Origin: Takakia lepidozioides
Taxonomy: Eukaryota > Plantae > Bryophyta
Length of the DNA: 64,000 nt
Reading direction: 5' to 3'
Assembly (NCBI GenBank): GCA_030704615.1
Contig: CM060733.1
Coordinates: 31,310,001 to 31,374,000, forward strand
Positions 1 through 64,000 of the stretch are shown piece after piece. Numbering within the stretch: position 1 is the first letter of the stretch; each line of letters opens with the position of its first letter. The translations under genes and the position numbers were made by a program. A model generated the notes under the pieces. It made no database searches. It saw only the letters and a list, made by a program, of their open reading frames with translations, and was not told the origin of the DNA.

Positions 1-845
1 TACTATATTCATCACGACACGGTGAATCAGCATGTACTACGACAAGTGGCAATACGAATTCAGGGCACCACGACGGCTAGACCACCATTTATCTGGAGGA
101 CAACATTACCACCCCGTATACCGTATGGTGAACCGTGGCCAGCACAGATGCCCTACAGAACAGTGAACGAATACGAAACGGCCAACGAGTCACTGTTTGT
201 GTTAAATTCCGAGATGTACGATCTAGATCACCCCACCGACAGTGGTAATCATACACCACTACCCTTCGATCATAACACAGAGGCGGAACGACGGCGCAAT
301 CCAACGGATTGCCAAAAGACGGCGGACGATAAGGGCAAAGCCATTAAACCAAGCTGCAAGTACTACGCCAATGCCGCCCATCTAAAAACGGACCACATAC
401 CAAAGTGGATGAACACAGCTCAAAGGGATGAACATAAACTGACCGAAACTGGACAATCATCAACGACCATCAGTTTTAAACAAAACAAATCACAAAGAAA
501 AAACCAACGAAAGAAAATCAAGCACAAAAGGGATGAAGTTTTATCAAAACCGTTACCTGAGGCTAAATGCTTCTTGGTAAGCCTGGGCCCAGCAATTATA
601 GCTAACCATGATTTAAACCTAGGCAACCAGCAGGACAGAATTACCTCCACGAGAACCTCGAGAGAAGTTAGAGGAGAAACCTACAGAGAGGAACCCCTAC
701 TTAAACCCAGGAGCGAACTCCTCACCTTCTCTTCCGCAAACTGGAAATTGGTGTGGTGTATACACAACTTCCAGTGTGCTTCATACTTCTTGTGATACAG
801 GATTTGGTGCTCCAATTCCTTACAGCAACCGCAAAACTAAGAGAA

Positions 846-3707
846 ATGGCAGGCACCAAGCGGAAGGCACCAAGTTCTTATGCGCAAGTCAATTTCAAAA
901 TCAGCCCAGCGTTGCGGAAGATTGAGGTGGACACAGAGACACAGGAGACGTTGGACAGTCTTGGCCTGCGATACTTCATCACCACGCTGGACTGGAACCT
1001 GAAGCACGACGAGCTATGCAGGGAGTTCTACTCGGAGCACAAATGTCCACAACACGCACATCCTGCTGACAGAGAAGTACTTGGCGGAAGTATTTCACCT
1101 TCCCAGTTTGGACGTACCACCGCACACCGGCAAACCTCCAAGGTTTGTACTTGCAGATTTGTTTGAGAATCTCAACCAAGTAGATCAAGGCTACACATGC
1201 AGCCACAGCAAAAACCATGGCTTCAGGAAGATAGCCCCAGTACTCAGCACATTGCTTTGCCTCAGGCAAAACCATAGCTACTGTACCAAGGAGCTAATCG
1301 ACCAAGTGTTGATTTGCTTCAATGGGCAAATCGTGAATTGGGCAAGCTTCTTATTGAAGAAGTTAACTCAAGAACTGACCAAGTTGACAAAAAAGAAGAA
1401 GGAAGCGACTGTTACCATGGCAACTCCATTGTTACTCCAGATGATTCGACACACTGTACACCTAACGGCCGAAGAGCAAGCAACGTTGGGAATCATGCAA
1501 CGGGTAGACACAATGGAGGAAGAAGGAAGTGAGACAGCAGCATGTCAGGAAGAAGAAGAGGGCGGACTTGCAAAAAGAGCCCGAATCAACGAAGCAACCA
1601 CAAGTGCAGCAGTAGAGGACATCATCAACTCGATGGCTGATTTCCCAGTACAAAGAAAAGGGGAGAATCGACAGCCAGAAGGAGGGAACAAACCACAGAC
1701 CAACAAAGCAACGCCCATGGAAATTAGCCATGGCAACATCGAAGCACAGCAAGTAGCACACACAGAGGCCACACAATCAGAGGAGGGAGACATAGTGGCG
1801 CAACAACAGTAGATAGTGCAAGAGGCACTGAGTCAGCAACAGCAAGACAGAAATTCCAATTTGGAATTACTACTAGCACAACAAGTTTTAGATACAACAG
1901 CATGGGACACAGGGTTGGAGGAAGCACCACAAAATATCATTCTGCAGGCAATACAAGCATTGGGGCAATTGACAGTTTGTATGAACAAGGCCAAAAATTA
2001 CATCAGCCCGAAAAACTTGAACATGATCTTGGACCACATCAAAGAGAAGCACCAGAGGGAATTGGCCACTGCAAGAACAGTATGTAACCATGGGGTTACA
2101 ATTGCAGCATTAGAAGATCAAAAGTCGACCTTACTCCGCCAATACAACACATTGGCACAATGCAGAGATGAGTGGGAGCAAAAATGGGAAAGACAGAGAG
2201 ATGAAACACGCCATGTCCAAGCCGACCTCGATGCAGAGCGAGAGAGAGATCTCGGAAAATAGAGACAGAGGTGGAAACACTCACAGGGCAGGTGCAAACA
2301 TTAAAGCAGCAGGTGGAGACACTCAAGGGGCAGCTGAGGACTGCCAGAGATCAGGGAACCAAGTGACTCAACATCAACACTGCACTGCTGAAGCAAAGGG
2401 AGAATCCTGAGAGCAGGCTGTTTACCGCCACCACAGAAAGAGACATTGCCATGGGCAATGAACAAGAATGAAAGCAGCAGCTGGAGAAGCTGATACTGCA
2501 AGCAGAGTTGGATGCAGCAGACGCAGCCTTAGCCAGAGCCTAGTTGAATTAAGGGAGTGAATTGGAGATGAAGAAACTCAACAGGGAAATGGTGAGGCAG
2601 ATGAAGTGCCAGTTGGCGAAATTGGTGACAGACATTCATGAGGAGTTCTTGCCACCAATTCCAGAACAAGAGGAACTCATGGACGAAGAGGATCAAGAGG
2701 AGCAAGATCACGAACAAGAGACACCAATACAATCAACAACAACAACACCAACACAAACACCACCAGCAACACAACCACCACCAAACCAACAGACACTGGT
2801 ACAGGCCACAGCAGGGCCATCTACTCAAGAGGGAAACCCTGTAACACTACCAAGTGTCCTGGTAGCATCAACTTCAGTAGCAGTGGATGATTTCCAAATC
2901 ATGCCATGCAAGCAGGATGGGGAGTGGTTAAAGTATTCAGATGAATACTTAAAAATGATGGTAGTACCAGCCCACCAAATCCCAGAAATACTGGAGAAGG
3001 TTTTCAAAACCTTAACTCCCTGCAAATCATTGGGTCAATTGCATCTTCTCAATCAAACTCTTATTCCTCTGAGATATAGGATGAGACCATTGGCTAAGGA
3101 GGAGACATGGTCAGGGGCAGTATTGGTTGAATTCTGGTGCCAAGCTCCTCTGGAATACAAGGAGCTGGTAGCTTACATGTGGGCAGTGGGGCAATTGAAG
3201 ATTAATCCTACCTCGGCAGTAACCATTGTGATGGGATGCCCAAGTTTTTATATTGGCAGTTACTTGTACCGCATGTTCGTGACAATGAGGGGAAGTTGGC
3301 AGCGCTATGAGAGTATTGAAAAAGATACTCACTGGGAATTACCCAAATTCCAGCCACCAGAGAGAGTCACAGGCACTTCCGCATATATGAATAAGCCACT
3401 TTATGCTGAAGCATGGCGCCAGGCGAAGGACCACTTTTCACCATTGGTATTGGACATAGACCACCCTTTCAGAGAAACAGGGGTCCAAGCTGTTAACTGG
3501 TTAATGGGCAGCAGGGCAACAAAACACATTATACCCTGGACAAAGGAGGAGCTGCAAACCTACCGCGAAAACTTGACCAACAAAATCGATATGGTACGTG
3601 GGGACGGGATAACAGAACACCCTGATGAAGAAAGTTGGCCTACTCACAAACCAGAGGAACAACCAGACAGTGACGATAATAGGAACAAGGAGCTGCCACC
3701 ACGATAA
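846..3707 (+). pseudogene. Frameshifted additional 3' ORF of element A (coiled-coil-rich accessory protein)
   Basis: Consecutive overlapping ORFs (753-1166, 1081-1812, 1816-2262, 2562-3707) lie just upstream of the PPT. LDWNLKH and LRQNHSY have counterparts (MDWTLHH, LKQNNN) in element B near 31305 and 31590. Confidence 0.6.
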
Positions 3708-3833
3708 TCCTGGGACGCACTTCCTACCTCGCAGACAGGCATGCCACCACCTTACATCCCCAAGAGATACAACAAGTACATGAACTGACAAAATTGTGCG
3801 GACACAATTTCAAAATAGGGGGGGGGGGATAAA

Positions 3834-4684
3834 TGATAACGGCTATGCTACGAGGGACAGACAACGAGGGTCGCAACGGGACATACTGGGTAGTGATGGA
3901 TGTACACTACCTGAGCCACAGACAGAGACGGCTAAGTACGCGGTACTTAGCCAATGGCGGGACAAGGGTACATTACCACGAGAGCAGTAAGGGGTAGTGT
4001 AGTAACCGTGAGCCGTGAACCACGATATCACACGGTCACGATAGCATCGGCTTTAACCAATAGAGGGACTAGTGGACCGTTTACCACTATGGCTCACGAC
4101 CACTACAACGAGCCACTTTTTAGCAAACCTTTTAGGTTGCGTAGGCAGTTAGACAAAACGGTCATTAACGACCGCAGGCTGTAACGACTCTTTCGAGTAT
4201 AGTATAAAAAGACTGCACGCAACTCAGAAGGTGTGCGGTAGGAGTATCAGTGATCAATGTGTATTTGGAGGGACTCAGAGTGATTCTGTATACTTCTGTG
4301 ATGATGTGACGAGCTCTAAAGTAAAGCCATGCTATTCGAAGTATCTCTGTGTAGAGTAAACATGAGATGGTGAGAATGTGTATCATCTCATAATAGTTCT
4401 TGTTTTCTCTTGACTACCATCTGCTTGTATGAACCAAGAGGCTTCAGTCCTTTCAGCTAAGATCTTTTATGCTTAAGAGACTGTAGATTGGTCTTAATCA
4501 ATAGGATTAAGCAGTCTGCAAGGATATGGCTTCATCCGACGTTCATGGTTTAGCTATCCTTAAAACGATTACTTCGTAATCGTTTATGAAAGCATACCGT
4601 CGGACAACCTCTGTTGCATGTCTTAGGAAATGGGCAGTAGTGTTAATAGCCTGTTTTGTCTAAGTCATAAACCAGTTGTTAACA
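3834..4684 (+). repeat. 3' LTR of element A
   Basis: TG...CA termini with an imperfect inverted repeat (TGATAAC/GTTAACA), directly after the PPT. There is an internal TATAAAAA at ~4204. It is followed abruptly by pol sequence. Confidence 0.75.
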
Positions 4685-5268
4685 CATTTCTATGAAGAAA
4701 GAGAGGGAGAAATAGAAATCCTAGAGGAACCAGCCACTGTGAGTTTACAAGATGAAGTAGTGGTTGGATGGACAATCACAGCTGAGGAGCAGGTGAGAGA
4801 AGTGAATGTGGGAACTGAGGAGGAACCAAAAATGGTAAAAGTGGGGGCTGACTTGGAGCCAGAATTCTTTGAGGAAGCTAAGGGCCTATTCATCAAATAC
4901 AGAGATGTATTTGCTTGGAGCTATGAGGATCTGAAAGGGATACCACCTGAGATTTGCCAGCATAAGATTGAACTGGAACCAGGGTCAGTACCAATCAAAC
5001 AGGCAAGGTACATGATGAATCCCAACTATGCACAGAAGGTTGGGGAAGAGATCAAGAAGCTGGCTGAGGCTAAGTTCATATACCCAATAGAGTATACAAC
5101 TTGGTTGTCACCCATTGTGATAGTTCCCAAGAAGAATGGCAAACTGAGAGTTTGTGTGAACTATAAGAAGTTGAATGCTTGTACAAAGAAAGATCCATTT
5201 CCTTTGTCATTCACAGAAGCTGTACTGGACACTATGGCAGGCCATGAGATGTACTCATTCATGGATGG
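4685..5268 (+). pseudogene. Ty3/gypsy pol fragment (RT N-terminus), interrupted on both sides by insertions
   Basis: VFAWSYEDLKGIPPEICQHKI...WLSPIVIVPKKNGKLRVCVNY...YSFMDG. It is near-identical to 27155-27737 of element B, and similarity stops exactly at 4685 and 5268. Confidence 0.9.
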
Positions 5269-6704
5269 TGACGAACCCTGAGCGCGCACGGTCAGGGTGA
5301 CGGCATAGTAGTCTAGGGGGGCCGAGGTAAGTTGCGGTGTAGGTTGGGCTCACTGAACCGCCTACCCGACTGCGGTTAGTGCAGGGGGTCCATGGTCGTA
5401 CATGGTGGCTATGTTCACTATCTAAATCCTACCGGCAAAGAGAAATCACGTACTCCTCTTCACAAGGCGAGTTTGCATTTCTAAGTCCTACGGTATCCTC
5501 TAATCTACTCAGTAATTGCCTTCCAAGTCTTTGTGTTTTATTGTCTTATTCCTACCGCCTAGGCCCCCGAGCCGCCTATAGCCAAGACACGTTTTAATCC
5601 CTTCACAAGGCACCTACCGAGCCTAGGGAGGAGAGGGAAAATCCTCATCTCCCACTGTCCCTCCTTCGCCGAGGGCTTGAGTTCAAGTCACCTCTCAATG
5701 GAAGGGCCAACACTTCCTACCCCGGTGCCTAAATACTTTGTTTTAGCAATGGAGTGGCCACAATACCTATCATCATCCAATAGCACTCAATTCAATAAGG
5801 TGGTTCTAAGCCCCTTAACTCAACAAATTCAATCAATTTAATCAACGCCCTACTGTAGGCCGAGTTTTTAGGACAAAGTACTTTCTCTCCTCCCTTGTCT
5901 CTCGAGGTCTCCGCCTCTAGCTCACTACCCTCAGACCCGCTTGGCTCTCTCTTGGAGTCCTAAGAACGCTCCCCTCCAAGGCTACGTCCTCCCAAAATCC
6001 TCGATTTTATCTACCACTAGCGCCTTAGATAATGGCCCCTAACCCTTAGAGGGGTACAAATTGAATCTAATAGCTAAAGGTAAGAATACCCCCCTTTAAG
6101 GGAATTTGAAGACGCATTGCCTGCTGGGTAAAATGCCCCCGCCACGTGGCGGGGCGCAGATCCGCGCGTAGCGGTCCAAACCGCAGACCGCTGCGATTAA
6201 TGCCAGCGTCCGCTGGTCCGTCTCAACTTTTGGTTATCCAGCGGGTAAAGACCCGCGCCTTGCTCGCACGCTTCAGGGCCTCACACCTGAGCCATGCGGC
6301 TGATGTACTTGATCTCAGTACGACTTAAGGTCAGCGCTAGGGCCTCGTGGCTGGGCCACAGTTGCCTCCACGCTTAAGTAATCGAGTCCCTACTCTCTAG
6401 GCGCAGCACCCGGGCTCCTCCCGGGCTGCTCGCGACTTTGGCGCAGCTGCTGTCAAGCAAAATCAGCCCGCCCAAACCCCAAGACAAAAAATACAAACCA
6501 CACCCTCCCCTAGGCCTCCATGGCTTGCTGGGGGGGGGGGGGATTAGCACATAGAGGCCCTATAATGGCCTTATATCATAGATCCAGCCTACTGGCATGC
6601 TTTGCCAGAGCTGGCTATTTTTCAAATTAGTAATCAAATACAAAGATTCATTCTTCCAACAATTCAAATACAAGCCTCTATTGGTGCCCTTACCAATAGA
6701 CTAT
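5269..6704 (-). repeat. LTR (element C) inserted into the RT fragment, itself interrupted near 6705
   Basis: Begins with TG at the exact pol breakpoint. Blocks at 5340-5390 and 5570-5720 are reverse-complement homologous to the LTR-like sequence at 41180-41535. Confidence 0.6.
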
Positions 6705-6927
6705 GGGGGGGTTGCTATTTCATGAGCGGCATGAGCATGAGCGGGAAAAAAAAAAGCATGAGCAGACCATTGTGAGTCCACGGAAATAGGGTTAGGAGGC
6801 ACGGAAATAGGGTCATGTGAAGTTGGAATGTGGCACTAGTGGACTTGAAATGCAACATTTTATTGCAAATTTTGTGGCAAGCCACGTCTATACAAGTGTG
6901 TTCTAACTGTCATAGCCGGAATGGGCA

Positions 6928-9900
6928 CTACTCTCCTACACCCTCCAAGGAACTTGCCCCACCTTCTTCCTCATCCCCCTCATCCCCCTCATCCTCCGAG
7001 CTCTGTGATGCATCAGTTCCACTATGCCTTTCAAAAATCCCGTCCTCTCTTTGGGGGACTGTCCACCTCACCTCCTGGGAATCTTCTGCGTCTTCTCCCC
7101 CACTTTCCTCAGCAGAATCCAAGACAAATCTACGAGCCCGACGGGCTCTAATAGCTGTTGCCTCCTCCCTCATCTTCATTTTTCTTGAGGCTTGCCTCGT
7201 CTAAAATCTGCTGTACACGACTACGTTCGGAACACCTCCTAATGGACACCGAAGCAAGCCGGGCAGCATAAGTAGGAAGGATGTACTCCCTTTCTGGACT
7301 AGGCATGAATTCCCCCCTGGCAAAAAAAGGCACGTTCCTCCTGCCCATGAACTCCGGTGTAGACGTCCCTCCGGCAGTACTTGGCATCCTACAGTAAGAA
7401 CAAATCCACTTCAAGAATGTCAATACCAGCACAACCAGAAAGGGTTTTCAATGAAATAAGAGAGCGGAGGGAGGTGCCTCACGAAATCTGGAGGCAACTT
7501 ACAATGCCACCACTCACTCGTAAACCGGGGGCTCCTCGGCCTCGATCCCAACTTCCTCCCCCTGCTCCTTCTCGGATTTTTCCTCATCCTCCGAGGATGC
7601 CTCTTCCTCTTTCGGCAGACGTTCAGCCGCTGCAAGTTCCGAGTTGTGGAGGGCAGTATCTGGCTCGTAGGCGAACACATGCCTGTCGGACAACGTCCCT
7701 GCCCACATTGAAGCACCTGAGGAACAAAGCGGGCGGTTAATAGCTTGCGGCATGCAATTGCAATCGGGCCAGGGGACAAACTAAGCACGTGAAGGCTTAC
7801 CCGTGCCGCATGTGAGGTCCAGAATCCGCCCTTGGACATCCGAGCACGTCTCCATGAGGGTTTGGATGAAAACAGGGCTCCGGGTCCGGCTGTACCGCCA
7901 CGGTTTGCCTGTCTTTGTGTCCTTTGGCATACTGGAGTGGGGCACATAGTTGTAGAGGACATCGTAGGTTACAGGGTCCACAGCGGCATCAACAAGACGA
8001 CCGTCGTTGCGGAATTTGAACGTAGACCCTCTCTTCACAAAGCAATATGCCTCAAACACCAATGTATGCACATCCAACAAAGAAGGGATCAACTCCAGGG
8101 TCTACTTAACATACACCACAATATGAAGTGAATGCAATAGATTGATAACTTACACTTTGGCCCTCTGTTCGCAACCCATGTGTACTGATGCAGAACCATT
8201 TTCTGAGGAGGACCGGGGTGACACTTTTGGGTGTCCACCTTGCCACCGCATTCTCTGTGGTCTTCCCTCTCGTGGCAAGGATAACCACACATCCACCATC
8301 ATCCAGAAGCATCCCCGCCAGCCCAAACCCGGCTTTCCAGTAGTCCTCAGTAAACCTGTTCCAGGTGGGCACACCATCCAGGCCCTCCAGCAGCTCCCCA
8401 TCTGGAATGTCGAGGAGAATCATGTCGCAAGCTCTCTCCACCTCAACCCCCCCCCCCCCCCCGAGTGCTCTTGCAATTCGTGCTCACAGCCGTGAAGAAT
8501 TCCATCATGGCTTCAAAACCAGGGTGTCTTTAGGCTCTGTACCGCCAGCCCTCTTCTTGGCTTTCCCCTTCTGCTCCGCAAGAGACTTGCTGTGTGCCAC
8601 CTTCTTCGCCCTGGCAGCGAGAGCGTCAAGGAAGCTCTCATTGACGCATTGGATGATGGTTGGAGGTTCTAGCTTTGGCCTGTGCGTAAACGTCACCGCC
8701 GAATACCGCCGTGTAGGCTCGCCCTCAAATGCCAACTTCTTGGCAGAGCCAGTCCCACTCCGAACTGACTTGGGAACCCGGACGACCGGTGACTGGGTAG
8801 GAGCAACAGTAGTTGCAGGACCTTGAACAAAGTCGTCGTCCGAGTCACTCTCTTGGGTCCCCTCCTGCGCCTCCTCCGATGCCCCGATGGTTTTCTTCTT
8901 TTTGGGTGTTACTGCACTCACCTGTTTCCTTGTCCTTTTCCTTTGGCCTTTACTCTTCTCATGCAATTTCTCCTGAATTCCTGCCTGAGCAAGCTCTGCC
9001 GCTTTCCTGGAGTTCGCAAGCGCTTTTGCCTCTTTTGCACCCAACGGAGGCAGCGGAGCCCGGTTTCGTCGGAATTCAGCATCCAGCTTCAATTGAAACT
9101 CGGATGGGTCGAGCGAGCCGGGCGGAAGGTCCACATACCAAGGGCAATCACGCAAATGTTCCAGATGCCACTCCTTCACAATATCGTCAGTGTACATGGA
9201 GTCAGCCCCAGGGTTCCTCCATGCCAGGAAGAATGGTGGCTCGAAAGACAGATGACCTTTCTCCAAAAGGGAGAACTTGCAGTACCTGCATTCATGAAAA
9301 ACACAATGAGGTCCCTGAAATGCATATTCGGCACCATTTTCCCAGGTTGGGGCGGATGTGAGTGGGCCTAGAAATGGAAAAATGGCACCGAATTTCGGTT
9401 TTCGGTGACTGCCACCCTAGGGACTTAGCCATCTTGGGAGCCCTGAACTGGAAATTCGGCGCCATTTTTCCATTTCTAGGCCCAAAGATGGCTAAGTCCC
9501 AGAACCGCAATAGGGCCTAGAACTGGAAAAATGGCGCCGAATTTCCAGTTCAGGGCCAGCCACCCTAGGGACTTAGCCCGAAAATGGCTAAGTCCCTGAA
9601 CGGCAATAGGGCCTAGAACTGGAAAATGGCGCCGAATTTCCAGTTCAGGGCCAGCCACCCTAGGGACTTAGCCCGAAAATGGCTACGTCCCTGAACAGCA
9701 ATAGGGCCTAGAACTGGAAAATGGCGCCGAATTTCCAGTTCGGGGCCAGCCAGTCTAGGGACTTAGCCCGAAAATGGCTAAGTCCCTGAACGGCAATAGG
9801 GCCTAGAATTGGAAAATGGCGCCGAATTTCCAGTTCAGGGCCAGCCACCCTAGGGACTTAGCCCAAAAATGGCTAAGTCCCTGAACGGCAATAGGGCCTG

Positions 9901-12751
9901 GAACTGGAAAATGGCGCCGAATTTCCAGTTCAGGGCCAGCCAGTCTAGGGACTTAGCCCGAAAATGGCCAAGTCCCTGAACAGCAATAGGGCCTAGAACT
10001 GGAAAATGGCGCCGAATTTCCAGTTCCGGGCCAGCCAGTCTAGGGACTTAGCCATTTTCGGAGCCCTGACTGGAAATTCGGCGCCATTTTCCCTAACACC
10101 ACATGAGGCCTCTAACATCCTGAAATGCAAGGACTTGAAAGAAAGGCAGCGCGTATGTACCTGTACAGAAGGCGCATTGCTGCTTTGTCCGCGTTCGGCT
10201 GGTCGGTGAACTCGTGGCTCCGGCGAGCATCTGCTATCTCCCGAAAGAATAGGTTGGTTTTGTAGAGCAGAAAGTACCTCGTCACATAGTCACGTAGGCT
10301 CTCTGCTGCAGGAGATATCTCCATCTTGAACTAATGTGCTTGTGTGTCCAGCTGCTCTTGCGCATTCGTCGTCACCTGTGGAGATTCTCCATCAGATCGC
10401 TTTCCTGAAAAAATACAATGAATCCACCCCCTACTAGAGTAGAAGCCCCAAACGAAGCGTGGGGAAGTACCTGAAACCACCATGTCATGCGGTTCATCCA
10501 CATGTCGAATGTGGGGTCAGAGAGTTTGTCCGGTTTGGGGAAGCTCCACATGTCCCTGGTACTTTGGGAACCATTCCAGATTTGGAGCCACCGGGTCTGT
10601 CCAACCACCCAGCATATTTGTAAGCACCAAACACCACAAAAAGGAGTTGTTGCCACCACAATTTGGTTAAGAATGTATCACCTTTTCTGTTGCATCCACA
10701 CAGGATGTGGCTAGACGATGGAGCTTCTCCAATGTCATCGTGGGCTTCAGAGCGCGAGAGTAGTGCTTCCCCACCTCCACCAGAAAGTCGGCACCAAGGG
10801 CGGGATCAGCTATGGCCACGTACTTTACCATCCGCGACTTGTACTTTATGCGGGCCCTCACCTCCGCAGCTTTGACATACGATTCGAGTGCCGGGAGGGT
10901 TGGATTCTTCTCCTCTGACTCCATGTAGAACCTCCGCGCATGTGCCAAATCCTGCTGTATTTTCGTCTGTCAAGAATGCGCACATAAGATTAGAGATCCT
11001 GCTCAATACAATTTCTTCTATTGGGGGAGGAGATTAAAAATCACGGTGAAGCACTTTTCTTCTATTGGGGGAGGAGAGACAGATTAGCTCAACAAAACTG
11101 TCAGGAGCTTTACCCGAAATATGTAGTCCACCATGGCGTCGACGCTCAGCCTATACCAGGTTCTGTCTGCCTTTGCCTCCGACTTGCGCAGGAGGTCGGC
11201 ACTGAGGGAATTGGCAAACTCTTGCACCCCCTGCTTCCCGACATCCTTCACTCGGAAGAGCATATGGGACAAGTTGGTGGCAATGAAGGCATTCTCAGTC
11301 ACCCTGCAGTGCCACATTTCCATCAAACAATACTGAAATGGGAATTTTCATCATATATGAGGATTCGCAATGAAATGACTTCCAAATTCAAAGTCCAAAA
11401 GCGAGAGGCGTTGTAACTTACGAGTTGATGTCCGCCATTGCAGCTTTGAGAAGACTGCGATCTTTGGGCCCCGCAACCTTCAGCACAACACAATCCACGG
11501 CGAAATGCCAATCGAGGTCGTTGGGGTGGGCTTGGGCAATGTGCTCCATCCATGCCAGGAGGCGATGATTGCCGTCCCACACGTAGAACATCTTACCGGA
11601 CAAGTGCTGGAAAAGAGGATCACTAGCAATCGATCTCTCGAACTCCTCATTTCGCGTTTGCCAATGGGGACCCCATTTGTCCACCTCATCGGAAGTGTGG
11701 GCACGGGAAGCTCCGTGGTCGTTCTCAATGGAAACGTAAAACGCGGCAGACCCCATTCGATATCCATCCCGGAAAGAGAATTTCAGCTTGTCGATATCGC
11801 CTGGGAGGGCAGGTCTCACCACCTGCAATGACACCAAGCGGCAAAGGGGAATTCGAAGCTTGGCCGGGTACACCATGCCCCCCAGCACCCTGCCAATGTT
11901 GCTGTGGGTTGCTTCCAACATCTTGGCAGCGGCCAACTTCATATCCGCCTCAGACATGACGTCTGCTGCAGAGGGGTTTTCCGGCAGCCCACCAGGACCG
12001 CCAAATCCAACCTGTATGCTCCGGGTTTGGGGCCTGGGGATGTCCGGGAGGATGTCATCTTGGTCAGAAAGCTCCCTGTTGTCCTCCTCAACAGGGTCAG
12101 CCACCTGCAAAACCACCTCCAGCACTCTCCCCGTCTCTACTGCCCTCTCCCTGGCTTCACCTCGAACTTGCACAATCCGTGCTCTTTCTGGTGTTCTTTC
12201 CTCTCCTCCACTCTCCACCGTATGGGTAATTGCAGGGGCTGCTCTTGCCCGCGATGGTCTAACCGGTGTGTTACTGCCTCTCTGTGGTGTCTTGGAGGGA
12301 TCCACCGTCTCTGTGCGTCCCTCGCTTACATTGGCATCTGTCATTTGGGCACCCCTGGCCTCTTCAGTGGCCTTTTTTCTTTCCTCCTGGCTAGCATTCT
12401 GTCTTGTCTGTTCTTTTGCCCTCTCTTTTGCCTTCTCACGGGCTTTCTGTTTCTTACTAGGGCTAGCAGTAGGGGAGCCCTCCAGGATGACCACCTTTGA
12501 TTGAGGCGAACTGACACCCTCGCGCGCACTGCTCACTCCCCCCTCCGCAGCCCGTGACGGCTCTCTCGCCGGGGATTGCATGTGCTTAGCTTTCTTCTTT
12601 TTCTTTGCGTGGGCGGGCCCTACTGCATGTGCATCAATAACCTCCATTGCCGGATCTGCTGTCCTCATGTCCTCACGCCCTTCACCTGCCATGCCGCCTG
12701 CACCAACCTCCCCAATGCCTATTCTGTCGTACTCTCGTTGCAAGTCATCCC
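6928..12751 (-). pseudogene. Spliced gene: ParB/Srx-like domain + beta-class amino-DNA-methyltransferase-like domain + acidic C-terminus; 5'-interrupted, with lesions
   Basis: Reconstructed exons: 11422-12751 (IPLCRLVSLQVVRP...FYVWDGNHRLLAW), 11114-11303, 10682-10966, ~10471-10617, ~10161-10374, ~8154-9285 (DMILLDIPDG...MLLDDGGCVVIL), ~7801-8065 (RTRSPVFIQTLMETCSDVQGRILDLTCGT), then GASMWAGTLSDRHVFAYE after a GT-AG intron. Lesions: an in-frame TAG near 10332, two mutated acceptors (CAA, CAT), and frameshifts near 8450-8525. Confidence 0.75.
9364..10090. repeat. Tandem array of a ~95-bp unit (about 6 full copies plus inverted/partial flanks) inside an intron
   Basis: ATAGGGCCT(A/G)GAA recurs at ~9510, 9606, 9701, 9796, 9891 and 9986. 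Each unit contains CTGGAAA..GGCGCCGAATTTCCAG and GGGACTTAGCC-N7-GGCTAAGTCCC. Confidence 0.95.
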
Positions 12752-13499
12752 GGAGGTTTACTATTTCATGAGCGCATGAGCCCATGAGCCTATGAGCCTA
12801 TGAGCCTATGAGCTCATGAGCGGGCATCCGCGGAATTGGAATTTTCCTGCCTTTATTGACGGTGTTATGTCCTCTTACCTCGGTAATAGGGTCTGTTTCT
12901 CCTGGTCCAGGATGCGGAATGAGGAATTTCGGCGCCGTTATTCCCAAGAGCAGTGTGCTTAAATGGTGTTTTGAAGACATCCACCGGGGTATTTCGGCAC
13001 CGAAATTACCTCTTAAAATGTGATATAGTGCGGTATTTAAAGGCGCAGAACGGGCTATTTCGGCGCCGAAATACCCAAGTGGAATGTGGTGAAGTGCCTT
13101 GTGCTGAAGGCTTCCATCGCGATATTTTGGTGCAGTAATTCATCCGTGGAATTTTTGAGGCCCATATAACGAAGGCGCAAACTGGGCTATTTCGGCGCCA
13201 AATTTTCCAATAGGAATGTTAGAAACGGCAGGGTTTTCATGGCTTCAAGTTCTCGGCTCGATGGTGTGCATAAATTACTTGTAGGGTTCTTCACTGAAGT
13301 TTGCGTCTCTTCTGCTTTTATTATAGATTTTGGTTGGCGGAAGAAATGTAGGGAATGGACAAGCAGTCTGAACACAATGATTTTTCAAATCGTCAATATT
13401 TTCATTAAGTGTTTCAGAACTGTACAACAAAAGGATCCAAATGAGACTTTGCTATGGTGAGGATCCGCTATCACTGTCCGATGCATCCCCGGCCTCATG

Positions 13500-15485
13500 C
13501 AAGGATGGCTGCCTTCCACCTGCCTCCGAACCTGCACTGCCTGTTTGGCCTCACGCCTCATAATAATTCTCTGCTCATTCCCGTATGTCAATTGCTCTAA
13601 CCGAGTAGGCCTATCCTCCCTCTTGATGGCTTCTTTGGCAGCCGTGTCTGCATAGGCTGGTAGAAAAAAGGGCTTCTGGGGACTCGCAAGAAACGATTTT
13701 CTGGCAAAGAATGGCCGATGCGATTCTGTCTCCTCCTCTGCAACAGGGTCCAATTCGGGCAAGTCTCCCAGCTTCTCCTCGTCGGACGACTCTGCAAGGC
13801 TGAGTGTACGCACAAACATAGAATGAAGTACATTAGAGAATTCAAACAGGGAATCATCGGCAGGTTGCATGGTCCCTACAACCAAAACCAATACACTTAC
13901 TATGGTGCAACTCACTCAAAGACAGGCATTGGGGGAAGCGGCTTCGGGCGCCCCTGCATCGAACGAATTTCCCAGACTTCCTCCTCTTCATCTTCCTCCT
14001 CTCCTTCCACGTCCTCTTCTGCGTTTTTGGGATCCTCAGTCGGAGGCAGACGCTGAAGGCCCGCCAAATTGTAATCGTACAAGGCCGTATCCCCCTCAAA
14101 TGAGAACACAAATCGGTTCGACATCCTTCCCGCCCACATACAGGCACCTGCAAATTCATACAACACAACCACAGCCAAACTCAAGAATGAGTCGCTTCCT
14201 CGCACAAGCAAACATACAGAAACGGAAATGGTGTCAATTTTGGTGCCGCATTCAATTAACGTTCTCACCTGTATTTGCAGTGACGTCAAGGACCCTGCCT
14301 TCAACATCCGTACACGTTTCCATGAGCGTCTGGATGAATGCAGGACTCCTGGTCCTGCCATACCTCCATGGCTTGCCCGACAAATCACAAAGAATGTCCT
14401 TCTCTCCCACATGGTTGAACATGACGTTATACTCCAGTGGATCAACTGTGGAATCAACAAGTCTTCCTGCTTCACGTAATTTGAATTTCGAATGTTCCTT
14501 CACGAAGCAAAATGCCTGAAAGATAAGAGTCTGCAAAGAAGGAAATGAAAACGTCAGAGGTGGCCTACACGTATAGGGGCAATTTCGGCGCAAAAATTGA
14601 CATAGCAGAGGAGAACCACAGCATACCTTCTGGCCATCGTTGAGAAGACCCTGCGTGTTGATGCAAGTCCAGATCTTTTTCAGGATGGGTGCTGCACTTC
14701 TCCCCGTCCATACTTTGATATCATTCTCAGTGACTTCTCCATCGGCTGCTAGCACAACAACACAGCCAACGTCGTCCAACATGTTGGCTGCAAACCCGAA
14801 TGTGTGGCTCCAGTATCTTTCGTCGTACTTGTTCCACCAGGGAACTGAGCCCTGCCCCAGTATCTCCTGCCCATCCGGGATATCCACAAGGATCATGTCG
14901 ATGGAGGCTTTCACCGCCCTGCCCCCGACTGTGCTCTTTTTGCCGTGGCTCATCGCCACAAAATACTCCATCATCTTTGTGTAGCCAGGAGTGTCCTCCA
15001 TATCATTGCCAGTGGCCTTCCTCTTCCCCTTCCCCTGGTGGGCCTCGATCGCCTTCCTCAATCTCGTTATCTCCAGCCTTCTGGTCAGAGCAGTTAGGAA
15101 ATTTTCATTAACACACTCCACAATTGTGGGTGTTTTGAGGACTTCCCTGCCCGCAATGTGCACCGCACGGTAGGGTCTGCCAGGTGCATCCTCGTATAGT
15201 GATCTCTTCGCAGCCGACCCCCCGAGCGCTGGCCCTTGTGAATTTTCGGACGAGGTGTGGCCCCCTGGGTGTTTTCCTGCTGGAAATCGTCGTCGGAATC
15301 CTCCTCATCTGGCTGACTGTGTTGCTGCTTCTTCTTCTTGGGTGTGGGGGTCTTCGTCTCTTGCCCCTATTTGCGTGTTCTTTTCTTCATGTCCTTGGGC
15401 TGCTCAGCTGCCTGCTTCTCCATCTGCTCCTTCGCCAATGCTGCCGCCTTGGCTGACTTTCTCAGTGCTTTCTGCTTGGCTGCCT
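13500..15485 (-). pseudogene. Second copy of the amino-MTase-like gene (3' exons only; 5' part lost at the element D insertion)
   Basis: SIDMILVDIPDGQ...NMLDDVGCVVVL; TLIFQAFCFVK...KPWRYGRTRSPAFIQTLMETCTDVEGRVLDVTANTG|ACMWAGRMSNRFVFSFE; later HRPFFARKSFLASP. The intron positions match U1. Confidence 0.75.
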
Positions 15486-17111
15486 TGTAGTGTGAATGCA
15501 GGGGAGTAACAGTGAAATTTTTGTTTGGCATCAGGATTCGGCATTACTACAAAGGGAGAGCCCTGGTGCTAATAATAAGGAGGGAAGTATCCATGCCTAC
15601 AGTTAAATCCATGGGCACAATATGCTATTGCGCTGCCAGGACAAAATGTGGCTAAGTCATGAAATGCGCCTTTTTCATCCATAGGATGAATGGCTTTCAT
15701 CGCTGTGATTACCATAGAAACACGGGTCGAGGAAGCTTAGGGCTTGCTGGAGGATAATCGTGCAGGGAACAACTAGGTAATTTTGCTCAAGCCAGGTGAA
15801 GGGAGGCGGTGTAGTAATCGTTTCATAGTTTTGAAAAGAGGGAGTGCTGCAGGACGATTCATGAAGGGCAAGTAATATCATGTGCTACTGACAGAAGTAA
15901 TGAAGGCATTGAGGCGGTGCTGCCTGTGATTTGACCTCTGAAGATGTAGGAGTTGCGGGGAAAGCAGCTCGGTGGAGGGGCGGCAGTGCCGTCGTTACTC
16001 TCATGACCACGATGACAGGGAGGATGAACTTGCAAGGGAAACGGCCTGCTGACAGGGAATAGAAAGGTGGGGTTGCTGGCACAATCAAAGGCTAGTTAAA
16101 GTGATGGTGCAGCTCCATCACGACGAGCATCTGCCAGAGGTAGGGAGTGCAAACTGATACTGCCGCCATTGCATTCATGTGCGATTATTGAAAGCTGCAC
16201 TTGTGGGAGAAGCAATTGCTGCCAGATGACGGGCAACGATGGGATTACTGACTTGACCACATGTTGATTGATGCAATCGCCAGCATGAGGGCGTTGGCTT
16301 GTGGACAGTGGTACAGGTTATCTGTAAATAAGGAGGCAAGGGAGTGAAATGTATAGAGCAAGAAGCTTTCAGATGATGACTGTCTGCTTGTTATCATATC
16401 AGATCGTAGGATAGATTAGCAGAGATGGTAGGATAGGGTAGTTAGTTGGCAAGCGACAAGGTTACTGCCATAGGTTGAAACAGAGCCGTCATGACTCACT
16501 GAATGCTTGAATCGACGAATATCTGAAAGGTGGAGTGGCATAGCGATGACAGGATCTGACATACATAGATCTTTGTTTTTACAAACGTGGCATTCAGACG
16601 ACAAGAGGAGTTAGGGAGCTGCTGACAGAGATGGTGAGGTGCCATTTCGGGCAGGCAATCCCACCGCTTCAGCTGGAGTATAAGACAACTAAGTTAATAG
16701 AGACTAGGGGGGTTTTTTTTTTTTAACTTAGATAGATGTCGCTGAAATGATTGAAGGCTCTGGAGTTAGTAGAGAGAGTATGAGAACGTTTTGAAAAATG
16801 GAATGGAGTGGTGGCTTGGGCTTCAAACCATAATGGTGTAGAGAGGATGAGAGATGATGCATGTCTTTGGGGAATGGTGATAGAAGGCAGATGCAGCCAT
16901 CTACAATCAATGCATATATAGTGTTTGTCCTGCTTTTGATTTTATGATTCAGCACACTGAATTTGGAGCAAACTGTGCATCAATGCTTAGAGTTAAACAA
17001 GTCTGCAAAATGAACAGTATAGGGAGATTCACCAAGGGAATCTGTGCACTTGCTACAGGGTAGAAATGAGGGACGGGGTCTGTAACTGTCAGCATTAGGG
17101 TATGAGAATGA

Positions 17112-17470
17112 GGAGAGATTCTGTTTGGGAGGAGAGAAAAGCTAAGAGATAAGGTGGTGTGTACTTATGATTCCAAGGAGGATTTTTGCGAAAGGTCTCC
17201 ACTGGATGTGTGCCTTGGTATATTTGCATTGCATGAAGAAGGGTTGTCTGGTCTAATATGGGCACTTGCATCAGAAAGGGAGAAAACATTGGGAAGAAGA
17301 GAGATTCTGTTTGGGAGGAGAGAAAAGCTTATAATTCCAAGGAGGATTTTTGCGAAAGGTCTCCACTGGATGTGTGCCTTGGTATATTTGCATTGCATGA
17401 AGAGGGGTTGTCTGGTCTAATATGGGCACTTGCATCAGAAAGGGAGAAAACATTGGGAAGAAGAGAGATC
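17112..17470. repeat. ~164-bp tandem duplication in the 5' LTR of element D
   Basis: ATTCCAAGGAGGATTTTTGCGAAAGG...CATTGGGAAGAAGAGAGAT occurs at ~17170 and ~17334. Confidence 0.9.
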
Positions 17471-17939
17471 TGTTCAGCAAAAGAATGATGAAGGGAGGGC
17501 CAGTTGAGAGATAAAGGAAAGACCATGAGTTGCATAGAAATAGCAGACCTGCACTGTATGGTAGATCCATGTTACCTTGCATTTTCGGTGATTGCATGAG
17601 AACAAAGGGGGTTCAAGTAGATGCTACATGCAAATGGTGAACTCATAGGCTGTCATTAACCCTCCGGTAAGCTGTTTTGAGTGACTGTATCAGCATGAAA
17701 ACTAAGCATGGTGCAAGACAGAACCCTAGTCAGGCCTGTTGCACTATGCAGGGAACACCTTCACTTGTCCCATCCATGTCTTCTCTTCCGCTGCGGCGTG
17801 GATGAGGGCTTTATGAACTCTGATCATAAACAGCATGGATGTAGCCAACCATGAGAGAGGGAGAACCAGAATACCAACAAGACCGTGCACTAAGAAGTAG
17901 ATTAGAATTAGGCAGAAGGGGATATATGCCCCCTTCTTT

Positions 17940-17951
17940 TGGTATCAGAGC
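17940..17951 (+). promoter_or_regulatory. Primer binding site (initiator tRNA-Met)
   Basis: TGGTATCAGAGC, the canonical plant iMet PBS. Confidence 0.9.
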
Positions 17952-18016
17952 AGGCCGGTCTTTGATCCGGGAAATGTAGGATTTAGTGCAGCAAGATAGG
18001 GGAGTGATTGCGAGCA

Positions 18017-20638
18017 ATGGTGACTAACATTCCATTTTACGGGAAGGAGGATGAGGATGTTTACAGCTGGATCCAGATTCTGAAAGGGGATGGTGAGAGA
18101 CGGAGCTTTGATGAGCACAAGTTATTTATATCGGCAAAGCTGAATCTCAAAGCACGGGCTGACACTTGGCATCGAATGCAAAAACCAAGGCCCATGAACT
18201 GGCATGATTTTCAAGTAGCCATAATCTTGAAATTTGGAGGAGAAGATCAATCAAGTAAGAATGAAGTGATGTTAGCAAGCAAGTTTGATGAGATAGATAC
18301 CAATGTGGAAGAGTCTGTTACAGGGATGGAAGAGAAATTGTCTCTGATTGAGAAGGATAAGCACAACAGGTTCACACCTATGAGTTCTATTGATCATAAA
18401 CCTATACCAGATCACAAAACCATGTCACGGAGGTGCTTTAGGAAGAAGAACCACACCAGCGAAGTCCCTGCAATGCTTCCTCGAGTTCTCAACTTGAACA
18501 ACACAAGGCAGCAAGTAGAGTGTTGCACTGCATGTCCATCAAGACAGAATCAGATCCGAAGTGAAAAGAATCACCGGCTGGGGCTGCAAAGGGGAACATG
18601 TGGAATGCAAGATTCAGGCTGTGAAATGTTGGAACAATGGGAGTCGAGGAGCAGCAGAAGGATGGAATTCGAATGTGTAAGCTCTCTTGGCACAAACGTT
18701 GTGAATGTGTTTTGTGATGTGGAAGAAGAGATCTTGGAAGATATCTTTTGTTCAACAGAGAGTCAATCAGGTGTCAATGAAGAGTGTGCACCTAGATTGC
18801 AAGTTCCTGTGCAGATCCTAAGGTCTTCTACAAAGGCACATGTAGATCAAGACATGCTTGGGGAGTGTGGGCATAGTGTTGCCAACTCACCAAGGATTAG
18901 TGGTACAACCTGTGGAGTGAGTGTCATGAGAAAGGAAGATGTCAAGGAGTCTTGGAAAGATCTGATGGAATGGGTGGAGGAAGAGTATGGGCAGAGCGTC
19001 ACCAACTCGCCAAGGATTGGTGGTACAACTTGTGGAGTGAGTGGCATGGGAGAGAAAGATGACAAGGAGTCTTGGGCAGATCTGATGGGATGGGAAGAGT
19101 GTACATTGCTTGCTCAAACGAGCAAAGGTCTGGATCAAGATGCACACCTGGATCAAGACATACTTGAGGAGTCTGGGTATAGCACCACCAACTCCCCAAG
19201 CAATAGTGGTACAACCAGTGAAGTGAGTGTCTTGAGAAACGAAGATGACAAGGAGTCTTGGGCAGATCTGATGGAATGGGTGGAGGAAGAGTATGGGCAG
19301 AGCGTCACCAACTCGCCAAGGATTGGTGGTACAACCTGTGAAGTGAGTGTCTTGAGAGACGAAGATGACAAGGAGTCTTGGGCAGATCTGATGGGATGGG
19401 TAGAGGAAGAGTGTACATTGCTTGCTCAAACGAGAAAGGGTCTGGATCAAGATGCACACCTGGATCAAGACATACTTGGGGAGCTAAGAGAAGTTGCATC
19501 TCGATTAAGAACAGACTTGGTAGAGGAGGAATTAAAAGTGAAAGATGCACGAGATGACGTTGTAGCTGCCCTAGCCCTACAGAGAGAAACTGAAGTCCAG
19601 ATGGAGAACCTAGTCATGGAAAATCAACAGTTACGGTCTGCCCTCGAGAAAGCTGACCGAAAACTGAGTGGGGCCAAAGAAGAGTGCATGGATGAGCTCC
19701 GTGGTGATAACAAGCATCTTCAGGCAGAGCTGCAATGGCTCCAACTACTTTTGGAGTTAAGTACGTCATCAATCAATGACGTGTTCATAGGGACACCAGG
19801 TACCCTAGTTCAGGACAAAGAAAAGGAAATTGAAGCTTCTTTGGATGATGGACCATTGACAAATGTTGGGAGAGATGAAGGGAACATGAAGTATCAAGTG
19901 TTGGAGGATTCATGCAAGGGAGAGACCCTACAGATTGGAGAAGAAATCGGTCTAAGAGGAAGGAGCTTACAGCTAACTCCAGTGATGGAAGAAGTGGTGA
20001 AGAGGAGAGAGTCTAGCCTGGAAGATCGAGACCTGACAACACTTAAGCTTGCACATGATAACATGAAGAGTGGAGGAGATCAGGACCTGCCTGGTATGAA
20101 CTACAAGAAGAGGAAGAAGGCATTGGCACAAATTGGATTTGCTCTGGCCGGCGGAAAAGATGGACAGCCGGGACGCGGTCACTTAAACAGGAGAGGCTGG
20201 ACGACTATGCAAGCTCAGGGATGGAGCACGAAAATTATGGCCAAGGATGAAGGCCATGAAATTGGCATGATAAGCTACATGGAAACCAGGTGGTGGTGTC
20301 AGTTTGAGGACAACACTGCTTGCACCAGCCAGACAGAAGTGGCCTTGAAGATTATGAGCAGAGAGGGGCTTTCTTTTGCTGAAGGCCAAGGCAAGACAAT
20401 CAGAAACAATATCACAGACGGACCTCTCCAAGATAGCTGGAGCAGAAACAGAAAGGGAATCAACACAATGTACCTGTCGGGAGTACCTTATGATCCTGGA
20501 AGGGAAGCTGGCCGATGGTGCAGGCTGAAAGATAAAGCAGGCAGGGAATGGGTAAGAAGTAGGCACGACTTGAAACCTTTCATATCACCAGTAGGTGTTC
20601 AGCTGGTGAAGGTGGTCAGTGAGGACCCTGACACTTAA
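18017..20638 (+). CDS. Gag-like protein with internal acidic repeats and a coiled coil; no pol motifs
   Basis: The N-terminus FYGKEDEDVYSWI...AKLNLKARADTW...WHDFQVAIILKF is a Ty3 gag capsid pattern. ESWADLMEWVEEE.../NSPRIGGTTC repeats occur about four times. The ORF is open for ~873 codons. Confidence 0.7.
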   Translation: MVTNIPFYGKEDEDVYSWIQILKGDGERRSFDEHKLFISAKLNLKARADTWHRMQKPRPMNWHDFQVAIILKFGGEDQSSKNEVMLASKFDEIDTNVEESVTGMEEKLSLIEKDKHNRFTPMSSIDHKPIPDHKTMSRRCFRKKNHTSEVPAMLPRVLNLNNTRQQVECCTACPSRQNQIRSEKNHRLGLQRGTCGMQDSGCEMLEQWESRSSRRMEFECVSSLGTNVVNVFCDVEEEILEDIFCSTESQSGVNEECAPRLQVPVQILRSSTKAHVDQDMLGECGHSVANSPRISGTTCGVSVMRKEDVKESWKDLMEWVEEEYGQSVTNSPRIGGTTCGVSGMGEKDDKESWADLMGWEECTLLAQTSKGLDQDAHLDQDILEESGYSTTNSPSNSGTTSEVSVLRNEDDKESWADLMEWVEEEYGQSVTNSPRIGGTTCEVSVLRDEDDKESWADLMGWVEEECTLLAQTRKGLDQDAHLDQDILGELREVASRLRTDLVEEELKVKDARDDVVAALALQRETEVQMENLVMENQQLRSALEKADRKLSGAKEECMDELRGDNKHLQAELQWLQLLLELSTSSINDVFIGTPGTLVQDKEKEIEASLDDGPLTNVGRDEGNMKYQVLEDSCKGETLQIGEEIGLRGRSLQLTPVMEEVVKRRESSLEDRDLTTLKLAHDNMKSGGDQDLPGMNYKKRKKALAQIGFALAGGKDGQPGRGHLNRRGWTTMQAQGWSTKIMAKDEGHEIGMISYMETRWWCQFEDNTACTSQTEVALKIMSREGLSFAEGQGKTIRNNITDGPLQDSWSRNRKGINTMYLSGVPYDPGREAGRWCRLKDKAGREWVRSRHDLKPFISPVGVQLVKVVSEDPDT

Positions 20639-20658
20639 AAAGGGAGACACACTACATA

Positions 20659-20896
20659 TGTAGTGTGAATGCAGGGGAGTAACAGTGAAATTTTTGTTTG
20701 GCATCAGGATTCGGCATTACTACAAAGGGAGAGCCCTGGTGCTAATAACAAGGAGGGAAGTATCCATGCCTACAGTTAAATCCATGGGCACAATATGCTA
20801 TTGCGCTGCCAGGACAAAATGTGGCTAAGTCATGAAATGTGCCTTTTTCATCCATAGGATGAATGGCTTTCATCGCTGTGATTACCATAGAAACAC
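20659..20896 (+). repeat. Truncated 3' LTR of element D
   Basis: Direct repeat of 15486-15723 with only a few mismatches. Confidence 0.9.
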
Positions 20897-20961
20897 TTTC
20901 GGAGATCCTATAGATACAGTGACATGGAGAGGTTTTTTATTTAGATGAGGACTCAAGATCT

Positions 20962-21865
20962 CTAGGAGGCTGGTTTGGTGGAGCTCTCTGGTGGGGAGTA
21001 TGCTTCAGCCACGGTGATGCCAGACGCCCTCGAGTAGTCCGCCCGAGGAGGGAACTCAAAGAAGATATTACCGTCGACGTCGGCGGGAAGGCATGTAACC
21101 GATTTAATTGCGAACTTGCTATAGTCCAGCCCAGCCAGCTCCAACCGGTGTCCCTCCAGGTGAAGCCCTCGCAGAATTTCAAGAATAGATCGAACTGCGG
21201 TGCTCGTGCTGGGAATATGACTCCCTCCTCCACTGACGTCCATTGAGGACTTGCCTGATCTCCAGGACGACCTCGGAACTTCCATGACCTCGTCTGAGTC
21301 GGACAGGTTGTGAACAACCCGGTTCTTGCTCGTCTTCATGGATGGGTTCGGCTCTGGATTTACTTCGTTGCGGACTTCTCTCTTTGAGGTAGCCACTCTC
21401 TGATTCGTGGATTGTTTCGTGGAAGGCGCCAGGATAGAAGGTGCATTTGGCGGGCAAATGAAGTCCCCAACAGCCCTGTATATGACGTTGTCCGATGGTG
21501 GAACTCGCCATTCCCTGCCATCCCCGAAATCATCGTGGAGCACAACAATACTCTCGACAACAAGGCCGTTTGAGTCCTTCCTTTCCTAATCCAAAAAAAC
21601 CGACCCCGGTTTCAGGTGGTATCGAAAGCACAGATATTTCTCCATCGCCCGGCAGATGTCCCCTCTGCACGGAAATGAAGCTCTATGCTCGTGAGGAGGG
21701 CAGTACACTGTAGCGCTCGGGTTTTCCGCCATGGGAGATGTGCACACAAGACTGCCAAGATGGCGTGCGGGGAAGCTCCCTGGTAGAAGGGGGATGCAGC
21801 GATGGGAAGGAATGCGGTGCCGATTTGTCCGAGCGACGAAGCCTGATCCAAATCCAGGGAGCCAA
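20962..21865 (-). pseudogene. 5' exons of a second gene of element U2, possibly a transposase or DNA-binding protein N-terminus
   Basis: A 193-aa ORF with DGREW...GDFICP and LDYSKFAIKSVTCLPADVDGNIFFEFPP, truncated downstream at the element D junction. The family assignment rests on recalled motif resemblance only. Confidence 0.35.
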
Positions 21866-22037
21866 CTATCTCAAAAATCCAGAGTCAAAGTGTTAATGAA
21901 CCTTGTCTCCGGAATGCGGCCCTTGGTCTTTGCTCAATAACTACCAACAGCATGCAGTCAGAAAGTGGGGGGCTGTCCGGATGATGTCGGCTGAAGAGGA
22001 GAAGCCGGCACTGTGCCGTCACATTACTACCCCCGAA

Positions 22038-22417
22038 TGGAAATTCGGCACCCAATACCCAACAGGGGCCGCACGGATGAAGTCGTCTGGGGCAGAGATG
22101 CCGGCACCTGTCCGACAGAAAACATCCCCCGGATGGAAATTCAGCGCCGAATTTCCATTCGGATCCACCCAAAGGAAGTCCTGTCGGGGGGTCAGGCCGA
22201 AAACTGGCCGACCTAAAAACCTCCGCGGATGGAAAAACGGTGCCGAATTTCCATCCGAGGCCTTTCGGATGCAGTCGGCTCGGGGGAAAGGCCGCCATCT
22301 GGCCCTCACATTACAACCCCCGGACGGAAATTCGGCACCGAATATACCCCGGATGAAGTCGCATCGGGCGCAGAGGTCGGCGCGTGTGCGACAGAGAACA
22401 TCCCCTGGATGGACATT
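22038..22417. repeat. Cluster of GGAAATTCGGC(A/G)CCGAA-type semi-palindromic repeats
   Basis: GGAAATTCGGCACC (~22039), GGAAATTCAGCGCCGAATTTCC (~22135), GGAAAAACGGTGCCGAATTTCC (~22231), GGAAATTCGGCACCGAAT (~22326). Confidence 0.85.
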
Positions 22418-23436
22418 TGTTAGAGGACGGTAGGGGACTTAGACACTTATACGGGATCTGTAGGGTACCCTTAATTTTTGCACAGACTGAGACAAACAGG
22501 AACCTTAGGGGTGACAGCAGCGCACTGTAGAGGGGGGTTACATAGCCCACACAGCCGACACAGCAGTCACAGCCCACACAGCCAACACAGCCGTCACAGT
22601 CGTCACAACCCACACAGTCGTCACAGCCCACACAGCCCGTCACAGTCGTCACAGCCCACACAGCCCACACAGCCGTCACAGCCCACACAGCCCGTCACAG
22701 TCGTCACAGCCCACACAGCCCACACAGCCAGTCACAGCCCGGCACAGCCACACAGCCAGTCACAGCCCGACACAGCCAAACACAGCCAGTCACCGCTTGA
22801 CACAGCTGTCACGATAATAGGAACGAAGAGTAGGACAGGGAACGACTGTGGGGAACAACACCTGTGAAGGGAACATGTTAATTCACATACGACGGTTAGA
22901 GAGGGAAACGGTTAGAACCGCGGATAGGAGGATAAAGGGAAGAACGGGGAATGATGAAGGGAGGAGGATTATTATTATGGGAAGGAGGATTTCGGAGTGA
23001 GACGGGAGCGGAAGTCGGTGAGCACGATGAAGGAGGAAAGAGGATTAGTAGATGCTTGTTATATGCAAAGCTGTAGGGATATTTTAGAGGAGAATAGAGA
23101 CACAATGGCTTCGGCCTGATACCTGATAAATCATAATCTGATACTTATACGATACAATCATACTGTGTAGAGAGATATGAGTGAAGCTGTGGATTGAATG
23201 GAGGAGTGAAGGAAACCGATAAATTGATGAAGCAAACTGATACTTAATTATCAATGGTAAGGTAGCTAAGATGAATGCGGAAAAGGAAACAAATAGGAAA
23301 CACCCCCATGATACACTAGCTGTAGGTCATGACTGATTGTTCTGCGCGGGCTGAGTACTTAGAGATTTCCAACTCTTCTATCTTGGAGTTTCCACCTCGG
23401 ATAGCGAAGGGATGGGTGAGTAAAAGCCGCGCGACA
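22418..23436 (+). repeat. 5' LTR of element B, containing a CACAGCC-type minisatellite (22545-22810)
   Basis: Starts TGTTAG where the U2 repeat is cut and ends GCGACA just before the PBS. Confidence 0.7.
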
Positions 23437-23438
23437 TT

Positions 23439-23457
23439 TGGCGACCATACTGGGGAC
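23439..23457 (+). promoter_or_regulatory. Primer binding site of Tat/Ogre type (probably tRNA-Arg)
   Basis: TGGCGACCATACTGGGGAC resembles the TGGCGACTC..CTGGGGA PBS of Tat/Ogre elements. Confidence 0.7.
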
Positions 23458-23459
23458 CT

Positions 23460-24024
23460 GGGACATGAACAACCAGATGTGACAGGCATCTGGTGGGATC
23501 ATGGTGGTTGGACCATTAAAGAATTTGAAGTGAATCAAATTCCCTGTGGAACGAAGGAAGAAAGATTGTCCAAACAATTCTTTCAAAGGTTCTTGGAATT
23601 GCCAGACGGATGTAAAGAAAATATTCTTAAACGAGTGCATGATGCTGATCCAGAATGGGGTCTGGAGAAAGGAGTGATAAAGATTTATCAGGTAGCCTGT
23701 AGAGGAAGAACACGTTGGTTACCAACATTAGTTTATGTGATAGCGTTGCTATCCATTAAACGAGTAGAGTTTGAAGGCTGGGAAGAAAGAAAGGTGAATG
23801 TTTATACTCATATGCATGAAGAGCTTGTACTGGTAAAGAATTGGATTCCAAAGGATATTTTGTGGATCAAACTCACACCAAGAACAGCTTTTCAGACTTG
23901 TTTGCCATATGGTTATATGGTAACGGAGACTTCAAGTATAGCCAAGGGTGCATTGAAGCTTGAAAGAAATCCAGGCATATACGAGAGATATTACAGAAGA
24001 GAGTTTTGGTTATTGCCACATTAA
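23460..24024 (+). CDS. Extra ORF upstream of gag (function unknown)
   Basis: An open frame of about 190 codons between the PBS and the gag start, with protein-like composition. The start codon is uncertain. Confidence 0.5.
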
Positions 24025-24045
24025 AAGAAATGAAAGACATGGGAC

Positions 24046-27000
24046 ATGAGTGATGAAAGAGAAGCTAGACGACAAAGATATTCATCAAAAAGAGAAAGCT
24101 ATCTGAAAGCTAATTATCCATATCTTTGGGAGAGAGGAATAGACATAGGGGAATCATCTGGACCTCTCACACCATCAAGATCAAAAAGTGCATCACCTAT
24201 ACCGGAAGAACTAGAGTTGGATGCCACTCCTTCTGTTTCTTTGCAAGAAAGATTAAGGGAATTGGTACAGGAAGAAGATCAATCACGAGGTGAAAGATCT
24301 GAGGTACATCCTTGGATAAAAGACTTGACAGAAATCTTTGATAAGAGTTGGCATGGAACACCAAAAGCAGGAACTCCAGTTTCTGAAGCAGAAGATGAAG
24401 AAGGAGATGAGGATGTGGCAGAGCCAACGGAGAGTTCAGACTCTCCAACACCATTACAGTTGAGTTACATGAGTGAAGAAGAAACCCAAGGGCAGAACTT
24501 GGAGGATGAAAACAGAGAGAAGAAATTGGAAGAGGAAGAATATGAAGAAGTAGACCCAACAGCTGAGGTTGAGACTACAACCAGGACATCCCAACCCGTT
24601 GGACCTGGATCAAGTGGAGCACTTAGATCACAGGCCAACGAAGGTGTCGGCTCAGGGGGATCAGGCGGGCTGCCTGGATCTGGCTCTGGGGGACAGGGAG
24701 TGTGGGAAGTAGTGCAACTGAAGCTGGGAACACTGTGAATATCGTGGGGCCAGAAGCAGGGAGTGCTCAAGGGCCACCACTTGGTGGAAGATCCACCACA
24801 AAAACAACAGGTCCAGAAGGACCAGCACCAGCAAGGGTGCCAGCACCTGTCAGTGGGCAGAAGGTAGGGCCACAGATGGCGTTACAACCAACACGGGCAA
24901 AACCACCCTTTCCAATATATTCAGGAAAAGGGGATCCCGATGTACACATTAGCCAATTTGAGCACATGTGTATAGTGAACAATGAGAATGGCGATGATGC
25001 CAAGATGAGACTATTCCTTGTTCACTTATCAAGAAAGCAAGTGAATGGTATGCAAGATTCCCTGATAATCATTTCCTAACCTGGAATGGCTTGAATACAG
25101 CATTTCGAAATAGGTTCAGGACAAGTAAAACTGAGGATGAAATGTATGGAAGTTTACAACAGCTGAAGCAGAAGAAGCATGAAACTGTTGAAGAGTATAT
25201 GGAGAAGATGGAATTGATGATGAAAAAGCTGGCTGCAGTACCAGCACCCGGTTTACAGAAGACTTGGTTTGTGAGTGGACTAAGACCAGAGTTGCAGAAG
25301 AAAGTGGATATGTTACCCCATAATACAGTGGAGGAGGCATTTGAAACTGCAAACATAATTGAGCAATTGGGAATGCTCAGGAGAGAGAAAAAGGAAGATG
25401 AGGACTCTGAAGATGAGTCAGATGAAGAAGAAGAGCAAGAACTAAAAAGAAAGAGTAAGAGAAAGGAAAAGTTGAAGAGGGATAACTATGAGAAAAGATT
25501 GGAAGAAATCTTGAAGAAGTATGTCACAGAGGCTGCAACACATTGGAGGAAGGGTGTATGGTGTGCAAAGTGCCAGAATGAAGGCCATACCACTACAGAA
25601 TGCCACATGAAGGAGAAACACTGTACTATCTGTAAAATGGATAACCATTCTACTGAGAATTGTTACTACAACAGAAGGACAGTTGCAAGAGAACCTAGGC
25701 AAGTGAGGGTGCATCAGGTGCAGCCCCAGCCAAGAAGAAGCAATGATCAGGACCACTATGGTAGGTCTGGTGGTTATAACAATGGCATGGAAGGGAGAGG
25801 TAATTCAAGAGGGAATTACCAAGGAAATTCCAGAGGCAACTATCAGGGTAATCCAAGGGGGAATTACCAGCCCGGGAATCAGGATTATAGAAATAATCCA
25901 AGACCAGACCAAGGGCGAGGACCCAATGGTGAAGAGCTATGTTACTATTGTAATCAGCCAGGACATCGCAAGGCAGCCTGTTCATTCTGGATAAGACACC
26001 AGAATGAGATGAGAGCTCCTGTGAATGAGGGCCCAGTGGTGGCAGCTCACATGGTTAGGCCATGTGTTGTACCAGAAGTAAGTACAATGATAGTAACAAG
26101 AAGTAAAGCCAAACTAATACCTCCAGTAGAAGAGGAAGAAGATGAGACTGGAAGTGGCAATGATATGCCTGAAGATGAAGAGACTTGGAAAGATGAGAAG
26201 GAACTGCACAAGGAAGTGGCAGATACTATAAGGGAAATGCAAAAGAGTACGGATATTCCTGTGGCAGATTCCTCTGATTCGGATGGAGAAAAAGAGGGGA
26301 GTGAGGAAGAAAGGAAAAAAGAAGATGCAGACATGCAAAGTAATGAAGAGACTTTGGCTAAAGTAATATGTCAGACCAAAGCAGAAATTACCATTGGACA
26401 GCTATTAGCTGTGGCACCTTATTGTAGGCACAGGCTGTATCAGGCAATCAATCGAATTGCCCAAGAGACAGGAAACACAGACCTGAACAGCAAGGTGACC
26501 AGTTATAATGTGAAGCCGGAAGGGCGAGAACCAGTCATGGACTTTGATGATTCTATGCCAGTAATCCAATTGAGAATTGGAAGCACAGAACTAACTGATG
26601 TACTGATAGATGGTGGTTCTGGAGTAAATATCATGACAGACCAATTAAGGAAGAAGCTTGGTCTAAGTAACATGAAACCAGCCCCATTTACAGTAACAAT
26701 GGCAGATCAAAGAAGTGTACAGCCATTGGGATTAATAAGAGGAGTTAAGATACAGATACAGAAAATGATCTTTATGATCACAGTAACTGTATTAAAAATG
26801 GATGAAGTCATGGAGGCTTACTCCTTATTATTGGGACGTCCGTGGCTGAAACAGGCAAGGGTATTCCATGACTGGAATTCTCAGTTACTAACTGTGCATA
26901 ATGGGATGCACGAGATACAAATTACCACAAAGAAATCTAGTAGATTACCTACTACAAGAAGACCTCGAGGAGTCAGAGAGTATGATTGGAGAGGAGGACT

Positions 27001-30000
27001 GGATGAGGAGCAGGAAGCTACCCTATTTGCTGCACACCCAGAGTGGGAGCAGGTTGCAGAGATGCGGCTGGAAAGCCTAAGTTGTTTGAGAGGTATCTGC
27101 TGTGGTGTAGTGACAGCAACACCAACTGAAGAAGAAACCAGCATTTACCCATCACATTTCTATGAAGAAAGAGAAGGAGAAATAGAAATCCTAGAAGAAC
27201 CAGCCACTGTGAGCTTACAGGATGAAGTGGTGACTGGTTGGACAATCACAGCTGATGAGCAGGTGAGAGAAGTAAATGTGGGAACTCAGGAGGAACCGAG
27301 GATGGTGAAAGTAGGAGCTGATTTGGAGCCGGAATTCTTCGAAGAAGCAAAAGCTTGTTCATCAAATACAGAGATGTATTTGCTTGGAGCTATGAGGATC
27401 TAAAAGGGATACCACCTGAAGTCTGTCAGCATAAAATTGAACTGGAACCAGGGTCAGTACCAATCAAGCAGGCGAGGTATAGAATGAATCCCAACTACGC
27501 ACAGAAGGTTGGAGAAGAGATAAAGAAGTTGGCTGAGGCTAAGTTTATATACCCAATAGAGTATACAACTTGGTTGTCACCCATTGTTATAGTTCCCAAG
27601 AAGAATGGCAAACTAAGAGTATGTGTGAACTATAAGAAGCTGAATGCTTGTACGAAGAAAGATCCTTTCCCTTTGCCATTCACAGAAGCAGTATTAGACA
27701 CTGTGGCAGGCCATGAGATGTACTCATTCATGGATGGCTTCAGTGGTTATAATCAAGTGCAAGTGGCAGAAGAAGACCAAGGGAAAACAGCTTTCATCAC
27801 AGACTGGGGGGCTTATGCATACAAAGTCATGCCCTTTGGACTTTGTAATGCACCAGCGACCTTTCAGAGAGTGATAAGTGAATCTTTTCAGAGTATCTGG
27901 ATGATTTCATGCAGGTGTTTTTGGATGATTTCAGTGTGTACAGCTCTAAGAATGAGCACTTGCATAAATTGGAGTTATGCCTGGCCAGATGCAGGATGAG
28001 AGGTCTGGGCTTGAACCCAGAGAAGTGTACTTTCTGTGTGAACTCAGGGGTGCTTCTGGGACACATTGTGTGTAAGAAGGGACTCCTTGTGGATCCCAGG
28101 AAGACAGAGTCCATTAAAGCCTCTCCACCACCAGTGAATGTTAAGAGTTTAAGGAGATTCCTTGGGCAAACCAGTTATTACAGAAGATTTGTCAAAAGGT
28201 ATGCACAAATAGCAGCACCATTGAGCAAGCTTCTGAAGAAAGATGCAGTGTTTGCATGGACAGCTGAATGTCAACAGGCGTTTGAGGAACTTACACTGTC
28301 AGTAACAACTACACCTGTGCTGATTAACCCTCACTGGCATGTAGTATTTCATGTTCACTGCGATGCATCAGGAGAAGCGTTGGGAGCGGTGTTAGCCCAG
28401 AATGTTACAGGGAATATAGATTCACCTGTGTACTATGCTAGCCGGTTGATGAACAGTGCTGAGAGGAACTATAGCACAACGGAAAGAGAAGCATTGGCAA
28501 TGATCTATGCAGTGAAGAAATTCAGGCATTACCTATTGGGAAGAAAGTTTATGTTTTATGTGGATCACCAGGCTCTGATATATCTGGTGAACAAACCTTT
28601 GATAAGTGGAAGGATAGCGAGGTGGTTAATAATCTTGCATGAGTTTGAGTTCGAGGTTATTTACAAGCCTGGCCGTTTGCATCTTGTGGCAGATCATTTG
28701 TCACGACTAACAACAGGAGAGGCCGCCACAGGAGTGGACGATCAGTTACCTGATGCGAGTTTATTTGTAATGGAGGTGCAAGGAAGTGCAGATGAATGGT
28801 TAGATTGGCAGTGGCCAATCAGATACTACCTTGCTCATGGTCAGTGCCCACCTAGTTATGGTAAGGAGCAGAGGAAGAGAATCGCTATCAAAGCTTTACC
28901 TTATACTATGGTAGGAAGCAGAATGTATAAGTTAGGACCTGATGGGGTACTAAACGATGCTTGTACCACCATGAAGTAAATAAAGTCTTGGAGGAAGTTC
29001 ATAAAGGAGTGGCTGGAGGTCATTTGGAGAAGAGACTACCAGTAGAAAGATACTACTCGCAGGATACTGGTGGCCTACTTTGTTCAAGATGTACATGAGT
29101 ATTGTCAGAAGTGTGATGAATGTCAGAGGCTAGGACCTTGCAGAGATCTGGAAGAATGGCCTTGCATCTACAATGCCTACGGAACCATTTCAGAAATGGG
29201 GACTAGACTTTGTTGGACCAATTAATCCACCATCCAAGGAATACACAAAACAGGTACATAATTACAGCCACTGATTATACTACAAAGTGGGTGGAAGCTA
29301 AAGCTTTGAGGGACAACACAGCCAAGTCCACAGCAAGGTTCCTGTACGAGAAACATACTTACACGATTTGGATGTCCCTTAGAATTTATCAGTGATCAAG
29401 GAAGTCACTTCATGAATGAGACCATTGAGTTATTGACTAAAGAGTTTATGATTGTGCATAGAAAGAGTACAACATATTACCCACAGGGTAATGGACAGGC
29501 AGAGGCTACCAACAAATACTATGTACTATCTTGGCTAAGATAGTCAATGCAAACAGAACGGATTGGGATACAAAGCTGCTGACAGCTTTGTGGTCATACA
29601 GGACTTCATATAAAGTCACCACTAAGTATACACCATTCCAATTAGTTTATGGTATGGAAGCCTTACTTCCAGTAGAATTCTGTTACCTACCATGAGAACG
29701 GGAGTGGGGAAAAAAAAATGGAATTGCAAGACTCCATCAAGGTCAGGAGGAAACATGAATTATACCATGTGGAAGAAGTACGTGCTGATGCAGCTGATAA
29801 TATGACCAGAATTCAGATGAAGAGAAAGGAACAGTTTGATGAAGGCAAGTAAAGATTTTAAGACGGGGATTGGATTGGTTCTATGGTTGCAGAAGAAAGG
29901 AAAGATTCAAGCTTCTAAGCTTAAATCACCCGGAAAGGACCTTAGTCATACAAAAGATGTATGATAACAACACAGCCATGTTACAAACCATTAACAAAGA

Positions 30001-30082
30001 AATGCTGGGAAGAGTCAATGCAAATAAGTTGAAGGGGTACAGTGGTATCCATGACAAACCCCTGCACATGATTGCATGTTGA
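24046..30082 (+). pseudogene. gag-pol polyprotein with frameshifts
   Basis: Gag YSGKGDPDVHI; three CCHC knuckles (CAKCQNEGHTTTEC, CTICKMDNHSTENC, CYYCNQPGHRKAAC); protease LIDGGS; RT MPFGLCNAPATFQ and FLDD; RNase H HCDAS...YSTTERE; integrase [13 protein letters not shown]. Confidence 0.95.
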
Positions 30083-30179
30083 ACCGCAAGAGCAGTCACG
30101 GGCTGCACCAGTGTTACGAACGGAGTATGGAACACTTGTCGCTAGGCCCAGTATAAGACCGGGGTGGGCAAAACAAACG

Positions 30180-30500
30180 TGACACAGCCTATCACAGCCT
30201 ATCACCGCCCATACGGGGTGACACAAGCCTATCACAGCCTATCACAGCCCATCACGGCGGGACAAGCCTATCACAGCCATCACAGCCACACGGCGTGACA
30301 CACCTATCACAGCCCATCCGCGTGACACAGCCTATCACAGCCCATCACCGGCGTGCACAGCCTATCACAGCCCAGCACGGCGTGACACAGCCTATCACAA
30401 CCTTCCGACGTGACACAGCCTACACAACCTACCGCACAGAGTTATCACAGCCTAAAGCTTACCACAGTGACACAGCCTGTCACAGGCTCAACACAGCCTA
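30180..30500. repeat. CACAGCCTAT-type minisatellite downstream of integrase
   Basis: Repeated ACACAGCCTATCACAGCC units. Confidence 0.85.
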
Positions 30501-30969
30501 CAAAGTTACACGATCCATAGAATCAGTGACAAGTGGACACATAAAAACTTCAGGAAAATGGCTGAAGGAAGAAGAAACGGAAATTACTTTAAAAAATAGA
30601 CACGTGGAGGTCAGGGTGCGACACACAGCAGAGAATGAAGTGGCAAGGACAGGTGTCAAAAAGAAAGAGCAAAGAACGGCCGTCAAAAGGGATGAAGGGC
30701 GGCCATTAATGAATACGGAAAAGGGAAACAGAAACGAACGGCAAGTACAGAAAAAAACGAATTATGTCGCATGTGTGATCCTAGTGGACTATCCAACAGG
30801 GAAGTCCACTAAAGAAGATAAAAGTTAAAATCCAGTACAGGCGGATACAGCCAATAGAAAACCAGAGAAATGATCAAGAAAATGGAGGGAAATGAGCGCA
30901 AGAGGGGCGTCGTTCTGAGTAACGGGCGTCGTATCGACAGGACAGGCATATAAATGCTATAACTTGGAA

Positions 30970-33900
30970 ACTATGGAGGAACTAACAGACTATACGCTCG
31001 CAAATTACTTACGCAACTGGCAGAGACACGAAACGAAAGAGCAGAGCTTTCTCTGAACAATGCTTGCAAGCCCCGCAGGCTTACAAGAGATACCCATAGC
31101 TTTCTGCGGCAACCATACGTTATGCTTTGTGCACTACAGGCATTCCTGCAGTGTTACAGCCAAAGCAGTTCTGTGAGTTAAGATGAAGAGAGTGAGAATG
31201 GAGGAGGAAATCAGGGTGAAGAGCCACCACAATTCTGCAAAAAACAACGATGGCTACCCCACAGGCGTAAGATACTGAAGGAGCTGAGATTGGAGGATGC
31301 AAAGCATGGATTGGACACTACACCATAGACAGTACATGTTACAATTTTGCAGAACTTTGAGCAAAGACAGGAACAACAACGGTGAAGGGAGTTGAATTAA
31401 TGACTCCCCTATTACCTCCAGCAATTGTTTCGAGTGCCAGCAGGTCATGTGTATGTGGAGGAACACAGGGAAAGACTGCAAATAGGGGATTTATTCCAAG
31501 AAGGAGTTTCTTTAAAACTCAGGGTTATGCTGTACCAAAGTGTGTACCCAGGGGTTAAAAGACATGGCCAAGTATGAACGTTCTGATTGCCCTGAAACAG
31601 AACAACAATATTTGAGCAGATCCTTCACAGAGGAAATCCTCAAAGCTTGAAGGACTAAGAGGTACCATGGCGGACATAATGTACAACGCAATGGTAGAGG
31701 AGATGAAAAGATACATGGACTACCGCAAAATCTCTATCATAGTGTCTGGCCCAATCATTGCTCAATAATCCTTTGATTCTCGCCATACTTAATGCAAAGA
31801 AAGGAAAGGAAATGGGAGTGTTTGAGCCAGAAAGAAGCAACAACTGCAATGGAAGACAAGGCTCTTCACACAGTGAGGGTGGACTATCAGCACAACACGA
31901 GACTAAGAGGCAGAGAAGGGACAGACTGTAGTGGCAGATCACTGCTTTAACGGATTCCGCATTGAAATGTTCCAAGCTCATGGCCAGAAGGGGCACAGCA
32001 GCACAAAAGAATGTTATTACTGGAAGCAGGACCTTCAGAGAGGAGGAAGAAGTAGTTACTTCTGCATCACAACCAACACAGCCACTTGAACGACTTGTCA
32101 CAAGGTCACAAGGTATCCATGCAGCTCAACCCGAAATAATGATTGGGAAAGTGAAGGATAGATATTCCAACTACAGAACAGATAGTGCGGAAATAGAGAA
32201 AGGGGACCTTCTCATGAATATTCTGGTCTGGTCAAGCAACACGAAATCCCAGAGGGGCAACAGTTGCCCAAGAGAAATCCTGAGGTACATATAATGCACA
32301 CACCTTGTCGGAGGTACCACAGGCGGAAGGCCATGACATGGTAGCACCGGTCATAAATGAAGTAGTTCAGGAAGAAAATCCGGTGGGACAATGGTCTGAA
32401 TGGTTAGTGAGACATCATACTGTTGAAGATCGGGAGAACAGCAGCAAACTCACCCTGATGACCCTCAACAGGCAATGCTGATGAGTTCCATAGGCAGGAC
32501 ACTTAATTTGTTGGGGACTTATGTCAAAACCCATGTTACAATTACCCCCAATTGACAGCCTGAAAGAAGAAGAACTCAGGAAGGAGTTTGAGGCTCGACT
32601 TGCCACTGAGTGTGCAAACAAGGTCGATGAAGAGGTCACTCTCAAGATGAAGCAGGACTTGGCCAATACAGAATGGCTTTGCAATTGGCCAAGCAACAAT
32701 TGTTGAGGCAGGCCTCGCGCAAGACCAGTTGCACGAAGCACATAAGCAACAGCTATACCAAATGCGGGTGCAGCATGAAAGCAAGTTGCAAGAACTGAAT
32801 GCACTACATACGGAGTTGCAGACAGTGCAAACAGGATGGCGATTCAATGCGTACATTTACAACTATGCTTGACCAATCAACAAAAGAAATAAACAGTCAA
32901 GCGGAAAAATGTACGAAGGCAGAAGAAGAGAATGTGGCGACACTGAAGCTCATGTCGATATGGAGAATACAATCTGTCGCAATGAAGATACTTTCAGCAA
33001 TACAGGCAGATGGAAGCTGAGCAAGAGAAATACATCGTGGAGTTGCAACAAACCATCGTGGCCAATAGAAATGAAATCGCGGTCAGTAACAAGGCTTCGA
33101 AAGAAGCCAATAATCTACTTGCTGCCTATGCGCAATTGGTGAGCCAAGGCGAAGCGCATGAAGGCTTTACAACAGCAGTGGAATTGTAGAAGCTAAGAGA
33201 AGAGCAAACTCTCAGGGGAACCACAAGCAGCTTGGGGATAACAGCCTTATGCAGGTGGTTAGCACAGGGCCAGTAGAAGGCAAAGCCCCACGGGAAGCTC
33301 ACCCAAAGCGAGATGAATGAGCTAGACTGCAGGTGCAGAACATTGCCACAACTACTATAGACAATGTCTATAGTATGATAGCAGAGTTACAAGAGGATGT
33401 AGACGGACTCCAGACTCAAGTGAAGACCTCACTTCAAACATCGACCAAAAGGTCTATATCCCTCAGGAACAGCTAATGGCTTCTTATTTGAAGCCAGAAC
33501 TCTGGCTTTTCAGTCTTCACAGGAGGTGCAGGAGATGCCAATGGTAAGGAACCAGTACCACCACCACCACAACAGGTCAGTGTTGTACCAGTAGACTGAA
33601 CTGTGGTTACACAACCACACCACAGCACCACAGCCGGAGGTATGGGGCAATGCAGCTTTTAACCCATAAAACTCCAGCTGCCAGGGAGTAAGTAGGGCTA
33701 GGATTATTGCCCTTCACCAAATTCCCATCATGTTGGATTGGTGGAAAGAATTTAGTCCTCCGCCAGTCATTCGCACATTACTACCCAAATCATGCGTATT
33801 GGCTGCCAGTGGCAACCAGGACTAAAGTTCTTCCAAACATCGACATATTGAAGATCATCACTTTGCACAATACTGGCACGAGGCAGGTACCATTGTTGAG

Positions 33901-34557
33901 GGAATTGGTTGCTTTCCAGGTGTACATGGACTCATTTATACCAAGACCAAGGAGATAGCAAGTATTGTCATGGGGTGCGGGCTATACTACGCTGCTTGTT
34001 TTCGGATGATACGTTACCACATAGAGCAACAAAAGATGCAAGCACGCTTTCAAGTTTACTCCAGTGGAGATCATTGGGTAACCTCGGTGCCACCTCATAT
34101 GTACCTATATGACCCAAAAGTTATGATACAAAGGATTCTCAAATTCGTTCATGGTTTCAAGCAGCCTGCAACAATTGTCAACACAGAATTCGGACTTGAT
34201 GACTTTTATATAAGGGACCTATCGCATGGAAAACTTGCACGCTTGCAACAGTAATTGGTACCCCATCATCTGGACAGACAAGGAGCTCCGTGTCTACACC
34301 AATTTTGCGTTCACCGGTTACACCAGGTTTGTAAAATGCAAACTTCCAGACATGGTAGGACAGAATTGTATGCCCCAGATGATGCCACAAAAAGTTCGAA
34401 AATTTAAAACACTGGAGGCGATGAGGAGGATTCGATACAACTTGTTTCACAGAATTCTTTGACAGGGGACGCTCGCAATTCAGATGGAAGAGAAGAAGAA
34501 CAAATGGGGTTTCCCTATGCCGAAAGATTACTCGATAATCAGCCTCCAGAAGGCCTC
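30970..34557 (+). pseudogene. Degraded 3' accessory ORF of element B (homolog of 846-3707)
   Basis: Short peptide matches to the element A ORF and coiled-coil fragments at 32521-33142, with many frameshifts. Confidence 0.5.
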
Positions 34558-35057
34558 NNNNNNNNNNNNNNNNNNNNNNNNNNNNNNNNNNNNNNNNNNN
34601 NNNNNNNNNNNNNNNNNNNNNNNNNNNNNNNNNNNNNNNNNNNNNNNNNNNNNNNNNNNNNNNNNNNNNNNNNNNNNNNNNNNNNNNNNNNNNNNNNNNN
34701 NNNNNNNNNNNNNNNNNNNNNNNNNNNNNNNNNNNNNNNNNNNNNNNNNNNNNNNNNNNNNNNNNNNNNNNNNNNNNNNNNNNNNNNNNNNNNNNNNNNN
34801 NNNNNNNNNNNNNNNNNNNNNNNNNNNNNNNNNNNNNNNNNNNNNNNNNNNNNNNNNNNNNNNNNNNNNNNNNNNNNNNNNNNNNNNNNNNNNNNNNNNN
34901 NNNNNNNNNNNNNNNNNNNNNNNNNNNNNNNNNNNNNNNNNNNNNNNNNNNNNNNNNNNNNNNNNNNNNNNNNNNNNNNNNNNNNNNNNNNNNNNNNNNN
35001 NNNNNNNNNNNNNNNNNNNNNNNNNNNNNNNNNNNNNNNNNNNNNNNNNNNNNNNNN
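34558..35057. other. Assembly gap (500 N)
   Basis: A run of exactly 500 N; the round number suggests a scaffolding gap of unknown true size. Confidence 0.99.
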
Positions 35058-35436
35058 CGGCCTGAAAACCATATCCAATTTCTCATACAATGAATATTCC
35101 CAACAGAGAGGGGGGACCCTCTTCGGACCATCAAAGAAACATAGTCCCTGATCTTTGTTCACCAACGTCAAAATCTCGGGCTGGCCTAAAGCCTCGGGGG
35201 TTCTAATTGATGGGCAGTTCACACATAGCAGAGTAATGCTTTGTGAAGGGGTTTTTAAAGGATATCTGCAAAGCTTGAACTATGGTTTTTTCCAAGTAAG
35301 TCCACTACCGGAGTGAGCCATCACAAAGGTAGATCTGTTCCCTCTTGTTCCACCCAAACTAGGCGCAGGTCTATAGCCAAAAGGCTACGCCAAACACTGT
35401 GTTATGAGTATACTCTCTCTCTCTCTCTCTCTCAAC

Positions 35437-36631
35437 ACACTGTCCGGGGTTCTCTCACCAAAGAGACGCTCTCTTCAAATCTATCAAGGGAATTGTGCCT
35501 GTACCCCTGGTTACCAACTTTGAAAGTCTCGAGGCTGAGCCAAAAGCCCAGGCCCTCACACACAATGGGGCAAATCACACACAGCAGATTGATGCTTGTG
35601 TGAAGGGATTTCTAGAGGATATATGGAAAACCTGGATTAATTCTATATATGAAGGTAAGTCTTACTACCAACGTCAGCCCCTGACAGAGGTAGCCTGTTC
35701 TGTCCCTTTTGTTCCCGCTCAAACTGGGTGCAGGGTCAATGGCAATGGCCACAAGGCTACGGCAAACAACGTCTTATGAATACAATCTCTGAAAACACGC
35801 CATTCTGCCAAAACTGGACACAGGTTCTGTGGCCTCAAGGCTGAGGCAAACAACATCTAATGAGATGAGTGCATTTTTCTCTCTCTAAGGTAGGTCCCCT
35901 TCACGGAATGTGCCTTCCATGATTGTAGCAGCCCCCTGCTCCTCTTCCGCCACACTGTATATGTGAGTTCAGATATACACGTGGTTACCCTAGTAAGAAA
36001 CTTTCAGCACAATCGTACATCTGTCTAGCCCATCTGCAACAGAGTCTATACTCCATAGCCAGAAGGTTTCTCAGGCTTATTGCCTTGTCATCTCTCTTGA
36101 TCCACCAGTTGAGAAGAGAAAAGGATTGACTGCACATCTGGTCTGCTCTGAGTTACAATCAATGACACGGGCAGAGTTCAGATGATGCCTTACTTACGTA
36201 GAATACACATGCAGAGCTCCTGACAAAACAGCACACACAAACTCCAGCTGCATCCCCACCAGAGACATAACTGAGACATTTCAGGGTTGTGACTGTTTGA
36301 AAGACGGTACAACAGAACATCTCTTTCCTATTCTTCATGATCTCTGGAACCAGGGTGGTGATCTTCTTTTCACAGAATGTTAGCACCAACACACTGACCA
36401 GAACATATATACTTATAAAGCAAGGAGGAGCTCCGTCTCTACAACACGTAGACGTTCATTGAAAGGGCAAACAACCAGTTGACCATCCAAATGATTTTTG
36501 TTTACTTTGAAACTTTGAGGGCTTTTGGCTCAGCCTCGAGACTTTCAAAGTTGGTAAACAGGGGTACAGGCACAATTCCCTTGATAGATTTTAAGAGAGC
36601 GTCTCTTTGGTAAGAGAACCCCGGACAGTGT
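35437..36631. repeat. 113-bp inverted repeat arms (35437-35549 / 36519-36631) around a ~970-bp spacer; possible non-autonomous TIR element
   Basis: ACACTGTCCGGGGTTCTC...CAAAAGCCC matches the reverse complement of GGGCTTTTG...GAGAACCCCGGACAGTGT with few mismatches. There is no clean TSD. Confidence 0.85.
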
Positions 36632-37954
36632 AATTCTCGAAGGCACTAACTCCCAGCCCCCGCCGCAACTGTGGATGGGCTATCAGGTCCTCCAACAAAA
36701 TGTGCTGGAGATGGAACTGCCCATAATCAAGGAGATGCGATCCACCGCGGAGCTCCGAGAGGCTAAAGGCCTCCGAAATCCATGAACTCAGGTACTGTTT
36801 GAAAGCTTTTCCCCACGTACCACAATTATTTCCCTGCTACTAGACTAGATGGGAAAGATGGGCAGCTATACCCACTCACCCAGCTTCCTAAGGGCACGAA
36901 CGTCGACCCTGAATCGAACGTCGACCCTGAATCGGGCCTGTTTGCAACACCACATCACATAATCATACGATTTCACAAGGATACAGACGTGCCCAAAGAG
37001 CAGGCTCTATACATTGCAAAGAAAAGGTTCGCAGATATGAACATCCCCTTGGGGAATGTTCTGTACTCCCCAATCATGGCATACATCGAGCATGCAAGCA
37101 AATTATGGTTAGGATTACTCAAAGTCGAGCTGCTGAACCCGGGATTGCGCTTGAATGATGTTATCTTTGCCGAAGGCATCCCTGAGAGCAGCTTCTGTAA
37201 CCTCATGGGAGTGTAACGGGTCCAAGCTTTTTACAACAAGCGTAAGTGCATCCCTCTCTGCCACTATCTCCTGGGGGTGGCGGCAAGACCCGTCGTGCTG
37301 CCTCGGCGGGTATGCAGCTGTGGCCTGATGAGGGTGTGGTCGATGCGGACTCCCATTTCCAGCATGCATTTTTTTGTATCCACGGAAGCTAAGTAGATAA
37401 AACAGAATTTTTTGTCAGGGCCTGGCTTGTACATGTGATTTTGAACTCGTCACCGTGGTAGTACGTTTCCATGATGAAGTGCATTGTGAGCTTGTAACTG
37501 ATGGTGCCCAGCAGTGTCTTACTGTTCAAGTAAAGAGAGAAGTTCAAGTGCTCCACTAACTATGGACATCGACACTGTTCAGGTTGGTTCATTTAACCTG
37601 GATTATCTTTTCTTCTTGGCAGCAACAACAAAATTGTGGCATGATGCTGAGGAGACAGAAATGTTGTGGTGTACTATATTGGTCGGTCTTCTAAATGAAT
37701 CACCCTCGTTGAAATCTCTAAAATGACTATCACCTTTTGTTGGTCATTTCCAAAAGCTGGCGGCAATGCCCTCCTTTGGTCTATTTCTTGGGTGAGTACT
37801 CACATCAAATTCATACCATGGTGAAGAGCTTTATTGAGAAAAACTGGAAGACCAGAATGATTTTGTTTTGAAACCTGAGTCCTAGAGCAAGCCTTCTATG
37901 ATGGTGGTACAGCCATTGTGCCTTGCCTCATGTGCTCTGTCCATCTCTAGATTA

Positions 37955-38125
37955 CCTGAAGTGTGAATATTGTCTTCAGGTTGCCCACACAACAGGCATT
38001 TGCAATCCCCTTCCTCTCTGCATATGTTTGCTGTTCAAGGTAGGCTTCCTGCCCAGAGTTTAAATTTCAGTCTAATGCCCAGAGTGGGTAGACCCTTGAG
38101 GTCATCCATGATGGCCTCACTCATA
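37955..38125 (-). mobile_element. LINE 3' fragment, inverted relative to the copy at 39.7-39.9 kb
   Basis: Reverse-complement homologous to ~39730-39903. Confidence 0.75.
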
Positions 38126-38929
38126 GTCGATTAACTTAGGGTATGTGTTTTTAGTCCTACATTGCAGCTGACCTGCATACGAGACCTATCACTGCATCTA
38201 TACCCACCCTATCTCTCCAACTTCATTCGATTTGCATTTGCTGACATTGTGATCATGCTTGCTGTAAGGTCTGATATTGCTAGTTTTTCGCACGTTAAAG
38301 TCAGATAATATACATGGAATTCTACACGTTTGTGATAGAAGTGAATGGATGCACCATTACTCTGCTGATTGGACACTCACGTGCTTCAAACAGAGTAACC
38401 CAAGCATAATACCCGAGCAATTTGTATAATCGACAGTTGATGGTTTTTTGGCTGACTTCGCATTGTAGATAAGGCATCGGGAGATAATTCTCTCTGTCCA
38501 AGGGAGTGGAGAACATGAAGTCTCGCCTGAATTGTTCTGTCTCATGGCCTAGTCATGCAAAGCAATTATGCAAACATGCTAAGGCATGATGATGCAGTCA
38601 TACCAGGATCACCAGGGATTTGTAAGGAGTTGAATTTTTTTGTCGATCACCTTTCCCATTATCATTATGTGGAAGGTTTTTTTTACGAGAACGAGGAGAG
38701 TCCTACCACACAACTGAGAGAGCATCAGAGTGGATTGCAGTAAGCTTATCTCTTACGGTCTTGTTCATACAAGGCCAGGGAGTGTCTCTAGACCTATTTA
38801 ATTACACTGACTCTTGAATATGTGGGCGGGCTTACTTGCAATGTAGTCACTGCTTGCCTGGTTCTAGAATGTGGGCAAGGGCTGATTGTGATGTCACACA
38901 GGCCTCCTCCGCTCTGCTGCAGTTGACAT

Positions 38930-39905
38930 GCTGCAACCCTGTCGACTTTCTGATTGCGCGAAGAGATACTTTGATCTTTGGGGGCTAGAGGCTAATGTCA
39001 GCAAATGTGCAGTGGTAGCATTCAACGACAGAGGAGAAGGAGGAAGTGATCTTAAGTGGCAGTGGGGTAGCCAAGAGATCCCGCTCCTTCCTTCCTACAC
39101 TTACCTGGGCGTTGAGTTTTCCTCCAATTGTAATTGGGATGCACATATCCGGAAAGTTGTTCAAACTGGCAAGGGCAAAGCTCTGGGGCTCACTAAATTT
39201 TTCCACTGCAGAGGGGTCAACTTTGAGGTTAAGAAAACCATGCCTTGTTGCGTTATTAGACCTACCTTGGAGTACGGATCTGCAATATGGGTTGATAACT
39301 CCAACCAGGCTAAGTCTCTAGAATCCATTCAAGTGGGGGTGCTTAAGGAGTGTATGTCAGCATGCCCCAAAACAGCCAATGTGGCTGTTCGGGGTGAGTT
39401 TGGCATTCCGTCCTTAAGTTCCCGACGAGATGAATTCAAGGTCAGATGGTGGAGTCAGCTGCAACATATGGCCAACACCAGATATCCTAAGTTAATCGAC
39501 TCTATATCTTGGAAACAGGACCGCCCTGTCAAACAGGCTAAGTCAGGACTGGCAGAAGAGAGTAGAAGAGATTCTCAAGGACCTGGACTTGGATCCGCAA
39601 GTCTTGACCCTGCTGGATAAATCTTACTTAGAGGCTGTAGTGGCCAAAGCCATGTCTGTTGCCATGAGATTGTCTGATGAAAATGAAGTTAGGCAGAAAA
39701 CTTCCCTAAACTTGTTTCCAGTCAGTGACATGGGGGAGGACATCTTGGATGACCTCAAGGGTCTACCCACTTTCGGCACTAGACTGAAATTTAAACTCAG
39801 GGCAGGAAGCCTACCTTTGAACAGCAAACAGAAGCAGAGAGGAAAGGGAGGGTGCAATTGCCCGTTGTGTGGGCAATCTGAAGACAATATTCATTTTCTT
39901 CGGAG
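38930..39905 (+). mobile_element. 5'-truncated non-LTR retrotransposon (RT C-terminus plus Zn knuckle)
   Basis: LEANVSKCAVVAF...YTYLGVEF...WDAHI...RPTLEYGSAIW, then KLRAGSLPL...CPLC...EDNIHFL after a frameshift. Confidence 0.85.
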
Positions 39906-40744
39906 TGTGAGCTGCCTTTCTCACTGTTGGCGATGCTGGAAAGTCGTTTGAGGTTGGGGCTGGTGTGAGCCGTCCGGGCTGCTGGCATGCTGCAGGTGGA
40001 GGGGCTCCTTGTTGGGGAGAGAAATCGGCCTTGGATGATCTCATTTCCTGGGGCGAGTTGACCTCTTCGTTGGTGATTTCTATCTGGTCTTGGGCGGGCT
40101 TGGGTTGCAGTACTTGGTCGTCAGCGAAGTATTGCTCATGGGAGACGTGCATGTCACTGACTTCTTCAATTGGGCTCAACTGAGCAGAACCTTCTTCTTC
40201 GTTGCTCATCTTGGCCCTATCCTGTTTCACTAGAGTGTAGGGGTTGAGGATGTGCAGCCTATGGGTTGCTAAGCCTGTTGAGCAGGGGTGTCTAATGTTG
40301 ACACGAGCTTGGGTCAGGGTGCTACTTGGTTTAGAATGATACAAGCATGGAGGTATATTGTGGTGGAGCAATGGAGCTAGGAAGGGAGAGGCGTGAGAGA
40401 TAGTGGGAGGGATGAATGTGCTTAGTGGGTGGGTAAGTGTGGTACTGGCCTTTATGTATGAAATTTGTTTTGTGGTGGCGGCAAGACAGTGTGGGTTGCC
40501 AATGATCTGCAGCGGAGATTGGGCATTGCAGTTATTGCATTGCCAACTCGGGTGGTCTCGTGCTTTGTGTATGCAAGTAATTTGGTGGGGCAAAGACGGC
40601 TGATGCGCTAATGTTGCAGTGGGTTGGGTCTGGCGGGAATTAATCCAATGGCATGGTGTTGTGAAGGCATTGGCAGGGGCATTGAGGTGGGGGGGCAGCA
40701 TTCGGGTGTGGGAAGTTGGATCTATGGCTGTCACAGGAACTGAT

Positions 40745-41573
40745 TGTAGTGAAGTAGGGTCTTGCTCCCTTATTTAATTATATCCTATAAGCATGGAGGG
40801 AAAAAAGGCTGGTCCCACCAGGGAGGATAGGTTGAGGCAGTGCCTCGAACGTTTTGGCTGGCGGATGAACTGTGATTTCATCCGCCTTTTTTCATCCGTC
40901 TGGCAGGGGCAGTGGTCCCCCCCGCAGGAACGGTTCCCTGGGGTTCCCACAGATCAGGTGCGTTCTCAGGACGTTCCCCGTGGCCCCTGCAGGTAATTCC
41001 TAGATCCCTGGAATCTGGAGCAGATTTTTTGCTCAGTTGTATTTTTATTTTATTTTTCCATTTATTTTATTTATTTCTGGTTATTTATTTGGAAGGAAAA
41101 TAGGAGAAATTGGCTTGTAGCCTTGGAGTTGATTTAAACCCTTCGACCCCTAGATTTGGGAAGTTCAGAAGGGGTTTTTGGCCCATCATGAGAGGTGCTT
41201 GAACTCAATCACCCAGGAATCGGAGGAGCATAGAGGAAGGGATGATCTCTCTTTCTCTCTAGACCCGGTAAGTGTTTTGTGAAGGGACTTAGGGAAGTCT
41301 CGGCTATAAGCGGTTCGGGGGTTTAAGCTAGTAGGACTTAATAATAAACAAAGACTTGGAGAGCAATTAAAAAACAAAAAATACACAAAAAGATAGAAAC
41401 ACAACCTCGTCCTGCGAAGTATAAAATGTATTCTCTTTGTCGGTAGATTAGAATTGTTTGAAGATCCCCTCCACTAGCATTGTCGCGGACCCCTGCACTA
41501 ACCATAGTCGGGTGGGCGGTCCTTGAGCCCAACCCATTCTGCCAGACACCTTTACTTCTCCTATACTAGTACA
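40745..41573 (+). repeat. Probable solo LTR related to element C
   Basis: TGTA...TACA ends and inverted homology to 5340-5720. A TSD was not resolved. Confidence 0.55.
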
Positions 41574-41599
41574 GATTAATGTTTTTATGATTATGGATA

Positions 41600-42230
41600 T
41601 CACTACATTTGCAGTAATAAGTGCTTTTATGACTAACTCACTCTACAGTGACAAACACGAAGTCAGTTCTACCATGAGTGATAAGTGCGAAGTCATGGTC
41701 GTCACTGAGGACGTGGCGTGGGATAGTGATGTAGGGTTTGGTGATATAATCATAACAAAAATAACTACACGATTGTAAGTTATGACTACATCACTACAGT
41801 ATTGCGCCTACATGGAGAGCCCTCTGCGTGACACGTGGGATCCTTGGGATTTGACATGTGTATTCATCTCCATATGGTGCAGTGGACTACACGACTACAT
41901 GTCATGACTACCATGATAACTACATTACTACAGAAGTCCGCCTATATAGTTGTCTGTGTGACACACGTAATCCCTTTGTTATGACACGTGTCCAAATCGT
42001 GAGATGGAGTGTAGTGATGTAGGCGTAATGTTATGATTACATGACTATATTCTATGACTGCACTGATGACTACATAACTACTCAGTATATCGCTGAGGAT
42101 GACATGTGACACATTTTTTGAATACATGTATGACTACATTAGTATGGGTGTGATTATATCAGTACAACACTACATATGCCACGTGGTCTTGTTGGAGTAT
42201 GTGTGAATGACACGTGTTGGTCATGTAGAT
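41600..42230. repeat. Region dense in short CATGACTAC/CACTAC/GACACGTG motifs, possibly the subterminal repeats of a CACTA-like element
   Basis: Many dispersed direct and inverted copies of ATGACTAC and GTAGT. No terminus was confirmed. Confidence 0.35.
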
Positions 42231-43749
42231 TTTAAAATTTGTTATATATTATTCAATTTCAAATGACTAATTTAAATAATAAATTAAAGTAAATTAATAT
42301 GAAATTTAAACAAACCATGTGGAGCTCTCATTAGCACACCAATTGCCAAAGCAATTGGCCCTCTATATCAAGCCACACCCCCTCTGCAGGGAATGAGAGC
42401 CTTGGTTAATGATCAAAGAGTAGACGTCCAATCCTGCTGGCAGTTGCAAAGAGCGGCAAAGAAAGATTCTACCACCAACCTTGTTGCATAGATTGACAGA
42501 AGCACCAATATGATACAATCTGAAAGACAACTACAATCAAACATGTCATCCATAGAACAGCAACATCACAACCACAGCACACACATTCATGTGGTGTTCG
42601 AACTAGTTTTTATATATAAATTTACAAAATATATTTCATTGTTCAAACACGATGTTGCTAAGCACTTACCTAGAAAAAACTAGATTCAACAAATACTGCT
42701 ATAAGTAAGTGTTTTATTGACAAACAAAGCAGTAACACTTCTTAAACCTTATGTCTCAGTAGCTTCAAACTCCAAAGTGTGGTGCTTCCTACCACATCCC
42801 CCAACACAATATGTTTCTTAACATCGTTGAGATATGATAAAGGAGCGTTAGTGATGTATGTCTCTTTGATGTATATAGCTGCATACTGATCTGGCACGTC
42901 AGGGTAGCCCTCACTTACCTTGCAGCCTTGTAGAGAACATATAATCCCTGATCAAACCTTTGTCCGTTGGACATCACGTTAAGGAGCCGAACTTGGTCAC
43001 CCACCTTAAACTGTCATCCCAGCACCCACCAGCAAAAACATTGAGTGAAAATACCATGCACGCTAGACTACGGAGGTCCAAGCATTACAGTACTTAAGTA
43101 CCGGGAGGGGGGTTGCAGCTACTAATAGGGATGGAGGGAGGGAGGGGAGGGAGGAAGGGCAGGCATGAAGGTCTACAGTCAAAAAGTTGCAGCAAACAAT
43201 ATACACAAACACACACACACACATTTCAATTTCTTTCTCTCTACCTACCTACCCAAAAGGCTATGCCAAACACAAGGTCTTATGAGTACTTTCTGTACCT
43301 ACCCTTGGCAATAAACTGAAGTAAATCCCTCACAATGGTCTCCCACTAGATGCAGAGTCTATGACCACAAGGATATTGCAAACGTGAAGGATGGTAGTCT
43401 ACACTCCTGTGGCTAGATAAACAAAATTGGAAAAAGACATCCAAGGAATGTCATTGATATGTTGAGTACAAGGTCATGGACTTACATCAAGCTGACTTTC
43501 AGGCGGCTGCGAGAACTGCTTGAGAGGGCTACTTTTTAGCTCCTCTATTGACTTGTTGACAGCATGGAGCCGCTTCATCATAGGTCCCTATATCACAAAC
43601 CATTACAATTTCTTCAGTGGCATTATAACCTGAAATACGCTAGTTACACAGCTCACTCAAGAGAAACCCATAGCTCATGCAATTCACAAGCAACCCAAGA
43701 ATTCCAAATGTGGACCAACTTACAGTACATTGTTGTACCTTCTGACGAT

Positions 43750-44010
43750 TACACTGAGCAGAATTGTAGGGCTGTTGTCCAAAGAGAGGCTCAGACTTCA
43801 GAAACTGTGGAATACTAGGAGTCTTGCTTGCCCTCTCCAAGAACGGCCACAACACATCGAGTAGATAGCCATCTTTTGGCCTTGATGATCGCATTTTCCA
43901 TGGCTCCGGATATATCCCACTAAATGGAGGATTGTTTGATGCCTTTCTTGGTGTGTCATCAACAAGAAGTGTCTTCAGGACCCCATTCTGGCCACTCTGC
44001 CCACACTCTT
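43750..44010 (-). pseudogene. FCP1/NIF (HAD phosphatase-like) domain C-terminal fragment
   Basis: TLLVDDTPRKASNNPPFSGIYP...LWPFLERA...QFLKSEPLFGQ matches the TLLIDDSPxKxxxNP...FGQ pattern of plant FCP1-homology proteins. The N-terminal DxD motif was not found. Confidence 0.55.
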
Positions 44011-44964
44011 GAATGGTAGCAGCATATTCTTGACTAATATACTTCCTGGGCGCTATCATTTGAAACTAGCTGGTGAAGGTTAAGGTCTATGTATATTGTC
44101 GAAAAGTCAATTGACGTATGTTGTTCTGTTTGGGAGATTGGCGCAGTTCGATTGATTCAGGACAAATTATACCCGGCTCCCAAGCGTTATTGAAGGAACT
44201 GGGGAGACGAAGGGTTGCCTTTGGAGAGCCATATAATTGGAAGTTTTGAAACAACCATATTCTAGCCATGACCAAAGGTCGGAAGCTAGTTTAGCGTAGA
44301 GCAGATATAGGGTGCCATAGTGCCTTGTCATTGTCGCCACGTTTCGTCCTCGTCAAATTTCGTCCGACCTGCCCGAACTGCCCGAAATTGTTTGTAGCGT
44401 GAGGAAGGGATGACGATACCCGGTTCACACACCGATTTCAGAGGGAGATGAGGAGAAGCTTTGGAATGAACACTTTCCTGACCCCAGTCAATGGTGGGAC
44501 AATGGAGACAAAAAGATGAATGGTTTTCGTCATCGAACGAACTGTGAAAGAAGCGTGGAGTTCATTTTCAGAACATTGTCCCTGACTGTCCAGGTTAGGA
44601 AATTTTCCTGCCTTCATTCAATCAATGGTGGGATATGGTGGAAATGTACCTATATCTAAAGCTGACATGTACAGTTCCTTTTATAGCAAAACCACTTATA
44701 CACGTTTCAAATGCAAGCCAAGAATTCACAGTTACTATGGTTACCCTTCGAGAGGATTCTTGGAACTGACATTCATTTATCCTGTTTCGATGGCAGGAAA
44801 AATCCCTTACTACACAGTGCCATCTGTGCGGGAGGTCAAGTGAGCATGCCGAATCTGCAATTGTAGCTGACTGGAGCAAAGAGTTTGATGTGGAAACTCT
44901 GTTTAAGAATGAGGAGTCAGTTGTTATAGCTGGACTCCCTTCTCTGGTCGACACACTTCATGTA

Positions 44965-47784
44965 TCTAGCCTTGTGCTTGATGTGAGTACCATCCGTTGT
45001 TTTCTTTTCCTTAAAGACCCATTTCGAGGTAATATGAGTCTTACCAAGAGGAAGATCAACAAGCTCCCAAGTAGCATTCTCCTTGATTGATGTCATCTCC
45101 TCCTCCATAGCATTAAGCCAGTCAGGATTTGTCACAGCTTCGCTGCAGGATTTGGGTTCCTCATCACACGTAGCAGAAGCAACATAATCCTCTAGCCACT
45201 TCGGAATTCTCGAGCTAGTTGTTGTCTTGGTTCAGAGATGAATGTACATGAGCAGATTGTACAGGAATGGACATTGATGAACTCGATGAACTATCACCAA
45301 ATTTATCAAAAGAGCTACAGTCTCTTTATGCAACAATGCAGACAGTGAGGCTGTAGAGATGTTATTACCAATAGAAGTTAGAGTTGGAGAATCCGCTCCT
45401 TGAAAATTGTCATTCCCAGGTTCCTCATGATGTGGAATTTCCACTGGCCTCATATCGTCTTTTCATTCCTCATGTGAAGATGTGGACTCTTCAGGTGCAG
45501 GCGAGACCGCTACCGTTTTAGGTACATGTTGTGTGTTAGTAAACCCAATTCTGGATTCGTCAATGTGAGCATCTCTGGACACAACTATCTTCTTTAGTGC
45601 AAGACAATAACACCGATAGCCCTTTGTCTCCAAGTCATATCTAAGGAAGACACCTTGAATTGCCCTGGCATCTATTTTTTTTTCTGTTCTCCTTTACAAT
45701 GTGGACAAAAACTAAGCTGCCAAAAGCCCTTAAATGACTCAGATCAGGAGGCTTACCCGTGAGTTTTTGAAATGGACTTGTCCCGGAATTTTCCTTTGTT
45801 GGAGACCTGTTCACCAAATAATTGGCAGTATTTACAGTCTTAGCCCAAAGATAGTTCGGTGCATGACTTCCTTGAGAAATACTGCAAGCTTGTTCCAGAA
45901 TGGTCTTGTTTTTTCTTTTCTGCGACACCATTGGAGTGTGGTGTATGTGCTTGCGTCAATTGTTGAGAAATGCCATGTGTGTCCAGAAACTCTTGGAATC
46001 CCTTAGAAGTAATTCCCTTCTTCTATCTGTACATAGAGTCTTGATTGAGACCTTCGGAAACCGCTTCTCTACCATGGCCTTATTTTTCTTAAAGCAAGAG
46101 AAGACCTCACTTTTCTCTCTTAGAAAGTACAACCATGTAAACCGGCTGTAATCATCAATTAGGATGAGAAAGTATCTCTTTACTCCATATGACTGGACTT
46201 GAAAAGGTCCACACACGTCAGAATGGACAAGCTGTAGAATTTCTGTTGCTCTTGTAGCAGATAATTTCGTGCTCTTTCTCTACATTATTTCCCTATTTAA
46301 CAGGCATCACATGTCCTTTCTATCAGTGGCAGATAAGGTATTCTTTTTGTCAACTTTCCAGTCGTGATGTGAGAGAGACTTCCGGAATTTAAATGGCCAA
46401 GTCTTCTATGCCAAAGGCTCACTAAGTTATTGACCTGTGATGAGAGCTTCGCTTCTGACAAGATGATTACCTCATTGCTTTGAGTGGAGGTGTCAAGTCT
46501 ATAAAGTCCATTACTCAGATCTCTAGTGTCATGTCCGATAGCCTTCCCTTCTTTGTCTATTAGAAGATACCTTTTAGAGTCAAAGATTGCTAGCAAACCC
46601 TTATCTGTCAAAGATCCCACTGAAATCAGATTCTTTTTTAGTCCTGGCACCTAGAGAATGTTGGTGAGCTTCTTTATTTCTCCACTTGGAAAATGGAAGG
46701 TTACATCACTTATTCCTTGGATTGCATGGGCCTCTCCCCCAGCTGCCTTGACACTATGAGATTCTATGACTGGCTGGATTTGATCTATGAGACTTGCATT
46801 GCCTGTCACATGTTTTATATCAAGGAACCATGGTTCTCCATTGAGTTCTACCAAGAGAGCTGCAAGTGTCTAATCAAACATCTCTGCTCCAGCATTGAAT
46901 CAGTAGTTGTTGCTGCCTGCTTGAAGCTATCTTCAGCGATGAAGGCTTGTGCAGATCCTGAAAAAGGTTGGGTAGGTCCATGCATAGAGGGTTGTGATGG
47001 TCCTACAACATCACATCCAGGTGGTACATACATTCCTTTCCCATTACTGGGGCATTGCCCCCAGAAATGACCCGGTTTGCCACATTTGTGACACAGTTGC
47101 CTCGAAACTGCCCGCCTCCCGATCGAGAGTTCCGTCTGTTCCGAAGCAGCGATCAAAATTTGACCACCAATGTCTCCTCATCACGTAGTCCTTTGTTCTG
47201 ACTCATGTACCTTGACTCCTCCAGTTGAAGTCTGCAGCTCAGCTCCTCGAAGGTTGGAAGATCTTTCTCAACTGAGATGATCCAAACCAGTGTTCCAAAG
47301 CTCTCGGGAAGAGCATTGATAATCTGTTCGACTATCATGTGTTCTTATGGAGTGTCTCAAAATTCTGCGAGTTGGTTGAGCTGATTTTTCACTTTGTGCA
47401 GAAAACTTTCCACAGTGGCACCTTCCTCCATCTTGAGTTGCAAAAACTTCCTGCGCACCATGAGCCGCCTGGGGTTGTTTTTGGTGCCATCTTCCTTAGA
47501 ATTTCCCAACATTATTTTGGGTCAGAAACATTGAGAATAAAAGGAATGACATGATCTTTGACAGAGAGTTTGAAAATGGCAAGAGCCTTTCTCTTCATCT
47601 TTCTGAGGCGACCTGCATCTTCAACACTCTCCTCCTCTTCACCTTCTGAGTCTGTGGGAGGATCAAGGATATCCCAAAAGTCCTCATTCTCAAGGATACT
47701 TTGGACTTTGAACTTCCAGAGAGAATAATTATTCATCCCATCGAGCTTGTTGTGCTTAAACAGGGAGAATTCAAGGTTAGACAT
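44965..47784 (-). mobile_element. Degenerate Ty1/copia internal region (gag, PR, INT, start of RT)
   Basis: KLDGMNNYSLWKF; CHKCGKPGHFWGQC; KKNLISVGSL; LWHRRLGH; IDDYSRFTWLYFL; WLNAMEEEMTSIKENATWELV...KHKAR. It contains stops and frameshifts. Confidence 0.92.
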
Positions 47785-48946
47785 TGTAAGACAAGATAAA
47801 AATAACTAAGCTAAGATCTGTGCTCCAAAACAAAATTCTAAGATGACAAGAATAAGAATGAAAGCAAGTTAAAAAAAAGATCAAGATGTGCTTAAAAAAA
47901 GAGATCTAGAATGACAAGGATAAGAGTATCTCAGCTATGCACGTTCTAGTTTATCGGAGACTTCACAACGATATCTGTTCACTTCTAGCGCAGTCATGAA
48001 CTATTCTCACAACATCAACCAGAGCACTATGGAGCAATGCTCCCACTATCATTGACCCACCAAGTGGAGCAATGCTCACACTAAACCAGAGGACCCTTTG
48101 GGTGTGAACCCCTAACAAGTTGGCCTATTTGTGCCATCAAAACTCCAACATACTACCTCCAATGTCAGTGCACATTTCCATAAGTTTCTTAATGAAGGCC
48201 AGCCACCAGCCCTAACCTAACACCATGGCTTGCCATCGTCATGCACAGACATTTGACTTGGGAATATACTGTAAAAAATGTTCAATTCTACTGGATCCAT
48301 GGAACTTTCAATGAGGCAGACATCAAGTAAGGGGGATCCATTCTTCACAAAGCACATATGTGCTCGAATTATAGTGCTTGGAAAGAACAGTGCAGTTTTA
48401 GAGGGCAGAGTTGTGGAAACCCCTAGCTTACTTGCAATTGTTTACAAGTGATACTTCTTTGCATCTATTGATATCATAGTGTAAGCTTTTGTATGCTAGC
48501 ATAAGTGAGGTGTTCTAGTAATAACCTTACATGCTTGTAGATGGAATTTTCCGATAACCTGAAGCATTTTTGTCCTCTGATGGTTAGCAAGTAGTTCTAT
48601 GAAGAGCTGATTTGCTGTATGAAAACAAGGCATCAAACTTCTGTCTAAAACATAATTCATAGTTTTTTCTTCATAAAACATAATCTTTTCTTCATAAAAC
48701 ATAAAACTAATCACTAATATCTTCCCCTCATAAAACAGAAAACCTAAACCTAATGGTTTTCCCCTCCTAAAACAGAAAGCACAATATTTTCCTCATAAAA
48801 CATAAAATGGGAAAAAGCAGGTAAATTGGTTCGTTTTACTACTTGTGTCATCATGCTTTGGTAGTGAGTTTCCATGATACTTCAAGTTACCAGATTAGTT
48901 CAACGTATGTAGTAAAAAGGTCGACGTGTTGCCGAAGCAAGCATAA

Positions 48947-48982
<36 letters not shown>

Positions 48983-49293
48983 ACTTGACCCAGAAGGGCT
49001 ACTGCCTTCAGATATATGTAATAAATAATATAATAAAATAGGGTTTTTTTTACTAGGTAATAAATCAAAATAAGCTCCTTGTGTTCCACTCGCCTTCTCA
49101 CTCTGATTGACCTGCACAAAAATTGTAACAATATATCAAAGCACAGCGATGAAGAAAGTGCTTTGTAGATTACTTTTGTTGAAGTCTGTAGATTGCTGAA
49201 GTAACCAATGAGATAGAAAAGAGCACATAAAGAGAAGTGAATTTGACATGTAATGTTCAAGTGGGCCCACCGCAAGGTCCTCGGACCTCCTCA

Positions 49294-52200
49294 TCAAGAA
49301 GTACGGCTTCGAATCAACATTGGAAATCCATCTTTGGGGATGTAGGTCCTTTTCAGTTTGTAGTTGTCTGGGACTTCGTCAGCTCCCACCCGATCCCACC
49401 TGCCAAGCTAGTCTAGTACATTTTTTAAAATGCTGAAGACAACAAAATGAATGCTAATATCCTTGGGCCGAGAGTGGGTCCTTTGCAATGCACTACAAAA
49501 AGCCAGATCTAACTGAATAGTTGTATTATCAAACACGAGCGAAGAGTTGCTTATCTATGCTAAGTAAGGTTGTTGTCATATGTATAAAGAACACGAGCAA
49601 AGATATATATATATATATATATTACTATTACTATTTTACATCTCAATAAGAGCACATGATGCAACATTACATCACCAACCACAAATACAAAACTTGTAAT
49701 TAGTTCATAACAGTAAACATGTTACCTGCATTTGGCCACAAGGTGGTGTACTAGAAAGAGGGCCTGGGCTCGTGCCACGTCTTGTCCTGGGCATAAGTTT
49801 GCGCCCGCTCCGAAAGGCAAAAATGTGTTGGGTTTGGGAGGTGTCTTTTGACACATGGTAATAGTACACCAATCAATTCCATTTTGGATCCACGACGAGA
49901 AGCCAAATGACTTGGGCATATTTCCTTTGTTTCTTTACATGGTTCAATTGAAGTTGTTGATATTGAACAATACATGTCCTTCAATAATTCATACTTATGT
50001 GGTACCAGTGCCAATTTAGATACCTACTAAAGTAACATAAATGTATCAATTTAAATTAGAACAGCGTGAGGAGAGGTTAAATGAAAGGGGTTGATAATGT
50101 AATGCCCTGCATCATATTTCAAGTAACTTACTATATAAGTAACTAAGAAAAAAATAGTAACTATTTACTATTAGCGGTTTAATTTTTTTTTACTAGATCT
50201 TATGTTATTCTACTAGACACAAATTATCAATTCCTAGCATGTTGAAACTTCCTAATTGACATGACTCATCAACATACACACCAATGAAAGCTTTTGGACA
50301 CAAAAAATAGTCTTGACACGTAAAGGACAGTTGCCCACATATTCTCCATTGCCTGCAGAATCATGCAAAGTCTGACATAGCCAACAAATCCACGACATGT
50401 ACAATACACTGAACAGTTTTGGATAGAAACATACTTGGAACCTAGATGGCTTGAACATCAGCGGGTCTGGATAAATATTTGGGTCTGTATGAACAACAGC
50501 TACTGATCCCCATACGAACGAACCTTTTGGAATTTTGTAGCCTGCAGTCACATGTAATGATGTGCAATCACAAGTCACATATAAATACATGAGATGCATG
50601 GATTGAGCTTTGTACTAAACAAGTGAAATAGATATAGCAATATAATTTTAAAACTTCCGATTCTCCATTGCATCACGATCAAATTTATTGAAATTACATG
50701 TATGTGTGTCATACTTGTAGAGGACTTGTACATCCAGAATTGACGGCTATGGTGAAATATGGGTCCAAAGCATAAGATCGAGACTCTAGGTTGTGGTGAC
50801 TTAACGTACATCCGAGCTGCACCCGAAAATTCATCATTGTGCACTTTTTTTTGGTTCTAAGTTCAAGACTGATCATCTTGCATTTGAAGCAATCAATAAT
50901 TTAATAATAATTATACGATATATATAAACCAAGTATACCTTTAAAAGTAACAGTTTCGGCAGCTTGTCTTGATAGCACTAAGCCGAATGAATGAAGCCGC
51001 AGAACCTCATCAATTACCTATGAGGTCACATTGTTGCAGACATGTGTGCCTTAAGATACATGTAAATAGACAAGTTTCAGGAATTTCAAACACACAGTAA
51101 CAAAGAGGACAGAAATGACTCTTGACCTTCATCCACATGTATCACAATTGGAAATGTCCATGCTCCAAAGGTAAGTTGAATGAGAAAACATTTTGAAATA
51201 TGGATATAGAATACGTACTTGTACTGTAAGAGGCATAGATGATTTTATGTTGAACCATTTCAAGGAGTCATCTTCAAGCATTTTCTTTTGTACTCCATCC
51301 TGCTCTGCCTGCGCAAATCATTGTACACACCATACCAATCAAGCATTGAGACGTAACAACTTGGACTGTAATTTATGATCCAATTCATGTTCACATTGAT
51401 GATATACATTCATTAATTAAGAGCCGGGTAAGTCAGTTTAGATTTCACTTGGTTGTAATTTGGAGACTTCAAATGCTTATAATAAGCAAAATCTGAACTG
51501 ACATATGTTAGGCCAACAATTGTAGAATCATATGATTCTGTGGGCAACAATACCTGAATGGATTCTAGCACTCTTGGATAGTCGTGAAGATATTTGATAA
51601 TCCATGGAAGCATACTTGATATGGTAAACCTGAACGCAAAGAATGCTGCAAGGATGAAGCAGGCCATGTCATAATGTGAATGGTTGTGGGTCTTATCCGC
51701 CATTATGCAGCTTAAAAGGTCTTTTCGTTGGCATCCTTCTTCAATCCTCTTTGTTATGCATTTCTGAATGCGGCCAATAAATACTTCCCGAGCCTGAATA
51801 ATATAATCACAAATAGAAGAAACCATCCTTTTAGGCCAATTTGTATCCAAACCACGGCTGAACAATTAGTAATATAAATCATGCACAATAACTCCTCAAT
51901 AGTCACCATTCAAGAAGAGCAACGGGACACCGAAAGATTGAAGAGAGTGACTAGGATGGTGAAGGGGACCATCACCTTCAATGCCTTGTAGTAGGGGAAA
52001 GGGGGAAGATTGATTGGTACACTGAAAATCCCTCTTTTAATTATCTCCATCTCTTCCTGTACACCCTCTATTTCTTTGTCTGCCGTCTCCGTCCACGCAA
52101 GGTCCATATACGCAAGAGTGGTAAACTGCAAAACACCACTCACGCACATCACTCGCACAAAATATGTTTACTATCAGCAAGACTGGCATGTATAATGTTC

Positions 52201-53400
52201 AATGCATGACAAACTGCTGCTGCTAGACTCAGTGGAGAGATTCATCGGCTTTTGTGTGTAGGTACCTTAAGTGTCTCCCCAACTGCATTCACTCTCCCCA
52301 TCTGTATCCAAGTGTCAACTGCTTCACAAGCACGGCGGTTGATGTGTGGGAAACTATTGCGGAGATTCTGACCCGTGAATGTTGCCACTATTATCTTAAA
52401 GACATAATCTTGTGCAGCCGATCTAAGTTCTTCGTCAGTAACATTTCGTAGGAGCAATAGATTGAATATAAATTTAGGGTACACAGCCTGGAGCAAACGT
52501 TGAGCAGATGAAGCGAGAAACTTGATAGACTCAGGAGAGTTCAAGACGATGATGGGGTAGCCCAATATTGACATTCGGTAAAGCTCTCCACATCTGCAAG
52601 CAAGGTCCATCCACATCATAATTAGTTCGTCTAAGAGAAAACAATTCCACGCAGAGTGAATATTAAATTTTAGTGAACTCCTCACTGGGGACTAACTGGG
52701 GACGCAATATAGTTAGGTTTGTGCGGCAGTCAGACATCTCTAGACTCTAAGGCTTGCAGACTTTGCTTCTTAGTACCCCTCACTTGAGCAGATACATTCC
52801 GGCATCGCAAGAGAGATACTCTAGAGAGGCTTTTCAGTTTTGGCACAAAATAATAATTAAAAATAACATTGTCCGAAGTTTTCATAAATTTCCCCTTACA
52901 TGTTGAATTTTCAGATTCTTAATTTCAAAAACATATCACACATTCCTTCATTGTGTTGATTTTTTTTAAATTCAGCAATGGCATGTCAATACTTTTTTCT
53001 AGTCAAATAAATATTTGGCACTCAAGTACCAGGCTCATCTGATAGCTATATTCATGAACGAAATGCATGTGCATATTACCAAGAATCTATTAGGGTCTTG
53101 TCATGAATCATGCATTGGGGTGCATGACTGCTTAATTACAAATGTAAACCTGAGAAAGCGATCGCGAAGGAACGTATGTACTCCTTGCCACAAAATTCGA
53201 GGGCCTTCTCCAACAAAGGGCAGACTCCAGCTGATTGCAGGTACTAGCTTCACTGTCTCATTACTTGTAACAGTTTGTTTTCTGGAACTTCGGGATGCGA
53301 AGCTTGAAGCGAGTATTCCCAGCATCACGACCAGAATTGCCCATGCCCATCGTGAATCGGCAACCTCAACCTCCATCTCCCCTGGGGCAGCAACTTCCAT
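49294..53400 (-). CDS. Cytochrome P450, CYP85 clan (CYP707/85/90-like exon structure), 9 exons, 489 aa, intact
   Basis: Exons 53150-53400, 52266-52593, 51976-52125, 51554-51793, 51219-51308, 50939-51017, 50435-50541, 49726-49844, 49294-49399. All introns are GT-AG and phases are consistent (1470 nt total). It has an N-terminal membrane anchor, LPFVGE, EVLR (ExxR), GYKIPKG, PSRF and the heme motif FGAGANLCPG. Exon sizes of 150/90/79/107 nt are typical of the clan. Confidence 0.93.
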
Positions 53401-55642
53401 ACTATATATCTGCAAGGAGAACCATCAGAATATGTCATATGTCTAGTGAGCATACTTATAAAATTATAAATCTAGAGTAAGTCATCACATCAAAGAAAAC
53501 AATGAATATCCGAGCCTCTAGTTAGCTCAGGAGAATTCTTCAGAGAAGATTTGTGAAGTTGTACAGGCCACCTGCTGATCCATGTGGCCAATCCTCTCGA
53601 AAGTACCTACAAAGCACAAAGTTTTACGCTGTTGATGTACAAATAAGCTGTAAACCCTGCTATATTCGGTTGGTGGGCCCACACATACTTTACTGTCCTC
53701 CCAAAAAACGAATGATTCCAGCCGAAAACTGGAAATATGAGTGCTCCTAGCCTCAGAGAGCTCCTGCATCTGCCAAGAGTTGGACACATACTGACCACTT
53801 GAAATGCAAGCGTGTGGCGACCATCCAAGATTATCTCACGTGTGGCTAGGTGGACCAGATAGTAGGCCTCCAACATAGGCAATGGGTGCATTTAAAGCGG
53901 CCTGACCATGCATTCTGTGGCCAACCACGAGGCACTCTGTAGTGGGGGAATACAGACAAAGTGGTTGAATTGTGGAAAATATGCCAGACTATTTGACTCT
54001 CAACAATGCTCCACATGGACTTACCTCACAGGAACCTTAAGCTCATTCGAAAGAGCCGAGATGTAAAGGATTCAGTTTCCAATGCTTTTTTTGCAACATT
54101 TCAAAAATAGTGTCCCAGAAGTGATGGATGTTGATGACTCAATTAGATAAAACCAAGACATGCAGGCTTCCAATCTCTTCACACAACTGCCTGGCCTAGG
54201 GAGGAAACATATCCACATAATCAATGACCTTATTGATTTAGCTCGAAGCCTCTTCCACTTGAGGGCGGGCTTCCAGCCTCCCGCAACCTGGTCATGCAGA
54301 TCAAGTGACACATCTACGTGAGGGTGTGCTGCAGAGACTATCGTACAGACAGATCCCACTCAACCTATATATACAATCTTCTTCCCCCGTTATACTTATT
54401 GCAAGTTTGAGAGGTCAACGCCCATAGCTGTCCAAGCCATAATATGTTCCCACGTATTTATCCTCATGGCTAATGTGACTTGAACAGATTTAGGAAGTAG
54501 TGGTGTGCTCAACGTCATGCATTGTGGTCTACAAACTGAAGGTCTACGTCTTTCAAGCAAAGTGTGTGCTCCATCTGTGAGGGTATATCTAGATGAGAGG
54601 TTGTTCTCTTCCTCCAGATAAACTAATCGTAAGATAACACGACCACGGCTCCTAGGCTTTGGGAGGCAACGCAGTCATCTTAGACCGTAGCTAGGGGGAG
54701 CCATTCTATCAAGATGTGTTGGACCTTCCCTTAGACCTTCATAAGCATGATCAGATGGGCCTGCCCCAACCATTAAAGATCCTTCATAAGCTTAAATGGG
54801 TGAAATAAATCTCTAAAGCTTGTTTGATTTCTGTTGCTAGCAAAGCAACTGGTAGCATCCATCAGAGAAAGGGAGAGGGTGGCATCAGTTCTCTTACCTG
54901 TGGTGAAGCAACCTCGAGGTGATGGAATTCAACTCGATCAGAAACTTTGAATACAGGTGTGCTTTCCCCCGACCAGACTGCAAACAAAATGATAGTTGCG
55001 GCCACGGAGCAACCTATCGTTGACTGCTTTAGTCCAAGAACCACCATAACACTTGCTTAGTTCGGTGCACGCCTCCCATGCCACTATCCTCCTCCCCATC
55101 TCTTGTACGCAAGACACCGGGTAGCTAGGACGACATCTAGACAGTCCAGTGAAAGTGACCTTATGTCCCTGCTCACAAATTGAAGTTAACGGTTGCCGGT
55201 CAAGTCTTCCTCTAACCAAAGTAGCTATGAGTTCTCTTGGCGTGCCGCAGTCCTCCGGATAAAGGCGGATAAAGGCGGATCGTAAGAACCCCTTTGTTCT
55301 CAATAAAGAGATGTCTGCATGCATGCAGTAATGGGCGAAAACCAGGTAGTCACACGCACACATTATCACATTCAGCAAGTAATCTATGGTAGGTAATCTC
55401 CAAAAGGATCTCACAAGTTTACACATGCTCAATAGTAGGGTCGCTCGGGCAACCAGTATTCCTGGGACTCTTTCTGGTTCGACAGTCCTATTCTGAGCTG
55501 GTGCGGAGCGCTAGCTTTGTAATTTAGATACGTATGTATACCTAGTCGACCCAACTTTAGAATTGACAGACATGCAAGCTTCCATAAGGAGTGTAACTAA
55601 AGACACCTCCCTTCTACCCAACTAAGGAATTGACGACAAGCT

Positions 55643-57801
55643 TGTTGGAGATGTCAAGGCTATAGCCCTTGCACCGCACACCGAGGACAGAACTGGACGG
55701 GTAGCTCGGTGGGAGAGGACACCACCGGAATGGGAGATGTTATAGGTTCAATCCCTAGCCCGACCACATGTCAATGGTTTTCCAACATGGTAATAATAAG
55801 TATGATGCCTCTTGAAGGGAGTGTAACTTAACTTAAACCAATGGTGTCTCTTAACTTAACTGGTGCTAATGGTGTCTCTTCACCACAAGAGCTATGCCTT
55901 CTTGTTGAAAGGTGGACACCTTCATGACACACCAGACCATGGTTTGGACCGTGGTTTGAACCCACAACCACATCCAACGTGGTATGTGCCCATTACCACT
56001 GGGCTACATGTTGGTTGTCTCCAACATAGTATCGGAGCTAGGGGAAAGACCTTGGGAATCACATTTTACTAAGTGTTAGAAATCACTAGGAGGATTTATG
56101 TGTATTTGTCTTGGTGTGGAGCCTTGCTCTACCATACTAATATCTATCGAGTTTTTTTTTTTAATCTTGAATCTAGTATAAGCATTGCTCCAGCAAACTG
56201 CTTCTATACTAACCTGCGACTGTTTGGTTGTCGACTAACTTGTGCTACTAACATTGTAAAATCTCCTTGTACACATGCATCACTAACAATAGATTGTTTT
56301 TTTTTTTTTTTTTTTTTTCTTCTTCTTTGTCACAATGACTACTAACGGGAAGAATATAGGATTAGGATTCTCTGAACAAAACAAGCTAGTTGGTAGATCT
56401 AACTATGCTGTATGGAGCTTCAAGGTTAACAATCGTCTGATGATCAGAGATGACATTTCTCATGTTCTTGATTCCAAGTTGAAGTAACTGAGGACAACGA
56501 GGAATTGTTTGAGAAACAACAGAGGAAAGCCTTGTCGTTTATTCGGGACACTGTGTGATAGACTTATCCCCTCAGTGAGTCGTATAGATATCCCCAAGGA
56601 GCTGTGGGATCATCTAGCAAAGGTGTTTCAGGTCAAATCTAACTCTAGAAGGCTCAACATCAGAAATAAATTATCTCTTCTCAAAAAGGATGATGACACT
56701 TCCATGGAATCATTTCTAGGCACAGTCACTGACCTAGTGAATCATCTTGCTTGTTTTGGAGAGATTAGAGATAATGATGTTATTTCAAAGATGGTACTGA
56801 ATGCCCTGCCAGATTCATACGAGTGTTATTACACTCAATCAATCATGATTTCTTACAAAGAAGAATTGCCGGATTTTGAAGAATTTTCTGGGATGCTGTT
56901 GTATAAAGAATCTCGACGAGAGCTCAAGAGCAAGAAGACCAGTGACAAGGATGAGGCACTTTGGGTGAAGTTCAAGAAATTTTAGAAAAAGGAAGGAGTG
57001 GTCACTCACGACTTTTTGCAACAAGAAATCCACATCCTGCTGCAACAGATGTGGCAAGCCCGGCCACTGGGCTCGAAACTGCGCTGTGCCATACGAGAAA
57101 ATCCTAAAGATTCACTCGAAGCAGCAAGCCAACATGATTGACGATGATCAAAGTGATCAAGACGGCTCTGACCCTGAGGATGATGAAATTACCGACTCAG
57201 CTCATATGCTAGAAGTTGCGTTAACTTCCATGGACGTAGGGAAAGAGTCTGACTGGTATGTAGACTCTGGAGCTAATAGACATATCTCTGGGAACAAGTG
57301 CTTGCTACAAAACGTAGTAACACCAGCTCGCACAAACACCGTGAGATCAGTTGGGGGGAGTACATCACAATGTGGCAGATCTGTCAAGGCACCTACAGAA
57401 ATCAGATTTTTGTTAACTCCAAGCACGTAGAGAACATCAGTTATCTTTTATTGCTCCATTTGAAAGCTGAAGGTTGGCAACCAAGGAGACTAGCTGAAGA
57501 ATTGGGCATTTTGGAGGTTGGACCTAATGCTCTATTATGTGATAATCAAAGTAGTGCAAAGATTGCAAAGAATCTAGTTTTTCATGCGAAGACAAAGTAC
57601 ATTGAGATACATCACCATTATATTAGAGAGAAAGTCGAGAGTGGTGAAATTGACATCATCCATGTTCCAACGTAAGACCAGATTGCAGACATACTCACCA
57701 AACCATTCGGCAAAATCAAATTTGAGAAGTTCAGGAAAGATCTTGGAGTTCACAGCTTGGTTCAATCCCTAGCCCGACCACACGCCAATGGTTTTCCAAC
57801 A
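55643..57801 (+). mobile_element. Internally deleted Ty1/copia element with a 5-bp TSD (AAGCT)
   Basis: TGTTGG...CCAACA is flanked by AAGCT at 55638-55642 and 57802-57806. 55745-55787 repeats at 57759-57801. It encodes gag (ELWDHLAKVF, LNALPDSY), protease WYVDSGA and the RNase H end CDNQSS...HAKTKYIEIHHHYIRE. Confidence 0.92.
55695..55766 (+). other. tRNA-like (Pol III A/B box) sequence within the copia 5' LTR
   Basis: GGACGGG pairs with CCCGACC-A as an acceptor-like stem. A box TAGCTCGGTGG; T-arm TAGG-TTCAATC-CCTA. The anticodon arm is degenerate. Confidence 0.7.
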
Positions 57802-58062
57802 AAGCTTCATCGCTCAGAGATTTCACACTGCAGATCTCACTGTCGAACCCCTCTGAAATCAAGCATGGCAGTGAAGGCTAGAGGTTTTATCTGCCCAAAA
57901 ACCTCTTCAAAGTGATGCTTGGAAGGCGTCGAGAGAATGCACCCTCATTGCCTAGCCCTGACCAAACAATATCCTGAAGCAGCTTCTACAGCTTGGAGGA
58001 GACACGGCTCGGACTGAATGGAGAGAAGGGCTCCCCAATGTGAGCAATGAAATATTATCGTA

Positions 58063-59672
58063 CCTTGCATGGAGGAATGATGGCTTGTCGGAACCTGGAT
58101 GCAGTAGCTTTTATATAGTACCGGTAAACGGCCTCCCTGGACCCTTCGTACCGCCCTCGTGCCCTGAGAGCATATTCAACCGTGTCCTGCCATCGGGCCC
58201 CGCCAAGCTGCTCATGGCGTGGAGTTTGGCCTGAATTTGAGTCTCGGTCTCGTATAGGAGACCGACGAAAGGACGTCCACGGCCCGCCAAGCTGCTCATG
58301 GGGTGGAGTTTGGCCTGAATTTGAGTCTCGGTCTCGTACAGGAGACCGACGGAAGGACGTCCACGGCCCGCCAAGGCTCGCGAATTTAAATAACCTCTTT
58401 CATAGTAATTGTGCCATGGAGACGTATAAATGGGACACCACCTAGCGAAGGGGGAGAATAGAATACTACACTTGTCAAGTAGCAAGATTTGACCCCAGAA
58501 TCATTTGGGTGGCACTCGGTGCAATTAACCAACTGAGCTACTGACTGTTGGTCTCATGAGTTAAAAAATGATTTAAACAATCTTCCGGAGGGTATACCAA
58601 TATGTTTGGATTGAATAACTTTAAAATTGACATGAACAACCTTCCGGCAGGTATCCATCAAATAAGACTCAATGATAAGAACAACCTTTTGTAAGGTAAA
58701 ACTATTTATATTCAATCTGAAAATGAGCCATGTTCCTATGAAAGAGATTATTTTCTCCTCTCACAAAAATTTAGGGGCCTGATTTGTGAGCGGCCGCTCT
58801 ATGGTATTTCTGTTTTTAATATGTTTTCCTAAAATATGGGAAGTATAACGCCCATATACAAGTAAAATGTAGTACAAATATAATACTTGTATGGGCGTTG
58901 ATCGTCATGTAGGCCTCATGGCCCATAAATGAAAGGGGGTTAATTTTTCCCCCTCCTCAAGGGCCTGAATTGTGGGCTGTCGCTCCCAAGTTTTCTTTTT
59001 ATAATAATAATAATAATAATAATTTATATCCGGGTTGATAACCGGTTGGTATTTGATTGGAATACCCATCCTATTGATACCCCTCCCCAAACCTCAAATC
59101 ATACTAATATTGAGAACCGACGGATATTAAAATTAAGTGAATCTTGCAATACTATGGAACCGGCTAGTATTGAAAATTTCTTTTCAATACCCGGACCTGG
59201 CTGGTATTAGGAAAAGTAATACCTGCCCAACACTACTCCTAACTCCCCAGTTGGTGAGAAAAACGAGATGTTAGCATCAATAATACTTGTCACTGATTAA
59301 TAACAATCACTTAAGATCATTCCAATAATTCTGTCATATACCATCACTCAATTATGCACTGGCTCACCGATTAATCTTAGTCCACTTTAGTGATTAGAAT
59401 AAGGCTCCATTACTCGCCATTAAATAGAGGATGTATTGGGGCCTTTGACTATACATCTTATCCATATTATATGCTCGTCCTCCCCCCACCGCCTTGCATG
59501 GAGGAATGACGGCTTGTCGGAACCTGTACGTAGTAGCTTTTATATAGTACCAGTAAACGGCCTCCCTAGATCCTTCGTCCCGCCCTCGCTGCCCTGAGAG
59601 CATCTCCAACGGTGTCTTGCCATCGCCCCGTGCCAAGCTCCACCGCCCTGTGCTCATGGCGTGGAGTTTGGT
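58063..59672. repeat. ~170-bp dispersed direct duplication (58063-58230 / 59492-59672) plus a local ~88-bp tandem repeat (58197-58375)
   Basis: CCTTGCATGGAGGAATGA.GGCTTGTCGGAACCTG...GCTCATGGCGTGGAGTTTGG occurs twice. Confidence 0.88.
58485..58547 (-). mobile_element. Degenerate tRNA-derived SINE-like head
   Basis: The minus strand reads TAGCTCAGTTGG (A box) ... GGGGTCAAATC (B-box-like). Confidence 0.4.
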
Positions 59673-60556
59673 ACAAGAGACCTGGAGAAGGACGTCCACC
59701 AAGGTCACACTAAATCTAGAGCCAAGGTGGGCTGGCCAGTCTGCGGATGCACCACACCAGGTTGCACCACACCTGCTATTCCTATCCCAAAAGCAAGATC
59801 GCGACTTCTTCATACCTTTGCGAGACATGCACGCACCAAACTTGCTCCCTAGTGCTTGGGCGTGCACGTGCACAAACATGCAAAAATATGGCGTACCCCT
59901 GACCTTGGCATAGGTCTCTCCGCGCCAAACATAGCGTTGGCGAGTGCGGTGGGTCACGATCCCGGAAACGGCCAGCAAAATCGTGATAGAAATGGCATTG
60001 CGTACTTACCTGCATTTGGGTGCTCTCATGATACCATATACCTAGGCGACACTACTTTGCCCTACAACTACAGGCTAGGGAGGACACCCACGAGAGGCTT
60101 GCCCAGTTATTAGAGTGAAGGGATAACTTTGTTTGGCTGACAAATTTCTCATCCACCAGCTTCACATCAAAATGTCTTTTCATCTGAAAGAACAAAACTT
60201 AGTTCATCCACACCCTGGAGCCTTTCGGGCGCCAAAGATAAGGCGATGTATTCATGCCCATTTGGGCCACGTAGGCGTACCGCCCGGGCGCATTCTGGGG
60301 GGCCTTTTCTATTACATAGAGCACTGCCAAAAAATATTGTTTGTATATATCGTGCGGTTAAAAGCAGAATTCATCGGAGTGCATTCCGAAATGCAGAATG
60401 CACCGGCAGGGAAATATTCTCTTAATTTTTTTGGCATTTCTTTACTCAGGGTGCTCCGCCGTTCCCAAACCCGTCGTCTCCGTACTGCAGCTTAAACTCT
60501 AGCACTTTTGTGAAAATGTGAACTGCTTACTGCAGGGTACGGGAGCATTGGAGTCC

Positions 60557-62587
60557 ATGGATGCAACACAGCTTGATCAGGTCATCAACAATGCCGTTGA
60601 GTGGAGTTTCCGTAAGCAGAATCGAGAGGGCTATTGGGCGGGCCAGGTCGAATCAGGCTGTACAATGGAAGCCGAGTGGATTCTGGCTATGCATTTCCTG
60701 GGCGTTACAGACGACCCAAAGAAAGATGAAGTCGTGCGCTGCATTCGGAGCATGCAAAGAACTGACGGATCCTGGGACACTTATCATCAAGCTCCTGCAG
60801 GTGACCTTAGCACCACCGTCGAGTGTTATGTGGCCTTGAAAGCATCGGGATCGCTACCCAATGAAGCATCCATGGTAGCTGCTCGAAAATGGATTTTTGA
60901 ACATGGTGGACTTCCAGCGACCCGCGTGTTCACGAAAATTTGGTTAGCTTTGTTGGGAGAATGGTCATGGGATGATGTCCCTTGCGTGCCCCCAGAAATA
61001 ATCTTCCTACCACAATACTTCCCGTTCAATCTTTACAACTTCAGCTGCTGGGCAAGGGGAACAATCGTCCCACTGAGCATCCTTTCTGCTCGGCGCCCAG
61101 TACGTCCGCTGCCACTGGACTTTTGTTGTCATGAGCTCCATGAACCAGAGGACATGAAACAACGTCAAAGCAAGAAAACTACTCTTTCAAATCTCACCAG
61201 ACATGTCTGTGAAAGTTTATTCCTCTACTTCGACAAGTTCCTCATATGGTATGGTAAGAGCCGTTTCAAGCCTGGCCGTGAGGTGGCCATCGCATGCTGC
61301 TTGGCCTGGATCCTCAGGCGACAAGATTCTGACGGAACTTGGTGTGGTGTACAACCTCCTTGGGTGTACTCGTTGATGGCGTTGAGCTGTGAGGGATTTG
61401 GCCTGGATCACCCAGCCGTCCGCAGCGGCATCCGGGCTTTTGATGCCCCTTTCGCGGTAGAGACCACGCGCGGCACCTACACCCCACCCTGCACGTCAGT
61501 CATTTGGGACACTTTGCTGATGCAACTAAGTTTGCTAGATTGTGGGATCGATTTTAAGGATCCCAAACTCGCACTCTCTCTCAGGTACATCCTCGATAAA
61601 CAAGTGTTGGTGAAAGGTGATTGGTGCGTCAAGGTGCCAGATGCATTGCCAGGGGGTTGGTGTTTCCAGTTTGAAAACGCATTCTATCCGGACGTAGACG
61701 ATACAGCGGTTGCGATAATCGTGCTGGGCACTGCGGCCTCCTACCCTGACGTGAAACGGGTAACGATGGCCTTGGAGCGGGCTCTTGGTTGGATCACTGG
61801 CATGGTGTGTAGCAACGGTGCATGGGCCGCGTTCGACAAAGACAACATCAACCAGTTGCTATGCATGCTCCCATTCTGCGATTTCGGGGAGGTTCTTGAC
61901 CCGCCGTCAGTGGACGTGACGGCGCATGTTGTGCAAGCTCTTGGTATGTTGGGACGCACCATGAAGGACCCCTTGGTTGCCGGTGCTGTGAAATACATCC
62001 GAGCGGAGCAAGAGCAAGATGGCAGCTGGTTTGGTCGGTGGGGTGTGAACCACATCTACGGCGTCGGCTGCGTGTTGCCCGCACTGGAAGCCGTCGGCGA
62101 GAGCATGGAATCCCCGTATGTGCGGAAAGCTTGCAGCTGGCTGGTGGCCCACCAAAACGAAGACGGCGGATGGGGTGAATCTTGTGCTTCTTACGTTGAC
62201 CAAACCTTGCGCGGCGTGGGTCCCAGCACTCCGTCACAAACCGGGTGGGCACTGATGGCTTTACTGGCTCAAGGCTCAGCCGCTTATCTTCAACCGATCA
62301 GAAACGGAGTCGACTATCTTGTGCGCACACAAACTAGCGAGGGCTCATGGCACGAGGAATACTTCACAGGCACAGGATTTCCTGGGTATGCAGGAGGTGG
62401 TAATGTGGACCTGCGATCGAACAGCTCGCAGGTGCAACAGGGCAAAGAGATGAGCCGAGCATTCATGCTGCGATATCACATGTACCGACACTACTTCCCG
62501 CTCATGGCCTTGGGTCGATCCCGGCAATACTTCGCCAACTTGCAGGGCTCCATATCTCCTGCACCCACATCTCATCTGCAACTATAG
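60557..62587 (+). CDS. SHC: Squalene-hopene cyclase, bacterial type; uninterrupted CDS, 676 aa from the first ATG
   Basis: Catalytic YPDVDDTA (DXDD rather than the DCTAE of oxidosqualene cyclases). QW repeats QNREGYW, QRTDGSW, QDSDGTW, QEQDGSW, QNEDGGWGE, QTSEGSW. Also RVFTKIWLALLG, PFCDFGE, DVTAH, FTGTGFPG and YRHYFPLMALGR. A likely splice acceptor (CTGCAG at 60535) could add an upstream exon. Confidence 0.97.
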   Translation: MDATQLDQVINNAVEWSFRKQNREGYWAGQVESGCTMEAEWILAMHFLGVTDDPKKDEVVRCIRSMQRTDGSWDTYHQAPAGDLSTTVECYVALKASGSLPNEASMVAARKWIFEHGGLPATRVFTKIWLALLGEWSWDDVPCVPPEIIFLPQYFPFNLYNFSCWARGTIVPLSILSARRPVRPLPLDFCCHELHEPEDMKQRQSKKTTLSNLTRHVCESLFLYFDKFLIWYGKSRFKPGREVAIACCLAWILRRQDSDGTWCGVQPPWVYSLMALSCEGFGLDHPAVRSGIRAFDAPFAVETTRGTYTPPCTSVIWDTLLMQLSLLDCGIDFKDPKLALSLRYILDKQVLVKGDWCVKVPDALPGGWCFQFENAFYPDVDDTAVAIIVLGTAASYPDVKRVTMALERALGWITGMVCSNGAWAAFDKDNINQLLCMLPFCDFGEVLDPPSVDVTAHVVQALGMLGRTMKDPLVAGAVKYIRAEQEQDGSWFGRWGVNHIYGVGCVLPALEAVGESMESPYVRKACSWLVAHQNEDGGWGESCASYVDQTLRGVGPSTPSQTGWALMALLAQGSAAYLQPIRNGVDYLVRTQTSEGSWHEEYFTGTGFPGYAGGGNVDLRSNSSQVQQGKEMSRAFMLRYHMYRHYFPLMALGRSRQYFANLQGSISPAPTSHLQL

Positions 62588-64000
62588 CGCTCCGTCACAT
62601 GAGCTGCATGTCTGAAATCTTATCGATGCAAATCTAGTGGCTGGTAGATAGGATCTGCAATTTAACAGGTGGAAGAGAACCTGGGTAGGCAACGTCCGGG
62701 CAAGACCAGGCTGAACTGCAGCCGCTAAAGTAGGGGCCAGTGCCTTACCCGTTCCAGCACGTTGCACTGCCTCAACCTCTCCTTTGCACCTCTCAGCGTG
62801 TTCTTTCTTTCTGAGCTACATAAGGAAAAGACCACTAGATTCATACTAGATGAAACTTTTGTATTATGCTTCCTTCTAAAGGATTCTGGTTGAGGATCAT
62901 TTTGTTATCATGTTTATCGATGTTTTATTTGATCTGAAAACTTTGGTGATGTTTGACAATATTTTAGAAAACTCTCTATTTATGTGCAAATCAACGGTTT
63001 CCAATGTTGTAAGGTTCAGTATGCTTCGAGGCTCTTGTAACTAGCAAAGAGCAGTAACTCAATGCAGATAACCTTGTAGAGACAGCAAGACACATCTAAA
63101 TAGAGGATCGACGCATGTGAGGTCTACTACATCATTTGCTCTACATGTTGTATGGCCACAAGGGGCCTACGAATGCCTCCCTTGTGGGGAAAATTAACAG
63201 AATGCCTCCTTGATTCCCCTCTCTAGTACACTTATCAGGAAATATATTCTCTTGCCTCTGGAGTTTGATCTCTCCTCTCTGAATCTGTTAGATAGCATAG
63301 TAGTACGCAGTGTAGTCTCGTAGTGTAATGTTTTATCACCACGACCACTTGGTGGACTCCCCTGTCGTGGCACAACACAAAAATCAGGGTTGCATCTTAA
63401 AATTTGCGCGAGAGTGGAAGTCCTAATCATCGCTCTCTTATCAACATGAAGTTGTGCACATATTTGTTGATTAGCCCGGAATGTGCTGTCAAGATACTTG
63501 AACTAAATTTAGGATAGACTATGATAGACTTCCGATTCCCAATTTAAAACAGTCACAACACATGCACATGCGATCTGACATGTAGGTATATACACAGGGA
63601 TGAAACGGATATATTCACATGTTATAATAATGCATGCTGACCATGTCCATGCTCAATCTTCGTGCACAGACAGTGATCTGTGCTGCACAGGCAGGGAATT
63701 AAGAGGACGCCAGGGCTGATGAGGCATATGGTTACTGGTATTTATAACTGGTGATAGCTATTTCATGTATGTGGTAGCAGCAAATTACTGTCACCGATGC
63801 TCCTGCAGGACGGGTTTGGACTGTTCACTTGACGTATTAATTTTCTCGGTGACTTTAATCCTCGTCCAATGGATTTAGTTCAGTGTCTCCATGTCTTTGA
63901 GAAATCATTCCTGAGGAAGTCTGTCATATGTCGTACAGTTTGGAAAGAGGCAAAGCTCATTTTGATGCCTAATTTCAACTGCAGTTGTGCACGACCCTGG

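Follow-up and report, generated by a model that had tools for sequence, protein, structure and literature searches.

A bacterial-type squalene-hopene cyclase and a clan-85-like cytochrome P450, head-to-head on a plant chromosome and probably independent neighbors

Does a bacterial-type squalene-hopene cyclase (SHC) that lies head-to-head with a cytochrome P450 gene on a plant chromosome form a biosynthetic module with it, or do the 2 genes merely sit side by side? In the 64-kb stretch of DNA analyzed here (the window), an earlier note had proposed a cluster of mixed ancestry making an oxidized hopane-type or related triterpene. Our preferred reading, to which we assign a probability of roughly 0.6, is that these are 2 genuine transcribed genes, an anciently acquired and host-adapted SHC and a clan-85-like P450, that are independent neighbors.

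The physical description of the pair held up. Both genes are intact and divergently oriented, with an ATG-to-ATG spacing of 7,157 bp, as borne out by the open reading frames (ORFs), the splice model, and a check for N runs; the sole N run of the window (34558-35057) falls outside the interval of the pair (49294-62587), and the 7.16 kb between the genes are gap-free. That they are the only 2 intact host genes in 64 kb is consistent with the 18 other large ORFs checked, at 1-41 kb of the window, a survey of large ORFs that covers spliced genes only in part. Retrotransposon domains were found in 2 of these 18 ORFs, and the remaining 16 had no Pfam match. The features on the cyclase side of the locus are:

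55745..57801, plus strand: degraded copia-type retroelement with gag and weak Pol_BBD matches, bracketed by 43-nt direct repeats at 55745 and 57759
58063..59699, no strand assigned: repeat block, with units of about 150 nt (58063, 59492) plus a tandem duplication of 84 nt (58199-58366)
60557..62587, plus strand: intronless squalene-hopene cyclase coding sequence, 676 amino acids from the first ATG, within an open frame at 60518-62587

The space between the genes had been described as mainly transposon debris. This is correct for the copia-type gag (Retrotran_gag_2 at 56509-56985, Pfam E 4.9e-16), the weak Pol_BBD match at 57086-57430, and the repeats, while the remainder of the 7.16 kb carries no annotation. 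In our preferred reading, the 2 genes lie in a small gene island within transposon-rich DNA. The possibility that the SHC itself is transposon cargo was rejected, as no bracketing repeats occur around it inside the window.

The cyclase is a bacterial-type SHC rather than an oxidosqualene cyclase, as had been claimed from the sequence and as Pfam, structure matches, and trees agree. Its protein contains SQHop_cyclase_N (E 4.7e-107) and SQHop_cyclase_C (E 1.8e-126) domains and matches the Alicyclobacillus acidocaldarius SHC structure 1gsz at E 2.9e-166. With the A. acidocaldarius enzyme (1gsz, 2sqc) it shares 2 alpha/alpha-barrel domains, the DxDD proton donor, the QW repeats, and the aromatic residues of the cavity. 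The DVDDTA sequence aligns with D374-D377 of 1gsz and is invariant in our SHC alignment (A1), 7 QW-type repeats follow the pattern Q-x(2-5)-G-x-W, and a reading of the alignment shows that the equivalents of W169, W312, F365, W489, F601, F605, Y609, and Y612 are all retained. It differs from the A. acidocaldarius enzyme in an insertion of about 25 residues after GTGFPG and in the replacement of Tyr420 by Phe, both of which it has in common with its Eremiobacterota/Armatimonadota-like relatives, the donor clade. An unspliced intron was considered as the source of the stretch after GTGFPG and rejected because the nearest bacterial SHCs have it too. With this set of catalytic residues the enzyme would be expected to protonate squalene through its DxDD aspartates, and the product is most likely of the hopene or diplopterol type, that is, a pentacyclic triterpene.

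How this gene came to lie on a plant chromosome bears on whether it is a settled host gene at all. In trees, the SHC falls in a plant clade of 5 members together with a database cluster (P0052) and 2 eukaryote-like contigs, with support of 100% in FastTree and an SH-aLRT of 99 in a quick IQ-TREE search under LG+C20. The P0052 cluster includes Physcomitrium patens UniRef entry A0A7I4C5V7, annotated as a "terpene cyclase/mutase family member". This plant clade nests within Eremiobacterota/Armatimonadota-like bacteria, one Eremiobacterota isolate included. Against 2 relative contigs (L086 and L087), dN/dS is 0.09-0.12, with dS saturated, and third-position GC content (GC3) is 0.58 in the window SHC versus 0.80-0.91 in the nearest bacteria. 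The transfer therefore looks old, with a gene that has remained under constraint and whose GC3 has moved toward that of its host.

An intronless gene whose top database matches, at 62-63% identity, lie on dense bacterial contigs could be a bacterial contaminant or the product of a very recent transfer. Against this, the SHC shares a gap-free stretch with a spliced P450 and plant retroelements, groups with the P. patens SHC in a single clade, and shows a much lower GC3 than its bacterial relatives. In addition, 2 RNA runs (X1 and X2) contain 0.26-0.31 of the words of the SHC sequence. We consider this explanation effectively refuted.

Nor is the acquisition new. Bryophyte SHCs of bacterial origin by horizontal transfer were published by Li and colleagues (Li et al. 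2018, PMC6786969) and have also appeared in print elsewhere (PMC9667741), and the window SHC is an instance of the transfer published in 2018. The proposed mixed ancestry of the pair is right in placing a bacterial-type SHC beside a native intron-rich P450, but the bryophyte case had been published in 2018 (PMC6786969). The window SHC and that of P. patens are both intronless, bacterial-type, nuclear members of the plant clade; the window protein is 56-57% identical to the P. patens one, and its branch is by far the shortest in the clade (0.36 versus 1.36). Fern squalene cyclases from Adiantum and Polystichum are likewise plant enzymes of the SHC type and convert squalene directly to hopane or fernane hydrocarbons (PMC6222715), but their genes derive from a cyanobacterial lineage (PMC6786969), whereas the window SHC belongs to a different, Eremiobacterota-like one.

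The P450 gene runs from 53400 to 49294 on the minus strand in 9 exons that encode 489 amino acids with a single terminal stop, and every splice site is GT-AG:

53150..53400, minus strand: exon 1, with the start codon (ATG) at 53400, a hydrophobic anchor at the N terminus, the hinge region, and a GT donor; joint 52593/53150 in X1 and X2
52266..52593, minus strand: exon 2, supported by frame, splice sites, and transcript joints; exon fragments about 40% identical (P0121, P0123, P0124, P0126)
51976..52125, minus strand: exon 3; joints 51792/51975 and about 52126/52268
51554..51793, minus strand: exon 4, with the I-helix AAFFAFRFTISS followed by WIIKYLHDYP; Pfam p450 at E 0.0046 only
51219..51308, minus strand: exon 5; joint 51307/51553
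50939..51017, minus strand: exon 6, containing EVLR (ExxR motif); transcript joint 201 nt long, as predicted, and shifted by 4 nt
50435..50541, minus strand: exon 7, with the PSRF motif; Pfam p450 at 3.8e-8, best PDB match CYP120A1, transcript joints
49726..49844, minus strand: exon 8, with the heme loop FGAGANLCPG; Pfam p450 at 3.1e-5; joint 49844/50435
49294..49399, minus strand: exon 9, with the stop codon at 49296-49294; joint 49397/49724, cut +2

Spliced contigs from both RNA runs contain exons only, skip all 8 introns, and join either exactly at the predicted positions or 1-4 nt away from them. The claim of an intact, intron-rich native P450 is thus confirmed by an open 489-codon frame and by transcripts across each of the 8 introns. 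A hydrophobic 19-mer that begins at residue 18 would anchor the protein in the endoplasmic reticulum, giving a putative membrane-bound, clan-85-like enzyme. EVLR lies at residue 357 and PSRF, matching PxRF, at residue 411. In the heme loop, compared with FxxGxRxCxG, the cysteine ligand is present and the Arg position is taken by Asn431. In the I-helix, AFRFTI stands in place of the A/G-G-x-D/E-T-T/S motif, with the Thr kept and the acid lost.

These features raise the question of whether the P450 is a weakened or decaying, though still transcribed, member of its family, in which case the pair would be without joint function. The I-helix AFRFT has neither the Gly nor the acid of AGxD/ET, exon 4, which carries it, had no P450 match in the PDB, residue 431 is Asn in the genome versus His in every X1 and X2 transcript contig, and the codon differences listed between gene and transcript contigs include 20 non-synonymous and 13 synonymous changes. 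On the other hand, the 489-codon frame is open across 9 exons with canonical splice sites, the ExxR and PSRF motifs and the heme-ligating Cys are all in place, and nearly identical spliced contigs exist (X2 record 12). The position of the I-helix acid is moreover hydrophobic in 4 of the 4 family members seen, namely the window P450 and its relatives L004, L005, and P0149, which all share a WxIKYLHDYP signature; the corresponding I-helix sequences in the relatives are ASTFT, AGFAT, and AGTMT, again with the Thr kept and the acid lost. As a mark of a pseudogene the odd I-helix is weakened by this family-wide pattern in a gene that is spliced and transcribed, which argues against decay, and we regard decay as a distinctly poor explanation of the locus.

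Clan 85 contains many triterpene oxidases, and a layout of 9 exons is typical for this clan. Judged from the best solved-structure matches exon by exon, the window P450 looks clan-85-like: the best matches for the heme-loop exon are CYP90B1 (6a15, 7e-5) and the taxadiene 5-alpha-hydroxylase CYP725A4 (8x3e, 4e-4), and the exon-wise match to CYP120A1 reaches 4e-4 in the PDB. In contrast to clan-85 P450s such as CYP90B1, CYP725A4, and CYP707A, the window family has a hydrophobic residue instead of the I-helix acid. A language-model lead places the I-helix exon nearest a cluster named "ABA 8'-hydroxylase (fragment)", at a score of 0.94 with 165 shared features, fewer than the 170 that members of one family typically share. 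An abscisic acid (ABA) enzyme is among the outcomes that the note listed as speaking against a module, although this result is a lead rather than a test.

Searches for closer relatives returned little. Exon 2 had 12 matches among 1.84 billion representatives, the closest of them exon-size fragments, with no annotated plant P450 at E <0.001; exon 4 had a single match, a 94-amino acid fragment, in a set of 5.8 billion; residues 1-90 of P0126 matched only themselves; and a text search with the heme-side peptide returned nothing. None of these searches (exon 2, exon 4, P0126, peptide text) found a named or annotated full-length relative, and the family is known here from unannotated exon fragments alone. 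It seems to be small and restricted to the lineage of the window. Several transcribed versions of it are 90-95% alike, which suggests that the family is mobile or expanding and that its members may land anywhere in the genome.

The remaining question is whether the SHC and the P450 act together. A functional 2-gene module, in which the SHC would turn squalene into a hopane-type scaffold that the P450 would then hydroxylate or further oxidize, is in our judgment possible but unlikely. It is favored by the head-to-head arrangement at 7.16 kb in otherwise gene-poor DNA, by the intactness of both genes, by transcripts of both in the same 2 RNA data sets, and by the resemblance of the P450 to a clan rich in triterpene oxidases. 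Adjacent cyclase and P450 genes show enrichment in genuine terpene clusters of plants, and oxidized hopanoids have been reported from liverworts. The thalianol, marneral, and avenacin clusters, in which a triterpene cyclase gene likewise adjoins a P450 gene, are built on oxidosqualene cyclases and are experimentally proven, with at least 3 co-expressed pathway genes. The window differs from them in having an SHC, in being known from sequence, and in its 2 genes only: among the large ORFs checked in the 64-kb window we recognized no gene for a third pathway enzyme, against a cluster criterion of at least 3.

Several other observations weigh against a module. The DNA between the genes contains a retroelement and other repeats, which makes a common promoter unlikely; the P450 belongs to a family that looks mobile or expanding; and the nearest named look-alike of its I-helix exon is the ABA 8'-hydroxylase fragment cluster from the language-model lead. 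Linkage in relatives gives at most a weak hint: on L086, a single contig from an unknown species, the 5.9 kb of upstream sequence next to the SHC contain no P450 exon, a reach shorter than the 7.16-kb spacing. The L087 contig has a flank of just 2 kb around its SHC, and the contigs of the P450 relatives are 1-4 kb long. A metagenome scan with the SHC returned bacterial genes only, at no more than 54% identity, and the genome scan covered bacteria and archaea. The joint presence of both transcripts in X1 and X2 concerns 2 runs of contigs without expression levels and is not co-expression. Literature searches for ferns and bryophytes turned up no cluster of an SHC with a P450. The adjacency of the 2 genes is a physical one only, and independent neighbors remain our preferred reading.

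Hopanoids of bryophytes and ferns serve as membrane and defense lipids and are sources of "bacterial" hopane biomarkers, and we know of no enzyme that tailors the product of a plant SHC. Should the P450 act on this product, it would show that a foreign cyclase can serve plants as the core of a cluster, and it would rank as the first hopanoid oxidase from a plant. The full proposition is that the SHC and the atypical P450 constitute a working oxidized-hopanoid module. This would be the first triterpene cluster in plants to be centered on an SHC gained by horizontal transfer rather than on an oxidosqualene cyclase, and its P450 would represent an undescribed bryophyte family without the I-helix acid. 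The proposition strikes us as doubtful. If the P450 does not act on the SHC product, the locus still offers a moss-type SHC whose copy here is clean, expressed, and slow to evolve, and well suited to functional assay, and it gives access to a P450 family whose oxygen-activation site is unusual.

The earlier note had proposed that a squalene-hopene cyclase gene (SHC) and a cytochrome P450 gene, lying head-to-head, form a hopanoid or triterpene biosynthetic gene cluster of mixed ancestry. The pair itself was confirmed, with an intact SHC on the forward strand and a nine-exon P450 (53400-49294) diverging from it on the reverse strand. The 7,156-nt spacer is indeed free of gaps, the sole N run in the window lying at 34558-35057. 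The combination of a bacterial-type cyclase with a native, spliced, clan-85-like P450 was also upheld. The description of the spacer as mainly transposable-element debris applies to a degraded copia element and a repeat block, but the remaining sequence carries no annotation, and very little of it is repeated in other parts of the window.

Features of the SHC-P450 locus and of the gypsy-type elements in the window (P450 exons from the minus-strand reading)
60518-62587, + strand: SHC open frame, uninterrupted (ORF reading)
53400-53150, - strand: P450 exon 1
52593-52266, - strand: P450 exon 2
52125-51976, - strand: P450 exon 3
51793-51554, - strand: P450 exon 4 (I-helix exon)
51308-51219, - strand: P450 exon 5
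51017-50939, - strand: P450 exon 6
50541-50435, - strand: P450 exon 7
49844-49726, - strand: P450 exon 8
49399-49294, - strand: P450 exon 9
56509-56985, within spacer: gag of the degraded copia element (Pfam, 4.9e-16); the element also has a weak Pol_BBD match
55745/57759, within spacer: 43-nt direct repeats of this element
58063-59699, within spacer: repeat block, with an 84-nt tandem duplicate (58199-58366) and a ~150-nt unit at 58063 and 59492
25091-27403: gypsy-type gag/protease, near an 876-aa ORF
27909-28979: gypsy-type RT-RNaseH, near the same ORF

From its first ATG at 60557, the SHC encodes 676 amino acids that match both squalene-hopene cyclase domains in Pfam (N 4.7e-107, C 1.8e-126) and align across almost their full length with the Alicyclobacillus acidocaldarius enzyme (1gsz, E 2.9e-166). 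The DVDDTA proton-donor motif is complete, seven QW-type repeats are present, and the alignment shows equivalents of 1gsz W169, W312, F365, D447, H451, W489, Y495, F601, F605, L607, Y609, and Y612. A segment of ~25 residues following GTGFPG was considered as an intron and rejected, being present in all nearest bacterial homologs. Within the window, the gene is not bracketed by repeats.

The closest SHC matches in a set of 5.8 billion proteins were only 62-63% identical, and two of them, traced further, lie on dense bacterial contigs; a metagenome scan with the SHC returned only bacterial SHCs. P0052, a lower match at 56%, shares its cluster with the Physcomitrium patens protein UniRef A0A7I4C5V7. 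FastTree (129 rows) united the window SHC with P0052 and the database proteins P0014, P0016, and P0025 in a five-member clade with 100% support, and the same clade came out of a quick IQ-TREE search of 39 rows that used a site-mixture model (SH-aLRT 99). The genes for P0016 and P0025 lie on gene-poor, eukaryote-like contigs of 41-42% GC, L086 (flank 1-5900) and L087 (ENA metagenome-assembly contigs ERZ24794493 and ERZ24794494), which are probably DNA of some bryophyte within an environmental sample. This plant clade sits inside bacterial sequences, including an Eremiobacterota isolate (L006) and proteins named Armatimonadota or Vulcanimicrobiota. Transfer of SHC from bacteria to bryophytes has been reported before (Li et al. 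2018, PMC6786969; restated in PMC9667741); the window SHC belongs to that transfer and is a fresh example of a known, published kind. Its branch is the shortest in the plant clade (0.36 versus 1.36 for P. patens, IQ-TREE quick tree), dN against L086 and L087 is ~0.31 with dS saturated, so that dN/dS of 0.09-0.12 is nominal only, and GC3 is 0.58, whereas the nearest bacteria have 0.80-0.91 and the adjoining P450 has 0.44. On these measures, the gene reads as old, host-adapted, and under purifying selection.

All 8 introns of the P450 model are GT-AG, and its exons add up to 1,470 nt (489 codons), in which the only stop is the terminal one. Contigs from two public sequencing runs of one organism (X1 and X2), mapped on 49100-53600, cover only the exons, with zero intron depth, and skip 8 of 8 introns at the predicted sites or 1-4 nt off; the joints of exons 1/2 and 7/8 occur in both runs. 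This pattern establishes that the runs are RNA, that the exon model is right, and that both runs contain transcripts of SHC and P450, or of very close copies. Given that the runs are RNA, SHC transcription rests on the share of its sampled words found in them (0.31 and 0.26). The contigs carry no expression levels and thus speak to co-presence rather than co-expression. They are 90-99% alike, some exons lying under two to four versions, which suggests another genotype, a mixed sample, or several expressed paralogs. In X1, each exon across 49294-53400 has two to four different contigs of 90-95% likeness. The listed differences between genome and transcripts comprise 13 synonymous and 20 non-synonymous codons, suggesting that constraint among these copies is only moderate; at codon 431 (49799-49801, - strand), in the heme loop FGAGANLCPG, the genome has Asn versus His in all five transcript contigs (four X1, one X2). 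Just upstream of the ATG, the contigs continue into unlike sequence (loose end at 53415), and short pieces of longer ones match 53544-53599, which could reflect a 5'-UTR intron or a repeat.

The joined P450 model was used for frame, motifs, and local tblastn against fetched loci, and all other searches were run exon by exon. Exons 7 (3.8e-8) and 8 (3.1e-5) match Pfam p450, and their best solved-structure matches, CYP120A1, CYP90B1, and taxadiene 5-alpha-hydroxylase, make the enzyme look clan-85-like. The ExxR (EVLR) and PSRF motifs are in place, as is the Cys loop, and the N terminus has a hydrophobic anchor. Clan 85 is rich in triterpene oxidases, and this apparent affiliation, with the physical linkage, divergent orientation, and intact, transcribed state of both genes, favors a working biosynthetic module. 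Against it, the locus holds two genes only, the retroelement and other repeats make a shared promoter unlikely, and no P450 exon occurs in the 5.9 kb upstream of the SHC on L086, the only relative contig to extend in that direction. No SHC-P450 cluster turned up in a literature search. Weighing these points, we consider such a module unlikely, at roughly one chance in five; SHC and P450 are more likely two independent neighbors in a gene island.

The least expected feature of the locus is the I-helix of the P450 family. Exon 4 reads AAFFAFRFTISS at the usual A/G-G-x-D/E-T-T/S site and found no P450 match in the PDB. Three relatives (L004:1840-2349, L005:3188-3427, and P0149) read ASTFT, AGFAT, and AGTMT, and all four members share an almost invariant WxIKYLHDYP directly afterwards. 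The acid position is thus hydrophobic in every member seen (F, F, A, M), with the Thr kept, a pattern that speaks against decay private to the window gene. The family was found only as unannotated exon fragments. Among 1.84 billion representatives, exon 2 gave just 12 matches, the nearest being exon-size fragments of ~40% identity, and no annotated full-length plant P450 at E 0.001; three of these relatives were traced to eukaryote-like contigs of 1-4 kb, and further word-based searches for family relatives came back blank. Among named clusters, language-model features place the I-helix exon closest to 'putative abscisic acid 8'-hydroxylase 4 (fragment)' (score 0.94, with 165 features in common). 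The heme-side and K-helix peptides appear to resemble CYP707A as well; the affinity is a lead.

Elsewhere in the window, 18 other large ORFs have retrotransposon domains or no Pfam match. An 876-aa ORF without a Pfam match (18008-20638) adjoins the gypsy-type elements, and purine skew on the forward strand is strong across 16000-34000, where GC skew lies between +0.2 and +0.3 and AT skew is as high as +0.3.
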